Shown here: piece by piece, positions 1 to 64,000 of the stretch
How the letters are laid out: each line of letters begins with the position of its first letter
Numbering within the stretch: position 1 is the stretch's first letter
Virus record (IMG/VR): IMGVR_UViG_3300048919_000265
Direction: 5' to 3' (one strand)
From: a virus
DNA: 64,000 nucleotides
Position numbers and translations under genes: made by a program
The notes under the pieces: generated by a model
What the model was told of the DNA's origin: nothing
The model's database searches: none
Seen by the model: only the letters and a program-made list of their open reading frames with translations

Positions 1-675
1 ATTCTCATCTAAACAACTTCCTGATATTAATAGATAGTTATTCTTACCACTAACAATTGCTGAATTAGTAGGTATAGTATTCAATCCTCTAAATACTTTC
101 ACCGTAGTAGAAGAACCAACTTTAACTGCTACAAATATCACGGTCCTATCAGAATCTTTAACAACCTCAGGTGCGACCATTGTAACCATATTCACACTAC
201 CATTAGGATAAGTATAAAAATCTTGAAAAAACCCATACTTATCCCGACTAGTTAACACTGCTGGAAATTTATCCACAACCGAAGGAGTTTTACCACTTCC
301 TAAAATATTAGATACTCCTTCCACCAACTCCCTAAATTTAGATTGACGTGCTGACAACTTTTGGTTTTTATCTCGCACATCAAACCACAACCTACTCACT
401 GCTGTATCATCAAACTTAGGTTGATGCTCTTTGAATATATCAACTTTAGAAGGTGCTTCTAAAGGCCGAATGTTCGTTTCTTCTGCCACACCTTTACTTT
501 CCTTCTTAGCTACTCCTAAAAACTCCTCTCCCTCTTCCGACTGCTCGGGAAATACTTTCGAAATAGCTGTCTTTTCCACATCCGTCTGATTCATATAATA
601 AAAATATCCTAACGAACTTATAACAATACCAGAGGTAACTAAAGCAACCACGATCAATTTACTATCTCTTAACAA
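1..675 (-). CDS. Membrane-anchored hypothetical protein, runs off the window start
   Basis: Read manually: GGGAGG SD, TTG at 675, open to position 1 (MLRDSKLIVVALVTSGIVISSLGYFYY...); N-terminal hydrophobic segment. Confidence 0.7.
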   Translation of the reverse strand, partial: MLRDSKLIVVALVTSGIVISSLGYFYYMNQTDVEKTAISKVFPEQSEEGEEFLGVAKKESKGVAEETNIRPLEAPSKVDIFKEHQPKFDDTAVSRLWFDVRDKNQKLSARQSKFRELVEGVSNILGSGKTPSVVDKFPAVLTSRDKYGFFQDFYTYPNGSVNMVTMVAPEVVKDSDRTVIFVAVKVGSSTTVKVFRGLNTIPTNSAIVSGKNNYLLISGSCLDEN

Positions 676-818
676 TACCTTACCTCCCACAAAAGACTTA
701 ACCGAACCCTCCAACTTTTATACTTTTATATAGATTTCTTCAGGTTTAGTTTAGGGTTTTGAAGGAACTCAAAGAAATCGTCATTTGCTTAAAATATTTG
801 TATAAGTTATGCAAGGGT

Positions 819-856
819 AGGGTTGATCTTCTCAACAACCGCGGAAGATCAACCCT
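819..856. other. Intergenic inverted repeat (13-bp stem, 12-nt loop)
   Basis: agggttgatcttc...gaagatcaaccct. Confidence 0.6.
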
Positions 857-915
857 TATCTACAAATTATCGCAAGATTACAAATAATTTATCCTCCTTA
901 TTAGGAATTCATGTC

Positions 916-936
916 AGGTGAGAAATTTCCTCACCT
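916..936. other. Stem-loop just downstream of the 948-1694 gene
   Basis: aggtgag-aaatttc-ctcacct; no clear U-tract on the minus strand. Confidence 0.5.
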
Positions 937-947
937 CAAATTAACTT

Positions 948-1694
948 CTAATATTGTTGTACATAAGTTACTACCTTTTCCCCGTTAATAATATCCTCAT
1001 TCTTTAAGAACTCACCTGATGGGAATATATAATCCGGATCTGAAACATCTTTAATATTATACGTCTTAAAAGAGGGTAAAGACGACGGCTGCGTATATTC
1101 CCTACCCGAAGTATCAACCTTAGTAATAACTACTATCTTATTATCTTGTGTAAAACTATTCGTATTCAAGTCAGCAACAACATCATAACCTTTAACAGCA
1201 TCTGTCAATCTTTTCGCCACAATAGCTGTCTGGGCACTTCTTACGCGTACTTCATCACCCATAACACTAACTAGTGGCATTTGAAGTAACTTACCTAAAA
1301 GAGTAGACGTCCGATCTTCAACATAGACAGTGATTCTATCACCCACATCCAAAGGACGTCCCACAATCTTACCCGATTTTGCCCCACTTTTTTGTCTGTC
1401 TTCACTTGATTCGTAAAACACATCAAAAGTATTAGGTTGTAACTGCTTCTCTAATTTAAGCTGAATAAAATATCTCTGACCAACAGGACCAATACTATAA
1501 CGATTGATAGTGTCACTAAGTCCATCATACATATTAGAACTTAATACGCCCGTCGTACTAACTGACTCTGCTGTATCATAAACCAGATTATCAACTTCTG
1601 CCTGCACACGTTGATAGCTAAAAAACGTAATCATTATCATATAAATATAAGCAATAACAAATACTTTTACGACTGCAGCGAAAGTATTTCCCAT
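948..1694 (-). CDS. TadE-like/minor pilin-like membrane protein
   Basis: Short N-terminus, single TM, then soluble domain; follows pilin-like genes in the tad cluster. Confidence 0.55.
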   Translation of the reverse strand: MGNTFAAVVKVFVIAYIYMIMITFFSYQRVQAEVDNLVYDTAESVSTTGVLSSNMYDGLSDTINRYSIGPVGQRYFIQLKLEKQLQPNTFDVFYESSEDRQKSGAKSGKIVGRPLDVGDRITVYVEDRTSTLLGKLLQMPLVSVMGDEVRVRSAQTAIVAKRLTDAVKGYDVVADLNTNSFTQDNKIVVITKVDTSGREYTQPSSLPSFKTYNIKDVSDPDYIFPSGEFLKNEDIINGEKVVTYVQQY

Positions 1695-1724
1695 TAATTC
1701 ACAACCTCAGTTCTACGTATATGT

Positions 1725-1748
1725 AGGAGGGGAATTAATTCCCCTCCT
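1725..1748. repeat. Perfect 24-bp palindrome between two pilin-like genes
   Basis: aggaggggaatt|aattcccctcct. Confidence 0.85.
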
Positions 1749-1754
1749 GTCTAA

Positions 1755-2330
1755 CTAGTTACCTTGAGACACTTGCGTAAATGACATACGAGTAACTCTA
1801 CCTGTAGAATCAGACTTCTTACTCATGGTAAATGTAGCAGAATCAACCACATCTTGCATATTAGTAGTTTGTGTATACGTGCCTGTACTACTTGCAAGAT
1901 AATTAACAACTACATACAATTTGCCAGTTTGGAACGCACCACTATCGGCGAAATCAACTGCACCATTACTTTGAGAAGAAACTAGGCTGCTAGTACCATC
2001 AACCAAATAACCCGATCCTTGCGCTTTAGCCATGGACATATATTGTCTAACACTAGACCCAACCGTTTTACTACTGTCATTCAAAACTTGGTCCAGCTGA
2101 TTTGTTTTAGCCATCATATTGTTACCAGTATTCATGAGCTTGTCATAGTTAGGAATAACAAGCAATGCTGCAGCAACCAGTACAATCGCAATAACAATAA
2201 TCCATACCCACAATTTATCCATTCTTCTATACACCTTACCTTTTCTTCGTTTAATTATCTTCCTTTTTCCATTACCAAAACCTGACTCGATCTCATCCTC
2301 ATATCTTCGTCTGCCTAATTTGCTACTCAT
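1755..2330 (-). CDS. Pilin-like protein (possible major pilin); alternative start at 2222 (MDKLW...)
   Basis: Basic leader, hydrophobic helix WVWIIVIAIVLVAAALLVIP, small globular domain; AGGTG SD before both ATGs; downstream of tadC. Confidence 0.55.
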   Translation of the reverse strand: MSSKLGRRRYEDEIESGFGNGKRKIIKRRKGKVYRRMDKLWVWIIVIAIVLVAAALLVIPNYDKLMNTGNNMMAKTNQLDQVLNDSSKTVGSSVRQYMSMAKAQGSGYLVDGTSSLVSSQSNGAVDFADSGAFQTGKLYVVVNYLASSTGTYTQTTNMQDVVDSATFTMSKKSDSTGRVTRMSFTQVSQGN

Positions 2331-2338
2331 TAATTCAC

Positions 2339-2752
2339 CTACATTTGTGTATACATAATCGTGTTAGCAGAAGGTCGAGTAACTTTAAAGGAAGCAGAAT
2401 AAAAATCTAGATCAGAACTTAGTCCACCAAAATCAGAGGCATACCATTCCCTATTTAGATTTCCAGCACCGGAACCATAACTTCTATTCGATCCCCATCC
2501 TGAAACCTCTACAGTCACTCCTTCAACTCCCTGATAAAACCTGATTGCACCAATTACATCACCACCTTTTACAGTTATTCCTACAGTCGCAGCACTATCA
2601 ATAAGAGTATCTTGTTTAACTTTCTCCAGTCCATCTGATTTAGAAACAACCGTATGAACACCAGATAAAGACGCTTGCGAAAGTGTCACAAAGAACACAA
2701 CTCCTATTAGTGCTAAGGTGTCAATAATAACTGTTGACCACAACTTATCCAT
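2339..2752 (-). CDS. Pilin-like protein
   Basis: MDKLW start, N-terminal TM, follows tadC. Confidence 0.5.
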   Translation of the reverse strand: MDKLWSTVIIDTLALIGVVFFVTLSQASLSGVHTVVSKSDGLEKVKQDTLIDSAATVGITVKGGDVIGAIRFYQGVEGVTVEVSGWGSNRSYGSGAGNLNREWYASDFGGLSSDLDFYSASFKVTRPSANTIMYTQM

Positions 2753-2769
2753 TTTACACCTCTCATTAC

Positions 2770-3849
2770 TTAAAAGGATACATTAGCCATATCCATAACC
2801 TTCATCCAAGGAATGAAGAAATAGAACATCAAAAATGCCATCAGTACGAAAAATAAAGTCTGACCAAGCGAGTGTATGTTTACCACTTTCTTAATAGTCT
2901 TCCGTTTTATATCGGAACGATCATACTTGAGTTCCTTCTTGATATTCATAATAGCTTTATTAAAATCACCATTCTGAGCTTCTTCTAATTTCTCAAAGAA
3001 CATCCTAATATAAACCGTCTTCTGTTCTTTAGAAATCCTCTTCATAACTCTATCTACTGGCTCTGTATTCTGTGCCAATGCCTCTCTAATCTTGTCTAAC
3101 TCTTTTGCTATATTAGGACGGGCCTTTTCATACATAGCATCTAGTGCTATAGCAAAGGAATTATTCAGCGTACCACTTATTACAAAAATACTTTTCAAAA
3201 ACTCAACATTAGCTCTATCCTCCGCTAACATTTTATTCTTATACAAGAGCAACATAACTTCAGCCAACATGCTTGCCAAGAACGCTAGGCCAAAATACGT
3301 ACTATGATCCCACACTCGTGCTTCATAATAAGTCAAAGCACGATAATAAACTTTATTAGCAAAAGCGTTCTCATCTTCGACTAATCTTATATTATTAGTG
3401 TGAACATAATTTGAAACCATAAACATCACGTTCTCGGCTCCCATAGTCAAATACTCTTCCTTTGGGAAAGTATTAATTAAATAATTAAATGCTACAATTT
3501 CTTGCTGCAATGCATTAACCTTATCCTTAACCTCTACCTCCTGCCGATACTTCAAATCCATATCCATCTCGAGCGAAGTCAATGCTTTCTCGGTGTAAAA
3601 CGAAATGTTTGTTAACTTGATTCCATACACCATGACAAGTACTAACAAAAACAAACCAAGTTTTATCAGCATCGCCTGACTGAATTTAAGATTTGTTTCT
3701 GACAAAAATATTTCTGAATATGTGTCCGAAAATGTCTTCTTAGGAGTATTCCCATCTTGAGTATTCTTCGGTTTTCTGCGAGTTACGATAACTAATGCAA
3801 CCACAAGTAAAACCAATACCCCGACTAATACTAGCCGCCAAGTTTCCAC
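2770..3849 (-). CDS. tadC: TadC-like (T2SSF family) pilus platform protein
   Basis: Multi-TM with a C-terminal T2SSF-like helical region; second of two platform genes after tadA. Confidence 0.65.
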   Translation of the reverse strand: METWRLVLVGVLVLLVVALVIVTRRKPKNTQDGNTPKKTFSDTYSEIFLSETNLKFSQAMLIKLGLFLLVLVMVYGIKLTNISFYTEKALTSLEMDMDLKYRQEVEVKDKVNALQQEIVAFNYLINTFPKEEYLTMGAENVMFMVSNYVHTNNIRLVEDENAFANKVYYRALTYYEARVWDHSTYFGLAFLASMLAEVMLLLYKNKMLAEDRANVEFLKSIFVISGTLNNSFAIALDAMYEKARPNIAKELDKIREALAQNTEPVDRVMKRISKEQKTVYIRMFFEKLEEAQNGDFNKAIMNIKKELKYDRSDIKRKTIKKVVNIHSLGQTLFFVLMAFLMFYFFIPWMKVMDMANVSF

Positions 3850-3867
3850 TTACTCACCTTCCCCGCA

Positions 3868-4806
3868 CTATACAACCTTCTTCTCTTCTACATAACGCAT
3901 TACTCCAATGTAGGCTAACATACCAAGCAATATCATAATTTTATAAACATAACCTTTAGGGGAAACATAAAAATCTCCTAACACTGATCCCAAACTCTTC
4001 TCGCTCATTAGCTCCAACCCAGACAAAGAAAAGGGCACTATACCTGCGATGGACACCATATAAGCGCGACCTGCCCCAAAAATATCACGCTCATTATCGA
4101 TATCAAAATACACCTGTTCAGTAAGTTCTTCCAGCTGTTCATTAATTACTTCTCCACCGCCGCGAGAGTAAGCTGATTTTATAAGCGTTATTAAGATTGT
4201 GGCATACCTATTCTGGAACTCAGTTTCAAGATCCTGTAGCTGTTCTTCACGTAGTTCCAAATTCATCGTCTTAAACGCATTATAAATTTTATCTAACAGC
4301 TTCTTAACTGGAGGTTCTGAATCCAAGGCTGATAACTCAATCGCCCGCATTATGTCGTTATCCATCAAAAACCTCGATGACAAATACTTAAAACTACTTG
4401 GCATCATTTGACTAAACTTACTATCCATCCAGGACAATAATACCAAAAACGCCAAATACTCCAATACAATACTAATCACAGCATAAATAACACCCATATA
4501 CCAGAGTGGTGCAGTAACAAAACTCAGTACCAAAGAGAGAACAGCCAAGAGTATCAAACCCAACCAAACAAATGAGGCATAAATGACATTACGAGCATAC
4601 GTAGCTCCATTAATCTTGTTCAAGCCTTTAGCGGTTTGATGCACATATTTTTGTAAAAATCTATTATTGGTAATCCAAACCTGCAGCCGATCAATAAACT
4701 TTTCTTTATCAGACTTTTGTTTACTGTTAAGCTTACGCCAAAATATCGGTGCCAACTGGCTTCCAACTAATGCCAGTATGGCTATCAGTAAAATCAAAAA
4801 AATCAT
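3868..4806 (-). CDS. tadB: TadB-like pilus platform protein
   Basis: Multi-TM, overlaps the tadA stop by 1 nt; T2SSF-like pattern. Confidence 0.65.
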   Translation of the reverse strand: MIFLILLIAILALVGSQLAPIFWRKLNSKQKSDKEKFIDRLQVWITNNRFLQKYVHQTAKGLNKINGATYARNVIYASFVWLGLILLAVLSLVLSFVTAPLWYMGVIYAVISIVLEYLAFLVLLSWMDSKFSQMMPSSFKYLSSRFLMDNDIMRAIELSALDSEPPVKKLLDKIYNAFKTMNLELREEQLQDLETEFQNRYATILITLIKSAYSRGGGEVINEQLEELTEQVYFDIDNERDIFGAGRAYMVSIAGIVPFSLSGLELMSEKSLGSVLGDFYVSPKGYVYKIMILLGMLAYIGVMRYVEEKKVV

Positions 4807-6527
4807 TAAGAGGCCCCCTCGAAGATGGAATGCATCTTAGCGAGTTCCCTGTTCGTTAAGTGAATACTTGCCCGTTTAAAATAAGCCTCTGTTGGGACGC
4901 CTACTTTACGCCAATCGCCTAGCTCCCTATCAAACGTAAACAACTTATTAATCCGATATGGACGGCTATACAACATTTTAGAGTAATACATTTGTTCCAA
5001 CTCCAGCTTGCGCTCCATCTTCTGCTTGAGTGTAAAATCCTTACCTAAGCTCAAATCACCTACATAAATATCACGGGGCATAGGTACAATCTCAGAAACC
5101 GCCTCCACTACAATTCTACCACCACGCAGTTTGGCCATATGATACACGAGATTAATACTCTTCGCCACAGCTAATTCAGCTGCTTCACGAGTATCATATC
5201 TGTTTGTGGACATAAGAAGCTCCGTCGCATTAGGTACAACTTCTTCGTCACTAATACTGTGAATTGTAGCCCCTACACCAGAATTAAGACGAGTGGCAGC
5301 TTTAACTAGTTCACCCATTTCTTCAGGTCCGGCAATCTCGGATACACACAATACATCACGTGCTTGTTTCAAGATTATTTCAAAACACTTGGATATAGTC
5401 ATATTAGGACCCGGAGTCATCGTCTTACTATTAAGCTCAGGAAACTTCTGTGCAAGCTGCATTTCGTTCTGAGGGTCCAATACACCAATACCCCACTTCA
5501 ACGGTGTCTTAGCTAACAATGCCACAAGCATACTTGACTTACCCACACCCATATCAGCGCCGCTAACCACATACGCACCGCGACCTCTTTGATTCAAAAC
5601 CATAAAATTAAAAACGTCCTGATTAATGGTATTATAAACATCCAACATTTGCTCCAACGTCATCTTGCTTAGGGTAAAAATGCGCTCATTATAATATCGA
5701 GATGTAGCATCTGGTACAGACGAAAATCCAGCCACCGTTATCCGGCTACCATTTGCTTTAGATGCGATAACAGTAGGTTCTTTCTCCTCATACTTTATAC
5801 TAGACAAACCCGTAGCCTTACGCTGGATTGCCTCCAACTTATGTGTATGAGAAAATTTCAAAAACGAGAGCCAAATCTTAACACCCTTATAAATGATGTA
5901 AATATAACTCTTTTCCCTAAACGCCACTTCGCTAACCATCTGCAAAGTAAGACTGTCAATAATGTCACTACCATAACTGCTGGCATAAAACATCGTAGCA
6001 AGCAATTCGACCCTCTTCATAGTATTCCCAAATAAAGCGTCTAAATTCTCTTTCTCCGCTACGATAATTGCGCGCAACTTTTTAGAACTAAACTTCTCCG
6101 GATACTCTTCGGGAATATCAGGACACTTAAGCTCTTCATCTGTCAGTGCAGAGGAATCTTCTTCCTGCTCAGGCTCTACACCAATCTTATACTTATTTAA
6201 ATAATGTGACAGATCGTTATTCATCAATAATAGCTCTAACAACACATAATCTTCGTTTCGTGGATAATCATCAAAGTCAATCAATGATGCCATCTTTTCC
6301 TTGCTGCCATAACCCAAGTATCTTAGCAGCTTAACGTATAAATCTATGATATAAGTACGAGCCGCTAAATCATTAACCTCCGCCAGTTTCAACTGATTAT
6401 TAAAGTCCATAATCTCAGCCTTAGCATCTTTACTATTCATACCATAAAGTTCCGCTATTTTATTATGGTCTATAAGAATTTCCTTAAGTTCTTTCTCTAA
6501 TGCAGAAGCCGCACTTTTGTCTAACAT
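4806..6527 (-). CDS. tadA: TadA/CpaF pilus assembly ATPase
   Basis: Walker A GADMGVGKSS, Walker B-like ARDVLCVSEIAG, His box GATIHS; tad context. Confidence 0.85.
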   Translation of the reverse strand: MLDKSAASALEKELKEILIDHNKIAELYGMNSKDAKAEIMDFNNQLKLAEVNDLAARTYIIDLYVKLLRYLGYGSKEKMASLIDFDDYPRNEDYVLLELLLMNNDLSHYLNKYKIGVEPEQEEDSSALTDEELKCPDIPEEYPEKFSSKKLRAIIVAEKENLDALFGNTMKRVELLATMFYASSYGSDIIDSLTLQMVSEVAFREKSYIYIIYKGVKIWLSFLKFSHTHKLEAIQRKATGLSSIKYEEKEPTVIASKANGSRITVAGFSSVPDATSRYYNERIFTLSKMTLEQMLDVYNTINQDVFNFMVLNQRGRGAYVVSGADMGVGKSSMLVALLAKTPLKWGIGVLDPQNEMQLAQKFPELNSKTMTPGPNMTISKCFEIILKQARDVLCVSEIAGPEEMGELVKAATRLNSGVGATIHSISDEEVVPNATELLMSTNRYDTREAAELAVAKSINLVYHMAKLRGGRIVVEAVSEIVPMPRDIYVGDLSLGKDFTLKQKMERKLELEQMYYSKMLYSRPYRINKLFTFDRELGDWRKVGVPTEAYFKRASIHLTNRELAKMHSIFEGAS

Positions 6528-6529
6528 AA

Positions 6530-7309
6530 CTACCTCCTAGTTACACCAAGCAAATACTGATTAAGTTCGTCCAACCGAGTCAAATACAATTCAGACTTGC
6601 GTTCTGAAAACTTATGCAACGTCTTATCATTGCTATGATTAATCAGTTCCGGAGAAAATGGTAACTTAAAAATCTTACCAGGTAATTGGGCTTGCATCAA
6701 TTGACTCTTCACTTCTGCTTCTTTAAACCTCAATGTAGTAGGTCCAAGAGTGTCAATATACTTGTTCACAACAAATATAATCTTCCGGGCGTGTTTCTCA
6801 TAAAGAGGAATCAATTCCCTTTTTATTGTATCTAATGATCTCATATCCTGATTAATAACAACTAAAACATAATCGGCAACATCATAGAAATAACCAGAAT
6901 CCTTATCATTTGCTTCCCTACAATCTATAATCGTATGTTTAAAAACCTTACGACTATGCTTAACAAAGCTCTGAGCCATTTCACTAGTCAAACTATGTCT
7001 TGTGTTAGGTCCCATAAAATATAAATTATCAATCGATTTAGAAGCACACTTCCGCATAAAAATTACACGGGCCTCCGCCTCCGGTGCCTCAAACATCTCT
7101 GCATTCTCAGCAGTACAAAAATCGTCTAATGTTCTATACAACGCCTGACTTGTGAGATAGTACTCCACATCCTCAGACACATTTAGATCCACGACATTAA
7201 TCACAGTGGCGTCTTCTTTCTTTGCGCTTGCAATTAATCTAGTAGCCATATTAATTGCAAGACTTGTACGACCTGATCCCCTACGCGGAGACGTAATTGC
7301 GACAATCAT
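6530..7309 (-). CDS. CpaE/TadZ-like MinD/ParA-family ATPase
   Basis: Deviant Walker A SPRRGSGRTS, VVDLN, TIIDC, VVNKY motifs; immediately upstream of tadA. Confidence 0.75.
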   Translation of the reverse strand: MIVAITSPRRGSGRTSLAINMATRLIASAKKEDATVINVVDLNVSEDVEYYLTSQALYRTLDDFCTAENAEMFEAPEAEARVIFMRKCASKSIDNLYFMGPNTRHSLTSEMAQSFVKHSRKVFKHTIIDCREANDKDSGYFYDVADYVLVVINQDMRSLDTIKRELIPLYEKHARKIIFVVNKYIDTLGPTTLRFKEAEVKSQLMQAQLPGKIFKLPFSPELINHSNDKTLHKFSERKSELYLTRLDELNQYLLGVTRR

Positions 7310-7327
7310 ACATTACACCACCCATTA

Positions 7328-8200
7328 TTAATTTCCTGTTCCAAGAGAGGCACTATTTTTCTTTTGTTGTGCCTGTTGCGCCTTAATCTTAGCTGTACCT
7401 GCATTAAATGTAACATCAGATGGAGTTTGATCTTCATCAATGTACAATCTGATTGCCAGATCTCCAGATTTCTTAGCCAACTCAAGATTAGCATATTCTT
7501 TTTCATCCACACTGAAAACCATTTCATTAGTGGAGCCTAACACAACTGCCTGCTCCCCATTTGGATTAGTTTGAACTTGTTGGGTTCCTGCGCCTAACGG
7601 TCTAATGTTAGTGATCTTTTTCTTAGAGAGTACAACATCATAATCTCCGTTACCATAATCTACAACTACGTCAACTAGATTACCGATTTGTGCTTGACCA
7701 GCGACAGTATTTGTGATAGGGTATTCCTTCAATCTATCAAATTTACCAAACCAATCAGCCTGATCTGTAAGTTGATTTAGGGACACCTGTCCATTACTAA
7801 CCATATCCACTGTAAGCACTTTACCAATAAGCAAACTTTGATCAGGCACGGGTGCTTCAACTGCGAAATCCAATGGTACTTGTTTTACTATAATATTTTT
7901 CTTAACGATTTCATCCGTAAGCAAAGTATACTTACTAATCTTAGCACCAGGTTTGATAAATGCACTAGTTGTTTTAGGCATAGCATTAACGTCAACCTGC
8001 GCGATAGTTTCTTCGCGTGTAGTGGCTCTTACATGCGGGACAACTGCAAATTGGTAAATACCAACAACCAACAGCGCAGTAGCCAATCCTATGCCTATTC
8101 TGATGGCAGTCCCTCTGTCCATCTCCTTAAGGTTAAAACTGAACTTCTTTGGTTCTTCCGTGGAGAAACTGTCCTCAGACTTTTTTATAAATCTGTTCAT
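7328..8200 (-). CDS. cpaB: CpaB/RcpC-like SAF-domain pilus assembly protein
   Basis: TM, then SAF-like segment (LIGKVLTVDM), and GNLVDVVVDY / FSVDEKEYANLELA as in RcpC. Confidence 0.7.
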   Translation of the reverse strand: MNRFIKKSEDSFSTEEPKKFSFNLKEMDRGTAIRIGIGLATALLVVGIYQFAVVPHVRATTREETIAQVDVNAMPKTTSAFIKPGAKISKYTLLTDEIVKKNIIVKQVPLDFAVEAPVPDQSLLIGKVLTVDMVSNGQVSLNQLTDQADWFGKFDRLKEYPITNTVAGQAQIGNLVDVVVDYGNGDYDVVLSKKKITNIRPLGAGTQQVQTNPNGEQAVVLGSTNEMVFSVDEKEYANLELAKKSGDLAIRLYIDEDQTPSDVTFNAGTAKIKAQQAQQKKNSASLGTGN

Positions 8201-8218
8201 CCCTACAACTCCCTTAGC

Positions 8219-9142
8219 TTAATAACGCTTGACAAGCGTGAACCCAGATGCATTATAATTACGATACCTAAAGAGTTCGTTATTACTTACGCCCTCTGAG
8301 TCAGCTGCATAAATAATAAAAAATGTAATACCCTCTAACACATTAAAGTTACTTATCTCGCGTAGCTCGTTGTAATAATCCTGCTTTTCTTTTATATTCA
8401 TTCCCGATGTATCTTTGTTTTCAAATCCAGCAGTTCTTATCTGAATTTGAAATCCATTACTATCGTTAGCTGGATCATAAGTAACTTCCTGCACTACCCG
8501 ATTAATATTAGAAATAACAGTTTTATCCCTGATCTCTTTATCCAATCTTTTGCCTCCTACAAACACATCCTTATTATGCAACTTCACAGCAGTAATCTTG
8601 GTATCTTTCTTTTCGTAATACATGCTGGTTTCATCCCGAAGATTAACATAAATAAGTCTACCACTATCATCAGTAAGTGTATAAAACATAGGAGGCAACC
8701 ATTCAAAACTAATATTATAATCTGAAGGATTATTAACATTTCCTCCAGGTTTAAGACTAGTCTTCCTTTCGGCTACATAAAACTTGTCACCATAAGTTAG
8801 CACAAGTGCAGGAATACTAGCCTGCACTTGTGCTAATTTATCCGCATCCAAATAACGACTATACAGCAAATTGTTAAATTCACTCACAAGACGATCTTTA
8901 TCTATCTTGATCATATCTTCATTCTCTAAGTAATACCCCAATGAAAAAACTTCGTAATTCGCTCCCTCTAAATCTATCGCATTTACAAGCACCTTAGATG
9001 CTAAATTGAGAGTTTGCTTTGTTTTCTGTACATCCAAGTCGTTAATGGTTTGCCTTGCGGAAGGATAAAAAATCATAACAAATACCACCAAAAATCCTAA
9101 CCCAGCCGCAAAATTACGCAATTGTTTTTCCTCCTCAACCAT
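8219..9142 (-). CDS. Tad-locus membrane-anchored protein
   Basis: N-terminal TM, large extracellular domain, upstream of cpaB. Confidence 0.6.
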   Translation of the reverse strand: MVEEEKQLRNFAAGLGFLVVFVMIFYPSARQTINDLDVQKTKQTLNLASKVLVNAIDLEGANYEVFSLGYYLENEDMIKIDKDRLVSEFNNLLYSRYLDADKLAQVQASIPALVLTYGDKFYVAERKTSLKPGGNVNNPSDYNISFEWLPPMFYTLTDDSGRLIYVNLRDETSMYYEKKDTKITAVKLHNKDVFVGGKRLDKEIRDKTVISNINRVVQEVTYDPANDSNGFQIQIRTAGFENKDTSGMNIKEKQDYYNELREISNFNVLEGITFFIIYAADSEGVSNNELFRYRNYNASGFTLVKRY

Positions 9143-9297
9143 TTCCTACCCTTATAACTTAGCATCAACCAACTCCAAAAATAGAATATGTAACTTACTC
9201 ATACAAGAACTTAAACGGCACCGACTTTAATAAATAAACCAGCCGCACATATCCTAATTGCCATCACCTCCTTAACTTAATCAACTCAATATGTAAG

Positions 9298-9429
9298 CTA
9301 TACAGCCCTAAAGGCGCGTATAGCAGATACAACCATAACAATACCTACAGAATAAACCAACCTATCTTCTTTGAAACATATAATAACAGCAACCAAACAA
9401 ATTACCATAACTCCAACATGAAATCTCAT
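9298..9429 (-). CDS. Small 43-aa membrane protein
   Basis: Read manually: GGAGG SD, MRFHVGVMVICLVAVIICFKEDRLVYSVGIVMVVSAIRAFRAV. Confidence 0.4.
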   Translation of the reverse strand: MRFHVGVMVICLVAVIICFKEDRLVYSVGIVMVVSAIRAFRAV

Positions 9430-9446
9430 TAGACCTCCGAAATAAA

Positions 9447-9481
9447 TAGGTGGTTGAGCTAACTTTCAGCTCAACCACCTA
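9447..9481. other. Intergenic stem-loop (14-bp stem)
   Basis: taggtggttgagct-aactttc-agctcaaccaccta. Confidence 0.7.
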
Positions 9482-9485
9482 AATG

Positions 9486-12398
9486 CTACCATTCGCGGAA
9501 ATACTTTAAGTCGTCCTTTAAAGTATGCTGTAAATTGAACCATATTACTTCTCCATGGTTCACACCTAATCCTAACAAGTCTTTACCAGTAGGGCGATTC
9601 TTACCATAAGCATTTAGTTGACTAGTGCCCCACATATTCTGTGCAGCCCAACGATCCTCCATAAAGGTATATCTGAGTGGCAAGCTATGCCCTTCTCTGT
9701 ATCCTTCAATAGTGAATGTTACCAATTCTTTATATTTGCTCATATTAGTACCCTTAGCTAAATCCAACTTTCGTCCCTTTAACACGAACTTAGTAGTTGG
9801 AGGTAAAAACGTCCTATGCATGATTGTCTTATACCTATCTGGATCTGTATCACTCTCGTACATTGGAAGGATTACCTTATTCAAATCTACTGTAGCCTCA
9901 TACAATTTCCTCTTACCAGCATTAACCTGATCGCTAAACGTCACTAGGTCAGCCTCGCCTGAATACTCACTATCAGGCAGTTTTATAAACTTCCCTTTTG
10001 CATCTTCTACAAACACATCATGGAAAGAAGTTATCACACCATTCTTATCAATACCATGATAATCCATCTTCAGCACAATCTTGTCTTTCTCACCATCAAA
10101 ACCTACCACATCAAACTTATAATCTGCTCCATACCCAAGGCTTACATTCTTGCCTTGCTTATTGCTGTAGATTGGCATATCCATCGTACCAATTCCATTA
10201 GTTTTCAACCCGGTCTCTTCGCCTGTAGGAGACATAAACAAACTCTTCCATGAAAAATCGGCAACACTGTTAACCCGAAGATTCTTTATCTTATTAATAA
10301 ATATCTTCGGACTAACAGTCTGTGTCACATTCCCCGCACGATCTGTTTGCTTGATATGAAGATACCAAGTCCCTTCCTTCATATCATCATAATCTGTAGC
10401 CTGAAACTTATCATACTGATCCTTACTGTCAATGTTCAAAGAAACCCATTCCGACATCTGGTTAGACCCAGTCGCATAATCTGGAGTCCCAACCGGAATC
10501 TCATTCCATTCACCTTTCCAGCCATTAACTGCATACTTCGTTAAAACTGGACTTTTACTCCAACTAAATTCCGTTTTAACTACCCCACTAAGCTCGTCAC
10601 CAACCCTGATCTTAACGGTATTATTTTTAGCCACAATATAATCAAACTTACCTTGATCATCTATTCCGCCGTTACCTAACTGAAATTCTGCTGGATACGG
10701 GTTAATTGCATCATACCTGTAATCAGTGTAGACGTACGTCTGCGGTCCATCAGGTAAAATCTCAGGCCACCCAGCCCAATCTCCTAACGTCGTCTTTATA
10801 ACATACACACCCTGCTGTGCAATAGTAATAATTGGATTCCAAAGCTTATCCTTGTCGTTAGCCGTGGCGTTCATGTTACCGTCACCGTAGTAACTAATGT
10901 TGGTAACATCGTACTTAGTGCCAAAGAATCCAGACACATTATCAGTATCTTTAATATTCACCACAATAGGCTGATTAGTCCAATCCTTCTTGGTAATATT
11001 AATCGTATGAATTGGTTTGGTCTTATCAACTCTGTAAATACCTGAATCCCCTGTAATTGGTGGCGGAGTTGCGGGCCTATCAGGCTTAATAGCTGTTGTT
11101 CTAGGCGGAAGAATCCATGTTTCCTCACCGGGAAGCCACTGCACTTCCCCATGCAATTTCATGTTACCATCTTCTTTAGTAATCACAACATTATTAATTC
11201 CCTCGGCATCTCCAGTAATCTTGATATGATCAATATCAGCTTCCTGCACCCAGATATATTTCACGATAACAGGACGATAGCAAGTATCATCTATACCACA
11301 CCTGTATGCTTGTTCCCCTATAACATTCTTTGAATACCTGACTGGCTGATAATTCACGACATATGCGTGGACCGGCACATCTTTACGACTCCAGTCCCTG
11401 ACAATTGGGGGTTGCATCCCCATGGTGTTTTCAGGATCAAATTTAATTTGCCCATATCCACCTATACTCGTATCCCCACCAGGAAGTAGCTCTCCTACAG
11501 CGATAGTAACGGTATCCATTAACACGTAAGGCCCGGTTGTAAACTTGACGGTAACCTTAGCTGTTCCTTTTGCTTTTGCGTAAATTTCACCTTGGTACCC
11601 AACTGTTACTATGTTACTATCGGAAGTACTCCAGGTGGTAGTGGGACGATAGGTAACGTCCACTTTACCAGTGCTTGGTTGATAACCCGTAGTGGTGACA
11701 AAGGCTTCCAACTGTCCGGTATCCCCCACCTTCACTTCTTGATCTTTCAGCAACTCTATTTCTTTGGTTTGTTTTACTGTACCTTTCCAGCCTAACGTCA
11801 TAGGTATATCGTAACCCACTAACCACTTAGGTTGCCCGTTTGGTCTATTCTTTGATGTCTTATCTTGATGGTCCCAATTAGGTCCTCCAGTAGCAACATT
11901 GATATCAATATATTCTCCATTGCCAGACCACACGTTAGGTGCCGTATCTTCTGGTTTATGATTATAATTACCAGGCTTCCATTCAGAACTACCGGCGGAA
12001 ATCATCGCGTCTAGTATATCCCCACGAGCATACTTTGTTTTATTGGCATCTAAAAACTCCACAGGCTTGTAAGGAGACATATCAATTACAGAGCGCATAT
12101 ACGTCTGACCAGAAGGATACGGATCCGAATTATCTCCACCCATAGGAGCGAATACTTTCGAACCCGCTTTTTCTGACTCCGCTGTGAAAGAACCATCATC
12201 CAACTGCGTCCAATAAATAGCTGGATTGGCTGGTGATATACCAAGGACTGGTATAGTTAGGGTTTGTTTTTGCCCTTCTGCAGGTTCTATAGTTGCAGGA
12301 CCGGGACCCGCAATTGCTGCTTGAGAATCACTAGTCCTTAGCACTATAACACTTAGTGTAAATAATATCCCCATTAATAAGACTTTATGATACTTCAT
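9486..12398 (-). CDS. Large secreted protein with Ig-like (Big_2-type) and D-x-x-G-N type repeats; candidate Tad-associated adhesin
   Basis: Signal peptide; TWSTSDSNIVTV..G.I.AKAKGTAKVTV Big_2 pattern; DKTKP and TDRAGN repeats. Confidence 0.65.
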   Translation of the reverse strand: MKYHKVLLMGILFTLSVIVLRTSDSQAAIAGPGPATIEPAEGQKQTLTIPVLGISPANPAIYWTQLDDGSFTAESEKAGSKVFAPMGGDNSDPYPSGQTYMRSVIDMSPYKPVEFLDANKTKYARGDILDAMISAGSSEWKPGNYNHKPEDTAPNVWSGNGEYIDINVATGGPNWDHQDKTSKNRPNGQPKWLVGYDIPMTLGWKGTVKQTKEIELLKDQEVKVGDTGQLEAFVTTTGYQPSTGKVDVTYRPTTTWSTSDSNIVTVGYQGEIYAKAKGTAKVTVKFTTGPYVLMDTVTIAVGELLPGGDTSIGGYGQIKFDPENTMGMQPPIVRDWSRKDVPVHAYVVNYQPVRYSKNVIGEQAYRCGIDDTCYRPVIVKYIWVQEADIDHIKITGDAEGINNVVITKEDGNMKLHGEVQWLPGEETWILPPRTTAIKPDRPATPPPITGDSGIYRVDKTKPIHTINITKKDWTNQPIVVNIKDTDNVSGFFGTKYDVTNISYYGDGNMNATANDKDKLWNPIITIAQQGVYVIKTTLGDWAGWPEILPDGPQTYVYTDYRYDAINPYPAEFQLGNGGIDDQGKFDYIVAKNNTVKIRVGDELSGVVKTEFSWSKSPVLTKYAVNGWKGEWNEIPVGTPDYATGSNQMSEWVSLNIDSKDQYDKFQATDYDDMKEGTWYLHIKQTDRAGNVTQTVSPKIFINKIKNLRVNSVADFSWKSLFMSPTGEETGLKTNGIGTMDMPIYSNKQGKNVSLGYGADYKFDVVGFDGEKDKIVLKMDYHGIDKNGVITSFHDVFVEDAKGKFIKLPDSEYSGEADLVTFSDQVNAGKRKLYEATVDLNKVILPMYESDTDPDRYKTIMHRTFLPPTTKFVLKGRKLDLAKGTNMSKYKELVTFTIEGYREGHSLPLRYTFMEDRWAAQNMWGTSQLNAYGKNRPTGKDLLGLGVNHGEVIWFNLQHTLKDDLKYFREW

Positions 12399-13661
12399 TT
12401 ATTTACTTAATTCAAAGATAGCAGAGGTAGAAGTTACGCCAGCAACTACTGCTCTGTTTTTATCCAACAACACAGGTGACCAAACATCTCTCTTCACACC
12501 AGCTTTGAAAAGGTCACTTGTTTTCTCATAAGGGGAATCATTACCACCGTAGCGTGCGGGAACGGCAATATAACCATACAATTTAGGCAAAGTCAGATCT
12601 TTGCTAGTGCGACCGGTGATATTAGCGGCGCTATTTGTAAACGTATTCGAAGTTACTAAATCTTTATTAGCTGTGTACTGCACATTAGACCAAGCAGTGT
12701 ATGCAGTTTGGATTGGATACTTAGGAAACATCTTCGCATAAACACTAGTTGGTTTTGCATTATAAGTATCGATCACAATATAATGCTGCAACGAAAGTTT
12801 ACCGCTATAATTTTCGGCATTCATTTCCTTACCAATAATATTTGCAATCGATAATTCTTTACCGGTTGCTCCGCTTTTACCCCAAGTTGCCCCTGCCAAC
12901 GTCACCATATTAGTACCCGTCGTACCGACTTCTCGTAGCTCGTTCAAAGCCTGGAAACTACTTGCTTCTTTGCCTTCAGCAGCCATATATCTATACAGCA
13001 TACTTACCATCTCTGCACGTGTTACATTACCTTGCGCATTAAAGTTACCATTTTGATCCCCATTCATAACTCCCGTACCAATCAAAATACCAGCATTAAC
13101 TTTATCCCTAGAACTCAACCCGCCTTTGAAATTTTCAGCCACTGGTACGATGGTATTAGCCAAATCAGCATCGACATTTTCATATCCAGCACCATTAGCT
13201 TTCAATCCATTCACCAACCACTGTGCCACTTCTGCACGGGTCATAGCTTCATTTGGATGAAAGTTATCACCGTAACTCGCAGCATTCACAAATCCCTTTG
13301 CTACTGCTTGTGTAATAGCGTCATGTGCCCAATGCTTCGCAGTCACATCGTAAAACACATCACCTTGTCCATCTACTTTACTCTTCGTAGCACGTGTAAT
13401 AATACTCGCAAATTCTGCGCGAGTCACTACTCCATTCGGTTTAAAACTAGCATCCTGATAACCCTTAACATAACCGTCTGAAATAGCTTTAGTAATCTCT
13501 GTTTTCGCCCAATGATTACTAATGTCTTTAAAGCTAGCTGCATCTACTTGTGCCGCACCTGCAATAACCCCAGCTGCTACGGTAAATGCCATCATACCTG
13601 CCATTACCTTTTTCTCCATTGTTCCAAACACTCCCATAATTTTAGTCATCCTATTATCCAC
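12399..13661 (-). CDS. S-layer homology (SLH) domain surface protein
   Basis: Signal peptide then three SLH repeats (FKDISNHWAK, VTRAEFA, MTRAEVA, VTRAEMV). Confidence 0.9.
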   Translation of the reverse strand: MDNRMTKIMGVFGTMEKKVMAGMMAFTVAAGVIAGAAQVDAASFKDISNHWAKTEITKAISDGYVKGYQDASFKPNGVVTRAEFASIITRATKSKVDGQGDVFYDVTAKHWAHDAITQAVAKGFVNAASYGDNFHPNEAMTRAEVAQWLVNGLKANGAGYENVDADLANTIVPVAENFKGGLSSRDKVNAGILIGTGVMNGDQNGNFNAQGNVTRAEMVSMLYRYMAAEGKEASSFQALNELREVGTTGTNMVTLAGATWGKSGATGKELSIANIIGKEMNAENYSGKLSLQHYIVIDTYNAKPTSVYAKMFPKYPIQTAYTAWSNVQYTANKDLVTSNTFTNSAANITGRTSKDLTLPKLYGYIAVPARYGGNDSPYEKTSDLFKAGVKRDVWSPVLLDKNRAVVAGVTSTSAIFELSK

Positions 13662-13685
13662 CCTTCAAATTTTTGATCAACCCTG

Positions 13686-13716
13686 AAAAAGACGTAGCAC
13701 ATCCTCCTTCGTCTTT
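13686..13716 (-). terminator. Probable intrinsic terminator after vapC
   Basis: Minus strand aagacg...cgtctt followed by a T-run. Confidence 0.55.
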
Positions 13717-13717
13717 A

Positions 13718-14137
13718 CTAAAACAAATCCATTTCTTCCAACTTCCTAAAATTAATAACGTCAATGCCATACTCTTTACCAAAAGATAAATCCGAATCAG
13801 CGGTAACTAGGGCACAATCATGTACTATAGCCGTTGCCAAAATCAAAGCATCCGGAGTTTTTAATCTTCTACCAACTAACTCTTTCTGTTTCCGTCTTAT
13901 TCTACCTGCAAGACGAGCTATTTCAGAAGTCACTTCAAAAAACTCTATGTCCGATAAAAAAGAAAAATCCTGTAGGTTTGTGTCTAAACCTATACCTGAT
14001 ACAAATTCTGACTCAGTTACTACTGAACAGAATACGGCAGCTTGTGCGTTCATTCTCAATAATCGTATAATCCCACTATCTGCATTCCCTAATCCTATCA
14101 GAGCATTAGTATCCAAAAGTATCTTTCTCAATCCCAA
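13718..14137 (-). CDS. vapC: PIN-domain (VapC-like) ribonuclease toxin
   Basis: ILLDTNALI, SVVTESEF, KTPDALILATA, LVTADSDL acidic tetrad; ends LEEMDLF. Confidence 0.9.
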   Translation of the reverse strand: MGLRKILLDTNALIGLGNADSGIIRLLRMNAQAAVFCSVVTESEFVSGIGLDTNLQDFSFLSDIEFFEVTSEIARLAGRIRRKQKELVGRRLKTPDALILATAIVHDCALVTADSDLSFGKEYGIDVINFRKLEEMDLF

Positions 14138-14394
14138 CCGTCCCTACCCTCTCTCACGCTTTCTTCAATCTTCTGTATATCACCAGGCTTTAATTCACCT
14201 GGTAACTTCAGCAATGCTCGCACGCTTGGGGACATCTTTACCCATTCATCTTCGGGTATTACTGGGATCTTAGAAGCGGCTATTTCTTCCACCGTTTCTT
14301 TATCCACATCCAATGACAGCTTCCCCTTAATGCCAGCCTTCTTCAATAAGGCAAACAAGTTCTTTTTGGTTTCTTCATTTAAAGTCTTAGCCAT
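14128..14394 (-). CDS. Putative VapB-like antitoxin
   Basis: 88 aa, directly upstream of and overlapping the PIN gene. Confidence 0.6.
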   Translation of the reverse strand: MAKTLNEETKKNLFALLKKAGIKGKLSLDVDKETVEEIAASKIPVIPEDEWVKMSPSVRALLKLPGELKPGDIQKIEESVREGRDGWD

Positions 14395-14436
14395 CGTTAG
14401 CTACTCCCTTCTTGTCTAAGCCGCCTCATCAAGTCG

Positions 14437-14598
14437 TTAATCTTCCCTGTCCTCTTCCAAGAACTTTAACAGTTTCGTCTCTTCTTACTTAGTTAAACAC
14501 CCAGAATTTTCTAACAAGATCCTAGAAGATCTATCTTTTATGTGAGAAAAATCTTTCCGCTGTGTTTCGTTAGTGACTGCTTCGTCAGAGAGATCCAA
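14437..14598 (-). pseudogene. Small ORF remnant with an internal TAA
   Basis: TTG start, 54 codons, in-frame stop at 14485-14487. Confidence 0.3.
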
Positions 14599-14614
14599 TA
14601 TAATCCCGCCTTCC

Positions 14615-15337
14615 TTAAACTATTTCACCATTTCGATTGAGTAAATTTCGCTCAACTTCCAGTGCATCTTTTAAATATTTAGCTAATCCCTTCACATCAT
14701 CATTTCGTAAACAATCGAGATACTCTGCTTTGGTCGCCACATTAATAACAACAGGTGCACAACCTTCATGCAACAACACCCAATTAATCAACAATCTTCC
14801 TGTCCTACCATTCCCATCAGGGTAAGGATGTACCTTTTCAAACTCCAAATGAAACCATGCGACAGCCTCTAGCAAATCCTCTTCTGACTCAACGTACTTT
14901 AATCTACCATCCATCAGATTACTGATCAAATACTGCATCTCTGTAGGAACTTTTTCCGGTGCAGTAGTTAGTCGACTACCCACAATATTCTGAGTTCTTT
15001 TAAATGCACCAGCTTCTCCGTCAATATTTGTCATAACTAGTTTATGAATATTATGAATAACCGATATACTCAAGTCCAACTTACACACTTCCAATACGTA
15101 ATTCCAAGCTGCTTTTAGATTCTGCAGTTCATTAACTTCTCGTAAAGAAACTGGTCTACTGAACACTGGCACAAATCCATCCACTAACAACACTTGTGTT
15201 TCGGATTCTGTAACAGTATTTCCTTCAATAGCAGCCGAACTATGAACAGATCTCACCAAGAAGCTTTCTAAATACTGCGTATCTTCTTTAATCAGTTCGA
15301 CCAAATCTTTTTTATTAAACGCATCCATAGGTATCAC
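14615..15337 (-). CDS. fic: Fic-domain protein (AMPylase-type)
   Basis: Canonical HPYPDGNGRTGR motif; SAAIEGN inhibitory-helix-like motif near the N-terminus. Confidence 0.92.
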   Translation of the reverse strand: MIPMDAFNKKDLVELIKEDTQYLESFLVRSVHSSAAIEGNTVTESETQVLLVDGFVPVFSRPVSLREVNELQNLKAAWNYVLEVCKLDLSISVIHNIHKLVMTNIDGEAGAFKRTQNIVGSRLTTAPEKVPTEMQYLISNLMDGRLKYVESEEDLLEAVAWFHLEFEKVHPYPDGNGRTGRLLINWVLLHEGCAPVVINVATKAEYLDCLRNDDVKGLAKYLKDALEVERNLLNRNGEIV

Positions 15338-15518
15338 GCATATTCCTCCCTAATGATCCTGCATTAACTCTATAGTAACGAGGAAACTTCCCCATCACTA
15401 ACAATTAACGCATATCTTGCTGAACCCAATCTCTTACCCTTACTTCCAATTCACAGTTTAATAATCTGGAACTTTGTAAAGTTCAGGTTGTAGACTTTCG
15501 CAGAAATCTCTATTTATG

Positions 15519-15908
15519 TTACCATAAACGGGGATGGACATCTTTACAAGTCAGCTCCTCACCTTCGAATCTTAACCACACATAGTCATCATATAAAACT
15601 CCATGTGTCTTTTTAACAATTTCGTTCGGATTATACTCTTCTAATCCTAATGCTTTTAACAATTTGTCGGCATGATGTCTCGATCGAGGAAAACAGCGTG
15701 ATTCAAGGTAATCAACAACATCAAACAAGGTTACAGTATCTTTAGTAGGAAACGGCAGAAACACAGGATCAACCGCTTTATCTTGCCAAACATTAACCTT
15801 TTTATTAGTGTAATCTACTTCTACCCGAGCAATAACATCATCTTTCTCCAAGACCTCGAATTTAAGCGAAGGAGGTTTAAAAAAGTTCATGCCTTTCACA
15901 CCTACCAC
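15519..15908 (-). CDS. Stand-alone HipA N-terminal-like (HipS-like) protein
   Basis: YLESRCFPRSR...LLKALGLEEYNP.EIVKKTHG...DDYVWL; paralogous to 38374-38907. Confidence 0.6.
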   Translation of the reverse strand: MVGVKGMNFFKPPSLKFEVLEKDDVIARVEVDYTNKKVNVWQDKAVDPVFLPFPTKDTVTLFDVVDYLESRCFPRSRHHADKLLKALGLEEYNPNEIVKKTHGVLYDDYVWLRFEGEELTCKDVHPRLW

Positions 15909-15914
15909 TCCTTT

Positions 15915-16364
15915 CTAACTTAGTTCCCTTTCTAACCTTGAAACAAAATTCCATACAAACTTTTGACAAATCTGCAACATATGGTAAGACTTCCATCCCC
16001 ACAGTTTTTCCATTGGCCTAAAGTCCCTTTTAAGATTAACTGAAGCTAGCTTTTCCTCCGAGATTATGAATAGCTGCTGGGTGTAGTACGAATTATACAA
16101 CAAGTGATCGTCCATGAAATACAAGATTTGTGAACCCAGTACTGCGTAATCTTTCCAGCCTTTCTGAATATACTCACCTAATCTCTCATCCAATAACCAC
16201 ATAAAATATTTTGTACATTCCACTCTCTCGTTCCATGACTCTGAAAAAACCACATCCAACTCCTGTGAACTTGAAACCCTATCCTCACCCAACCTAGCCA
16301 GATAGGAATCACAGTATTGAGTAAGATACTTCAGTATCTGTTCATCACTCAAAAGTTTCCCCAT
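15915..16364 (-). CDS. Hypothetical protein
   Basis: Co-oriented, overlaps the upstream gene by 1 nt. Confidence 0.6.
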   Translation of the reverse strand: MGKLLSDEQILKYLTQYCDSYLARLGEDRVSSSQELDVVFSESWNERVECTKYFMWLLDERLGEYIQKGWKDYAVLGSQILYFMDDHLLYNSYYTQQLFIISEEKLASVNLKRDFRPMEKLWGWKSYHMLQICQKFVWNFVSRLERELS

Positions 16365-16972
16365 TAATCGAACATCCTATCATTCCCAGAATCATATCTT
16401 TCTCCTAACACACTATGGTATGAGCTATCTATTACATAATAGCTTCCACCATATCCGTCCCTAAACTTAGGATAATACCTCTTAAAATCTTCTCGACTCA
16501 CTAACCCTTTCTGAAACAACATCTTTACATCATCAATATCCTTATCCAATCCCCTGCCTAATTTAACTAAAGCGACATCCAACGCTCCCAATGAAAAAAC
16601 AGTAACTTTTCTAAACTCCGCAATAACATTCAATCTGTCCTTGTAATCAGGCATTAAAAACAATATCCCCTCATTCACTACTTGAATGGCATATTTAGAC
16701 GACGCCAAAGACTGCACTGTATTTAAGATATCTATGTCTTCAGTCTTCCTGTCTAGATTATAACCCAATATCAAAGAGGAAGCACCTATCACAATAATCT
16801 CAGACCTAATCCCTATCTCTCGACTAAACTGCTCTAACCGATTAAGGATCTCTTCTTTATCTAGATCCTTGCTGTGATTGAAAAAATTCATCTCATTCAT
16901 CGAGTATAACACCCTTTCGATCTGAAATAAGACAACACTGTGGATCACTAAGTATAATGCGCATCTAAACAC
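16364..16972 (-). CDS. DUF6036-like nucleotidyltransferase (true start probably downstream, MNEMNFF)
   Basis: IIVIGASSL...RKTEDIDIL (G[GA]...DxD) and KL.R...KDIDD motifs. Confidence 0.7.
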   Translation of the reverse strand: MFRCALYLVIHSVVLFQIERVLYSMNEMNFFNHSKDLDKEEILNRLEQFSREIGIRSEIIVIGASSLILGYNLDRKTEDIDILNTVQSLASSKYAIQVVNEGILFLMPDYKDRLNVIAEFRKVTVFSLGALDVALVKLGRGLDKDIDDVKMLFQKGLVSREDFKRYYPKFRDGYGGSYYVIDSSYHSVLGERYDSGNDRMFD

Positions 16973-16987
16973 ATACTGTCAAGATAT

Positions 16988-17212
16988 TTACTCAACTTCA
17001 TATCCAAGTATCAACATTTTAGCAAATTCTAATGGTGGAATATTATTTAAAACTTCCAACTCCTGCGTAAAGGTAGATTTCATTCTAATACCATTACCAG
17101 AAAAACTCTTACAGTGTCCAATTAAGTCGAACTGCTTAGACCATTTATCTTTTCCTAGTTTATCTAGTGCAACGGCTATCTCTTTATTAACCTTGACTTT
17201 CATAGTCGTCAC
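16988..17212 (-). CDS. Small DUF1642-like phage/plasmid protein
   Basis: KVKV..EIA...GYEVE pattern. Confidence 0.5.
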   Translation of the reverse strand: MTTMKVKVNKEIAVALDKLGKDKWSKQFDLIGHCKSFSGNGIRMKSTFTQELEVLNNIPPLEFAKMLILGYEVE

Positions 17213-17273
17213 CTTTCTTTAGGTAAAATCATACTTTGTCTCAAATAATATTAGCACTGACTCTGCGATCCCA

Positions 17274-17933
17274 TTAGAATAGATTCATGTTACCACTATC
17301 CGAACAATTTCCTAGTTTCTGTATAGCTTCTAAGTTTTTCTTTGCACGTTCCTTATTAAAAGTCCAAGAAGTCCAAGGACATTTAGAGTACATTTCGTAG
17401 TCCTCACTTTCGAGACTTTGTTTAACTAAGGTAAGAACATCTCCACCACAGTCAATGTATGCTAAGAACAACTTACACACCAATTCATCTGTATCCCACA
17501 TACTTAATAAGGATAACCAAATATCCCTAACTGGAATGATAGGTCCCATAGCTTCGTTCGTAAGTTGGAACTTATGATTTATAGAATATGCCAGTAAATA
17601 CTTACAATAAAGTTCTTCAACCTTCTCCGACATTGCCCCGGAAAGATCCAACTCCTCCGGAGATTTAAGGATAATTTCTTTAACATTTTCTGCTTTCATA
17701 ATCTTATAAATACCATCATTATCTGAAAGCATATAAGTCCCTTCATATGTCTCATCCACGGACCCCTCTATCACAGATCCCATAGTACTCCTTGGGGTCT
17801 TGGAAATAATCTCCGAAGGAACTATAGAAAAGTAACCAAACTCATCGTTGCTAATCCGTACATCATCATTTAGAATTACCTCTAAAATTAAGTGCGCATA
17901 ACTTCTGTATTCCAACAATTGTTCATTTTTCAT
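17274..17933 (-). CDS. Hypothetical protein ending in MxxF tag (NMNLF)
   Basis: 219-aa ORF with GAGGAG SD. Confidence 0.75.
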   Translation of the reverse strand: MKNEQLLEYRSYAHLILEVILNDDVRISNDEFGYFSIVPSEIISKTPRSTMGSVIEGSVDETYEGTYMLSDNDGIYKIMKAENVKEIILKSPEELDLSGAMSEKVEELYCKYLLAYSINHKFQLTNEAMGPIIPVRDIWLSLLSMWDTDELVCKLFLAYIDCGGDVLTLVKQSLESEDYEMYSKCPWTSWTFNKERAKKNLEAIQKLGNCSDSGNMNLF

Positions 17934-17974
17934 GATAAATTCTCCTCAATTTTCTTAGGTTTATTTCTATCTCT

Positions 17975-18188
17975 TCAATGGGTAATTATTAATAACTCCA
18001 CTGATTCCCCAATACTCTATTGGCGAACCTAGCGATCAAAACAATTTCATCTTTTTCATTTACTAACCTGCTTTACCTATATAAGAAGAAGTCCAAAAAG
18101 CTCCAATAGACTTACTTTCATTTGTTATATCTATATTTCTCTTCACCAAGGGTCTTTGTAAAGAAACATGTAGCTGAGGTCTCAACAT
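17975..18188 (-). pseudogene. Collapsed gene remnant (MLRPQLHVSLQ...GAFWTSSY)
   Basis: GGAG SD, ATG, early stop, continuation in another frame. Confidence 0.3.
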
Positions 18189-18210
18189 ACTTACATCTCC
18201 TTTCACACAG

Positions 18211-19170
18211 CTAAAATTTATTCAAGGATCGCATTGATTCTTTGGGTTCTACTTTGAATACCTTCTCGAATTCTTCTCTCACCGTTTTAATAGTTTCCAA
18301 GGTTTCTTCTGATCCTTCTTCGCTAGCAACAAATTGTTCCTGCACCTTCAACCATTCATAAAAATGAGAAAGCTTGCCTTCTAAATCCTCAGGTATACTT
18401 CCTTTTGCAGCTTCAATTGCGATATCTATTCTCGCTAATAGCTCTTCTCTAATTTTCTCAACTAAGTAATTAAACCTACCCACGGTCTCTATAGTAATTT
18501 GGCGTTTGTCCAAATAATCTAGTATCTCTTGGAACAAACCAACAACTTTATCATTATAATCAAACAATTTCAACTCTTTACCAAATACTTTTTCTTCTTT
18601 CATCTTGAAGCCATTAATACTACCTACAGCCATCAATAAATATTTAACTGCGGACAAGCCCGCCTGCTTCATTTCGATAAAATTATTCCCTGCCGAATAG
18701 TCTGTATAAAAATCATGATAAACTTTTATATATTCACTTGCTTTAACGGAAACCCTCATAACATCTTGCTTGGAGACTCTATCTTTAACGGGTATGACTA
18801 ATGGTTCGAAGAAATAGGGATTCAGCCTAACATTCAAGTATTCAACTATTTCAGCAAAATCCTCGGGCAAAGTTCCTACTATGTTCCTAGTACGGATATC
18901 CACTTCCCATTGTTCTACTTGTTTTATAGCTTCGTCCAAGTAACTTGGGAAATTGTCTTTCAAATACTCAATCCGATTACTCAGATTACCCGTAACAAAA
19001 GGAGAAGCGCCATGCTTCATCCTTAATGCTTTGATACGTAAATCGATAAACTTAATCAAGGATCGTACCCCAGGTGCTGCCATATCCGCACTTATAAAAC
19101 GCTTAACATCTTTCAAAACTTCATTAGATTTAACATACAAACTTTCCCATATCTCTGTAGAATTGCTCAT
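18211..19170 (-). CDS. Hypothetical helical protein ending MRSLNKF
   Basis: 319-aa ORF; no family recognised. Confidence 0.8.
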   Translation of the reverse strand: MSNSTEIWESLYVKSNEVLKDVKRFISADMAAPGVRSLIKFIDLRIKALRMKHGASPFVTGNLSNRIEYLKDNFPSYLDEAIKQVEQWEVDIRTRNIVGTLPEDFAEIVEYLNVRLNPYFFEPLVIPVKDRVSKQDVMRVSVKASEYIKVYHDFYTDYSAGNNFIEMKQAGLSAVKYLLMAVGSINGFKMKEEKVFGKELKLFDYNDKVVGLFQEILDYLDKRQITIETVGRFNYLVEKIREELLARIDIAIEAAKGSIPEDLEGKLSHFYEWLKVQEQFVASEEGSEETLETIKTVREEFEKVFKVEPKESMRSLNKF

Positions 19171-19272
19171 GACTGACCTCTTTCATAGTTGTGATCTAGT
19201 GCTGTATAGGAATTAAAACCCATCAATTTCATCAATCGAATAGTGATTTTTACCGTTACCTCCTAGTTTGGT

Positions 19273-19491
19273 TTACATATTCTTTTTCTTAATATGTGCT
19301 AGCGGAAACTTAGAAAAGTCAACCTTTTTCCGCAGCTGTTCTATTTCTATAGCTAATACCTTGTCACGTTTGCTTGGATTTCTTTCCTTAGTACTGGGTT
19401 CATTAACTATCACTTGCGAAGAAAGGAAAAATCTTACTTCAGGATCATTCTTCCTGCTCAGGAAATCACTAACTTTACCTGATTTGATCAT
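19273..19491 (-). CDS. Small hypothetical protein
   Basis: GGAGG SD, 72 aa. Confidence 0.55.
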   Translation of the reverse strand: MIKSGKVSDFLSRKNDPEVRFFLSSQVIVNEPSTKERNPSKRDKVLAIEIEQLRKKVDFSKFPLAHIKKKNM

Positions 19492-19629
19492 AACAAACCT
19501 CCGCTTTTTAATTAACCTTAACCTCTTAATCTTTCAGTTTAATATAGCATCAACTCTTACTTCTTGCAGGTTTCTATATTTCTTATATGTATTGAGAAAG
19601 GAGAAACAAACTCTCGCTTTCTCACCAAA

Positions 19630-21891
19630 TTATCCTACGTCTCTATTCCTTTTAAGAAATCCCAATAACTTCGGCTTCTTTTTCCTTTCCAAAATCTGTT
19701 CATCTGGAGCGACCACATTAATCAATCCCGTGAATCCCTGAACTACTTGCTGAGAACCTTCCGGTGAACTAGCAAAAACTGTTCCCTGCCATTCCGCCTT
19801 ATTTACTTCCGATCTAGAAAAAGTAGGTATAACAGTAGCTACTTGCTCATCCCTCCAAATATAATACTCCCTTTGGGCCTTGTTAAGATGATATTGCGGA
19901 TTCTCTACAAATCCTGGAGGATTAGAAATAAGGAAATCTATTTCATCCAAAACTTCCTTAGTACGTGTATAACTATCAACCATATTAACAATAAATTTGA
20001 CTTTATCCGGCCAGCGACCCATATGCTCTTTAAATCTCATTAATGGTTCCATAATCTTAGCAACATTTGGTTGCAAAACAAGCCAGATCTCTGCACAACT
20101 ATTGTAAACTTCAAATAGAGATTCATCACTCCAGTTAGTAGAAACATCAACAAAAGTGTATTGCGCAACTCGAGTTGCGTTCATATAATGGCTCATTTTC
20201 TCAGCAGTCGAATTCAAACCAATTTGATTGCGCTCGAGTGGAAACCAAAACAATTCTCCGTCCTGCCAATAATCTCTTCCATTAACAGCAGCCTCTTCTT
20301 CTACTCTAAACGCAATACTTCTCCAATTATCCGGATGCTTTACATCCCCATAAAGATAATTGTACAAAACAGGTGTATTACCTAGGTGTTCTACTACGCT
20401 ACTACTGATGCCGCTTGCTGCCAGTACAGTAGCCATATTGCTAGCAATAAACGTAGCCCCGGTTCCAGAAAACAAACTGGCAACTACAATAGTCTTAGCA
20501 TCCACACCTTCGTACTTCCCAATAGGAGGGTTATATCTTTCTAACTTAGATAATTTTAAAGCATCCGCTTCCAACTCTTTTTCTAACTGTGCATTAATTT
20601 CTGCCCTTTTACGTTCAATTTCCTGGTCAACAGGCTCGGTTGGTTCTTGGTATTCTTCAAAGATATTAATGCCCAAGGAGTCTTCTATAATCAGAGGTGT
20701 AATCTCTTTTGTTTCTTCTGCCTGCTGCACTACAAGCGCTGTTTCTATCTCTGCTACAGGCTGATTTTCTTCCAGCCTGGCAGATTCCTCCTCCGAGCTC
20801 ACAGATAGTTCTTTATTCTGCTCAGAATCCTGATCTACTTCAATCGAAGTAAAGACAACTTCTTCATCCGCAAGAGACTCAACCTCCTCTTCAACAGCCA
20901 TAGAAGTGACTTCTATTTCGACCCGCTCAACAATATCTGCTTCGTCTTTAACGTCTAGTGCAGATTCTTTTGTTACAACCAACTCTGGTTCCACTTCAAG
21001 AGGCAACGTATTTGTTGATAATCGCTGTTGCATGAGTTCGTTTGCTAAGTCGTCTGAATCCGTTTCAACTTGCGGAGAATTGCCTGGATCTACAGTTGCA
21101 GTCTCCTCAACCACAGCAGTTTCATAACTCGCTTCAAAAAATTCTACCTTATCTTCAGAAGAAACAACGTCAATTGCTTCTTCCTCAGAAACTACGGCTA
21201 CCTGCTCAGACGAGAGATTAACTATTTCAATGTCAGAACTTTCTTCCTTCAATTCTGTTTCGTGCTCCAATACTTTCTTTGGTACTATTTCTTGTTCCGC
21301 AAGAAATTCGGTATTTACATCTTCAGGCCCGCTGCTAACAGATTCAGCAACTACTTCTGGGAACACAGACTCAGGTTCAACTTCTGTCTGTGCCTCCCGT
21401 ACAACTTCTTCTTCAATCACTTCCGGAGACTGAACTTCTGGCTCTTCAATAGCAGTATTATCATGCGCTACTTCTTCTGGCATTGGATTAAGTCTTTTAT
21501 TATCTTTACCCAACGCGGAAAGCAATACATCCATTGTTAAGTTAGGAGAATAAAATAATTCTCCTTCACTTAAATTAAAGTCTTCTGTACTGGTATTAAT
21601 TGTAATAATGCTCTCATCAATCAGAAATACCACACTGTCGGCTTCTGAATTCAGTTCATTAATAGTTGCTTGTAACATGTTTAACTCTTGCAGTTCTTTG
21701 CCCGCTGTTAATGCCGAAGGTATAACTAAAACCCTGTCAAAACCCGAAGAAGCTTCTGCTGTGTTCTTCCAACCAGCAAAATCTTCAACTTTATAAAAAT
21801 ATCCAATCACGTCATGTCCATTACTAGCAATTAGTTTTAATACGGCCTGACTAATTTTACCCACAAAAATAATTCTCAATATTTTCACCAT
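19630..21891 (-). CDS. TadZ/CpaE-like protein: receiver-like N-terminus, long Glu-rich linker, degenerate MinD/ParA ATPase domain
   Basis: TIVVASLFSGTGATFIASNMA P-loop, YTFVDVS, KFIVNMVD; ~330 aa E/V/S-rich low-complexity centre. Confidence 0.7.
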   Translation of the reverse strand: MVKILRIIFVGKISQAVLKLIASNGHDVIGYFYKVEDFAGWKNTAEASSGFDRVLVIPSALTAGKELQELNMLQATINELNSEADSVVFLIDESIITINTSTEDFNLSEGELFYSPNLTMDVLLSALGKDNKRLNPMPEEVAHDNTAIEEPEVQSPEVIEEEVVREAQTEVEPESVFPEVVAESVSSGPEDVNTEFLAEQEIVPKKVLEHETELKEESSDIEIVNLSSEQVAVVSEEEAIDVVSSEDKVEFFEASYETAVVEETATVDPGNSPQVETDSDDLANELMQQRLSTNTLPLEVEPELVVTKESALDVKDEADIVERVEIEVTSMAVEEEVESLADEEVVFTSIEVDQDSEQNKELSVSSEEESARLEENQPVAEIETALVVQQAEETKEITPLIIEDSLGINIFEEYQEPTEPVDQEIERKRAEINAQLEKELEADALKLSKLERYNPPIGKYEGVDAKTIVVASLFSGTGATFIASNMATVLAASGISSSVVEHLGNTPVLYNYLYGDVKHPDNWRSIAFRVEEEAAVNGRDYWQDGELFWFPLERNQIGLNSTAEKMSHYMNATRVAQYTFVDVSTNWSDESLFEVYNSCAEIWLVLQPNVAKIMEPLMRFKEHMGRWPDKVKFIVNMVDSYTRTKEVLDEIDFLISNPPGFVENPQYHLNKAQREYYIWRDEQVATVIPTFSRSEVNKAEWQGTVFASSPEGSQQVVQGFTGLINVVAPDEQILERKKKPKLLGFLKRNRDVG

Positions 21892-21918
21892 CCTGATCTA
21901 CTTATACCCAAAAACTAG

Positions 21919-22980
21919 CTAATTACCTATTTTTATGCTAGGCGGAGTTGGAGAAGTCTTATCCACTCTCACATATATGACAGTTTCAGAACCAACATTG
22001 CCTGCATTATCCACACTTCTTCCATAAATTGTGCTTTGACCTTCCGCAACTACCGTAAAGGAACCGCTATATGTTGTCCAACTCTTGGTATTTGGCCCGT
22101 CAATTCTATACTGACTATAGCTTGTACCAGAAACTACATCCGCACCATGCGTCATACTAATACTAACATCTTGATTACTAAAGGCTACATTAGGATTTAC
22201 GGTAAATACAGGCGAGCTCGGTCCTGTCCTATCGATTTTTACCTGCACTGTTGTAACATCACTGTAGTTCTTATTATAGTCCACTGCTCGTGCGCTTATT
22301 GTTGTGATCCCTTCATTAACTACTGTCAGAGAACTGCCTGAAATCCAATCCTGAGAAGTAGCACCATCTAATTTATACTCGTACCCTTTCACAGCACCAT
22401 TATCTGTACTTCCCCCTATAGTTGCTGTTACATTATTTCTGGTAGCAGAAGTTGTGGACGGAGTTATGACAGGTGCTGTTGGCTTTGTATAATCATATGC
22501 ATAAGGACCTTCTGATATTTGCCCATAAACACCGTTAAACGTAGAATTACCCTGATCTGATACATATTTTATATACCTAACATATTTTATCTCTGGGTGA
22601 ATAGATTTTGAAGGTCCTCCTGTCATCGCACCTGCATTTCCTGAGCCTGGTTGCGAAAAATCATAGGTACTGCTTTGATACCAGCTAACTCCATCCGATG
22701 AAAAGTATTCAGTAACAGTTGTGGGAACTTCCCAACCATTATTACGCGGAGTATAAATACCAAAATAATTATAGGAGCTGAACTCATCCCTGTCATACCC
22801 CGGGGCTCCAAAATCTATGATAGCTACATTCCCATTAACATTACCTACATTAAATTTTTGACCTAGCGTATAAGCTTCCACTTTGCCACTGGAGTAAACC
22901 CCCGCCACCAAGAGGACTATTACAAAAATCACAGTCGCTAGGGTCTTAGACCTCATTTTAGCAAGAGACTTAAACTTCAT
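21919..22980 (-). CDS. Secreted protein: unique N-domain, two Ig-like repeats, dangling C-terminal strand (putative tip subunit)
   Basis: Signal peptide ending KVEA; repeats with ARAVDYNKN and GRSVDNAGN; ends DKTSPTPPSIKIGN. Confidence 0.8.
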   Translation of the reverse strand: MKFKSLAKMRSKTLATVIFVIVLLVAGVYSSGKVEAYTLGQKFNVGNVNGNVAIIDFGAPGYDRDEFSSYNYFGIYTPRNNGWEVPTTVTEYFSSDGVSWYQSSTYDFSQPGSGNAGAMTGGPSKSIHPEIKYVRYIKYVSDQGNSTFNGVYGQISEGPYAYDYTKPTAPVITPSTTSATRNNVTATIGGSTDNGAVKGYEYKLDGATSQDWISGSSLTVVNEGITTISARAVDYNKNYSDVTTVQVKIDRTGPSSPVFTVNPNVAFSNQDVSISMTHGADVVSGTSYSQYRIDGPNTKSWTTYSGSFTVVAEGQSTIYGRSVDNAGNVGSETVIYVRVDKTSPTPPSIKIGN

Positions 22981-22990
22981 ATGAACCTCC

Positions 22991-23234
22991 TTATCCTCCT
23001 ATCTTGATTGTGGGACTTGTAGGAGCAGTTTTATCAATATTAAAGAACATGAACATTTCTCCATCAGTATTGGTTATGCTGCCAAATTCCTAGTAAATAG
23101 CACCAACACTGCCCAAATATAATTAGTACCCTGCACTATAATCTTCTAGATGTACAGAGAACACATTGTTACCTAGAATTATTACGCCTACTACAAACAC
23201 CAAGGCAGCTTTTATACCACTCAATTTGCTTCAA
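22991..23234 (-). pseudogene. Degenerate paralog of the tip gene
   Basis: GGAGG SD, TTG, 1-nt shift into signal-like LSGIKAALVFVVGVIILG, two in-frame stops, ends IDKTAPTSPTIKIGG*. Confidence 0.65.
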
Positions 23235-23250
23235 ATTTTTAAACACCTCC

Positions 23251-23272
23251 TGTGAGGGAGAGACCCCTCACA
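23251..23272. other. Stem-loop after the stalk gene
   Basis: tgtgaggg-agagac-ccctcaca. Confidence 0.55.
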
Positions 23273-23276
23273 TTCT

Positions 23277-26200
23277 CTACTTCCCATCCTTATCAATCAT
23301 TTCTATCATTCTGTAGATGAGTGCAGCCGACTCCGCTCTCGTTAAACTATTTTTAGGTCCAAAACTTCCATCTGGATACCCACCAACAAGACCAACACTG
23401 GACGCGTAATCCACATCTTCTTTTGCCCATCCAATGATTCTATCGGCATCGGTGAAATCAGATGATTTACTACCTGCGGTGACTCCTTGTTCCTTAAGCA
23501 CGTTAACTAACATTTTAGAGGCTTGTTCTCGATTAATATCAATATTCGGACGAAATTCTATGTTGCTAAATCCTTTAGCAACTTTAGTTGCTAATGCAGC
23601 CTTGAGTTCTTCCGTGTACCAAGCTCCTCTATTGATATCCTTAAAAGTCAAGGCGACCGATTCATCCGGCGTAGCATCAATAGCTCTAACAATCAAAGCT
23701 GCAAATTCCATCCGAGTCACAGGTCTATCTGGCTCAAAAATATTCGGAGCTGTACCCTTTAATATACCTTGGGTTGCTAGCTTGTTAATCTCATCCCGAC
23801 TAAAAGTTTCATCAATATCAGAGAATTGATCTGATAAAGAATCTTTCTTAGTAGTTTCTGATTTAACTTCTTCAACCACTTCTGGTGTTGGTATTGTCTC
23901 TACTTTAGGAGGAATTATAGTTCCTCCATCAGCACCATCTCCAGAATTTTTACGTTCCTTATCCGTTTTAATAGTCAAACATGCAGAAGTAATACTCAGA
24001 CCCGACACATTTTTACCCCTAACTTCATACTGGTATTCCGTATCAGAAATTAATTCCTTATCTACATACTTAAACTGGGAACTCGGTATCGCAGCTATTT
24101 CTTTTCCTCCGCGATAAATTATATATTCAGTAGCTCCCAAGCTTCTAACTTCAGAAAGATCTAAGGTCACATCATTTTTTGTTGCGGTGCCTTTTAAAAG
24201 AATTGGTTTGCTTGGCAAAGTCAAAACCTTTATTGGCGTAGCTTCAGATTTTGTTCCCTGTTGGTTCTCCACAACTAATTCCCAATCATACTGTGTTCCA
24301 GGAGTTAACCCTTCTACAGTCGCTGGACTTTCTTTACCTCTCCAAACTTCCTTACCGTCTTTATCAACAATCACGTAATCCTTAGCACCATCAACTGTCG
24401 GGAACTCCACAACCACATTATCATCTTTAGGAGTTACTTTAACATCAGAGCTCTTCACAGATTCTGTTGCCGTTAAGATGGTCAAAGAAGTGGTCTCACC
24501 CTCACCTGTGCTATTCACAGGTAAAACTGTGATATTGTAAGTGGAAGCAGACATAAGATCCTCAACAGTAAAAATCTTTTGCCATGCCATACTACGTAAA
24601 ACTTCCTTACCATTAACATACACAACATATTGATCAACTAAGTTACTTCCAAAATTTACTGCAATAGAAGCAGAATGCGCAGACAATTTGTCAACAGATA
24701 ATTGAGGAGAACTAGGTTTAGTCAAGATGGAGTGTTCTACCTTACCAGATTGAACATCTTTATCATTAGTAGACCAAATAACTAAGTTATAAGGAGTACC
24801 CCCAGACAATCCTTTGATTCTAGTTTGTGTGTCTGTTCCTGCATATAAGATATTTCCACCACGATCAGAAATATAATATTTTTCAGCCCCCTTGACAGCA
24901 TCCCATTTCAAATCGCTGTAGGTTATATCGGTAACTGAACTAATTTTGTCAATTGGAGACGTTTTAGTAGTCCAATTAATAATTGATTCCTTACCTACAC
25001 CTGAACTATTTTCCCCTCTAACAATAATGTCATAATTAGTTCCGGCTTCTAGTCCTTGAATCGGCGCTGAAGGATCAGAACTACTTTCTATAATTGCAGT
25101 GTCTTTAACTTTAATTGTATATTTTGTAACAGTATCATCTTTATCCCACACTAAATTCAAACTAGTAGTATCCGTGTTGTCCACTGCTAGGTTATTAACA
25201 GCGTGTGGTTTCGTAACAAATTTACCTTCAACCCATTGGCTGCTACCAGAGCTATTAGAAGCCTTTATTTTGTAGATATAATTCTTGCTACCAACCAATC
25301 CCGCTACCTTAATTTCTCCCGTATTCCCTGCGTATTCTTTACCATCAACTTCAATAGTGTATCCTGTAGCTCCATTGACCAAGTCCCATTTGATTACGGC
25401 AGAATCTTCTTCAACTTCCTCTACTTTAACACTTGCAGGCTCGGCAGGTATTGTTATAAAGCTTACAGGAGTAAGCTCGCCTTCCCCACTCTCATTTTTA
25501 GCTGCAATTGTTAAATCATATCTCTCACCTGGCTTCAGGTCTTTCAATACCCAACTAGTATCGTTAGTACTTGAAACTTCTGATCCATTTCGAATAACAT
25601 ATTCTGAAGCACCCTTTACACCATTCCACTTCAAGGTAGCTCCTGTTTGACTAATACCTTCAACAGTAATACCACTAATTGCTGCAGGCAATGTTCTTAT
25701 TCCTCGTAAATGACTATACGCACCTAGTCCAGTGTCATTAACTGCACCAACACTATAGTCATAAGCTGTACCAGAACTAAGCCCCTCATCCAAGAAATTC
25801 AATACATTAGCGGAGGATATCTGATTTCCATCTCGTAACAGATTATACTTTAGGGCAGTACTAACAGAATTCCAGCTTAATAATATTTTATCAGTGAAGA
25901 CATTAACACTTTTAAATTCTCCTGGATTATCAGGCAGAGACAAGAATCTTACTCCCTTACTAATTCCTTCCCCAGTCGAGTTAATAGCCGAAACATTAAC
26001 ATCATAATTCGTGCCCGGAGTCATACCAGAAAACGGATAAGTTGTATCAACAGTAGTATCGTCTACAATCACTTCTCCACTATCTGCTTTTCTAACAAAT
26101 ATATGATAAGCAGTCGCACCTTCCACCTTACTCACGTATATAAATCCAGAATTATAATTTTGATCAACTTTCTCTACTCTAATATTTTCAGGAGCTGCTG

Positions 26201-28892
26201 GTAGAGTGAGCAAATGACCATCATCATAGCTGCTACCTACATGATTCATAGCAGTAACACGAACACTATATTGTCGTCCTCCAGCTAATCCAGAAAATTT
26301 GACAGACGATATCGGAAAATCCACCACTTCTTCTTTACCTGTACCGATAACTTCTATTTTGTATTTCCATCCATCAGTATAAGTTCCTGCCTGAGGCAAA
26401 TCCCATTCTGCCGTGAAATTATCCTCGCCTATTCCAGTAGCTCTAATATTCTTAGGTGCCTCTGGGACATTTTGCAACTTAATAGCTCCAGAAGTGACCT
26501 GTGTAGTATTGCCTGCTTTATCTATGGCTTTTAAATGGACATACCAGACTCCTTCAGATTCTATAGATAAATTATCACTATTAACGCTATCCCAAGAAGT
26601 TGGAATTTGGCTACTGTCAGTAATTCTATAAAAAACCTTGTCAACTCCAGAACCTGTATCGGCTACAGCCACTTCAACATTCGCTTTGCTTGGTGACCAA
26701 TCTCTACTGTCTGGAGTTAATTTAATTGTTGGAGCCGATTTATCTACATACACAGTTATAGTGGTTACTTCACTAATATTACCTACACTGTCAATAGCTC
26801 GGGCACTTAAAGTATGGGTACCATCCGCAGTAACAACTCCACTATTTCCATCTACAAACTCCCCACCATCAACCGAATATTGATATCTAACAGGATTAAG
26901 GTCTGTACTACCGTCTATTTTAAATTCTACATCCTTAGAAACAAACTCAGTATCACTAAGTTTTATGCCCGGCACAGTAGGAGCTGTCAAATCAATCATA
27001 GCTGTAGCATAACTAGGTTGGCTCACGTTGCCTGCATTATCTATCGTACGGAAAGCTACAGAGGTAACTCCCTCCTTAGATACTTCCAAAGGTTGATCAT
27101 AGGCAATCCAATCTCCACCTTCAATAGAGTACTCGTTATGATTGACCCCACTGGCTTCGTCTTTACCTTCCCCCGTGAGAGCTATGGAGACCGGAACTTT
27201 GTTAGTCCAATCTTTTTCGGAGGCTGCTACTAGTGGAGAATTAGGAGCAGTTCTATCTATCTTCACATCCACTTTCGCAGATTCGCTGAAATTACCTGCA
27301 TTATCCTCCGCCCTAACTAAGAGGTTCGTTACGCCCTCTCTTGTTATTTCAATGGGATTTAAATAATCCTTCCAACTAGTACCATCTTCTGAGTATTTCA
27401 ATCTTTTAAATCCACTTAACTTATCCAAACTACTAAGAGCTGTAACCGTTACATCTTTATTAGTCCATGAGGCAGCAGTACTATAAACCTCTGGCACATC
27501 CGGTGCTGTTTTATCTATTTTGGCCAGCACCTGGGCCTCTGGTCCAGCATTACCAACCTTATCAACTGAACGAGCTTTAATCACTATTTCCCCTTCGGTA
27601 TCAACAGGGAAAGGCTGATCATAAGCTTTCCACTCAGATCCATTAATACTATACTCTGTTTCTTTAATGCCTGACTCCTCATCTTTGCCAGCCGTGATTA
27701 TAACTGTAGCGACATCTTTGGTCCAATCTACTGGGTTAATCGCAAGCTCCGGAGCAGTAGGTGCCTTCTTGTCGATCTTAAAAGTTACTTGCGAAACTTC
27801 ACCATTGTTACCTACGTTATCTACAGATCTTGATTTAACAATATGAATTCCCTCATCCGTAAACTCTAACGCACCCTGATAAGTTTTCCATTCGCCATCG
27901 TCTAAAGACCACTCAGTCTTTTCGACACCACTTAAGGCATCTACCCCCGGTATTATTTCCAACCCCACCTTATCAGATACCCATTCGCTAGAAGACAGAT
28001 TCATGACAGTCGCACTTGGACCGCTATGATCAATAGTGAATTCCTCTTCTTTAATGTCGCTATAATTGCCGGCATTATCTACACTTCTAAAATAAATTTT
28101 ATTAGTGCCCTCTGTTTGATATTTGACTGGATTAACATAATTGTTCCAAACCACACCATCATAAGAAAACTCCGATCTATTAATACCACTATCTAAGTCA
28201 AACCCTTTATTAATCGTAAAAGTCACTGCATCAGCCCAACCTGTATTATCCCTTAAAACTGATGGAGCAGATGGTTTAAGTTTATCAATCTTATAAGTCA
28301 TGCTACTAATGACACTCATATTACCAGCATTATCTACGGTTCTAGCCTCCACTAGTGCCGATCCGGAAGCGTTGATTATAAACGGGGCAGTATAGGTCTG
28401 CCAAACTCCAGCATCTATTCTGTACTCAACTCTAGCACTACCCGAAAGAGTATCTGCACCAGCAACAAGTTCTACTGATACATCTGTATTACGATAATTG
28501 CTATTAGTATCTTTAAATGTTGGAGCATTTGGAGGTGTTCTATCAATTCTCACAGCAGATGAAGACAATGGACTTAAATTACCAGCGTTATCAACTGTAT
28601 ATGCTTCAATATTGGTCACACCTTCAGCCGTAACATTAAATGTACCACCATAAGCTCCTAATCCTTTGTTTGTTGCACCAGTTAATCTATAATCTATTCG
28701 ATTAACGCCAGAATATGAGTCCGTACCGGCTACTATACTAACAGGAACATCAGCATCATTAGTCCACCCAACCCCATTGTAAGTAGAAGCAGCCGAAGCC
28801 TGATTTTCCTTTATTAATAATTCAGCTGGGAAATAACTTAGCAACATTGTCACAGCTACAAGCAGCTTTAGAAACTTCTTTTTCTTTTCCAA
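23277..28892 (-). CDS. 1871-aa S-layer-anchored stalk protein: signal peptide, 9 Ig-like repeats, ~10 FN3 repeats, 3 SLH
   Basis: AAGGAGG SD then TTG at 28892; nine [VIE]D[NKS][AV]GN repeats; FN3 repeats (PEAPKN, PAAPEN, PDNPGE...); C-terminal SLH (VTRMEFA, INREQAS, LTRAESA). Confidence 0.9.
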   Translation of the reverse strand: MEKKKKFLKLLVAVTMLLSYFPAELLIKENQASAASTYNGVGWTNDADVPVSIVAGTDSYSGVNRIDYRLTGATNKGLGAYGGTFNVTAEGVTNIEAYTVDNAGNLSPLSSSAVRIDRTPPNAPTFKDTNSNYRNTDVSVELVAGADTLSGSARVEYRIDAGVWQTYTAPFIINASGSALVEARTVDNAGNMSVISSMTYKIDKLKPSAPSVLRDNTGWADAVTFTINKGFDLDSGINRSEFSYDGVVWNNYVNPVKYQTEGTNKIYFRSVDNAGNYSDIKEEEFTIDHSGPSATVMNLSSSEWVSDKVGLEIIPGVDALSGVEKTEWSLDDGEWKTYQGALEFTDEGIHIVKSRSVDNVGNNGEVSQVTFKIDKKAPTAPELAINPVDWTKDVATVIITAGKDEESGIKETEYSINGSEWKAYDQPFPVDTEGEIVIKARSVDKVGNAGPEAQVLAKIDKTAPDVPEVYSTAASWTNKDVTVTALSSLDKLSGFKRLKYSEDGTSWKDYLNPIEITREGVTNLLVRAEDNAGNFSESAKVDVKIDRTAPNSPLVAASEKDWTNKVPVSIALTGEGKDEASGVNHNEYSIEGGDWIAYDQPLEVSKEGVTSVAFRTIDNAGNVSQPSYATAMIDLTAPTVPGIKLSDTEFVSKDVEFKIDGSTDLNPVRYQYSVDGGEFVDGNSGVVTADGTHTLSARAIDSVGNISEVTTITVYVDKSAPTIKLTPDSRDWSPSKANVEVAVADTGSGVDKVFYRITDSSQIPTSWDSVNSDNLSIESEGVWYVHLKAIDKAGNTTQVTSGAIKLQNVPEAPKNIRATGIGEDNFTAEWDLPQAGTYTDGWKYKIEVIGTGKEEVVDFPISSVKFSGLAGGRQYSVRVTAMNHVGSSYDDGHLLTLPAAPENIRVEKVDQNYNSGFIYVSKVEGATAYHIFVRKADSGEVIVDDTTVDTTYPFSGMTPGTNYDVNVSAINSTGEGISKGVRFLSLPDNPGEFKSVNVFTDKILLSWNSVSTALKYNLLRDGNQISSANVLNFLDEGLSSGTAYDYSVGAVNDTGLGAYSHLRGIRTLPAAISGITVEGISQTGATLKWNGVKGASEYVIRNGSEVSSTNDTSWVLKDLKPGERYDLTIAAKNESGEGELTPVSFITIPAEPASVKVEEVEEDSAVIKWDLVNGATGYTIEVDGKEYAGNTGEIKVAGLVGSKNYIYKIKASNSSGSSQWVEGKFVTKPHAVNNLAVDNTDTTSLNLVWDKDDTVTKYTIKVKDTAIIESSSDPSAPIQGLEAGTNYDIIVRGENSSGVGKESIINWTTKTSPIDKISSVTDITYSDLKWDAVKGAEKYYISDRGGNILYAGTDTQTRIKGLSGGTPYNLVIWSTNDKDVQSGKVEHSILTKPSSPQLSVDKLSAHSASIAVNFGSNLVDQYVVYVNGKEVLRSMAWQKIFTVEDLMSASTYNITVLPVNSTGEGETTSLTILTATESVKSSDVKVTPKDDNVVVEFPTVDGAKDYVIVDKDGKEVWRGKESPATVEGLTPGTQYDWELVVENQQGTKSEATPIKVLTLPSKPILLKGTATKNDVTLDLSEVRSLGATEYIIYRGGKEIAAIPSSQFKYVDKELISDTEYQYEVRGKNVSGLSITSACLTIKTDKERKNSGDGADGGTIIPPKVETIPTPEVVEEVKSETTKKDSLSDQFSDIDETFSRDEINKLATQGILKGTAPNIFEPDRPVTRMEFAALIVRAIDATPDESVALTFKDINRGAWYTEELKAALATKVAKGFSNIEFRPNIDINREQASKMLVNVLKEQGVTAGSKSSDFTDADRIIGWAKEDVDYASSVGLVGGYPDGSFGPKNSLTRAESAALIYRMIEMIDKDGK

Positions 28893-29041
28893 ATTTAAAT
28901 CCTCCTTACTGTCATTAATTTTAAATATAATTATGTATCTACGATTAGGATTGCACACTTGATGTCATTAACCGTAATCAACCCCTCCAGTTCTTTACAG
29001 TTATTTTACTCCTAGCATCATCCCTTTTCGATTTGGTTAAT

Positions 29042-29090
29042 AAAAAGACGGTGGGTGAATAGGATGTGTTTCTCCTATTCACCCACCGTC
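29042..29090 (-). terminator. Strong intrinsic terminator separating the cargo array from the surface locus
   Basis: 18-bp perfect stem gacggtgggtgaatagga/tcctattcacccaccgtc plus T5 on the minus strand. Confidence 0.85.
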
Positions 29091-29129
29091 GACTTTAGTA
29101 ACCTAGCCTGATACCCAACTATGTAACTC

Positions 29130-29489
29130 TTAATCATCTGAATCGTCGTCGTTGTCGCTAAGATCATCCAGTCTCTCAACCAACCCACTAAAGTCATTAC
29201 CTCTGCCCAGCTGACTAGCCAAGCTATAAACATCTTCATAGTCTATATTATAGTCAGAAGATAAACTCCGCAAATAAGCTTCCCGATTGCTGTATCCTCT
29301 ATCAAGATAAGGTTTATCTTCTATCATACGTCTTCGAGCAGACACAACTGCTTCCTGGTACTTTATGATCAATTCATTTAAGTCCGCAGCAGCCTTACCC
29401 TTACTCGATAACTTTAATGACTTCAGTGCTTCTTCAATATACAATATTTCCTTAGTATCCACTGACATGTTTAAATTAATCACTTCCAC
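29130..29489 (-). CDS. Hypothetical protein
   Basis: Co-oriented ORF with acidic C-terminus. Confidence 0.65.
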   Translation of the reverse strand: MEVINLNMSVDTKEILYIEEALKSLKLSSKGKAAADLNELIIKYQEAVVSARRRMIEDKPYLDRGYSNREAYLRSLSSDYNIDYEDVYSLASQLGRGNDFSGLVERLDDLSDNDDDSDD

Positions 29490-29521
29490 ACCTCCTTACA
29501 TTAGTTAACTGATACTATACA

Positions 29522-29773
29522 TTAATTAACCATTAGAGAAACAGCATCAACCTCCTCCATATCAATAACTATAGCGCCAGGTTTAGTCTCACGAATAAAA
29601 TCAGTAAATGATTGAACACATCCTCGGCCTTCCCACAGACTATATAGAGACTTAATAGCCGAACTTGCTAAATCTGTTACTATTTCCATCATGACCACTC
29701 CATTAAATTTATCCGTAAAATTATATCTAGTCATTATAGCCTCTCCTCCTGCTAAATTTATATGTAAGGGCAT
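29522..29773 (-). CDS. Hypothetical protein (start probably MTRYNF)
   Basis: Co-oriented; GGAG upstream of the internal ATG. Confidence 0.55.
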   Translation of the reverse strand: MPLHINLAGGEAIMTRYNFTDKFNGVVMMEIVTDLASSAIKSLYSLWEGRGCVQSFTDFIRETKPGAIVIDMEEVDAVSLMVN

Positions 29774-29788
29774 AGCCCTAGAAAATCC

Positions 29789-30031
29789 CTAGATGCACAG
29801 TTGTAAATTTTTCACTTTATTAACACTAAACGCAGTACTTTCAATTCCTAAACTCAAAACGATTTGCACATTACCCACTGTGTTTTCCATTTCTTTGTTA
29901 ATCCAGTTACCCAACATACTAGATACTTCACCGCTAAGAATCCCATTAGTTTCTCCATAACAAACAGTCATACACTTCATCTCAATCACCAACCTATTAT
30001 TTTTAGTCAACCAAAAAACTTTAATGCGCAA
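29789..30031 (-). CDS. Hypothetical protein
   Basis: Co-oriented, GGAGG SD. Confidence 0.55.
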   Translation of the reverse strand: MRIKVFWLTKNNRLVIEMKCMTVCYGETNGILSGEVSSMLGNWINKEMENTVGNVQIVLSLGIESTAFSVNKVKNLQLCI

Positions 30032-30046
30032 CCTCCATTAAAGTGA

Positions 30047-30370
30047 TTATACCTCAGAAACTCCACGACGTGCCACTTCAAGTCGCTTAACAAACTCAAA
30101 ATCATCGTCCCATCGCGGTCTCATATCAACCGACCCAAATCTAAACCCTTGATTCCTGATCAATCTCCAATGACCCACTAATTCATTATCCTTCATTGCA
30201 CAAATAGTAATCATCGTATGTGAATACTTGGGATGTATAGAAAGGGCTTCTTCTAAATCCTCCCCTTCATAGAGAGTTATTGATTCAACAGGAAACAAGT
30301 TCTCAGCAAAAGTCTCTACAGCGTGATATTTGACTTTTTCCATAACGAGCCCTCTTTCAATTAGCTTCAT
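30047..30370 (-). CDS. Hypothetical protein
   Basis: Tightly packed, co-oriented. Confidence 0.6.
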   Translation of the reverse strand: MKLIERGLVMEKVKYHAVETFAENLFPVESITLYEGEDLEEALSIHPKYSHTMITICAMKDNELVGHWRLIRNQGFRFGSVDMRPRWDDDFEFVKRLEVARRGVSEV

Positions 30371-30641
30371 TCCACAAATGCTTCACGTCTATGCCCATTC
30401 TATTATTCAAAACAACATGCTTTACTTTCTTATCCACAATAACTACGCTACAATTATTACTTAAATCAACAAACACATTACTGCCCTCAACACTAAGACA
30501 GAAATCAACCACTGCCTTGTAATCTATTAATTCCACGAACTCCAGCAAAACTATCTCGTCATCCTCAGGTATTTGTGCAAATTCGTCTCCCTGCCATAAC
30601 TTCCAATTTCCATCTTCAGACTTAAACAAACTGTATCTCAT
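30357..30641 (-). CDS. Hypothetical protein
   Basis: Tightly packed, co-oriented. Confidence 0.6.
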   Translation of the reverse strand: MRYSLFKSEDGNWKLWQGDEFAQIPEDDEIVLLEFVELIDYKAVVDFCLSVEGSNVFVDLSNNCSVVIVDKKVKHVVLNNRMGIDVKHLWNEAN

Positions 30642-30662
30642 GTTATCACTCCAAACTTCTAC

Positions 30663-31103
30663 TTACAGCAATCGCAACTCAACTACTTCCCATTCAGTCT
30701 CAACTACTTCATAATTAACTTCAAGCTTTTGTAAATATTTCTCCGCATAAGCCTGTTCAGATCCTTCCCTAACGAAAAGAAAGTCTCGTTCCTTCGAAAA
30801 TAGGTCATTCAACAATTGCCCTAATTCTTCTCTGGAATAAAAATTATCCTTTTCGTGTGCACAACCATTATCTAAATACTTAACCTTCTCTTCCCGCATA
30901 CTTACAATCTTTCGATAATGCAAGTAAACAGATTCCATCGTCGATTCTTCATTAACTTCTAAAATAAATCCGTTAAACTCACCTAACACAACAGGGTACT
31001 CTGAGTAAGTCCGATACTTGATCATAAGTTCAATAAAAGGTTTAACTCTCCCTGCTTCTGTAGATAGTAATGGACCAGAAATTCTATAAATCATCCTCAA
31101 CAC
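30663..31103 (-). CDS. Hypothetical protein
   Basis: Tightly packed, co-oriented. Confidence 0.65.
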   Translation of the reverse strand: MLRMIYRISGPLLSTEAGRVKPFIELMIKYRTYSEYPVVLGEFNGFILEVNEESTMESVYLHYRKIVSMREEKVKYLDNGCAHEKDNFYSREELGQLLNDLFSKERDFLFVREGSEQAYAEKYLQKLEVNYEVVETEWEVVELRLL

Positions 31104-31108
31104 CTACT

Positions 31109-31516
31109 TTACTTAACTTCAAACTTGACTTTAGTTCCGTCGGGCAAATCTTTCACCCTTTGTGCCACCCACGATCCTGCACCTCTATTATCCTTTGGTG
31201 AAATATATTTAACACTGGCTTCTTTTCCTCCCTCACTACACATGGCCATCGGCCATTCATCACGATCATACCCTTTCTTGATCGGCACATTTTGCAACGA
31301 GACTTTTCTGTGTTTCTCAGCGTTACGTCGGTCAAGAGTGCAAACATTACTTAAGCCTGCGTTTATAGCAGACTTAATATGTTGTGCTGTTTGAGGATAC
31401 TTATTGCTAGGAAAAGGTAAAACCACTTCTTCTGCTTTCTGATGATTAATAATACCTAATGTAATCAGACACCCAAACAACAATACAATTATTGTTCTTA
31501 ATCGTATCACTATCAT
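31109..31516 (-). CDS. nucB: NucA/NucB-family secreted deoxyribonuclease
   Basis: N-terminal TM; YPQTAQHI, GYDRDEWPMAMC.EGG, DNRGAGSW motifs. Confidence 0.9.
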   Translation of the reverse strand: MIVIRLRTIIVLLFGCLITLGIINHQKAEEVVLPFPSNKYPQTAQHIKSAINAGLSNVCTLDRRNAEKHRKVSLQNVPIKKGYDRDEWPMAMCSEGGKEASVKYISPKDNRGAGSWVAQRVKDLPDGTKVKFEVK

Positions 31517-31517
31517 A

Positions 31518-31889
31518 CTAATTCAGTCCAATGATTCTAAACGCAAACATTTTTCTATCCTTATTAGGATCGTTTTCTCCCAAAACCAAAGGTTTTACTG
31601 AAGTAACCTCAACAAATATCTCCCTTCCTGTATAACTTCCATTAGGGCCTACAAACTCGCGTAATCTAACCCAATCACCCGTTTTTAAATCCTTCATAGA
31701 AGTACCGCAATTTCTAATACCTTGCGATATTTCAGAAAAATCATCTTCAATAGCATTGATTTTGACAACCTTAATTTTATTAAGCAAAGTGTATGCACGT
31801 AAACTTTGCTTGGCCTCTTCCGACTCGATTACATAATTACTAGGTAATACCATTTCTGCATAATTAAAATTTAAACGCATCCTGATCAA
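31518..31889 (-). CDS. DUF3850/ASCH-like protein
   Basis: DLKTGDWVRLREF....YTGREIFVEVTSV. Confidence 0.7.
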   Translation of the reverse strand: MIRMRLNFNYAEMVLPSNYVIESEEAKQSLRAYTLLNKIKVVKINAIEDDFSEISQGIRNCGTSMKDLKTGDWVRLREFVGPNGSYTGREIFVEVTSVKPLVLGENDPNKDRKMFAFRIIGLN

Positions 31890-31922
31890 TCCTTCACTAT
31901 ATTATGATATGATTCCATATAC

Positions 31923-32123
31923 TTAAAGAGAATCTATAACAAACTTAACAACTGCCTCATACAAAATATTATGAGTTTGATCCCACAAACATCCGTCTTT
32001 GTACTCCAGATAAAGACGTTTTAAGTCACAATTTTATTCGGTGCACTCAATCCTCAAATCATAAATAACCAATTTAATTCCTACAAACAAAAGAGTTGTA
32101 ATAACCAAACAACTAACAATCAT
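31923..32123 (-). pseudogene. Membrane protein remnant with an internal stop
   Basis: 67 codons with one in-frame TAA; N-terminal TM resembles that of the upstream gene. Confidence 0.35.
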
Positions 32124-32124
32124 A

Positions 32125-32487
32125 CTAAGCATCCATATGACGCTTACGATTATGTGTATAACCTAAAACTAGTTCGTGCAAAGCAAAGAAATCTTCATCA
32201 GAAATAGACTCCTTAAAATACTTTGTGCTCAACCTAATCAAGTCTTCTTGTTCAAATTTGTCAATATCTCCAGATCGAGCCACGTTAAACAAAAGTTTAG
32301 TAATAATTCTCTTTTCATTCTGCGACAACTTCGTGTACTCCCTATAATTGCTAAATTTTTCAGCAATTCGGTATTCCAATAAAAAGAATCTCCACTTAAT
32401 TATACGTGAGGTAATCTTGATCCCCGTGTATATTATACTTGTTATTATCAAACTGATTATAAGTATATTCAATGACGGCAAACTCAT
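32125..32487 (-). CDS. Membrane-anchored hypothetical protein
   Basis: N-terminal TM. Confidence 0.6.
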   Translation of the reverse strand: MSLPSLNILIISLIITSIIYTGIKITSRIIKWRFFLLEYRIAEKFSNYREYTKLSQNEKRIITKLLFNVARSGDIDKFEQEDLIRLSTKYFKESISDEDFFALHELVLGYTHNRKRHMDA

Positions 32488-32834
32488 TTCCCTTTCTCCA
32501 CAATCAATTGCTCTTTATCATATACAGAAAGCTTGTAGTCTTTTGAAGTCAATAAATTTGTCAACTCTGACCAATCAGCAGCGAATGTAAATGCAATAGA
32601 CCAAAGCCAGTCCTGTTCATACAATACCCGCGGATCTTCTAAATCTATGATATCACCTTCACACTTAATTAAATGTTTGGAGACGAAAACCGGAGAAACT
32701 TCAAAAACTCTCCACAAAACTTCCTCTATATCATCGTTATATCTAGAAGTACAGAAAATTCTCGTCCCTTCTTCGAGGGACATAACGATATAATACTTAT
32801 TTTCTAAACTTATCCCATTCATATAATCTAACAC
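32484..32834 (-). CDS. Hypothetical protein
   Basis: Overlapping-stop packing. Confidence 0.55.
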   Translation of the reverse strand: MLDYMNGISLENKYYIVMSLEEGTRIFCTSRYNDDIEEVLWRVFEVSPVFVSKHLIKCEGDIIDLEDPRVLYEQDWLWSIAFTFAADWSELTNLLTSKDYKLSVYDKEQLIVEKGK

Positions 32835-33201
32835 CTTTCACTTTAAGATTCATTAAACACTCTTGCAAATACTCTTCGTCGTGCTCTGCGTACACCTTAC
32901 CTTCAAGTTTGGTAAACAATTCTAAATCAAAAATATGTAAGTCCCACGGGTCACTTCTATCTCCGCGAAACAAAGGATCAAGCCAACGATAATCTGTCCA
33001 AGCATGACCGCGTCTCTTTTTCTCCTTCATTACCTCTATATGATATCTAGATAACAAAGCAGGGTTGTGCAGGAACACATAATTAACTGTACTATGAGGC
33101 CTATTCCAACCTAACCCCCGCAAAGCACAGCATTCACGGTGTTGCCCATTAAGTTGCATTCCCGGTAAATGAGGTAATAAATCCTGATGCCACAGTCTCA
33201 T
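32797..33201 (-). CDS. TIGR02328 family / pyrimidine-dimer DNA glycosylase-like protein
   Basis: MRLWH..L...LP..QL.GQHRECCALRG.GW...HSTVNYVF signature. Confidence 0.85.
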   Translation of the reverse strand: MRLWHQDLLPHLPGMQLNGQHRECCALRGLGWNRPHSTVNYVFLHNPALLSRYHIEVMKEKKRRGHAWTDYRWLDPLFRGDRSDPWDLHIFDLELFTKLEGKVYAEHDEEYLQECLMNLKVKGVRLYEWDKFRK

Positions 33202-33222
33202 AGTACACGCCCCCCAAATTTA

Positions 33223-33582
33223 TCATTTCAAAACAGCAGCAAGTTTCTCTTTATCCACCTTAGATAAGCTTTCCCTCACACAATCAGATAGTAGTATGAA
33301 GTCAGAATCCGTTATAGTACCTTCAATATATGCTTTACATAAGTGCTTAATATTAACGGGTGCCACCCCGACCCTCTCGAAATAAAGCTCGACTCCTATT
33401 AACACCCGCTCTGCTATCCTTTTTTCTATTGTGGATAACTCAACAAAACTCCTATGTTTATCCATATCTAAGGCGAAAATATAATACCTTTTCGGGGAAT
33501 TTATGATAACTTCAGTTATGATTTTGCCTATTAACACAATAGCAGCGGCAAACGCCACACATATCAAAATCACAGTTGACAA
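33223..33582 (-). CDS. Membrane-anchored hypothetical protein
   Basis: N-terminal TM. Confidence 0.6.
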   Translation of the reverse strand: MSTVILICVAFAAAIVLIGKIITEVIINSPKRYYIFALDMDKHRSFVELSTIEKRIAERVLIGVELYFERVGVAPVNIKHLCKAYIEGTITDSDFILLSDCVRESLSKVDKEKLAAVLK

Positions 33583-33612
33583 GACATATCACCCTCAATC
33601 CGGATTAGTTGT

Positions 33613-34056
33613 CTAAATTCCTCGCATAAGCTGGGATACTCGACATTGCGACACCCCTAATGCGTTTCCATACTGTCTTTGCGTAAGACCTGGTCTCTCG
33701 AGCATTATCTGTTTTAATTTATTAATTAACTCTTCGGACCTAACGCTCTTTGAAGGCACGTCCGATTTGGTCTCTGTAAAAGCTGTTTCAAAACAATCAC
33801 CAGCTTTTATTTCTCCAATACATCTAGAACAGAGGAAACTGTCTTTAAAATAAGTTAAATTATCTAACGATTCACACATTTTGCAAGAAACACCAGTGTA
33901 TTTCCTTAAAACTAGCATATTTTTATCCATATCGATAAATATTTCCATAGCGTCCCCACCTTCGATATCCATCAAGGTTCTCATCTCTTTGGGGAGAACA
34001 ATTCTCCCCAAGTTATCCAATGCTCGTACTATTCCTGTACTTTTCAAAACACTCAC
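33613..34056 (-). CDS. abrB: AbrB-family transition-state regulator with Zn-ribbon and extra C-terminal HTH
   Basis: KSTGIVRALDNLGRIVLPKEMR; CKMC...CSRC; LTQRQYGNALGVSQCRVSQL. Confidence 0.85.
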   Translation of the reverse strand: MSVLKSTGIVRALDNLGRIVLPKEMRTLMDIEGGDAMEIFIDMDKNMLVLRKYTGVSCKMCESLDNLTYFKDSFLCSRCIGEIKAGDCFETAFTETKSDVPSKSVRSEELINKLKQIMLERPGLTQRQYGNALGVSQCRVSQLMRGI

Positions 34057-34146
34057 CCTTTGCTAATTAATTTCTAAAAATATTCCGACAGTCCGAAGTT
34101 GCTTATTCTGTTAACTAATCCATCATTCCTAGCAATACTTGACACC

Positions 34147-34542
34147 TTAGTTCATACTCCACCCTCTATTTAATTGCATCTCAAATCTATCTTCTTCCCT
34201 TGGTAAATATTCACTAAGATTTGTCCAATCCCAATCAAGATAATTAACAACAAACATTTTTATCACAGCAGCCATGGTTTCGTTATCATAAGATAACCCG
34301 AGTTCCTTCGTCAACAGATGGAATGCTCTTGGTTCAATACAGTGATCCCGCCAGCCATCACGAAGTGTTTCGTTTTCCCACGAGACTGTTTCAACTTTAC
34401 CATTAGGATGTAAGACAAATAAGTCATACCACTTCAGATAGTTTTCCACTGTAAGCATAGAAGTATATGCTCTTTGTGTTACCAATTCAATACCACGATC
34501 ACTAACTTTTACGTTAGGATTATTCGACCCTGCATTACTCAT
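34147..34542 (-). CDS. Hypothetical protein
   Basis: Co-oriented ORF. Confidence 0.65.
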   Translation of the reverse strand: MSNAGSNNPNVKVSDRGIELVTQRAYTSMLTVENYLKWYDLFVLHPNGKVETVSWENETLRDGWRDHCIEPRAFHLLTKELGLSYDNETMAAVIKMFVVNYLDWDWTNLSEYLPREEDRFEMQLNRGWSMN

Positions 34543-34554
34543 CTTTATCCCCCC

Positions 34555-34899
34555 TCATCCATACTCATTGATTTCGTAGCCAGCATCTCGCAACCAATCT
34601 GCAACCAAATGCCTGTGACAAAATTTATCTTTACCTTCCCAGCAAATGAAAGTTGCATCATCACCATACTTGTCGATCAGTACTTTAGCATCCAACTCAC
34701 GTAGTTGCTTTTTATAAAAATAGCGGTACTCTTCTTCACCTATTTTACCCTTTTTATAATCCCATAATAATTGTGAAGATGGCATCAACTCACCGCAAAC
34801 TTTACCATTAAAACCAGGAACCAAAGTTCTTGCTATGCACACTAGGTTCAGGCCGGGTGGCATAGTTTTTACCTTTGAAAAATAAGAAGTATGTAACAT
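34555..34899 (-). CDS. DUF488-family protein
   Basis: HTSYFS, LMPS..LL..YK, FICWE....CHRHLVADWL. Confidence 0.8.
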   Translation of the reverse strand: MLHTSYFSKVKTMPPGLNLVCIARTLVPGFNGKVCGELMPSSQLLWDYKKGKIGEEEYRYFYKKQLRELDAKVLIDKYGDDATFICWEGKDKFCHRHLVADWLRDAGYEINEYG

Positions 34900-34961
34900 G
34901 TTTCAACCGCCCTTATTTAACTTTAATTGTACAAATTTATATTGAATATTTACTCCAATAT

Positions 34962-35195
34962 TTACATCCATACGTCACCAGCTGTATTGTGAACCTTACA
35001 AGGAACTTCTTTGTAGCCTTTTTGAGAAACCAGGTATTCCTCAATCTGAGAAATACGCATTTCACTACCAAGCTTATCTATAGCCTCCTGCACATCCACA
35101 CCAAAATCAGATTCGGATTTGTCATCATGAGTAAATATTGTGTCCGTACCATTATATTCACAAGTTGACCAGTAAATAACCTTAAACAAATTCAT
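34962..35195 (-). CDS. Hypothetical protein
   Basis: GGAGG SD, co-oriented. Confidence 0.55.
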   Translation of the reverse strand: MNLFKVIYWSTCEYNGTDTIFTHDDKSESDFGVDVQEAIDKLGSEMRISQIEEYLVSQKGYKEVPCKVHNTAGDVWM

Positions 35196-35214
35196 TAAAT
35201 CCCTCCCTCTTTAT

Positions 35215-35673
35215 TTACTTGTTAAAGTTCCTGAAAAGTTCATCCACGGAAGTGTTCAAATAATTTGCCGCTAATTCCGCCCTTTCAGGATACCTAGGTT
35301 TAGCTCCCTCAAATAACCATCTAGTAATTGTTCTTTGGCTTACTCCAACAGCTACTGCTAAATCTTTAGTAGAACATTTACTAGCGATCATAGCATCATA
35401 TAAGTTCTGATTAGTGGGTACCCAACTTACTAATGTTCGTATTGTTATCCTATCAGGACATTTACCGTTCAAAAGCACTTTACTGCAATGAGGGCATAAA
35501 CCCTTCTTGATTCTTTTACTTTTCATAGTTTCCCTATCCCGTAATAAGATTCCTCTACACTGACCACATAAATAAGTAGTAGATGCAACTTTACACCTCG
35601 CACATAATCCTTGTTTTCTACGCGACCGTCTTAGTCTCCGCATAGATTCATCAGAAGTAGGCATCGCACCCAC
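35215..35673 (-). CDS. Cys-rich Zn-finger-like protein with a C-terminal XRE HTH
   Basis: CARC, CGQC, CPHC; KDLAVAVGVSQRTITRW. Confidence 0.7.
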   Translation of the reverse strand: MGAMPTSDESMRRLRRSRRKQGLCARCKVASTTYLCGQCRGILLRDRETMKSKRIKKGLCPHCSKVLLNGKCPDRITIRTLVSWVPTNQNLYDAMIASKCSTKDLAVAVGVSQRTITRWLFEGAKPRYPERAELAANYLNTSVDELFRNFNK

Positions 35674-35734
35674 ACTCCCCCCTAATTTAAACTAGTTGAC
35701 AATTAAACTGAACTACCCCACGACAAAATGTGTT

Positions 35735-35929
35735 CTATAACGGCCTCATTTTTAAACAATCTGGACAATTAAGAGCAACAGTGTCAGATTGTATTCTTAG
35801 ATAAGGATAAATATTATCCTTATCGCACAGAGCTACACGTTTTTGTGCCTTTTCTAGATCTACAAAATGAATTAATCTGCTAGCTTTACCATACCCATAG
35901 TCATTATATAACTTACCCACAACTGTCAC
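35735..35929 (-). CDS. Small hypothetical protein
   Basis: GTG start, CPDC motif. Confidence 0.45.
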   Translation of the reverse strand: MTVVGKLYNDYGYGKASRLIHFVDLEKAQKRVALCDKDNIYPYLRIQSDTVALNCPDCLKMRPL

Positions 35930-36131
35930 CCCATTTCACTGTTCTCATTTTTTATTCAGCTTAATATAGATTTAATGCCCGCAAATAAAAGGTTTTGAAC
36001 TGCCTCAAATCTTTTTCCAACTCATCACTAAAATTAATACTATAAGGACAAAAGCAATATAAATTCTCCAAGACATTGGAGAATTGTTAACAAACCAGTG
36101 GAAACTTCCAGTATATTGACCTTCAAATAAA

Positions 36132-36503
36132 CTATACATTAAGATCCTCCTGCGTATTCAAAATTTGCTCATTACTATAAATAGCAAAATATCCATCGTG
36201 AGGCTTATAACTTATTAGCTTATCATAAATAATCTTAGCAGTAGGTGGATCACACATAAATTTCCGGGTAACATCTATTCCAATATGCTCGGTAATATAA
36301 GGAGTTTCCAAGGTCGTTACTATTTCATCTGCCACCAATATGGTAACTTTAAACCCTTCGGAAACTAGTCTGTCAAATACTAATTTAGCATCAAATACAT
36401 CACCGGTAGTTGGATCAATCGTCACAAACCCGAGTTTATCCTTATAGACAAAGCAAATAGTTTCCATAATTTCCTCCTTCAGGTGGCTGGTTCCTCCAAC
36501 CAC
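36132..36503 (-). CDS. Hypothetical protein (start probably METICF)
   Basis: GGAGG upstream of the internal ATG. Confidence 0.6.
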   Translation of the reverse strand: MVGGTSHLKEEIMETICFVYKDKLGFVTIDPTTGDVFDAKLVFDRLVSEGFKVTILVADEIVTTLETPYITEHIGIDVTRKFMCDPPTAKIIYDKLISYKPHDGYFAIYSNEQILNTQEDLNV

Positions 36504-38365
36504 CGGGTGTAATCTGAATCTCCACTATAAGTTAATGCTAATATCTCCATGCTACGCGTCATACCAATATACACTAAGGAAGCCTCTCTATCCTTATCCA
36601 TGTCAATAGGGTACGGACATAATTCCATACTCATCATGAAAACTACTCTAAAATCTAACCCTTTACTACTATCTAGAGTTGATACCTTAACGCATTCCTC
36701 TGTTTCGTCGTAATCTCTTTTACTTTTAGCATCCTTAGTTAACCAGTAGAAAGGTATGTTATACCTCTTTAAGCAATTCAAAAGTGTCTCCACATAACCA
36801 TATCGCCTAAAGCTTTTAACCCTATACAAAATCGCAATGTCTGCATATCTAACCCTACTAGCGTCATGTAACTTACGTATACTACGCACAACCCAATCAA
36901 CTTCATCCTCCGTAGATTTAAATCTACGAGTAATCGGTTCCATCCCACGTCTCTTCGTGCCCCTTGGTGGAATAATTTCAATTGTATCTGAAAGGGTCTC
37001 TTTTATTTTGTCTTTGGAACTAGAATTAGCCATAAAGAATTTCCAAGAAAAATTTAATATTTGTTGCGTGTTCCTATAGTTCACACTAAGAACACGAGAA
37101 CGTCCTCTAAAATCTAATCCAGTATCCTTAGCGAGGCTATTTTTACGGCGGTAAATATCTTGAGCTTTATCCTCAACCAATAGTAGAGATTCCGTCATAG
37201 GATTTAAACAGGCTAAAGCCATTCGTACCCACTCGGGTTTAAAGTCCTGATACTCGTCAATTAATATAGAATCATAACGAGGTAAACTTCCTAGCTCCGC
37301 TAACTGACCATCCAACAAACTACTGATACGAGAGTCATTATGCAATCCCACACAATCACGCAACCATTCATGAAAAGTCATAACCACTACATTATCACGC
37401 AACTCGGAATTATCAGTAAATCGTATATCAATCATGCTTTTTAATCTTCTCGATAATGGAACCCCGTAACACAAAATGAGTATTCTCCAGGTAGGCTCTT
37501 TAACCGCTAAAACTTTTGCCCTGGCTGCTAAGATCAACGTCTTACCGCTCCCCGCAACACCTCTAATCAGTCGGTGTTTATCCCCTGTTTGCTTTGCTAA
37601 TAATTCTTGATATAGATCCATAGCCTTTACACTTTTCAAGCTAAGCAAAGTGTCTTCTTTATACTTGGCTTGTTTCTTTCCTAATCTTACTTCCGGAAAT
37701 AGCTGCCATCTAATACTATCGATATCATCAGAAGTTAACTCTGCATTAAAGGACCTACCAAGCATCGACCATAATTTCTCTAGAAAGTCATCTGCGCTGA
37801 AGTCATCGTCGTCTTGATCTATATCTTCTCTGCCTAAGATTAGGTTACTATCTATTACATCAACGATACCGGATTTTACCAATTGATACTCTTTCATTCT
37901 TGTGAAAACCGTAGCATACGCATAAGGAAACTTTAAATTCCCTGCATATTTGCCTTCCTGCTGCACAAGATCAGGATCTTTCTTAAGCTTGTTAACTATA
38001 GCAAAAGCATAGCCACGTGCCTGTAAAATCGGATTATCCACACTAGCTATTTTCCCCTCGCTAGTGTGTAACCTCCAAGTTTGCGGCGATAACTCGTACA
38101 ACGTCTTCTCTGTATAATCTTTTACTTCTAAAACGAGTATTCCACGATTAGGAGCTATCACTAAGTAATCAAGCCTCTTCCCTAAAACCTCTAACTCGTA
38201 ATACACAATGTAATCATCTGGTAGTACATCCCTAAGGGTTCTGAATAAGACTCTCTCACCAGCAGTGGCCTTACTGGGGATGCTATCAGGAATCATTAGT
38301 GCCATAGGTACACTTCCTAACTTAAATTTTCTATGAGGGAGCTGATAGATCAACTCCCCTAACAA
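36479..38365 (-). CDS. NERD nuclease domain + UvrD-like SF1 helicase (likely start 38305, MALMIPDS)
   Basis: ATAGER, LVLEVKD (NERD); GVAGSGKT, ILIDEYQDF, NYRNT, STLDSSKGLDF, YIGMTRS helicase motifs. Confidence 0.9.
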   Translation of the reverse strand: MLGELIYQLPHRKFKLGSVPMALMIPDSIPSKATAGERVLFRTLRDVLPDDYIVYYELEVLGKRLDYLVIAPNRGILVLEVKDYTEKTLYELSPQTWRLHTSEGKIASVDNPILQARGYAFAIVNKLKKDPDLVQQEGKYAGNLKFPYAYATVFTRMKEYQLVKSGIVDVIDSNLILGREDIDQDDDDFSADDFLEKLWSMLGRSFNAELTSDDIDSIRWQLFPEVRLGKKQAKYKEDTLLSLKSVKAMDLYQELLAKQTGDKHRLIRGVAGSGKTLILAARAKVLAVKEPTWRILILCYGVPLSRRLKSMIDIRFTDNSELRDNVVVMTFHEWLRDCVGLHNDSRISSLLDGQLAELGSLPRYDSILIDEYQDFKPEWVRMALACLNPMTESLLLVEDKAQDIYRRKNSLAKDTGLDFRGRSRVLSVNYRNTQQILNFSWKFFMANSSSKDKIKETLSDTIEIIPPRGTKRRGMEPITRRFKSTEDEVDWVVRSIRKLHDASRVRYADIAILYRVKSFRRYGYVETLLNCLKRYNIPFYWLTKDAKSKRDYDETEECVKVSTLDSSKGLDFRVVFMMSMELCPYPIDMDKDREASLVYIGMTRSMEILALTYSGDSDYTRWLEEPAT

Positions 38366-38373
38366 AATTTAAA

Positions 38374-38907
38374 TCAGCTAAATAGCACACCTTTACGGCG
38401 CAACTCCATTAGTTTATCTGTCTGGTTGGTTTTAATCAAATACCGTGGATGTAACTCTTCATAATTATCCGAGTCATCCATCATTATCCAGTAATCATCT
38501 TCTAGACACATAGACCTTGTTAGCTTATTTATTTGCCAGACATTGTAATGTTCTAATCCTAACATATTTAAGATCTCTTCTAGATTCTCCCTATCTTCCG
38601 GTACTATCCTGCCTCGTAACCAATTACTTATACGGTAATTACTAGGGATAACTGTAATATCTGGCACTACTTGGCCGGCTACTAGTGTGGCGGGGTAAAT
38701 CCCAATCGGGAAGGATAGAATTTGTAAGTCTTCTCTGATTCGTACAGGTTCATAATCAAAACTATTTAGACGCAAAGGACGTACAACCTTACCCTCTCTA
38801 ATATGCTGAGGAACCAGTTTCTCCTGCTTACGTATTAAATTTCCCACATATATATTCTTCCACATTAATTTATATTTTGTTTCTGACAACTTCATACCTC
38901 CCAGCAA
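38374..38907 (-). CDS. HipA N-terminal-like (HipS-like) protein, likely start 38895
   Basis: WLRGRIVPEDRENLEEILNMLGL...TRSMCLEDDYWI. Confidence 0.65.
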   Translation of the reverse strand: MLGGMKLSETKYKLMWKNIYVGNLIRKQEKLVPQHIREGKVVRPLRLNSFDYEPVRIREDLQILSFPIGIYPATLVAGQVVPDITVIPSNYRISNWLRGRIVPEDRENLEEILNMLGLEHYNVWQINKLTRSMCLEDDYWIMMDDSDNYEELHPRYLIKTNQTDKLMELRRKGVLFS

Positions 38908-39709
38908 ACATCTTTTTCATTAACTCTAGTCTACTCGGAGAAAACATAAATGAGTACTTATCAAACACTTGTAACGCCTCTTCTACATCAACGGATAAAT
39001 TCAATCCCAAACTGCCTACATCTTTAACTAGTTCTATAGCCTTACTTTGCTTATTTCGAAAGGGAAGAGCTTTTCCTCGTCTGATCAAATTCTCATCCCC
39101 ATAAGGCAACTCGCGCTCATCATATTGACCAAGCAATCCATAACCATGATCGAAAAAGGGAGCAAATCTATAGCTTCTACCAAAATTTGTTACTATACCA
39201 AAATTATTGAGATGTCTATCAGGGTTATCCAACAGATAATCTAATACAATCATCTGATCAAAATTCTCCACCAAATCCGGAAACTTCTCACAAAATATAG
39301 TGTACAAATCACTATTTTTATATACTGGTGCATCCTCGGCCAATTTAGCGAAAGGAACAAATTCTTCCCCTTCTCCGACGAGGAAAGATTTAGACACGCA
39401 AACAATCACGTCATCTTCGGCGTCTAATCTTTCCATAGGAATCACCGCCAGCTCATAGCTAGCGCAGTTAAATCCTAACAACCCACCCAACTCATACGCT
39501 ATTACTTCACACGTTGGTTGAATGTTGCTATAACTATTACCGATTTCTTTACCAGCTTTTATATAGTAAACAGATCCTTCTATATTTGCTGTAAATTTAC
39601 GCAACACACCTTTAGACGTACCGGACAACATTAAACTACGCAACAATTCCTCTTGCAGATGAGGAACTACTTCTTCGTCTCCAAACATATCCAATCTTCT
39701 CACCCGCAC
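38870..39709 (-). CDS. HipA/CtkA-like serine/threonine kinase (HipT-like)
   Basis: SKGVLRK, YYIKAG, CEVIAYEL, NPDRHLNNFG, FAPFFDHG. Confidence 0.85.
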   Translation of the reverse strand: MRVRRLDMFGDEEVVPHLQEELLRSLMLSGTSKGVLRKFTANIEGSVYYIKAGKEIGNSYSNIQPTCEVIAYELGGLLGFNCASYELAVIPMERLDAEDDVIVCVSKSFLVGEGEEFVPFAKLAEDAPVYKNSDLYTIFCEKFPDLVENFDQMIVLDYLLDNPDRHLNNFGIVTNFGRSYRFAPFFDHGYGLLGQYDERELPYGDENLIRRGKALPFRNKQSKAIELVKDVGSLGLNLSVDVEEALQVFDKYSFMFSPSRLELMKKMFAGRYEVVRNKI

Positions 39710-39772
39710 ACCGCCTTATTTATTCTTGGCACTCCATAGGTTATCGGAATCTCTTCCGATAACTTAGCAATG

Positions 39773-40117
39773 TCAATAATTTGCTAACCTCAGCACGCAT
39801 TCATCTTTAAATGGAAGATACAATTTACTTTCATCCAACTCCACGTTTGTAAAGCTTCCACCACTAAGATCATAGAGACTAATGTGACCGTCCGTATGAT
39901 AAAGAATCCATTCCCACGAATTGGCATTATCTGTATCCCGCGTAAACTTAAATATTTCCGGCCATACTTCATCAATCGAATTAGTAATAGTTCTTCCCAT
40001 GTCTAAGTCAAGCACATGTATAACTTTATTATTTTTATCTATAACAACACTAACGTGAGTCTTCACTCTTTCCCCGACTGCAACATTAACTCCTATCATA
40101 AGCACTCTCCCCTTCAT
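39773..40117 (-). CDS. Hypothetical protein
   Basis: Co-oriented, overlapping-stop packing. Confidence 0.6.
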   Translation of the reverse strand: MKGRVLMIGVNVAVGERVKTHVSVVIDKNNKVIHVLDLDMGRTITNSIDEVWPEIFKFTRDTDNANSWEWILYHTDGHISLYDLSGGSFTNVELDESKLYLPFKDECVLRLANY

Positions 40118-40992
40118 CTACTAAAAACAACTGAAAAGAAAACACCACCATTAAATCCCCTACGTATAACCTCAGCCTGCATGCTGTCTGCTATTTGTAA
40201 GCTGGCCTCAACCAGCAACGGGTCATAGCAAACTATCAACGCTTTAACGAACATCCCGTACTTCCTAATATCTTTATAGAAACTAGGCAAATTATCTTGA
40301 TAATAAATCTCAAGACCTGGCTTGATATCTTCTATTAAATTACTAACCCAGGCTTTGTCCTCTTCTTCTAAACTTAGTATAGTGGAAGATCTACTAGTGC
40401 CATTACTTTTAACGCTACTCGCCTGCGAAACAATATTTTTGGGCTTACGTCTCTCAAAACCTAATTGTTTAATATATGCAGAATACATTGAGAAAGACAC
40501 GCCCAACCCTTGTCTTATGTCTTCACCACTTAAGCTTGAATTTCTCCACTTACCCATAAGCTTATGTTGCTGTTCCAAAGGCAATAAAACCAATGCTTTG
40601 TATGCCATAACACCATCACTATTAACATACGCGGGCTTAATATAATTATCTCGGCTATTCACCTTTGCCATACCACTAATATCATTTATCTTCACCAGCT
40701 CAGATACTTCTCCGGATTTCTGAGTAATAGAAATGGTTTTATACCTGTTCGTGTTATTATCTAGTTCTTTACCTGAAACAACTCCCAACTTCGCGCATAA
40801 ATACTGATACTCTATAACCTCAATTCCTAGCTCCGAGGCAACTTCTTCCTCTGTCAAATCAAGTCCCATGTATAACTCAAACATGTGTTTCTGATCCCCA
40901 TCTGGCAATCTTTTCAGGTTCTTATAGGATATAATTCCACTATAATTCAAATCTAAATCCTCTCTTCCTAACGACCTTACAAAGTAACCCAC
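40114..40992 (-). CDS. Protein with two copies of a putative HTH domain
   Basis: Two repeats Y..L..LP..xQ..L...x.....L..EE/ED....LG......Y...LG; paralog at 61879-62136. Confidence 0.65.
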   Translation of the reverse strand: MGYFVRSLGREDLDLNYSGIISYKNLKRLPDGDQKHMFELYMGLDLTEEEVASELGIEVIEYQYLCAKLGVVSGKELDNNTNRYKTISITQKSGEVSELVKINDISGMAKVNSRDNYIKPAYVNSDGVMAYKALVLLPLEQQHKLMGKWRNSSLSGEDIRQGLGVSFSMYSAYIKQLGFERRKPKNIVSQASSVKSNGTSRSSTILSLEEEDKAWVSNLIEDIKPGLEIYYQDNLPSFYKDIRKYGMFVKALIVCYDPLLVEASLQIADSMQAEVIRRGFNGGVFFSVVFSR

Positions 40993-41270
40993 CCTAATGC
41001 TTCATCCCAATATTCTATACTACAACAACCATTCTCATCGCCATACTCCTCGAGTGGTTCAAAATCACTATCGACAGAAGCATAGCCTTCAAAGCATGTC
41101 TCGCCTTCGTCATTAACAAGACGAAATTTTGAAGGCAACTGCGTCCCTTCCACATAATCTGTTGATGCTTCGTGTACAATTTTATTCTCCTGTTCATCCC
41201 TTACGACCACCCACATACCCGCTACCGCCTTTATTTTTGATTTTCTAATTTCCCGAAAGAAGCCAATCAA
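40977..41270 (-). CDS. Hypothetical protein
   Basis: FRLVNDEGETCFEGY...FEPLEEYG..GC..IEY pattern. Confidence 0.55.
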   Translation of the reverse strand: MIGFFREIRKSKIKAVAGMWVVVRDEQENKIVHEASTDYVEGTQLPSKFRLVNDEGETCFEGYASVDSDFEPLEEYGDENGCCSIEYWDEALGWVTL

Positions 41271-41464
41271 ATCTTACTTCTCGTACTTCTGACTTATCGA
41301 CCTTTTCTCCACTGACACCAGTAACCAATACAGCCTTGACAAATCCTCCAACATCAGGATCAGTTAACACGCTCCACATACGACCTAAGGAGTCTTTATA
41401 TTTTTCCAAAACAAATCTATTCCCTTCATCACTTAATCATCATATGATATAAAATAATTTCCAA
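41245..41464 (-). pseudogene. Frameshifted small gene remnant
   Basis: TTG start and downstream open frame differ by 1 nt. Confidence 0.3.
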
Positions 41465-41471
41465 ACCAACC

Positions 41472-41951
41472 TTAATTATCTGCTCCTTCACTCAGCAAAA
41501 TTGCATATAAGTCACTACATTCAGAGAATAAACCCCACATTCCCTTTTCCTTATACAACGTTAAAACATCGGCTCCACTAGAAAATCCTGATAATCTACC
41601 ACTATCTTCGAATCGGTCATGCCTTGATATAAATTCCACTAAATCTGAATTACTCTCCAGATACAAAAACCATAAAAGATAGAACCAATCCTTTGCGTGT
41701 GACGGTGAAAACCTTTTCCCAAAGATCTCTAAATGCGTGACACGCTGAGCATACAATCTGCCTCCCGATAGCCAATCATATCTACCCAAGGGTGCTTTAT
41801 TGCCGGATCGTAAAGCCATAAAATACCATTCGTGTATAGCCTTTGTTTCCGTATACAGCATCACGGCTGCTGTAGAAGAAGAAACACAAGGAGGCCCTAA
41901 ATCACTGCACTCCAACAACTTTCCATATCTAACCTTCATAATACCTCCCAT
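41472..41951 (-). CDS. Divergent NADAR-like (DarT1-associated antitoxin-like) protein
   Basis: LLECS..G, IHEWY, WFYLLWFLYLESN.DL.....DRFED resemble the family pattern; recalled by eye only. Confidence 0.4.
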   Translation of the reverse strand: MGGIMKVRYGKLLECSDLGPPCVSSSTAAVMLYTETKAIHEWYFMALRSGNKAPLGRYDWLSGGRLYAQRVTHLEIFGKRFSPSHAKDWFYLLWFLYLESNSDLVEFISRHDRFEDSGRLSGFSSGADVLTLYKEKGMWGLFSECSDLYAILLSEGADN

Positions 41952-41964
41952 ATGTAGCTATTGA

Positions 41965-42192
41965 CTATTTACGACTAAAATGTAAAACATCAATGTACTT
42001 ACCAATCAAATGCATCACAAACTCTCGTGTACAATTTTCCCAATCCCTACGTTTAGACAAACTCTTCCAATAAAGCTTCCTCTGATACCCAGTACTGCTC
42101 CTACGAATCCTTATATTGTAATCAGGAGTAACTATCTTTATCTCGTTAAATCCTTTAAACTGTAATATTTCGGCTTCACCGCTCAAGTTCAT
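41965..42192 (-). CDS. Hypothetical protein
   Basis: Overlapping-stop packing. Confidence 0.55.
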   Translation of the reverse strand: MNLSGEAEILQFKGFNEIKIVTPDYNIRIRRSSTGYQRKLYWKSLSKRRDWENCTREFVMHLIGKYIDVLHFSRK

Positions 42193-42803
42193 CTTTCCCT
42201 TCGCAATAGATTCTCCAAGAACTCTTTCATCTCCATTCTAACTTCATCCGGCATTATACGACTTTCCCTTCGCAAAGCTGCGATAACTTCTGCCCTAGTC
42301 CCCGCGATAAGATTGTGATACACCATGTCATTGGTTGAATCATAAACCATTTTATGGCCAGATTTAGACTCCACATTATAAATGTTAAGACCGAGAATAT
42401 TTAGTATTTTTAAATCAACTAGTCCGTTACTTGAAAAATAAACTTCTTCGAACTCCACACTTTGCAACAAACCTCTAGCGAAACTATTGCCTATAACATC
42501 ACAGTCAGAAAAGCTTACTTCACTAAACTTACTTGTGATAAATTGACTGTCTTCTATAAAACAATTAATAAAATCTGTCCTAAATATTTCACTCCCTGAG
42601 AAGTTCATATTATTAAAGTCACAGCCCTCAAAAACACAACCACTTATTAATATATCCTTGGCGGTACAAGAAATGAAAACACAATTAAAAAAGTACAGCC
42701 CTGCCAATTCAGGAAAGTTTACGCTGGTAAACTCACACTCTTCTATGGACTTACTGTTCACTTGCAAAAGGGATAATAATTCACCATCCACCACCCTGCG
42801 CAA
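42189..42803 (-). CDS. Pentapeptide-repeat protein
   Basis: Runs of [CS]xF[ST]xx pentamers. Confidence 0.85.
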   Translation of the reverse strand: MRRVVDGELLSLLQVNSKSIEECEFTSVNFPELAGLYFFNCVFISCTAKDILISGCVFEGCDFNNMNFSGSEIFRTDFINCFIEDSQFITSKFSEVSFSDCDVIGNSFARGLLQSVEFEEVYFSSNGLVDLKILNILGLNIYNVESKSGHKMVYDSTNDMVYHNLIAGTRAEVIAALRRESRIMPDEVRMEMKEFLENLLRRER

Positions 42804-42823
42804 AGCATCAACTCCTCTTTACT

Positions 42824-43096
42824 TCAAGTGCCGTTATTTAATTCCTCTCTAGCTTTCCGAAGTAATTCATAGATAAGTGCTTCTTTAGTAATAAAGCCAC
42901 CACATTCTTTTCCTGTAAGAATGTAATACATCACTTGTAAATCCAATAAATTACAAGTCTGATTCATCACAACTTTTGTATTGTTATTAATAGCCGTAGC
43001 CACTTTACGTCGATCGAGCAATAATTTATGGTTAATTCTTAAACCTCCGGCATTCTTCCCTTGCCTTATCATTTCTACAATCTGTGCTACTGACAT
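42824..43096 (-). CDS. Hypothetical protein
   Basis: Co-oriented. Confidence 0.6.
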   Translation of the reverse strand: MSVAQIVEMIRQGKNAGGLRINHKLLLDRRKVATAINNNTKVVMNQTCNLLDLQVMYYILTGKECGGFITKEALIYELLRKAREELNNGT

Positions 43097-43105
43097 AATA
43101 TCCCC

Positions 43106-43378
43106 CTAAGCTATGCCATCCAACCGAACCAACCCCGGCATCGTTAACGCAAACACATAATCACAGCACAACACTATCCATGCACCATCAGAACTAACTC
43201 CAACTTCAAATTGATTAATTTCATCAAACTCTATAAGATTTACTAGGTCCAATGCTGTCATTTCCTCTTCCTTTGGATACAAGAAAAACGTAACTTCCGA
43301 CAACTTTATAGGCAAACTGAGTAAAGCGTCTGTTAATTTCATCCTTATTACCTCCATTAGGGTTGCAGATCTACCCAT
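43106..43378 (-). CDS. Hypothetical protein
   Basis: Co-oriented. Confidence 0.55.
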   Translation of the reverse strand: MGRSATLMEVIRMKLTDALLSLPIKLSEVTFFLYPKEEEMTALDLVNLIEFDEINQFEVGVSSDGAWIVLCCDYVFALTMPGLVRLDGIA

Positions 43379-43404
43379 ACAACCCGACTGTTTTAGACTA
43401 AAAT

Positions 43405-43605
43405 CTACCCTTCATCTCCCGTGCCTTTCCATAATGGCACAAGATCTATTAGTTCAACATACTTTCGCTTCTCCAAGGTTTCATAAAATACTTCAATATT
43501 GGCTGATAACTCCCCATCTTCATTCAGCACATTTATAGAGGCATCATCCGGAACATCATTCAACAATTCCATCAACTTACCCTTAGTCAGTGGGCCACTA
43601 TACAT
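43405..43605 (-). CDS. Hypothetical protein
   Basis: LMELLNDVPDDA.I pattern common in phage proteins. Confidence 0.55.
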   Translation of the reverse strand: MYSGPLTKGKLMELLNDVPDDASINVLNEDGELSANIEVFYETLEKRKYVELIDLVPLWKGTGDEG

Positions 43606-43813
43606 TATTATTCAACCCCAATTCCTGTTTCATCCACCGAAACAGTGCGTCCCCAACTTCCGTATCTCCCCATCCCCATTGATCAGCCAGTAATTTTATG
43701 TCTTCGGGAACTTTAGAAACCATGCGCAAAACTTCTACTCTACTAGGGACTTCATTCCGTAAATCAACATACGTATCATGTATTTGATCTTCCATAGTAT
43801 ACGTCCAACTCAT
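43598..43813 (-). CDS. Hypothetical protein
   Basis: Co-oriented, overlaps the next gene. Confidence 0.6.
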   Translation of the reverse strand: MSWTYTMEDQIHDTYVDLRNEVPSRVEVLRMVSKVPEDIKLLADQWGWGDTEVGDALFRWMKQELGLNNNV

Positions 43814-43868
43814 TCTTTAACCTCGCCTTATCATTAATTTTATAAAGTATGTAGGCCTAATGATGTAA

Positions 43869-44126
43869 TTAAGCGGTGCCTAATTCCTGTGGCACAGAAC
43901 GCACTATATTCTTCTTGTATTCCTTTATTAAGAAATTTATAGCTTTATCCCCTTTAGATTGAAACATACCTACTTCGACTAATACATAACTCGATTTCCC
44001 TGTCGATCCTGTAACTTTATACCAAACACCTTTCCTGTCTCCTTTACCTCCCATCTGCAACAATTGAGCTACACCACTAAAACCAGGAAATGCTTTAGAC
44101 CTCAGTCTAATTTCTTTTGGAAACAT
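43869..44126 (-). CDS. Hypothetical protein
   Basis: GAGGA SD. Confidence 0.6.
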   Translation of the reverse strand: MFPKEIRLRSKAFPGFSGVAQLLQMGGKGDRKGVWYKVTGSTGKSSYVLVEVGMFQSKGDKAINFLIKEYKKNIVRSVPQELGTA

Positions 44127-44274
44127 TTTTTAGTACCATCCTCTCATTCTTGAATCTCATATTTATATAATAACAAAACCCATAGCATAAAGGTTTCAAA
44201 AATCCTCTATTTAACTATGGGTTATTGATTTCTAACTAACTATTTGACTTTAATCAGAAGCATAAGAAATTTTA

Positions 44275-45102
44275 TCAGGCTAGTTTCCTAAACTGACCCA
44301 TAACTTCCATGGTTTGTGAAATGTTAACGAATGCTTCAGGATCAACCTCCTTAATGATCTCTTTCACTTCATTAAGTTCATATCTTGTAGTAACAGTCAT
44401 AATCATATCCTTCTCAATTCCTGAAAGTCCACCTTCCGCTTTTATCTTAGTTATTCCGCGAGGAGGCAAATTCAATAATCTCTTAGTTAAGTCTGCAGAT
44501 TTGTCTGTTACTATATACAAAGTGACTTTTGTATTAGCAACATAAATACTGTCAATAATCTTACCTGTCAAGAAAATACAAATAGCCGAGTTCAAAGCTG
44601 AATTCCAATCGTGCGATAAATAGCCAATCGCCACCACTACTGTTAGATTCAAAGCATTGACAACAGTGCCAACGGGAAATTCCCTTCTCCGACTAATGAT
44701 TGATGCAATAACATCAAAACCTCCTGTGCATCCTCCTGCTTTAAAAGCAAGTCCACTACCAATACCAACAAATACTCCTCCGAAAACTGCCGAAAGCATT
44801 GAATCCGTCGCTACAACTTCCACCGGCACAATCATCAGTAGCAGTGTTGTGCTTATCACAGACCATAGAGTCATAACTATAAATTTTCTACCAACCAAAA
44901 ACCAACCCAATATCAATAAAGGTAAATTAAGTGCAAAGTAAGTAGTGCTTTGACTAAATGGAGTGAAATATCCTAAAATCATAGATATTCCTGATACTCC
45001 TCCACTCAACATTTGATGTGGTATAAGAAACATGTTAAATCCGATTGCAACGATGAGTGAACTAACCAGCATCATCCCCACATCATATAACCTCTTAAAC
45101 AA
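44275..45102 (-). CDS. YitT family membrane protein (DUF161 + DUF2179)
   Basis: LSGGVSGI, NLPLL, GGCTGGFDV, DPEAFV motifs. Confidence 0.92.
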   Translation of the reverse strand: MFKRLYDVGMMLVSSLIVAIGFNMFLIPHQMLSGGVSGISMILGYFTPFSQSTTYFALNLPLLILGWFLVGRKFIVMTLWSVISTTLLLMIVPVEVVATDSMLSAVFGGVFVGIGSGLAFKAGGCTGGFDVIASIISRRREFPVGTVVNALNLTVVVAIGYLSHDWNSALNSAICIFLTGKIIDSIYVANTKVTLYIVTDKSADLTKRLLNLPPRGITKIKAEGGLSGIEKDMIMTVTTRYELNEVKEIIKEVDPEAFVNISQTMEVMGQFRKLA

Positions 45103-45115
45103 GACAATTCATCCC

Positions 45116-45427
45116 CTAATCCATAATAGCTCCAACAATAACATTCCCCTGCACTTCAATTGTGGCAGTCCTGTTTGGTTGTAAATACTCCCAAATCTCT
45201 TCATTAACTAAATACTTATTCATGCCTATTTGTATATAGTACTCAGTAGACCAACCACTAGTAACAGGAACCACCATACCACTAGGATAAACCATCATAC
45301 TACTGACAGGCACTTCTTCTACTGTCTTGTTGATAACCATGCCTGCATAATAGTTAGGCTCAGGTGAATAATTGCAACCTGTAATAACCACTAATAAGAC
45401 TAATGTCACAATGTTCACTGCTTTCAA
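45116..45427 (-). CDS. Putative lipoprotein
   Basis: LVVITG-C lipobox. Confidence 0.7.
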   Translation of the reverse strand: MKAVNIVTLVLLVVITGCNYSPEPNYYAGMVINKTVEEVPVSSMMVYPSGMVVPVTSGWSTEYYIQIGMNKYLVNEEIWEYLQPNRTATIEVQGNVIVGAIMD

Positions 45428-45432
45428 TCATA

Positions 45433-46164
45433 TCACACCTCGGCTATAAGTGTAGTCAATTTATACTCATCAGTAGTCATAATAATCAAACTACGATTCT
45501 TCTTTTTAGCATACTCTATACAATTATAGGTTCCTCCTGTCTTCCCATTAAAGAATGCCAGACCTAAGGCAGCCATATCCACCATGGCTTTATTCCTCAT
45601 ATCCAACTTTGCAACATGATGGATACCCACTTCTTGTCTACCCACTTTATATTTTTCTAATTCATCCACATAAATTACATAATCTGAACGAGCTATCATT
45701 CCTAAATATTCAACAACCGATTTCCTTCCCCAAAAATCCTTGGTAGTACTTAAAAATGTTTCAAACCATGATCCTAAACTTGGATATAACTCTTTATTCC
45801 TGCTAGAACACGCTTGTTTAACATTTCCTTGAACCCATGCTAATGGTTGATTTTCATAAGGAATAGCTAGTATCAACACTATATCTTGATATTTTTCTTT
45901 TACCTCATAAGCGGCGTAAAATGCCATCTTATCAAATCCAAGGGCTCCACCAAAAATAAATCGACGCATCCCAACATTCAAATAACAATACTCTATAACT
46001 TGTTTAGTTCTGTGAACAATCTCAATAAATTTAGGATTATCCCTATCGTAGGGTTTACCTGGCAGGTCTTTAGGTCGATGCCCTGTAAAAAACATAGTTT
46101 GAGAAATGAGATCCTTACCGAGCACATCTTCCCATACTTTCGACGATTCCCCAATATGATACAA
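45433..46164 (-). CDS. SLOG/YspA (DUF1273) family protein
   Basis: FTGHRP, GGALGFD, AIPYENQ, RNKAMVD, GGTYNCIEYA. Confidence 0.9.
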   Translation of the reverse strand: MYHIGESSKVWEDVLGKDLISQTMFFTGHRPKDLPGKPYDRDNPKFIEIVHRTKQVIEYCYLNVGMRRFIFGGALGFDKMAFYAAYEVKEKYQDIVLILAIPYENQPLAWVQGNVKQACSSRNKELYPSLGSWFETFLSTTKDFWGRKSVVEYLGMIARSDYVIYVDELEKYKVGRQEVGIHHVAKLDMRNKAMVDMAALGLAFFNGKTGGTYNCIEYAKKKNRSLIIMTTDEYKLTTLIAEV

Positions 46165-46186
46165 AATATCAGCTCCTTATATGTAC

Positions 46187-46218
46187 AGTGAGGTGACCTA
46201 TACCAGCATCACCTCACT
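46187..46218. other. Intergenic inverted repeat (10 bp)
   Basis: agtgaggtga...tcacctcact. Confidence 0.6.
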
Positions 46219-46235
46219 AATTTCTACATACACTA

Positions 46236-46952
46236 TCACACAACGAGACTTTCCTCCCGACAACCAACCTTATATTGTTGTAATGCCCCAACAACCTGGC
46301 GTAAAACTTCAAATTCTAATCTGTTTTTGATTAACTTACCTGACATCAGAACTTTAGTAAAGTCATCTAAACTTCCGATGAAGTCACTAAACCAAACAAG
46401 ATCTGATTTTAAATTAAAAACCAACGATTGAGCCTCGTCTCCAATTCCACTGAAAGTAAATAATGGCAAATGAACAGCCCCATCTGCTATCACTCTAGAG
46501 AAATTACAGCCTCTTTCACTAGCGTTGAAGAAATTCAATCCGGTTAATCTACTTCCCTCAAAATCGATATCAATAAAATCACTTCCATTTAAAACAGCCT
46601 TGTTAAGATCAACCATTTTAAAAATGCAACAAATAAATTTACAAAACCTTAAATAAGAATCTCGCATATTACTACCCGTAAAATCACATTCACTAAAACT
46701 TGAAGCTCTCCAATCCACTCCAACAAAATTACTCTCCGAAAAATTACAATTAACAAAATTGCAGCTATGAAAAATACTTTTCCTTAAATCTACATTACTA
46801 AAATCCACACCTGTAAAATCTTCATCCTGAACTACTAACCTTTTACCCTTAACATCCCCACTCAACCATAGTTGATGCAACTTAATCGTCCCTTTAAGTT
46901 TGCTCGATCCTTTCATACTACCCCTCCTCTTCAACCTACTTTTATATAACAC
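46236..46952 (-). CDS. Pentapeptide-repeat protein
   Basis: DFTGV DFSNV DLRKS ... pentamers. Confidence 0.9.
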   Translation of the reverse strand: MLYKSRLKRRGSMKGSSKLKGTIKLHQLWLSGDVKGKRLVVQDEDFTGVDFSNVDLRKSIFHSCNFVNCNFSESNFVGVDWRASSFSECDFTGSNMRDSYLRFCKFICCIFKMVDLNKAVLNGSDFIDIDFEGSRLTGLNFFNASERGCNFSRVIADGAVHLPLFTFSGIGDEAQSLVFNLKSDLVWFSDFIGSLDDFTKVLMSGKLIKNRLEFEVLRQVVGALQQYKVGCREESLVV

Positions 46953-46982
46953 TAATATAAGTCCATAAATGGTTGTTAATTT

Positions 46983-47390
46983 TCAATAAATAAGACATTT
47001 AAATGAAAACGCGGTAGGATCATCCAAATTGCTCATTATATTATCTATCCTATTAGAAACTTCTCGGGCTTCTGTCTTACTATCGAGGATGAGAAACACT
47101 CTTTCCACGGCCTTCAAGTTCTCTAATAATTCATTCAAACTATTAACTTTATCTGTAGTATTCAAAGCAGTTATACTAAAGGGTGTTATTGCTATACAGT
47201 TACTTCTATGTTGATAAGTAGTAACTAAATGTGTTTTGGAAAGAATCTCCCCATCTGACATAAATAATTTCAAAAATTTCCTTGTCTGTTTATCACATAA
47301 ATATGAATACTCTTTAGTTCTTTTTGCTATAGCTACACTATCAGTACTAAGGGTGGTACGAGTAATATAATCTTCAAATTCGTGATTCAA
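46983..47390 (-). CDS. Hypothetical protein
   Basis: Tightly packed. Confidence 0.6.
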   Translation of the reverse strand: MNHEFEDYITRTTLSTDSVAIAKRTKEYSYLCDKQTRKFLKLFMSDGEILSKTHLVTTYQHRSNCIAITPFSITALNTTDKVNSLNELLENLKAVERVFLILDSKTEAREVSNRIDNIMSNLDDPTAFSFKCLIY

Positions 47391-47391
47391 C

Positions 47392-47886
47392 TCATTTACC
47401 TCCTCCCTTCTTATACCGCTTTCGTAAAACGTACTTATAAATATAACACATAAGAATGCAACTAATTCCTGCTAACTGAATTTTAAACATCTCGGAAATA
47501 TCTAGTTGAAAACTTCTGTAAATAGAATAACCGCAATAACCCAGTGCCAACAGTCGCACGACAAATAACCATCTAATTACTATTTCTATTTTATTATTAT
47601 ATTTGATATCTAGACTAGGGTCACCTAAGCTGCTAATCATACCGCCAATTACACAGACTATTAAGATCAACAGCTCATAAAATAACAAATCTTTATTATC
47701 TTTAATTCCAAGTATTAATATGGGTATAACTAAAACAGGGAAGAATACAACATAACACCACAATAAAGTTACCAATCCCTGCTTAGTTTTGTTAAACTGA
47801 TTTGTGGCCCAGATCTTTACAATATTCTTCTTTGTCTTCCTTTTAATGCTACCAACTCCCTCATACTGTTCCCTTCCTCTTATCAT
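47392..47886 (-). CDS. Four-TM membrane protein
   Basis: Hydrophobic segments. Confidence 0.6.
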   Translation of the reverse strand: MIRGREQYEGVGSIKRKTKKNIVKIWATNQFNKTKQGLVTLLWCYVVFFPVLVIPILILGIKDNKDLLFYELLILIVCVIGGMISSLGDPSLDIKYNNKIEIVIRWLFVVRLLALGYCGYSIYRSFQLDISEMFKIQLAGISCILMCYIYKYVLRKRYKKGGGK

Positions 47887-48109
47887 AGATTAACTTCAAA
47901 CATTCCCGCGAAAAAGAAGGATAATGCGTCATAGTGATCAATTCTGATAATTCCTCTAACTCTAACTTATCACAGAGTGTATTTAAGCTTTCCGCCAACT
48001 GAACCTGCTTTCTTCCTATGTAAGTGCAACCTTCGCGCTTACTTGCTTCCTTAGACAACACCTTCGTTTCCTGTGAAAAACAATTGAGATAATGTAAACT
48101 TCCAGACAT
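47861..48109 (-). CDS. Hypothetical protein
   Basis: GGAGG SD. Confidence 0.6.
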   Translation of the reverse strand: MSGSLHYLNCFSQETKVLSKEASKREGCTYIGRKQVQLAESLNTLCDKLELEELSELITMTHYPSFSRECLKLIYDKRKGTV

Positions 48110-48173
48110 TATCTAACCTCCTGTCTCGAACTCTGTGATGCAACTACCCACTAATTAAAACTAGACACCATGT

Positions 48174-48215
48174 GAATTAGGGTTCAGGCACTTTCTCCAG
48201 CCTGAACCCTAATTC
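48174..48215. other. 16-bp perfect inverted repeat (terminator-like or stabilising hairpin)
   Basis: gaattagggttcaggc-10 nt-gcctgaaccctaattc right after the 48219 stop. Confidence 0.75.
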
Positions 48216-48218
48216 TAC

Positions 48219-48611
48219 TTATTTGACTCGTACAACTGATATTTTATTATCATCCGGAATAATCTCCATAACCTTTAAAACCATTCCATTATTCAGTAAT
48301 ACTTCCCTACCGACTTTAACATTATAAGTATAACGATAAGACTCGTCAGTTCGAACCCTATTAATGACTATGATTGAATTTGAAGTCACTTTAGCTAGTC
48401 TTTGATCTCCTGCCAAATCATAACCAACTCTCCAAGTCAACGGATTATTCAGACCAACCTTAATATCTTCACCATTGAAGAAGGCTGTAGCATTTTCAGA
48501 CACCGAATCTACAGTGGGAACTTCTTCGCTTGTCTCCGTCTTATTAATTCCGCAACCTGTAGCTAGCAATAAAGCTAACACTGGAAAAATTAACTTATTC
48601 ATGAAAATCAC
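48219..48611 (-). CDS. Putative lipoprotein
   Basis: LLLATG-C lipobox. Confidence 0.75.
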   Translation of the reverse strand: MIFMNKLIFPVLALLLATGCGINKTETSEEVPTVDSVSENATAFFNGEDIKVGLNNPLTWRVGYDLAGDQRLAKVTSNSIIVINRVRTDESYRYTYNVKVGREVLLNNGMVLKVMEIIPDDNKISVVRVK

Positions 48612-48673
48612 CTACATGTCTAACATCAAGTTTGCTAAGTTTACACTTCGTCCCGCAAACCTCATTGCTTGTA

Positions 48674-48918
48674 TCAATAATCTTTCCAACCGCTAGAATC
48701 TATAAACTCACTGTGTGAGTAAACATTCTCGTCATCAAGCTTAACTGTCACAACGGCGTATGTCGTTTCCCATCTGCCCACATGATCTATTTATATCTGT
48801 ATCTCACCTGACTGAAATAAATCTTTTAAAAGAACTTTTAATTTCTTTTTCTCTGATTAACGTTCTTCCCAATCATAATCATCTTCGTGTTCTTCAGAGA
48901 AATCATCTAGTTGATCCA
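48674..48918 (-). pseudogene. Multiply disrupted gene remnant (MDQLDDFSEE...)
   Basis: GGAG SD, ATG, coding-like fragments in several frames. Confidence 0.3.
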
Positions 48919-48934
48919 TTTTTTTGACACTCCT

Positions 48935-49687
48935 TTAAAAAGACTTCATCTCAGACAATGAACTAACGTCACGTGAAACTAGTTTGAGACTACCATCTAT
49001 TATTGCAAAACTCATCCCTTTTGGAGCCTCTATACCCCATCTCTGCCAATCAAGAGTCTCCATCACTCTATTACCCTTTAAATCAAATATTGCCTTACCC
49101 TCATCAAAACAATAACCATTCTCCCAATCCCCTCCAGAGATCTTATATCTACAAGTCTCTAATGCTTGAAATCTTTGTGAAGAATTCTTCGAAGATATGA
49201 TCTCATTAACAGACTTCGGGGCTAATCTACTCCTATTAGGTACTCCAACAGAGTTAAGAATCTCCTCGGACAACTCTTTACCTGCTGCAAAAGTAGAAAG
49301 GATAAGCTGGGATTTTGGTTCCCTTTCCTGCACTTTGCGGATCTCGGGAACCTCAATAGAGTCCAAACGACCAGCCGGCGTGTCCACTACTTTAATAGAA
49401 GAATGTCCTTTAGAAAACCACCCAACTTCTTCACATTTCTTAGCAAGAAATGCATCTATTGCAGTGGGGTATCCGAAGGGATACCCCAAGTCTCCATACT
49501 TCACACATGTCTCTGGATCAGCAGAACCCGTATAGTACTTGGTATGAAATTCATGGGACCATTCTTCTATTTTCGCACACATATCAGTGGAAGAGATATC
49601 AAGAGCTTGGAAGTCAATTCTACCCCGCTCCATATACGTACCAACATTCATTGCCATTTGTGCGATATTCTCTATGTGTTTATCCAT
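48935..49687 (-). CDS. Hypothetical protein ending LSEMKSF
   Basis: GGAGG SD, 250 aa. Confidence 0.8.
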   Translation of the reverse strand: MDKHIENIAQMAMNVGTYMERGRIDFQALDISSTDMCAKIEEWSHEFHTKYYTGSADPETCVKYGDLGYPFGYPTAIDAFLAKKCEEVGWFSKGHSSIKVVDTPAGRLDSIEVPEIRKVQEREPKSQLILSTFAAGKELSEEILNSVGVPNRSRLAPKSVNEIISSKNSSQRFQALETCRYKISGGDWENGYCFDEGKAIFDLKGNRVMETLDWQRWGIEAPKGMSFAIIDGSLKLVSRDVSSLSEMKSF

Positions 49688-49726
49688 TTGCTAGCCTCCT
49701 TATATTACACTTAATAATTGATTCCA

Positions 49727-50299
49727 CTACTTTAGCATTTCAATAACTCGATCTTCTGTAAGGATCTCGCCTTCAACATAACCGAGTCCAGCAAAGTTAA
49801 CAATAGCAAAATCCTCAGGTTCAACAACTTTACCATTATGAAGTAATTTTTGAGTTAACGATTTTCCGTTCGAAGCAAGTTTCGCTGTAACAATATAAGT
49901 GCCTTGCTTAACCTTAGACCATTCCTTCTCTAATCCTTCAATTTTACCTCCACAATATACGGTAACTAGTGTGAAGAAAAGACTCACATCAACCAGAATA
50001 TAGTGTAGCTCTGTATCGTTATCATTAAATTTTAGAACTTTGTTAAATTCCGCAGCAGCGCTAATATCTTCGTAATTAACCGCAAAAGAATCCTTTGGGA
50101 GACTCATAATTACTCTACCTTGTGTATTACCTTCTACAAATGCTATCAATCTACCGTGCTCTTGATTGAACTTCACAAACTTATCGTAACTCTCTTTAGC
50201 GGCCGACCCTTCAGAGGTATTTAGTTTTCCATTAGGATCTAGTGCCGATTTAAGATCATCGAAAAAGTCCATCTTCATAGTTATATCTCCTCTATACAA
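49727..50299 (-). CDS. Hypothetical protein
   Basis: Co-oriented ORF. Confidence 0.7.
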   Translation of the reverse strand: MYRGDITMKMDFFDDLKSALDPNGKLNTSEGSAAKESYDKFVKFNQEHGRLIAFVEGNTQGRVIMSLPKDSFAVNYEDISAAAEFNKVLKFNDNDTELHYILVDVSLFFTLVTVYCGGKIEGLEKEWSKVKQGTYIVTAKLASNGKSLTQKLLHNGKVVEPEDFAIVNFAGLGYVEGEILTEDRVIEMLK

Positions 50300-50399
50300 A
50301 TTGTAATAACAATGATTTATAAATACAGTAGGGCATCAAAAATGGTTTCCACATACCTCTTTATAGCTCAACTATCTCTGCTCTACTTACGTTTAACCA

Positions 50400-50672
50400 T
50401 CAGCATTGAAATTTAAAAATTGCTGCCTCACCAAAGCTTTCGTTAACCAAGCTTTCTAGGCTTGGTTTTTGTTTCTCACCATTTAATATTTCTCTTGCTT
50501 TGTTCCCCATAAATGACATGCCTAGTAGCACATACTCCCTATCAAATGTGAAATTAGAATTCTTTGCTAGGCGATCTATCTCCTTAATCACTAGATTCAT
50601 AACTTCTTCTCCATAAAGTGGTTTTAGTGGATTATTATCTGACATTAAAATTCCTCCCTTTAAATTCATCAT
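50400..50672 (-). CDS. Hypothetical protein (start probably MSDNN)
   Basis: GGAGG upstream of the internal ATG. Confidence 0.6.
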   Translation of the reverse strand: MMNLKGGILMSDNNPLKPLYGEEVMNLVIKEIDRLAKNSNFTFDREYVLLGMSFMGNKAREILNGEKQKPSLESLVNESFGEAAIFKFQC

Positions 50673-50687
50673 AAGTTACTTTTTTAC

Positions 50688-50897
50688 TTAGTTTTCCGAG
50701 AATTTCTCTTCAGACCTTCCGCAGTTCGGACAAAAATTCGGTGCTTTGCTCCCTTTGCCAACAGTTTGGCAATTATTACATTTCCATGTACTAGGTTCAT
50801 ACTGTTCCCATGAACTTTTAGTTACTTCGAATAATTTATCACTTTTCATTAAAATCCCCCATCTAAATTTAACATGTGTCAAAACTGAACCAACCAT
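50688..50897 (-). CDS. Small Zn-ribbon protein
   Basis: WKCNNC...PNFCPNCG. Confidence 0.65.
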   Translation of the reverse strand: MVGSVLTHVKFRWGILMKSDKLFEVTKSSWEQYEPSTWKCNNCQTVGKGSKAPNFCPNCGRSEEKFSEN

Positions 50898-51156
50898 TAT
50901 CCATCAATAATTCCAAATCCAAATACTCCTCGAATCCAGCCTTTATTTCAAACTCATCACAATCCTTGTAAGTTTTTACATCGTACTTAGACTGTAATAC
51001 TGCAGAGGCCTCATACTTCCCACCGACTTCAAAAAGTGATAGTGTATCGGGCACCATTTCTTCAATATCTTCTCTCGATACCTTGATTTCTTCTACCCTC
51101 AATATAGTGTCCTCTACAAGTTCCAACTTATAGAATTTTAACTTACTATGATCCAT
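50869..51156 (-). CDS. Hypothetical acidic protein
   Basis: GGAG SD. Confidence 0.6.
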   Translation of the reverse strand: MDHSKLKFYKLELVEDTILRVEEIKVSREDIEEMVPDTLSLFEVGGKYEASAVLQSKYDVKTYKDCDEFEIKAGFEEYLDLELLMDNGWFSFDTC

Positions 51157-51264
51157 ACTGACGCTCCTTTATTTTTACAATATGTGCGTGAAACATTTCA
51201 CATCTTAGTCCTCGATTGTATGTAAAAAGGGGGATTTCTCCCCCTCAATGCGCCTAGCTAACCC

Positions 51265-51927
51265 TTAAAATCCTGGCAATTGATCCAAGTTGTTGCTTCT
51301 GAATCCGTCTGGTGAAGATCTCAAAATCAACTCACCCTCACGGTTATTTTGCACTTCAATACCTTGCAATTGTCTGTCAAACGCTGCTTGAATCATGTCG
51401 GCATAATCCAATACTTGACCATTTTGCAGTTGGAAAGCCTCGATCACGCCACGGCCTCCTTTACGAACTGCAACAACTGGTACCCCATACGCGCGTGGGA
51501 AACGAGCCAAATACTCATTATTCAATTGTTCGTAACTAAGCTGTGGGATACCATTTTGATGTCCGGAAGGACGATTAGATTGACCGCCCACACTTGCCCC
51601 GGATTGAATGCCACCACTTGTCATACCGTCTTGTTGGGACATGCCAAATTGCTGGCTCATGCTTCCACTTTGACCGCTATTGTAGTTACTTCCAGAAGCT
51701 CCACCACCTGCATATCCTTGGCTACCATTATATTGTGTGGACTCTCCACCAACATTATTAGTATATCCAGGGTTTGTGCTTCCTTGTCCTCCTTGGCCGA
51801 ACTTTTGAATACGTTGTTGAATCTCTTGCTGTCCAGGACGCACATGGATTTTCCCACTATTAAGCATAGCCATGCTGTCTTCGTGATTATTAAAACCTTG
51901 GCCTTGGTTGTTTTGATAGTTACTCAT
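51265..51927 (-). CDS. DUF3892-domain protein with N-terminal Q/N/G/S-rich low-complexity region
   Basis: GGAGG SD before MSNYQ at 51927; C-domain VVAVRK...IEAFQLQNGQVLDY...LRS.PDG..SNNLDQLPGF. Confidence 0.8.
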   Translation of the reverse strand: MSNYQNNQGQGFNNHEDSMAMLNSGKIHVRPGQQEIQQRIQKFGQGGQGSTNPGYTNNVGGESTQYNGSQGYAGGGASGSNYNSGQSGSMSQQFGMSQQDGMTSGGIQSGASVGGQSNRPSGHQNGIPQLSYEQLNNEYLARFPRAYGVPVVAVRKGGRGVIEAFQLQNGQVLDYADMIQAAFDRQLQGIEVQNNREGELILRSSPDGFRSNNLDQLPGF

Positions 51928-52116
51928 GAGTTGTATCCTCCTAGGATTGTTGTTTTTGTTTTCCCCAACAACCTGTTCCGATACTCCTCTCCCGAAGTTC
52001 AAATTCTTCGGGCATCACCCCTCTCAAAGTTTATTTCAAATAGATACCTCTAATAAATGTATGAGGCCTTCTGTGTTCTGGGCCTTCTCCAACTTTAACC
52101 CATCATTTGGTGTACT

Positions 52117-52683
52117 TTATTCCCGAGAGAATGAATTCATTTGATTTAACATCCCTGTTCCCTCCGGAGTATCTTCCAATTTAGTCGCAAACTTTCCTAA
52201 GATGCACATTCTACTACCTCTGAAATAACCTTCTACAGTATCTGTTAAATATCGCTCAAAATTATCTTCTTTGCTATAGTCAGTAATAACTTCTGCCAAA
52301 CCATAACTTCTAGTCACTTCCAGAAGTTCTTCTAATTTTTTATCATTTACAGCGTGGTCGAAGATAAACCACGTCTCATCATCAGAAGATCCTCCAACAT
52401 AAGTCCCAAATCCAATATCATACAAATCTTCTTCAAATTTATCTGAAAAGTGTAAATGTTCATCGGATAAAAATCTGACCTCAAATCTATTATTAAATTT
52501 AATTACGTGAACTATGTTTGAGCGGCCCACTACTTCCTTATATTCCTTTCGTTTGAGGTGTATTAAAAGTATAGGTTCATTATTATCAAAAGATTCACTA
52601 ACCGTTGGATGATTTTGTGCACCTTTTGTTAACTTAACTCCCTCAATTTTTCTAAGTTTGATCCTATCAAAGTCTGTAATCAC
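52117..52683 (-). CDS. Hypothetical protein with near-terminal LNQMNSF
   Basis: GGAGG SD, GTG start. Confidence 0.75.
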   Translation of the reverse strand: MITDFDRIKLRKIEGVKLTKGAQNHPTVSESFDNNEPILLIHLKRKEYKEVVGRSNIVHVIKFNNRFEVRFLSDEHLHFSDKFEEDLYDIGFGTYVGGSSDDETWFIFDHAVNDKKLEELLEVTRSYGLAEVITDYSKEDNFERYLTDTVEGYFRGSRMCILGKFATKLEDTPEGTGMLNQMNSFSRE

Positions 52684-52873
52684 AATAATACCCTCCTAGG
52701 TTAATTTATGTAATCAGTTTTGGGGTTAGGACCCCAAAACGTTCCAATCCTCAACCTTCTAACACTGCATAACATTACAGTATTATGGTAAACACTTAAC
52801 TCCTCAATACTACTGTGTAGGATCAGTTTTCAGCATGTTAAAGGTATAGTAGGGCTCAAAAATTATTCTCCTA

Positions 52874-52891
52874 ATATATATATATATATAT
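52874..52891. repeat. (AT)9 microsatellite
   Basis: atatatatatatatatat. Confidence 0.85.
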
Positions 52892-53535
52892 TATAAATTA
52901 TATCTCTTGCTATAGTGTTCTCTAAACTCAACAAACTTATCCCAATCAAGATCAGCTTGGTCTATCATAACCTCACAGTACTTTTCGTTAGTTTTCCAAA
53001 ACTTCTCTCTGACGTCTTCAGGTAGAGCATTTGCTGCACTGCGTATAGCACATACAAAGTTCAACAACTTAAAATGCCTTTCATCTTTCACAGCATTGGC
53101 ATCTTTCCGAGGGAAAGCTATAAATCCTTTATCATAATTTTCTTTGATCTTTGCCTGCATCATGGGGGATATACCAACAAACCAACTTGCGTAACTAACA
53201 TACTTCATGTCTTCTTTAGGTGTAGGTCCATACCAACGAATATAAACTTTCCTCTTAGATGGTTGGTTGTTGAAATATGTCATGAATTCATCATAAGTCA
53301 ATAATGCCTTACTTGTGTACATCGTAGCAACATTTTTAATTCCTTGCTGATTAAGTATTTTGCCTAGAAGTTCTTCAATGCTGTCATGTCCAAAAAGGCT
53401 ACTACGACCAGAAAATCCGATATTAGAACCTTTGGTTTCAGACATAATTGTCACCATTTCAAAGTTATTCAAATATTCAATCGCTGGGCTCATATTATTG
53501 GCCCCTTTCAAATTTGTCGGAGTCATAAGCTCCAT
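52891..53535 (-). CDS. Hypothetical protein
   Basis: 214-aa ORF; no family recognised. Confidence 0.7.
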   Translation of the reverse strand: MELMTPTNLKGANNMSPAIEYLNNFEMVTIMSETKGSNIGFSGRSSLFGHDSIEELLGKILNQQGIKNVATMYTSKALLTYDEFMTYFNNQPSKRKVYIRWYGPTPKEDMKYVSYASWFVGISPMMQAKIKENYDKGFIAFPRKDANAVKDERHFKLLNFVCAIRSAANALPEDVREKFWKTNEKYCEVMIDQADLDWDKFVEFREHYSKRYNL

Positions 53536-53634
53536 CGAAGAGTCGTATCTCCAACTCTTCTGTGCAACCTATGAATCTACTATTTATTGGTTTGCGCATC
53601 CTCGATAGAGCTTAGTCCTTCCGGAAAGCTATAG

Positions 53635-53970
53635 CTAGTAATTGCTTCTAACGACTTCTATAACGTTTTCTAAGTCTGAAGAACTCAGCCTACCAATACG
53701 GTACTCCAAATTACTACTGGGTATTGTATTAATTTTAGATGTCCGTACAATAGATTTTCTATTTAGCCCTGCTGACTGCCAGTCAATTTCCACATCTCGG
53801 TAATCCCTCACAGAGTGAGTTGTTATGGTGGAAACTTGCGCGTCCAAATCCACCACCTTCAATGGCAACTGCTTAGATATTAACAATAAGGGCCTCCCCT
53901 TATCACCATCTCTAATGCTATCGAACCATATATCCCCTTGTTTCTTGGTAGTGTTGGAAAATTTATTCAT
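53635..53970 (-). CDS. mazF: PemK/MazF-like toxin
   Basis: QGDIW, KGRPLLLIS, AGLNRKSIVRTSKINTI, IGRLS..DL; ATG at 53970 overlaps the antitoxin stop. Confidence 0.8.
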   Translation of the reverse strand: MNKFSNTTKKQGDIWFDSIRDGDKGRPLLLISKQLPLKVVDLDAQVSTITTHSVRDYRDVEIDWQSAGLNRKSIVRTSKINTIPSSNLEYRIGRLSSSDLENVIEVVRSNY

Positions 53971-54146
53971 TCTTTCCATCTAAGTCACTCCAATACTCTG
54001 AGAGATCCTCCAAGAGCAGGAGGAGTTCTTGCTCGGTCAGAGGCTTTCTGCCGAAATATTCCTTATTCATCATTCCAAGAAATTTAATGCGTTCCTCCAT
54101 TAGACAAATTTCTCACCGCTTGAAAGAGTTCATCTGCTGTGTTCAA
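53963..54146 (-). pseudogene. Cognate antitoxin interrupted by a 1-nt frameshift
   Basis: GGAGG SD, TTG; 184 nt = 61 codons + 1; repaired MNTADELFQAVRNLSMEERIKFLG...DGKNE. Confidence 0.65.
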
Positions 54147-54295
54147 ATTAGCACACCTCCTAATAATTATAAAAGTCAGTCCGACTAGACTTGAATAAAT
54201 CACAGCACTTCATCTTATCTCCTCTAATTACTTTATTAATGAATTAGATTTGCATAAAGACTGTTTAAACCTAGAGGTATTCTTCATTTCTGTCC

Positions 54296-55138
54296 TTAGA
54301 AAGTACTCATAGACTTCATTGATCTTTGTTCATGACTTTTTATGAAATCTGATATCTCTACATATGAGGTTTCCAAATCTAAATAGTTGCTCACGTCAAG
54401 TCCTAGTAACAAGGCTTTTCGTAACATTAACATATTCTGAAAATTTATGTTATGATTAGCATATAAGGAAACATTTAAGCCTTGTGATAATCCTATCCTT
54501 ATTTCTCTCATTTGCCTGCTGTCGAACAAAGGAGTTACAAAAGGTCGTATATCAAACCCTTCTTTAATAGATTTCTTTATCTGAGAGATCTGGAATGGAT
54601 TGTTATAAATCAAATCAACGCTATTATGATTTCTTTGATACTCCGTGCTGTATAGTACTTGTTGTCTTAGATCCCTAAAAGATTGTTGATCCTCCATGCC
54701 ACATAATTCCAAATTCTCTACGCAATTAAGAGCGCCTTTGTTACCCTTCACGTCTTTCCGCACAAGGTCAAAAGACTTTGCGCTGCAGATGAACAAATCA
54801 CTCTCTGGGAGCTCAAATTCCTCCAGTACCCAGACCTCTCCCGTCAAATAACTGTCAAATACTCCATACCTCTCTAAAGACTCGGACTCAATAATCTCAG
54901 TGATACCGAGTTTCTCAGTGTCTACTTTGAAAACAAGAAAAAGACCTTCTTGAACTTCTTCCACCAAGTCCAACCTCTCCGCACCTGAAGGGCAGGCACT
55001 CACAGCGCCTTCTATTGAAGTCGATAAGCAAATACGGGGGATATGCTTATCCTCTCCCACCATAGGATAGTAAGGTTCCCTAGGAACAAACTTCCTATCG
55101 GTATTCTCTAAGTCAAATCTAACATGATATAGAATCAT
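54296..55138 (-). CDS. Putative ART-like N-domain + GLDVSxY repeat region, ending MKSMSTF
   Basis: LYHV...FVPREP...EDKHIPRICLSTSIEG; QMREIRIGLSQGLNVSLYA and LLGLDVSNY repeats. Confidence 0.6.
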   Translation of the reverse strand: MILYHVRFDLENTDRKFVPREPYYPMVGEDKHIPRICLSTSIEGAVSACPSGAERLDLVEEVQEGLFLVFKVDTEKLGITEIIESESLERYGVFDSYLTGEVWVLEEFELPESDLFICSAKSFDLVRKDVKGNKGALNCVENLELCGMEDQQSFRDLRQQVLYSTEYQRNHNSVDLIYNNPFQISQIKKSIKEGFDIRPFVTPLFDSRQMREIRIGLSQGLNVSLYANHNINFQNMLMLRKALLLGLDVSNYLDLETSYVEISDFIKSHEQRSMKSMSTF

Positions 55139-55199
55139 ATAACTACCATAGCCTTTCCAGTTTTGAGTTCCAATCGAAATTCATATAATTTCCTCCTAA

Positions 55200-55664
55200 T
55201 CAATACCACTGATCATTCTCTACATATATTAGAACTTTCTTGTTTTCTATGTGGCCATAAGAATCAGCATAAGCTTCAATCAGCGCTTTATAACAACCGC
55301 CTTCATTCACTCTTTCTTCCTCTGCTATCTTTAACCAATCATCAAAAGTCACTATACCGCGGCTAGCCACTCCTACTGAATCCAGTTGATCTATGCGTTT
55401 AACTACCTTACTCGCCTCTTCTAAGTTCAATCCTAATGCTGCAAAATCTTGATCCTCAGTTAAAGAATCGTCGCTAATAAAGTCTCCTACCACACTGGCA
55501 TGCTTACTCGTATAATGGTTAAAACAATGGCGAAAACCATAAGGCAAAGTCAACCCTTCAGGGAGTATATCATAATTAATTTCAACATTAACGAATTTCT
55601 CTTCACTGTCATGATACTTGCTCAATCCCACAATAATTACACTAACTGTAACATCCAATCCCAT
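55200..55664 (-). CDS. Hypothetical protein
   Basis: Co-oriented. Confidence 0.65.
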   Translation of the reverse strand: MGLDVTVSVIIVGLSKYHDSEEKFVNVEINYDILPEGLTLPYGFRHCFNHYTSKHASVVGDFISDDSLTEDQDFAALGLNLEEASKVVKRIDQLDSVGVASRGIVTFDDWLKIAEEERVNEGGCYKALIEAYADSYGHIENKKVLIYVENDQWY

Positions 55665-55768
55665 TCCAATAACCTCCTAATATGTAGATTCTCTTTCAAG
55701 AATCGTGGTACCCATTGTCTTACTTACCACTCTCACCTGCACTTATGTATAATGTGGGAAACCTTGTC

Positions 55769-56155
55769 TTATAGGTTTCCCCCTTCGCTAGCAAATGACG
55801 CACCGACCACAATAATCATTACTTGGCTATCCTCAGGCTCATCGTCTTCCTCGTAAATTTCCACTTCTTTCACTTTCTTTCCATTATCCCAAGCACATAC
55901 TCTAGCCTTACCATGAAACCTACTATTTGCATAATCGTTAGCTATCTCTATTGCTTTGTTCTCATCGGTGTCTGCATATTCTAAATTCCAATGTTCTTCG
56001 TAATTTTCTGAGAAAGTCTCAGCAGTGTAAATTAATATTGCATTATAAAGATCAGATTTCATTAATTCTATCGCCTCCTCTCCAACCTCTTTGTATCCAA
56101 TAAGGGTTTTACAAAAATCCAATCCTTTTAAGCTACTTTGTTTTTTATTACACAC
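55769..56155 (-). CDS. Hypothetical protein
   Basis: Co-oriented; start uncertain. Confidence 0.5.
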   Translation of the reverse strand: MCNKKQSSLKGLDFCKTLIGYKEVGEEAIELMKSDLYNAILIYTAETFSENYEEHWNLEYADTDENKAIEIANDYANSRFHGKARVCAWDNGKKVKEVEIYEEDDEPEDSQVMIIVVGASFASEGGNL

Positions 56156-56304
56156 ATTTGAAATTACCCAGATGAATTCATTCTTTATTAGCGTCTATCT
56201 TCACTAAATACTCGTACTCTCGCTTTTAACTCAACCGGGAATCTTTCACATTGCCAACAATAACAAAGTTAGGTAGATGTTTCTTTCATAATTAACAAAC
56301 TAAG

Positions 56305-56814
56305 TTATTCGATACTATCGCCAAATGAAATAAGCTCATTCTCATACCATACACTATAGTTGCACCCTGCAAAATCCGAGCCTTTCCAAACGGGTGTTAC
56401 ATTTACCTCAAAGTTACGAAACCTATACACATAGGTTTCCCATTCTTCAATAGTCTCTTGCTTCCCAACAAAAATACTATCCTTTAAATCCACAAATATA
56501 CCATCATGATCCACACTCAAACCTTGACTATTGTTGAAAAATCTCTTACCTTTCAAAGGCCCGACCAGTACCTCAACAACCAAGGAAGTCATTAGCAATT
56601 CTGAAGGGGCAACAACTGGGAACACTTGATTTTTCCTAATAGGGAGGAGTCGGCAGTCCATACCATTATCGAAAGAAAATTCCAGGATTGGGAGAAGTTC
56701 ACCTTCTTTAAAAAATTCCAGTGCAAATCCCGGACGCTCGAGATTACGCACAGCAACCGAGCAATCACCTACTTTGGTAAGCTGAAGGCTTGAAGATACC
56801 TTATCAATTTCCAT
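56305..56814 (-). CDS. Hypothetical protein
   Basis: GGAGG SD. Confidence 0.7.
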   Translation of the reverse strand: MEIDKVSSSLQLTKVGDCSVAVRNLERPGFALEFFKEGELLPILEFSFDNGMDCRLLPIRKNQVFPVVAPSELLMTSLVVEVLVGPLKGKRFFNNSQGLSVDHDGIFVDLKDSIFVGKQETIEEWETYVYRFRNFEVNVTPVWKGSDFAGCNYSVWYENELISFGDSIE

Positions 56815-56879
56815 GTACTAACCTCCAATTTTCCATTAGAATGTTATAATAATGGATGAAATTTTAGAGTCAATCCTCC

Positions 56880-57254
56880 TCATAGAATTCTTCCTCTTTC
56901 ACCCTTCTTAACCAAACTTACCTCTTCTGAATAGTAACCATTGCTTGACACATACCAACGAACAGTAACATAGCCCTTAATTGTAGCAAACTTGTAAAAA
57001 GTCCATGTACCTGACTCCTCTGCTTCGGGATCTTTCTCACTAACTTCTTCGGCCATAGTTAGTGGATAACCAATCAAATTACCTAAATCTCCCTCTATAT
57101 CTTCGATGTATACACCCTTACAGCAATCTTCCTTATGATACATTTCATATCGAGTTCCATTGTCAAACGTAAAGATTATATAATCCTCTTCTTCATTTAC
57201 ATACACTTCCTGCAAAGTTTTGCCCAAGAACTCAGTAATTATCGTTGCTGACAT
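56880..57254 (-). CDS. Phage-type hypothetical protein, paralog A
   Basis: YH.EDCC..VYIEDI.GDL..LIG.PL..AEE...TWTFYKFATIKGYVT.RW...SNGYYSEEV. Confidence 0.8.
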   Translation of the reverse strand: MSATIITEFLGKTLQEVYVNEEEDYIIFTFDNGTRYEMYHKEDCCKGVYIEDIEGDLGNLIGYPLTMAEEVSEKDPEAEESGTWTFYKFATIKGYVTVRWYVSSNGYYSEEVSLVKKGERGRIL

Positions 57255-57419
57255 ATGCGCTGACCCCCAGTTATAATATTTTCCTGTGCGAGTAAATTAA
57301 TTATTCCATAAATCATTTCCTTTTATAATGTCTATCTGATATTTTATCATAAAAGGAAATAACTGCTTTTAACGTGGTGCAGACTAAGTGTTATAGTTAA
57401 GACGTTTGACTATTGAGGA

Positions 57420-57797
57420 CTAGTTAGTATTCATCTTAGACAAATATACCTCTTCTGCATAATAACCATTGCTTGCCCCATACCATCGCATAGTGACATA
57501 CCCCTTAATGGTGGCAAACTTATAGAAAGTCCAAGTTCCGGATTCGTGGGCCTCGTGATCTTCTTCACTTATTTCCTCCGCCATAGTTAAGGGAGAACCA
57601 ATTAGATTACCTAAAGTGCCTGCTATATCCTCAATATACACGGATGCGCATGAATCCTCAAGCTGGCACATTTTATATTGATCCCCGTTATCAAACGTAA
57701 AAATTATGTAATCATCTTCCTCATCTACAAATACTTCTTGCAGAACTTTCCCCAGAAATTCTTCAATTATAGTTGTTGACATATGTGATACCTCCAT
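57420..57797 (-). CDS. Phage-type hypothetical protein, paralog B
   Basis: Near-identical motif string to 56880-57254. Confidence 0.8.
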   Translation of the reverse strand: MEVSHMSTTIIEEFLGKVLQEVFVDEEDDYIIFTFDNGDQYKMCQLEDSCASVYIEDIAGTLGNLIGSPLTMAEEISEEDHEAHESGTWTFYKFATIKGYVTMRWYGASNGYYAEEVYLSKMNTN

Positions 57798-57942
57798 TTA
57801 TAATAAATCAATCGTTTACTGGTTCATTATTTCTTCCAGTTTAGTATAAACGCTTCACAAGTTTTAAAAGGGTTTATACTAAACTTCTAATTATCAAACA
57901 TTAATCAATGACCTCTCCAACTTCATACTAAACCTTTTATGA

Positions 57943-58617
57943 CTAACCACCATTTCTCTTCATTTGTTGTAATTTAATCTCTTCCATAAATTCTTTAAGT
58001 AAGAAGTCCCCATCACCGTACATAAAATCAGAAAAACAACCAACATCTATAGCCCTAACTTTATTTCCCTGAATAAAAATACTTGACAACTTCAAATCTA
58101 AAGGAAACAGTCCTCGAGATCTAACAAATTTAAACATGTCTTTGATATCTGTTAAGGTGGAATCAGTTAACACTCCTCCTTTAGATAAGAAGTTATACAA
58201 ATTCTGTCCTTCTATCTTTTCCATAAGAAGAAATTTTCCAGGTACATAACCATATAACTCAGGGAACCATTTATTATCCCCTAATATTTCTAGTACTTCC
58301 TCATCAAAATACTCTTCTCCATCAATAGCTCTAGGTTCTGTATCTTTAGAATGTATTTTTAAAACTATTTTACTTCCTGATAACGCTGTGTATTCAAAAC
58401 AACTACCGAAGTCTCCACTGCCTAAATAATTTAATTCCTTAAAAAGCTGCTTCTCTTCTATAATGCTATTTATAATATTGAAATCACGGAAACTAAGGTA
58501 TTCGCTTAAGATAACTATATCATCATTTTGAACTTCTAATGATCCTGCCTTTAAGTGTTTATTACTCCTTAATTCATCAGCACATACATTCAAAGAAAAA
58601 CTATCCATATCTCGCAT
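57943..58617 (-). CDS. Protein kinase-like fold protein
   Basis: LGSGDFG, IVLKI, LLMEKIEG, PLDLKLSSI, AIDVG. Confidence 0.8.
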   Translation of the reverse strand: MRDMDSFSLNVCADELRSNKHLKAGSLEVQNDDIVILSEYLSFRDFNIINSIIEEKQLFKELNYLGSGDFGSCFEYTALSGSKIVLKIHSKDTEPRAIDGEEYFDEEVLEILGDNKWFPELYGYVPGKFLLMEKIEGQNLYNFLSKGGVLTDSTLTDIKDMFKFVRSRGLFPLDLKLSSIFIQGNKVRAIDVGCFSDFMYGDGDFLLKEFMEEIKLQQMKRNGG

Positions 58618-58642
58618 ATTATACCTCTAAGTGTTAATGAGG

Positions 58643-58936
58643 TTAACACTTCAATCTATTTTTATGATACATAACTGCCACGGTAATGAAACCTAGAACT
58701 GCTATAAATATCAATGAATCTGCCAGCACGATACTCCAATGACTGTTTAAGAACCATCCTTTGATTAAGACATCTAAAGACTCTGAAAATTTCGATTGAG
58801 TTAACGCTTCTTGTAACACTGGTTGTAACGAGATAGTGGCGATCACCAAACATGCAATTGATAACTCAGACACATGAAATAGATCCACCTTTGACGGAAC
58901 CTTCATTCCCTTCATCCCTCCTTTAGAGTTAACCAA
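58643..58936 (-). CDS. Two-TM membrane protein
   Basis: Hydrophobic segments. Confidence 0.55.
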   Translation of the reverse strand: MVNSKGGMKGMKVPSKVDLFHVSELSIACLVIATISLQPVLQEALTQSKFSESLDVLIKGWFLNSHWSIVLADSLIFIAVLGFITVAVMYHKNRLKC

Positions 58937-59309
58937 TCGAACTGGTAAACCAACTTCCTAAAATAACCCCACAAGTTTCACAAACTACATAATTCATAAA
59001 AGTTGTTTCAGGCAGCAACTTGCGACCTAATGATAATTTCTCACTGCCACAGATGCGGCACTCTTTTTTCACTTCTAGATTAGTACATAGATCTTGTAAA
59101 CGCTTTTGGGTGTCCTCATCATTGAGACTAAAATCAGAACTATGGAAGATCTCCAACACTTTCTTAACATCCCTCACAGAAAGACATCCCGAATACGTTA
59201 ATATTTTCAAATTATCAACATTCCTGCTAGCGTTATACTTATTAGACTGCTTAGCACCTAATTCCTTAACTCCTATATTTATCTTCTTAAAAATTGAATT
59301 TGACATCAC
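58929..59309 (-). CDS. Hypothetical protein with C-terminal Zn ribbon
   Basis: CRICG...CETCG. Confidence 0.6.
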   Translation of the reverse strand: MMSNSIFKKINIGVKELGAKQSNKYNASRNVDNLKILTYSGCLSVRDVKKVLEIFHSSDFSLNDEDTQKRLQDLCTNLEVKKECRICGSEKLSLGRKLLPETTFMNYVVCETCGVILGSWFTSSIG

Positions 59310-59404
59310 TAGTTCACTCCTAATTTACAAAGTATTAAGGTTGGTAACTCATAAGAAATCAGGATAAGTGTGTTACTTACTTTAATGTGTCAGGTGCTCG
59401 TCCG

Positions 59405-59633
59405 TCATTCTTTATACAGACACCATTCACGTTGCCCAGAAACAAGTTCTAAATAAATGGATTTTAAAGGTTCCACGGATGGACTATCCCAACCCAACCA
59501 ACTAGCGCAAACATCGTCTGAATATTCCATCCAAATATCCATAAGGAATAGGAGGCTTCCTGTGTCCATGACTTAATGACTTTGTAGGTACTGGCTCGCC
59601 CATCCCTACAAAGTCAATTATTTCTCTTGGCAT
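59405..59633 (-). pseudogene. Frameshifted gene remnant (MPREIIDFVG...)
   Basis: AGGGGAG SD; 229 nt = 76 codons + 1. Confidence 0.35.
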
Positions 59634-59756
59634 ATCTCCCCTAGCATAGTAAATACCTTACTTATCCAGATTACCATCTTTATCATAGGTAGGAATAAAT
59701 ATTGCCGCAAACAAATTATTTTCCCCTACAATCGCCAGCCTTCAACTATTATCGTC

Positions 59757-59851
59757 TTCTAAACAGAGGCAATCACTGTACCCAGCGGAGGAGAGTCACT
59801 GCACTCCTACAGTGATTGCCTCGGGTTAGAAGGTGAACTGTAGTTCACCTT
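59757..59851. other. Compound structured element (long stem with inner hairpin plus adjacent hairpin)
   Basis: 15-bp perfect IR gaggcaatcactgta/tacagtgattgcctc; 10-bp IR aaggtgaact/agttcacctt. Confidence 0.65.
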
Positions 59852-59877
59852 AATTTATGTTATTGTCTATACCCTAC

Positions 59878-64000: not shown

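Follow-up and report, generated by a model that had tools for sequence, protein, structure and literature searches.

Two neighbouring genes for an SLH-anchored Ig-repeat stalk and a putative lectin head, related to single-chain adhesins

The stalk gene, the head gene and a decayed cassette between them

The window analysed here, a 64,000-nucleotide stretch of the virus record IMGVR_UViG_3300048919_000265, carries two minus-strand genes in the positions and orientation first described for them: a stalk gene (23277..28892) and, downstream of it, a head or ‘tip’ gene (21919..22980). The stalk open reading frame starts at a TTG at 28892, preceded by an AAGGAGG ribosome-binding site (RBS), and its 1871 aa, which agree in length with the database copy P0009 (1871 aa), comprise a signal peptide, nine OmpL47-type Ig-like repeats, ten Fn3 modules, a linker and three SLH domains. 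On its upstream side, a strong intrinsic terminator (29047..29090, minus strand; an 18-bp stem with 10 G-C pairs, then a T run) ends the preceding transcription unit. Both proteins exceed the curated 40-bit cut-off for membership of NF047446, the OmpL47-type barrel model, the stalk with 439.9 bits over nine stretches and the head with 64.2 bits over two.

Along the stalk, repeat 1 (28542..28790, minus strand) opens at the mature N-terminus, ASTYNGVGW, and repeats 2–9 (26472..28541, minus strand) follow with a period of ~86 aa, each introduced by a Pro linker plus short A strand. The ten Fn3 modules (23889..26471, minus strand; Pfam PF00041, E 8.8e-51), whose number comes from a motif count, lead to the C-terminal SLH cell-wall anchoring domains (23280..23831, minus strand; PF00395, 92 bits, three stretches), bearing out the anchor originally assigned to the stalk; the head has no SLH domain in Pfam. 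Structural search with Foldseek matched the repeat fold to SiiE (2yn3; E 5e-6, TMq 0.64), and in the models the repeats are tandem Ig/FnIII-like domains, as in the adhesins SiiE, GhpA and Bap. The BIg domains of Salmonella SiiE, Bap and Aureispira GhpA likewise line up tandem beta-sandwich repeats with short linkers into a rod; however, each of these consists of one chain whose secretion or anchoring takes another route, whereas the present system combines SLH anchoring, OmpL47-type repeats and a head encoded by a separate gene.

The stalk and head genes lie 296 nt apart. Directly past the stalk stop is a 9-bp G+C-rich hairpin (23251..23272, minus strand), which folds at −15.1 kcal/mol (z −0.74), lacks a U tract and does not qualify as a canonical terminator; terminator calling returned none between the two genes, and the co-transcription stated in the earlier note is best treated as putative. 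The gap also contains a decayed second head cassette (22991..23234, minus strand), which retains an RBS and a signal-peptide-like beginning and has two in-frame stops; it ends in FNIDKTAPTSPTIKIGG before a stop that overlaps the RBS of the head gene. It matches head residues 328–352 (48% identity, tblastn E 0.003; pairwise E 2.6e-6), and since one copy has already decayed, head genes evidently turn over at this locus. Downstream of the head, a 753-aa gene (19630..21891, minus strand) with a long acidic middle begins 27 nt past the head stop and gave no family match.

Translated from an ATG behind a GGAGG RBS, the 353-aa head protein consists of a signal peptide, a probable jelly-roll N-domain, two OmpL47 repeats (T1 and T2) and a 13-residue tail, and terminates in VDKTSPTPPSIKIGN. 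No anchor family was matched in Pfam, as had been surmised. The AF2 model of the whole head has a mean pLDDT of 88.9, with all three domains confidently folded and the tail as coil. The N-domain (residues 37–166; 22483..22872, minus strand) is all-beta with eight strands in AF2; it aligns with 8ruy_R in VIA-align (Z 8.3, rmsd 2.5, 98 aa), at an N-domain pLDDT of just 66–89 from a three-sequence alignment, and falls in the ESM Atlas with F5/8 type C (discoidin) and CBM32 clusters (feature score 0.84, TM 0.59). Pfam searches of the N-domain up to E 10 returned nothing, discoidin, F5/8 type C and CBM32 families included. The N-domain is probably a carbohydrate-binding jelly roll of the discoidin/CBM32-like kind.

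Fused and headless relatives

The earlier note had credited the head with a signal peptide, a unique N-domain and two repeats. The signal peptide and repeats hold; the N-domain, by sequence comparison, has three known relatives, a new observation, and all of them are fused to a stalk. These are P0081 (1751 aa, from a Paenibacillus polymyxa assembly), P0062 (from a Bacillota MAG) and P0129 (1569 aa, from an assembly of a public sequencing run), each carrying head, repeats, Fn3 modules and SLH domains in one chain. The N-domain of P0081 is 44% identical to that of the head (BLASTP E 4e-27) and is followed by T1-like and T2-like repeats, further repeats, Fn3 and SLH; the P0062 reading frame runs upstream into a signal peptide and N-domain; and P0129 was the sole other match found by phmmer among 1.84 billion representatives (E 4.2e-11).

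These uncharacterised, plasmid-borne proteins share with our locus the N-domain (35–44% identity), the T1 repeat (58% identity to repeat 1 of P0081 and 57–58% across the fused homologues), the final pair of OmpL47 repeats (42% and 40% identity of stalk repeats 8 and 9 to P0081 repeats 7 and 8), the Fn3 run and three SLH domains. Repeat numbers vary among the homologues (6, 8 and 11), with the middle repeats shuffled. Each relative is a single polypeptide, whereas here the stalk gene comes first and a separate head gene second, the stalk protein starts with a new signal peptide, a relic cassette separates the genes and the head stops inside the lead-in of a third repeat. Because the relatives are all one chain, this locus is best read as a derived, order-permuted split, which is the situation that the earlier note had named as contrary to its proposal. 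No second instance of the head or of the split arrangement turned up elsewhere, the locus being represented by one root-metagenome contig.

Headless stalks also occur naturally: the Paenibacillus proteins P0038, P0048 and P0052 (2340–2400 aa) resemble the stalk in their OmpL47 repeat, Fn3 and SLH content, have no lectin head and share the plasmid position of P0081. Their first repeat retains its lead-in (P-D-M-P-N-I-W-V-N-N-V-S-W), which the present stalk lacks.

Repeat junctions, stalk repeat 1 and the head tail

Each stalk repeat had been described as opening with a D-x-T-x-P-x-x-P-x-hydrophobic strand. The motif is indeed found at seven of the eight junctions between stalk repeats, as [IV]D-x-x-x-P-x-x-P/T followed by a hydrophobic residue, but it does not form one strand. 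According to DSSP assignments of the AF2 models, its ‘ID’ is the end of the preceding repeat's last strand, the x-T-x-P-x-x-P segment is a coil linker and only the 1–5 residues after it are beta.

The related claim that repeat 1 is devoid of this strand is likewise correct in part. Repeat 1 lacks the D-x-T-x-P-x-x-P lead-in, with its Pro linker, and has Ser at a position occupied by V/I/L in 95% of 651 repeats and by Ser in 2/651; the repeat HMM aligns to it from position 11 onward only. Nonetheless, the cleaved protein still has eight residues before the conserved W (ASTYNGVG|W), as other repeats do (ELAINPVD|W). Other first repeats located behind a signal peptide or a low-complexity region keep their lead-in.

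AF2 modelling of stalk residues 57–240 (repeats 1–2) gave a mean pLDDT of 95.2 and a pTM of 0.82, with every core strand present in repeat 1 and pLDDT values of 95–97 for its core and 75 for its first 10 residues. The A position in this model is a 1–2 residue bridge, the A strand of repeat 2 being ‘TF’, and a trailing linker and A strand without a domain of their own were modelled as coil. Stalk repeat 1 is therefore predicted to be a complete domain on its own, AF2 confidence not being a stability measurement.

The head tail KTSPTPPSIKIGN (21922..21960, minus strand) corresponds to the Pro linker found between repeats plus six residues, at the A-strand position, that would begin a third repeat, which is absent. 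When the fused homologues are aligned, its PPSIKIGN segment falls opposite PPSILVDN|TNW and RPNIMVNN|INW, and the head stop falls two residues short of the conserved W position. This alignment makes the tail homologous, at the sequence level, to exactly that lead-in strand of the next repeat which stalk repeat 1 is missing. Relic and head finish with the same tail at the same codon, and both keep Ile; between them the tail has pS 0.84 and pN 0.23, a pN/pS of 0.28 compared with 1.08 just upstream, over 14 codons of which some also serve as the head RBS. Taken at face value, this pattern indicates that the tail has been kept at the protein level while synonymous sites saturated, and that the truncated end is older than the duplication into head and relic.

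These data bear directly on the earlier proposal that the head donates its terminal strand to stalk repeat 1. Chaperone-usher pili, type V pili and TasA fibres are built from polymerising subunits whose acceptor fold misses a core strand and is not stable by itself, and the donor strand there measures about 10 residues or more. What our locus would have in common with them is that a secreted protein uses a terminal strand to complete or extend an Ig-like domain of a second one, and its head-on-rod logic resembles that of tip adhesins. Here, however, the acceptor is predicted to be complete, the strand on offer is an edge strand of six residues, and neither a chaperone nor an usher nor a polymer is present. 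Beyond the Pro linker the tail supplies only SIKIGN (S-I-K-I-G-N), with two hydrophobic residues, which falls short of a donor extension spanning the sheet with alternating hydrophobic residues. Complementation of the pilus or TasA type does not fit, because a tail of six residues would extend the sheet at its edge and not occupy a groove in the core; we consequently do not uphold a pilus-type joint. That repeat 1 is predicted to fold by itself is also an outcome that the earlier note had named as contrary to its proposal.

Interpretation of the split

The explanation that we favour, and to which we would give about an even chance of being correct, is that the two genes constitute one adhesin system in which the stalk is self-sufficient and the head is free or loosely associated, with no pilus-type strand joint. 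The ancestor would have been a lectin-headed, SLH-anchored Ig-repeat single chain, here split and permuted in order. The stalk would stand as a wall-anchored rod of nine Ig-like and ten Fn3 domains above three SLH domains, its first domain complete, and the downstream gene would produce a secreted head made of a discoidin-like jelly roll and two repeats, whose last 13 residues represent the linker and first strand of a lost repeat. The head, presumed to be secreted and to bind sugar, would most likely be released as a free or merely loosely associated lectin without a stable joint to the stalk, and the headless stalk would act as a spacer or adhesin, like its natural headless relatives. Three observations sit uneasily with a free head: repeat 1 is exceptional in having lost its lead-in while the head breaks off at just the complementary point; the tail appears from its codons to be kept at the protein level, which is unexpected of a useless tail; and the head has no other visible attachment to the cell, while the fused relatives display theirs at the stalk tip.

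The same observations suggest a tentative alternative, in which the head clips onto the stalk. A weaker, edge-strand form of docking is retained because repeat 1 lacks its lead-in, the tail is homologous to that lead-in and the relic tail is conserved. The head linker and SIKIGN would take the A-strand position of repeat 1, displacing its own non-consensus ASTYNG, and would rebuild a tandem-repeat junction non-covalently, placing a lectin at the tip of the SLH rod. Equally tentatively, a secreted lectin that docks in this way on the SLH stalk would allow heads ending in this tail to be exchanged as cassettes, with the stalk upstream of them staying constant. Complementary break points argue for docking, the head ending two residues before W and the stalk segment up to W being replaced, as do the Ser in repeat 1 opposite the Ile kept by head and relic tails, the lead-ins retained by other N-terminal first repeats, and the low tail pN/pS between two head copies that share a stop codon position. 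Also in its favour are the lack of an anchor on the head, the fused relatives, in which head and stalk form a unit, and a strong head RBS on the same strand as the stalk with no terminator called between them. On the other hand, repeat 1 is predicted to be complete without a partner, the A position holds an edge strand of only 1–5 residues, and six free residues are far below donor-strand length in pili or TasA. Moreover, the locus is a singleton on one root-metagenome contig, one head of the two has already become a pseudogene, and the selection signal spans 14 codons that belong partly to the RBS.

We consider it improbable that the head gene is a non-functional leftover, produced when rearrangement between repeat-rich paralogues cut a P0081-like gene after its second repeat, so that the tail is vestigial and the fragment, open by chance, is following the adjacent relic into decay. 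The uniformly fused relatives, the decayed copy adjoining the head gene and the failure of head or split arrangement to appear anywhere else are consistent with such an origin; an open frame of 353 codons, the intact signal peptide, the strong RBS, three head domains that all fold confidently in AF2, and a truncated end that predates the duplication, conserved in protein despite saturated synonymous sites, speak against it. Very unlikely is a role of head genes as recombination cassettes, whereby unequal crossing-over with stalk repeats on sister plasmids would regenerate or swap a fused head and so vary heads: repeat-rich DNA in both genes, the variable and shuffled repeats of the homologues and the second-cassette relic are compatible with it, but the head, equipped with an RBS, a start codon and a signal peptide of its own, is not silent, the protein identity between T2 and stalk repeat 1 is only 36% with no long DNA repeats connecting them, and a simple crossover in the current gene order would remove the stalk.

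Tad-type pilus genes adjoin P0129 and are present in this window too, that is, at two of the four known lectin-headed adhesin loci. Context suggests at most a possible tie of stalk and head to mating-pair recognition, as raised in the earlier note, and any role of the two proteins beside the mobile element's own Tad pilus genes would be conjectural. If the free-head explanation holds and there is no clip-on, the locus is a clear example of repeat-rich adhesin genes breaking, permuting and decaying on large Bacillota plasmids. If instead the head does clip on, it would represent a natural joint made from a split Ig-like domain in a setting other than pili; a mobile element could then alter what its adhesin binds by exchanging a small gene instead of one of 6 kb, and the locus would supply a short natural peptide–domain pair possibly useful for protein display on S-layer-bearing bacteria. 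Together with its fused relatives, the locus defines a small family, so far uncharacterised, of SLH-anchored adhesins with lectin heads.

Architecture and relatives of the stalk and tip

The stalk is encoded on the minus strand by an ORF spanning 28958..23277, whose true start is a TTG codon at 28892, 8 nt behind AAGGAGG, in agreement with the 1871-aa database copy of the protein (P0009). A strong terminator at 29047-29090 closes the unit preceding it. The protein carries a signal peptide of Gram-positive type, probably cleaved at ...NQASA|AS, nine repeats of ~86 aa each (NCBIfam NF047446, OmpL47-type beta-barrel domain; 439.9 bits over nine stretches), ten Fn3 modules, a charged linker and the three SLH domains that an earlier note had already assigned to it. 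The downstream tip, or head, gene (22980..21919, minus strand) starts at an ATG behind a strong RBS and encodes 353 aa comprising a signal peptide, a 130-residue N-domain and two OmpL47 repeats (T1 and T2; 64.2 bits). Its C-terminus reads VRVDKTSPTPPSIKIGN*, with DKTSPTPPSIKIGN as the tail peptide. Neither sequence nor family matches revealed an anchor in the tip, in line with the earlier proposal. A split intein and sortase ligation were both rejected as means of uniting the halves, since the tip has no room for an intein and its sequence no LPXTG.

Outside its repeats the tip matched no Pfam or NCBIfam family; a Pfam search with the N-domain gave no match and a PDB sequence search with the tip no significant one. 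AlphaFold2 (AF2), run on an alignment of three N-domain sequences, predicted an eight-stranded all-beta domain at pLDDT 66-89. The sole structural match covering it was 8ruy_R, a galactose-binding-like jelly roll (Z 8.3, rmsd 2.5, 98 aa), and the ESM Atlas returned F5/8 type C and CBM32 clusters (0.84; TM 0.59). Carbohydrate binding by the head may accordingly be taken as a reasonable lead rather than a result.

At near its own length the tip appeared as a singleton, a word-based protein search returning weak repeat matches only. The N-domain found one relative among 1.84 billion representatives (P0129; E 4.2e-11) and, by BLASTP against the homologues of the stalk, a second (P0081; 44% identity, E 4e-27); the word-based search for longer proteins bearing it returned nothing, a word-limited outcome given that P0081 exists. 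P0081 and P0129 carry the N-domain and T1-/T2-like repeats at the N-terminus, followed in the same protein by further OmpL47 repeats, then Fn3 modules, then three SLH domains. In the seemingly headless P0062, the reading frame extends 5' as far as a GTG start codon and takes in a signal peptide and the N-domain, so the gene call starts too late. The N-domain is thus not unique to this locus, and its three known homologues are each one fused gene, which counts against the supposed design of separate tip and stalk.

T1 is 58% identical to P0081 repeat 1, and stalk repeats 8 and 9 are 42% and 40% identical to P0081 repeats 7 and 8; stalk repeat 1 shares 35-38% identity with each of three different homologue repeats. 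Judged by sequence identity, orthology can be traced clearly at the two ends but becomes indistinct in the middle repeats, which are too shuffled for a residue-exact mapping of the split. The sequence following T2 is ...VDTIAPNPPSILVDNTNW and ...IDNIAPDRPNIMVNNINW in the fused proteins and ...VDKTSPTPPSIKIGN* in the tip. Comparison of these sequences identifies the tail, the last 13 residues of the tip, as the linker plus the first six residues of a third repeat, ending two residues before its Trp position. The tip therefore does end in the lead-in of the next repeat, as first suggested, but this terminus is a linker plus six residues of an edge strand.

Headless relatives occur naturally, as in the Paenibacillus stalks P0038, P0048 and P0052. 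Headed P0081 and P0062 and headless P0048 occupy a common position, 3' of Cu_amine_oxidN1 and DUF5704 genes on related Paenibacillus contigs (L003, L008 and L005), indicating that the N-terminal module varies between otherwise syntenic plasmids. On these comparisons, the split at this locus is derived and order-permuted. This arrangement was met once, on a 212-kb contig, and the window DNA was found in one sequencing run only, a root metagenome, with no RNA run listed.

The survey proposed for a constant stalk with variable tips sharing a terminus yielded no further such locus in contig and pattern searches. Genome contigs queried with the stalk N-terminus held no related locus, genome and metagenome contigs held no relatives of the N-domain alignment A4, and no metagenome contig matched a degenerate DNA pattern encoding D-K-T-x-P-T-x-P-x-I-K-I-G-x-stop. 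Near-identical DNA was not found in the plasmid collection, where protein matches were only to repeats within single large Paenibacillus plasmid proteins, and the window shared no synteny with the homologues' loci except SLH-domain matches. Three of the 124 long homologues have their C-terminus soon after a linker and look like contig-end fragments.

Repeat junctions and stalk repeat 1

Junctions were analysed using an alignment of 46 two-repeat segments from the window and five homologous loci, together with an AF2 prediction of stalk residues 57-240 (mean pLDDT 95.2, pTM 0.82). At seven of eight junctions the sequence is [IV]D-x-x-x-P-x-x-P/T and then a hydrophobic residue, and the NF047446 model spans 68 of the 86 repeat residues, stopping at the 'I' of 'ID'. 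In the AF2 models, the last strand of a repeat ends with 'ID', the x-T-x-P-x-x-P stretch has coil structure and the opening strand is very short ('TF' in stalk repeat 2; 4-5 residues in the tip repeats, VITP and VFTVN). The motif initially read as one strand is thus predicted to consist largely of a linker and the final part of the preceding domain; only its last few residues form the edge A strand that opens a repeat. The fold is a tandem Ig/FnIII-like sandwich, as in the giant adhesins SiiE, GhpA and Bap.

The N-terminus of stalk repeat 1 is indeed atypical, as far as its sequence goes. The repeat has no Pro linker, and its repeat HMM match starts only at position 11. Among 651 internal repeats of the 124 homologues, the second residue after P-x-x-P is V/I/L in 95% and Ser in just 2; repeat 1 carries Ser here, and the window's other ten repeats, the tip tail and the tail of a decayed second head cassette (the relic) carry a hydrophobic residue. 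The lead-in is kept by other proteins' first repeats after a signal peptide or low-complexity region (P0037, P0069, P0056, P0038, P0048 and P0052). The strand said to be missing is therefore lost as regards the Pro linker and conserved hydrophobic residue, but eight residues still precede the conserved Trp of the mature repeat (ASTYNGVG|W), as in other repeats (ELAINPVD|W).

AF2 placed all core strands of repeat 1 at pLDDT 95-97, with Ser58 in a beta bridge and confidence dropping (75) over the first ten residues only. Where the domain they belong to does not follow, as at residues 170-184 of the stalk fragment and in the tip tail, a linker and A strand were predicted as coil. Repeat 1 is thus predicted to fold completely alone and would then have no need of a partner strand. 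Pilus-type donor-strand complementation, in which the end strand of the tip would complete this repeat, is left unsupported by a predicted complete acceptor, a donor of six edge-strand residues and fused relatives.

The relic cassette and readings of the split

Stalk and tip genes are separated by 296 nt containing a 9-bp hairpin that lacks a U tract; terminator prediction gave no call in this gap. The gap holds the relic (22991-23234, minus strand), one frame with an AGGAGG RBS, a signal-peptide-like start and two in-frame stops. It ends ...TDGEMFMFFNIDKTAPTSPTIKIGG* and so shares its terminal peptide with the tip. Its stop lies inside the RBS of the tip, and its last 25 codons are 48% identical to the tip end (pairwise E 2.6e-6; E 0.003 in a search of the window). 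Within the tail, pS is 0.84 and pN 0.23 (ratio 0.28), a signal drawn from only 14 codons, 2 of which double as the tip's RBS; over the 11 codons ahead of the tail pN/pS is 1.08. Two head copies hence stop at the same codon, with the tail protein-conserved while synonymous sites are saturated, and this apparent conservation is the best argument for the tail mattering. The idea that the relic arose from the present tip by internal deletion was rejected, significant similarity being confined to the last 25 codons; that between the signal peptides was not significant (E 8.6).

The best reading, held with moderate confidence, is that the split is a rearrangement product whose proteins would not be stably joined: a wall-anchored rod that has no head, and a lectin fragment that is secreted. 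Docking of the head tail as an edge strand on stalk repeat 1 is a less likely but live alternative: the complementary break points, the lead-in uniquely lost by repeat 1 and the tail conserved in two head copies speak for it, whereas repeat 1 is predicted complete alone and the tail offers six residues of edge strand. That the head is simply a decaying fragment seems unlikely, and that heads are recombination cassettes very improbable.

The element carrying the adhesin

The minus strand carries all, or nearly all, of the window's long ORFs, and GC skew stays below zero over its whole length (-0.2 to -0.38), which fits a large, unidirectionally organized plasmid- or phage-like replicon. A 753-aa gene (19630-21891, minus strand) starts 27 nt after the tip stop and has no Pfam or NCBIfam matches. 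The middle of its product (~300 residues) is very acidic and rich in E and V; its C-terminal part contains a degenerate P-loop-like stretch, SLFSGTGATFIASN, recalling by eye ParA/TadZ-type proteins, and a sequence search of its C-terminal half against the PDB returned nothing significant. Accessory or defence-type genes at 14615-16972 and 31109-39709 (minus strand) encode Fic/DOC, a DUF6036 nucleotidyltransferase, a NucA/NucB DNase, a pyrimidine-dimer glycosylase, a MazE-like antitoxin, a NERD-UvrD helicase and a HipA-like kinase.

An RcpC/CpaB-like gene of a Tad-type pilus locus lies at 7328-8200 (minus strand). Upstream of it, within 7328-13661, are genes for two proteins, one of 970 aa that matches no family and one of 420 aa that has three SLH domains at its N-terminus and is the second SLH protein of the window. 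P0129 (locus L004) is encoded just 3' of Tad-type genes (T2SSE, T2SSF, DUF4320 and A24 peptidase) on a TubZ-bearing replicon. The literature on aggregation-mediated conjugation mentions S-layer proteins and nothing of this adhesin's kind (PMC9673590). The adhesin belongs, as a module, to large plasmid-like elements of Bacillota, and a role in mating-pair contact is a possibility that comes from the genomic context only.
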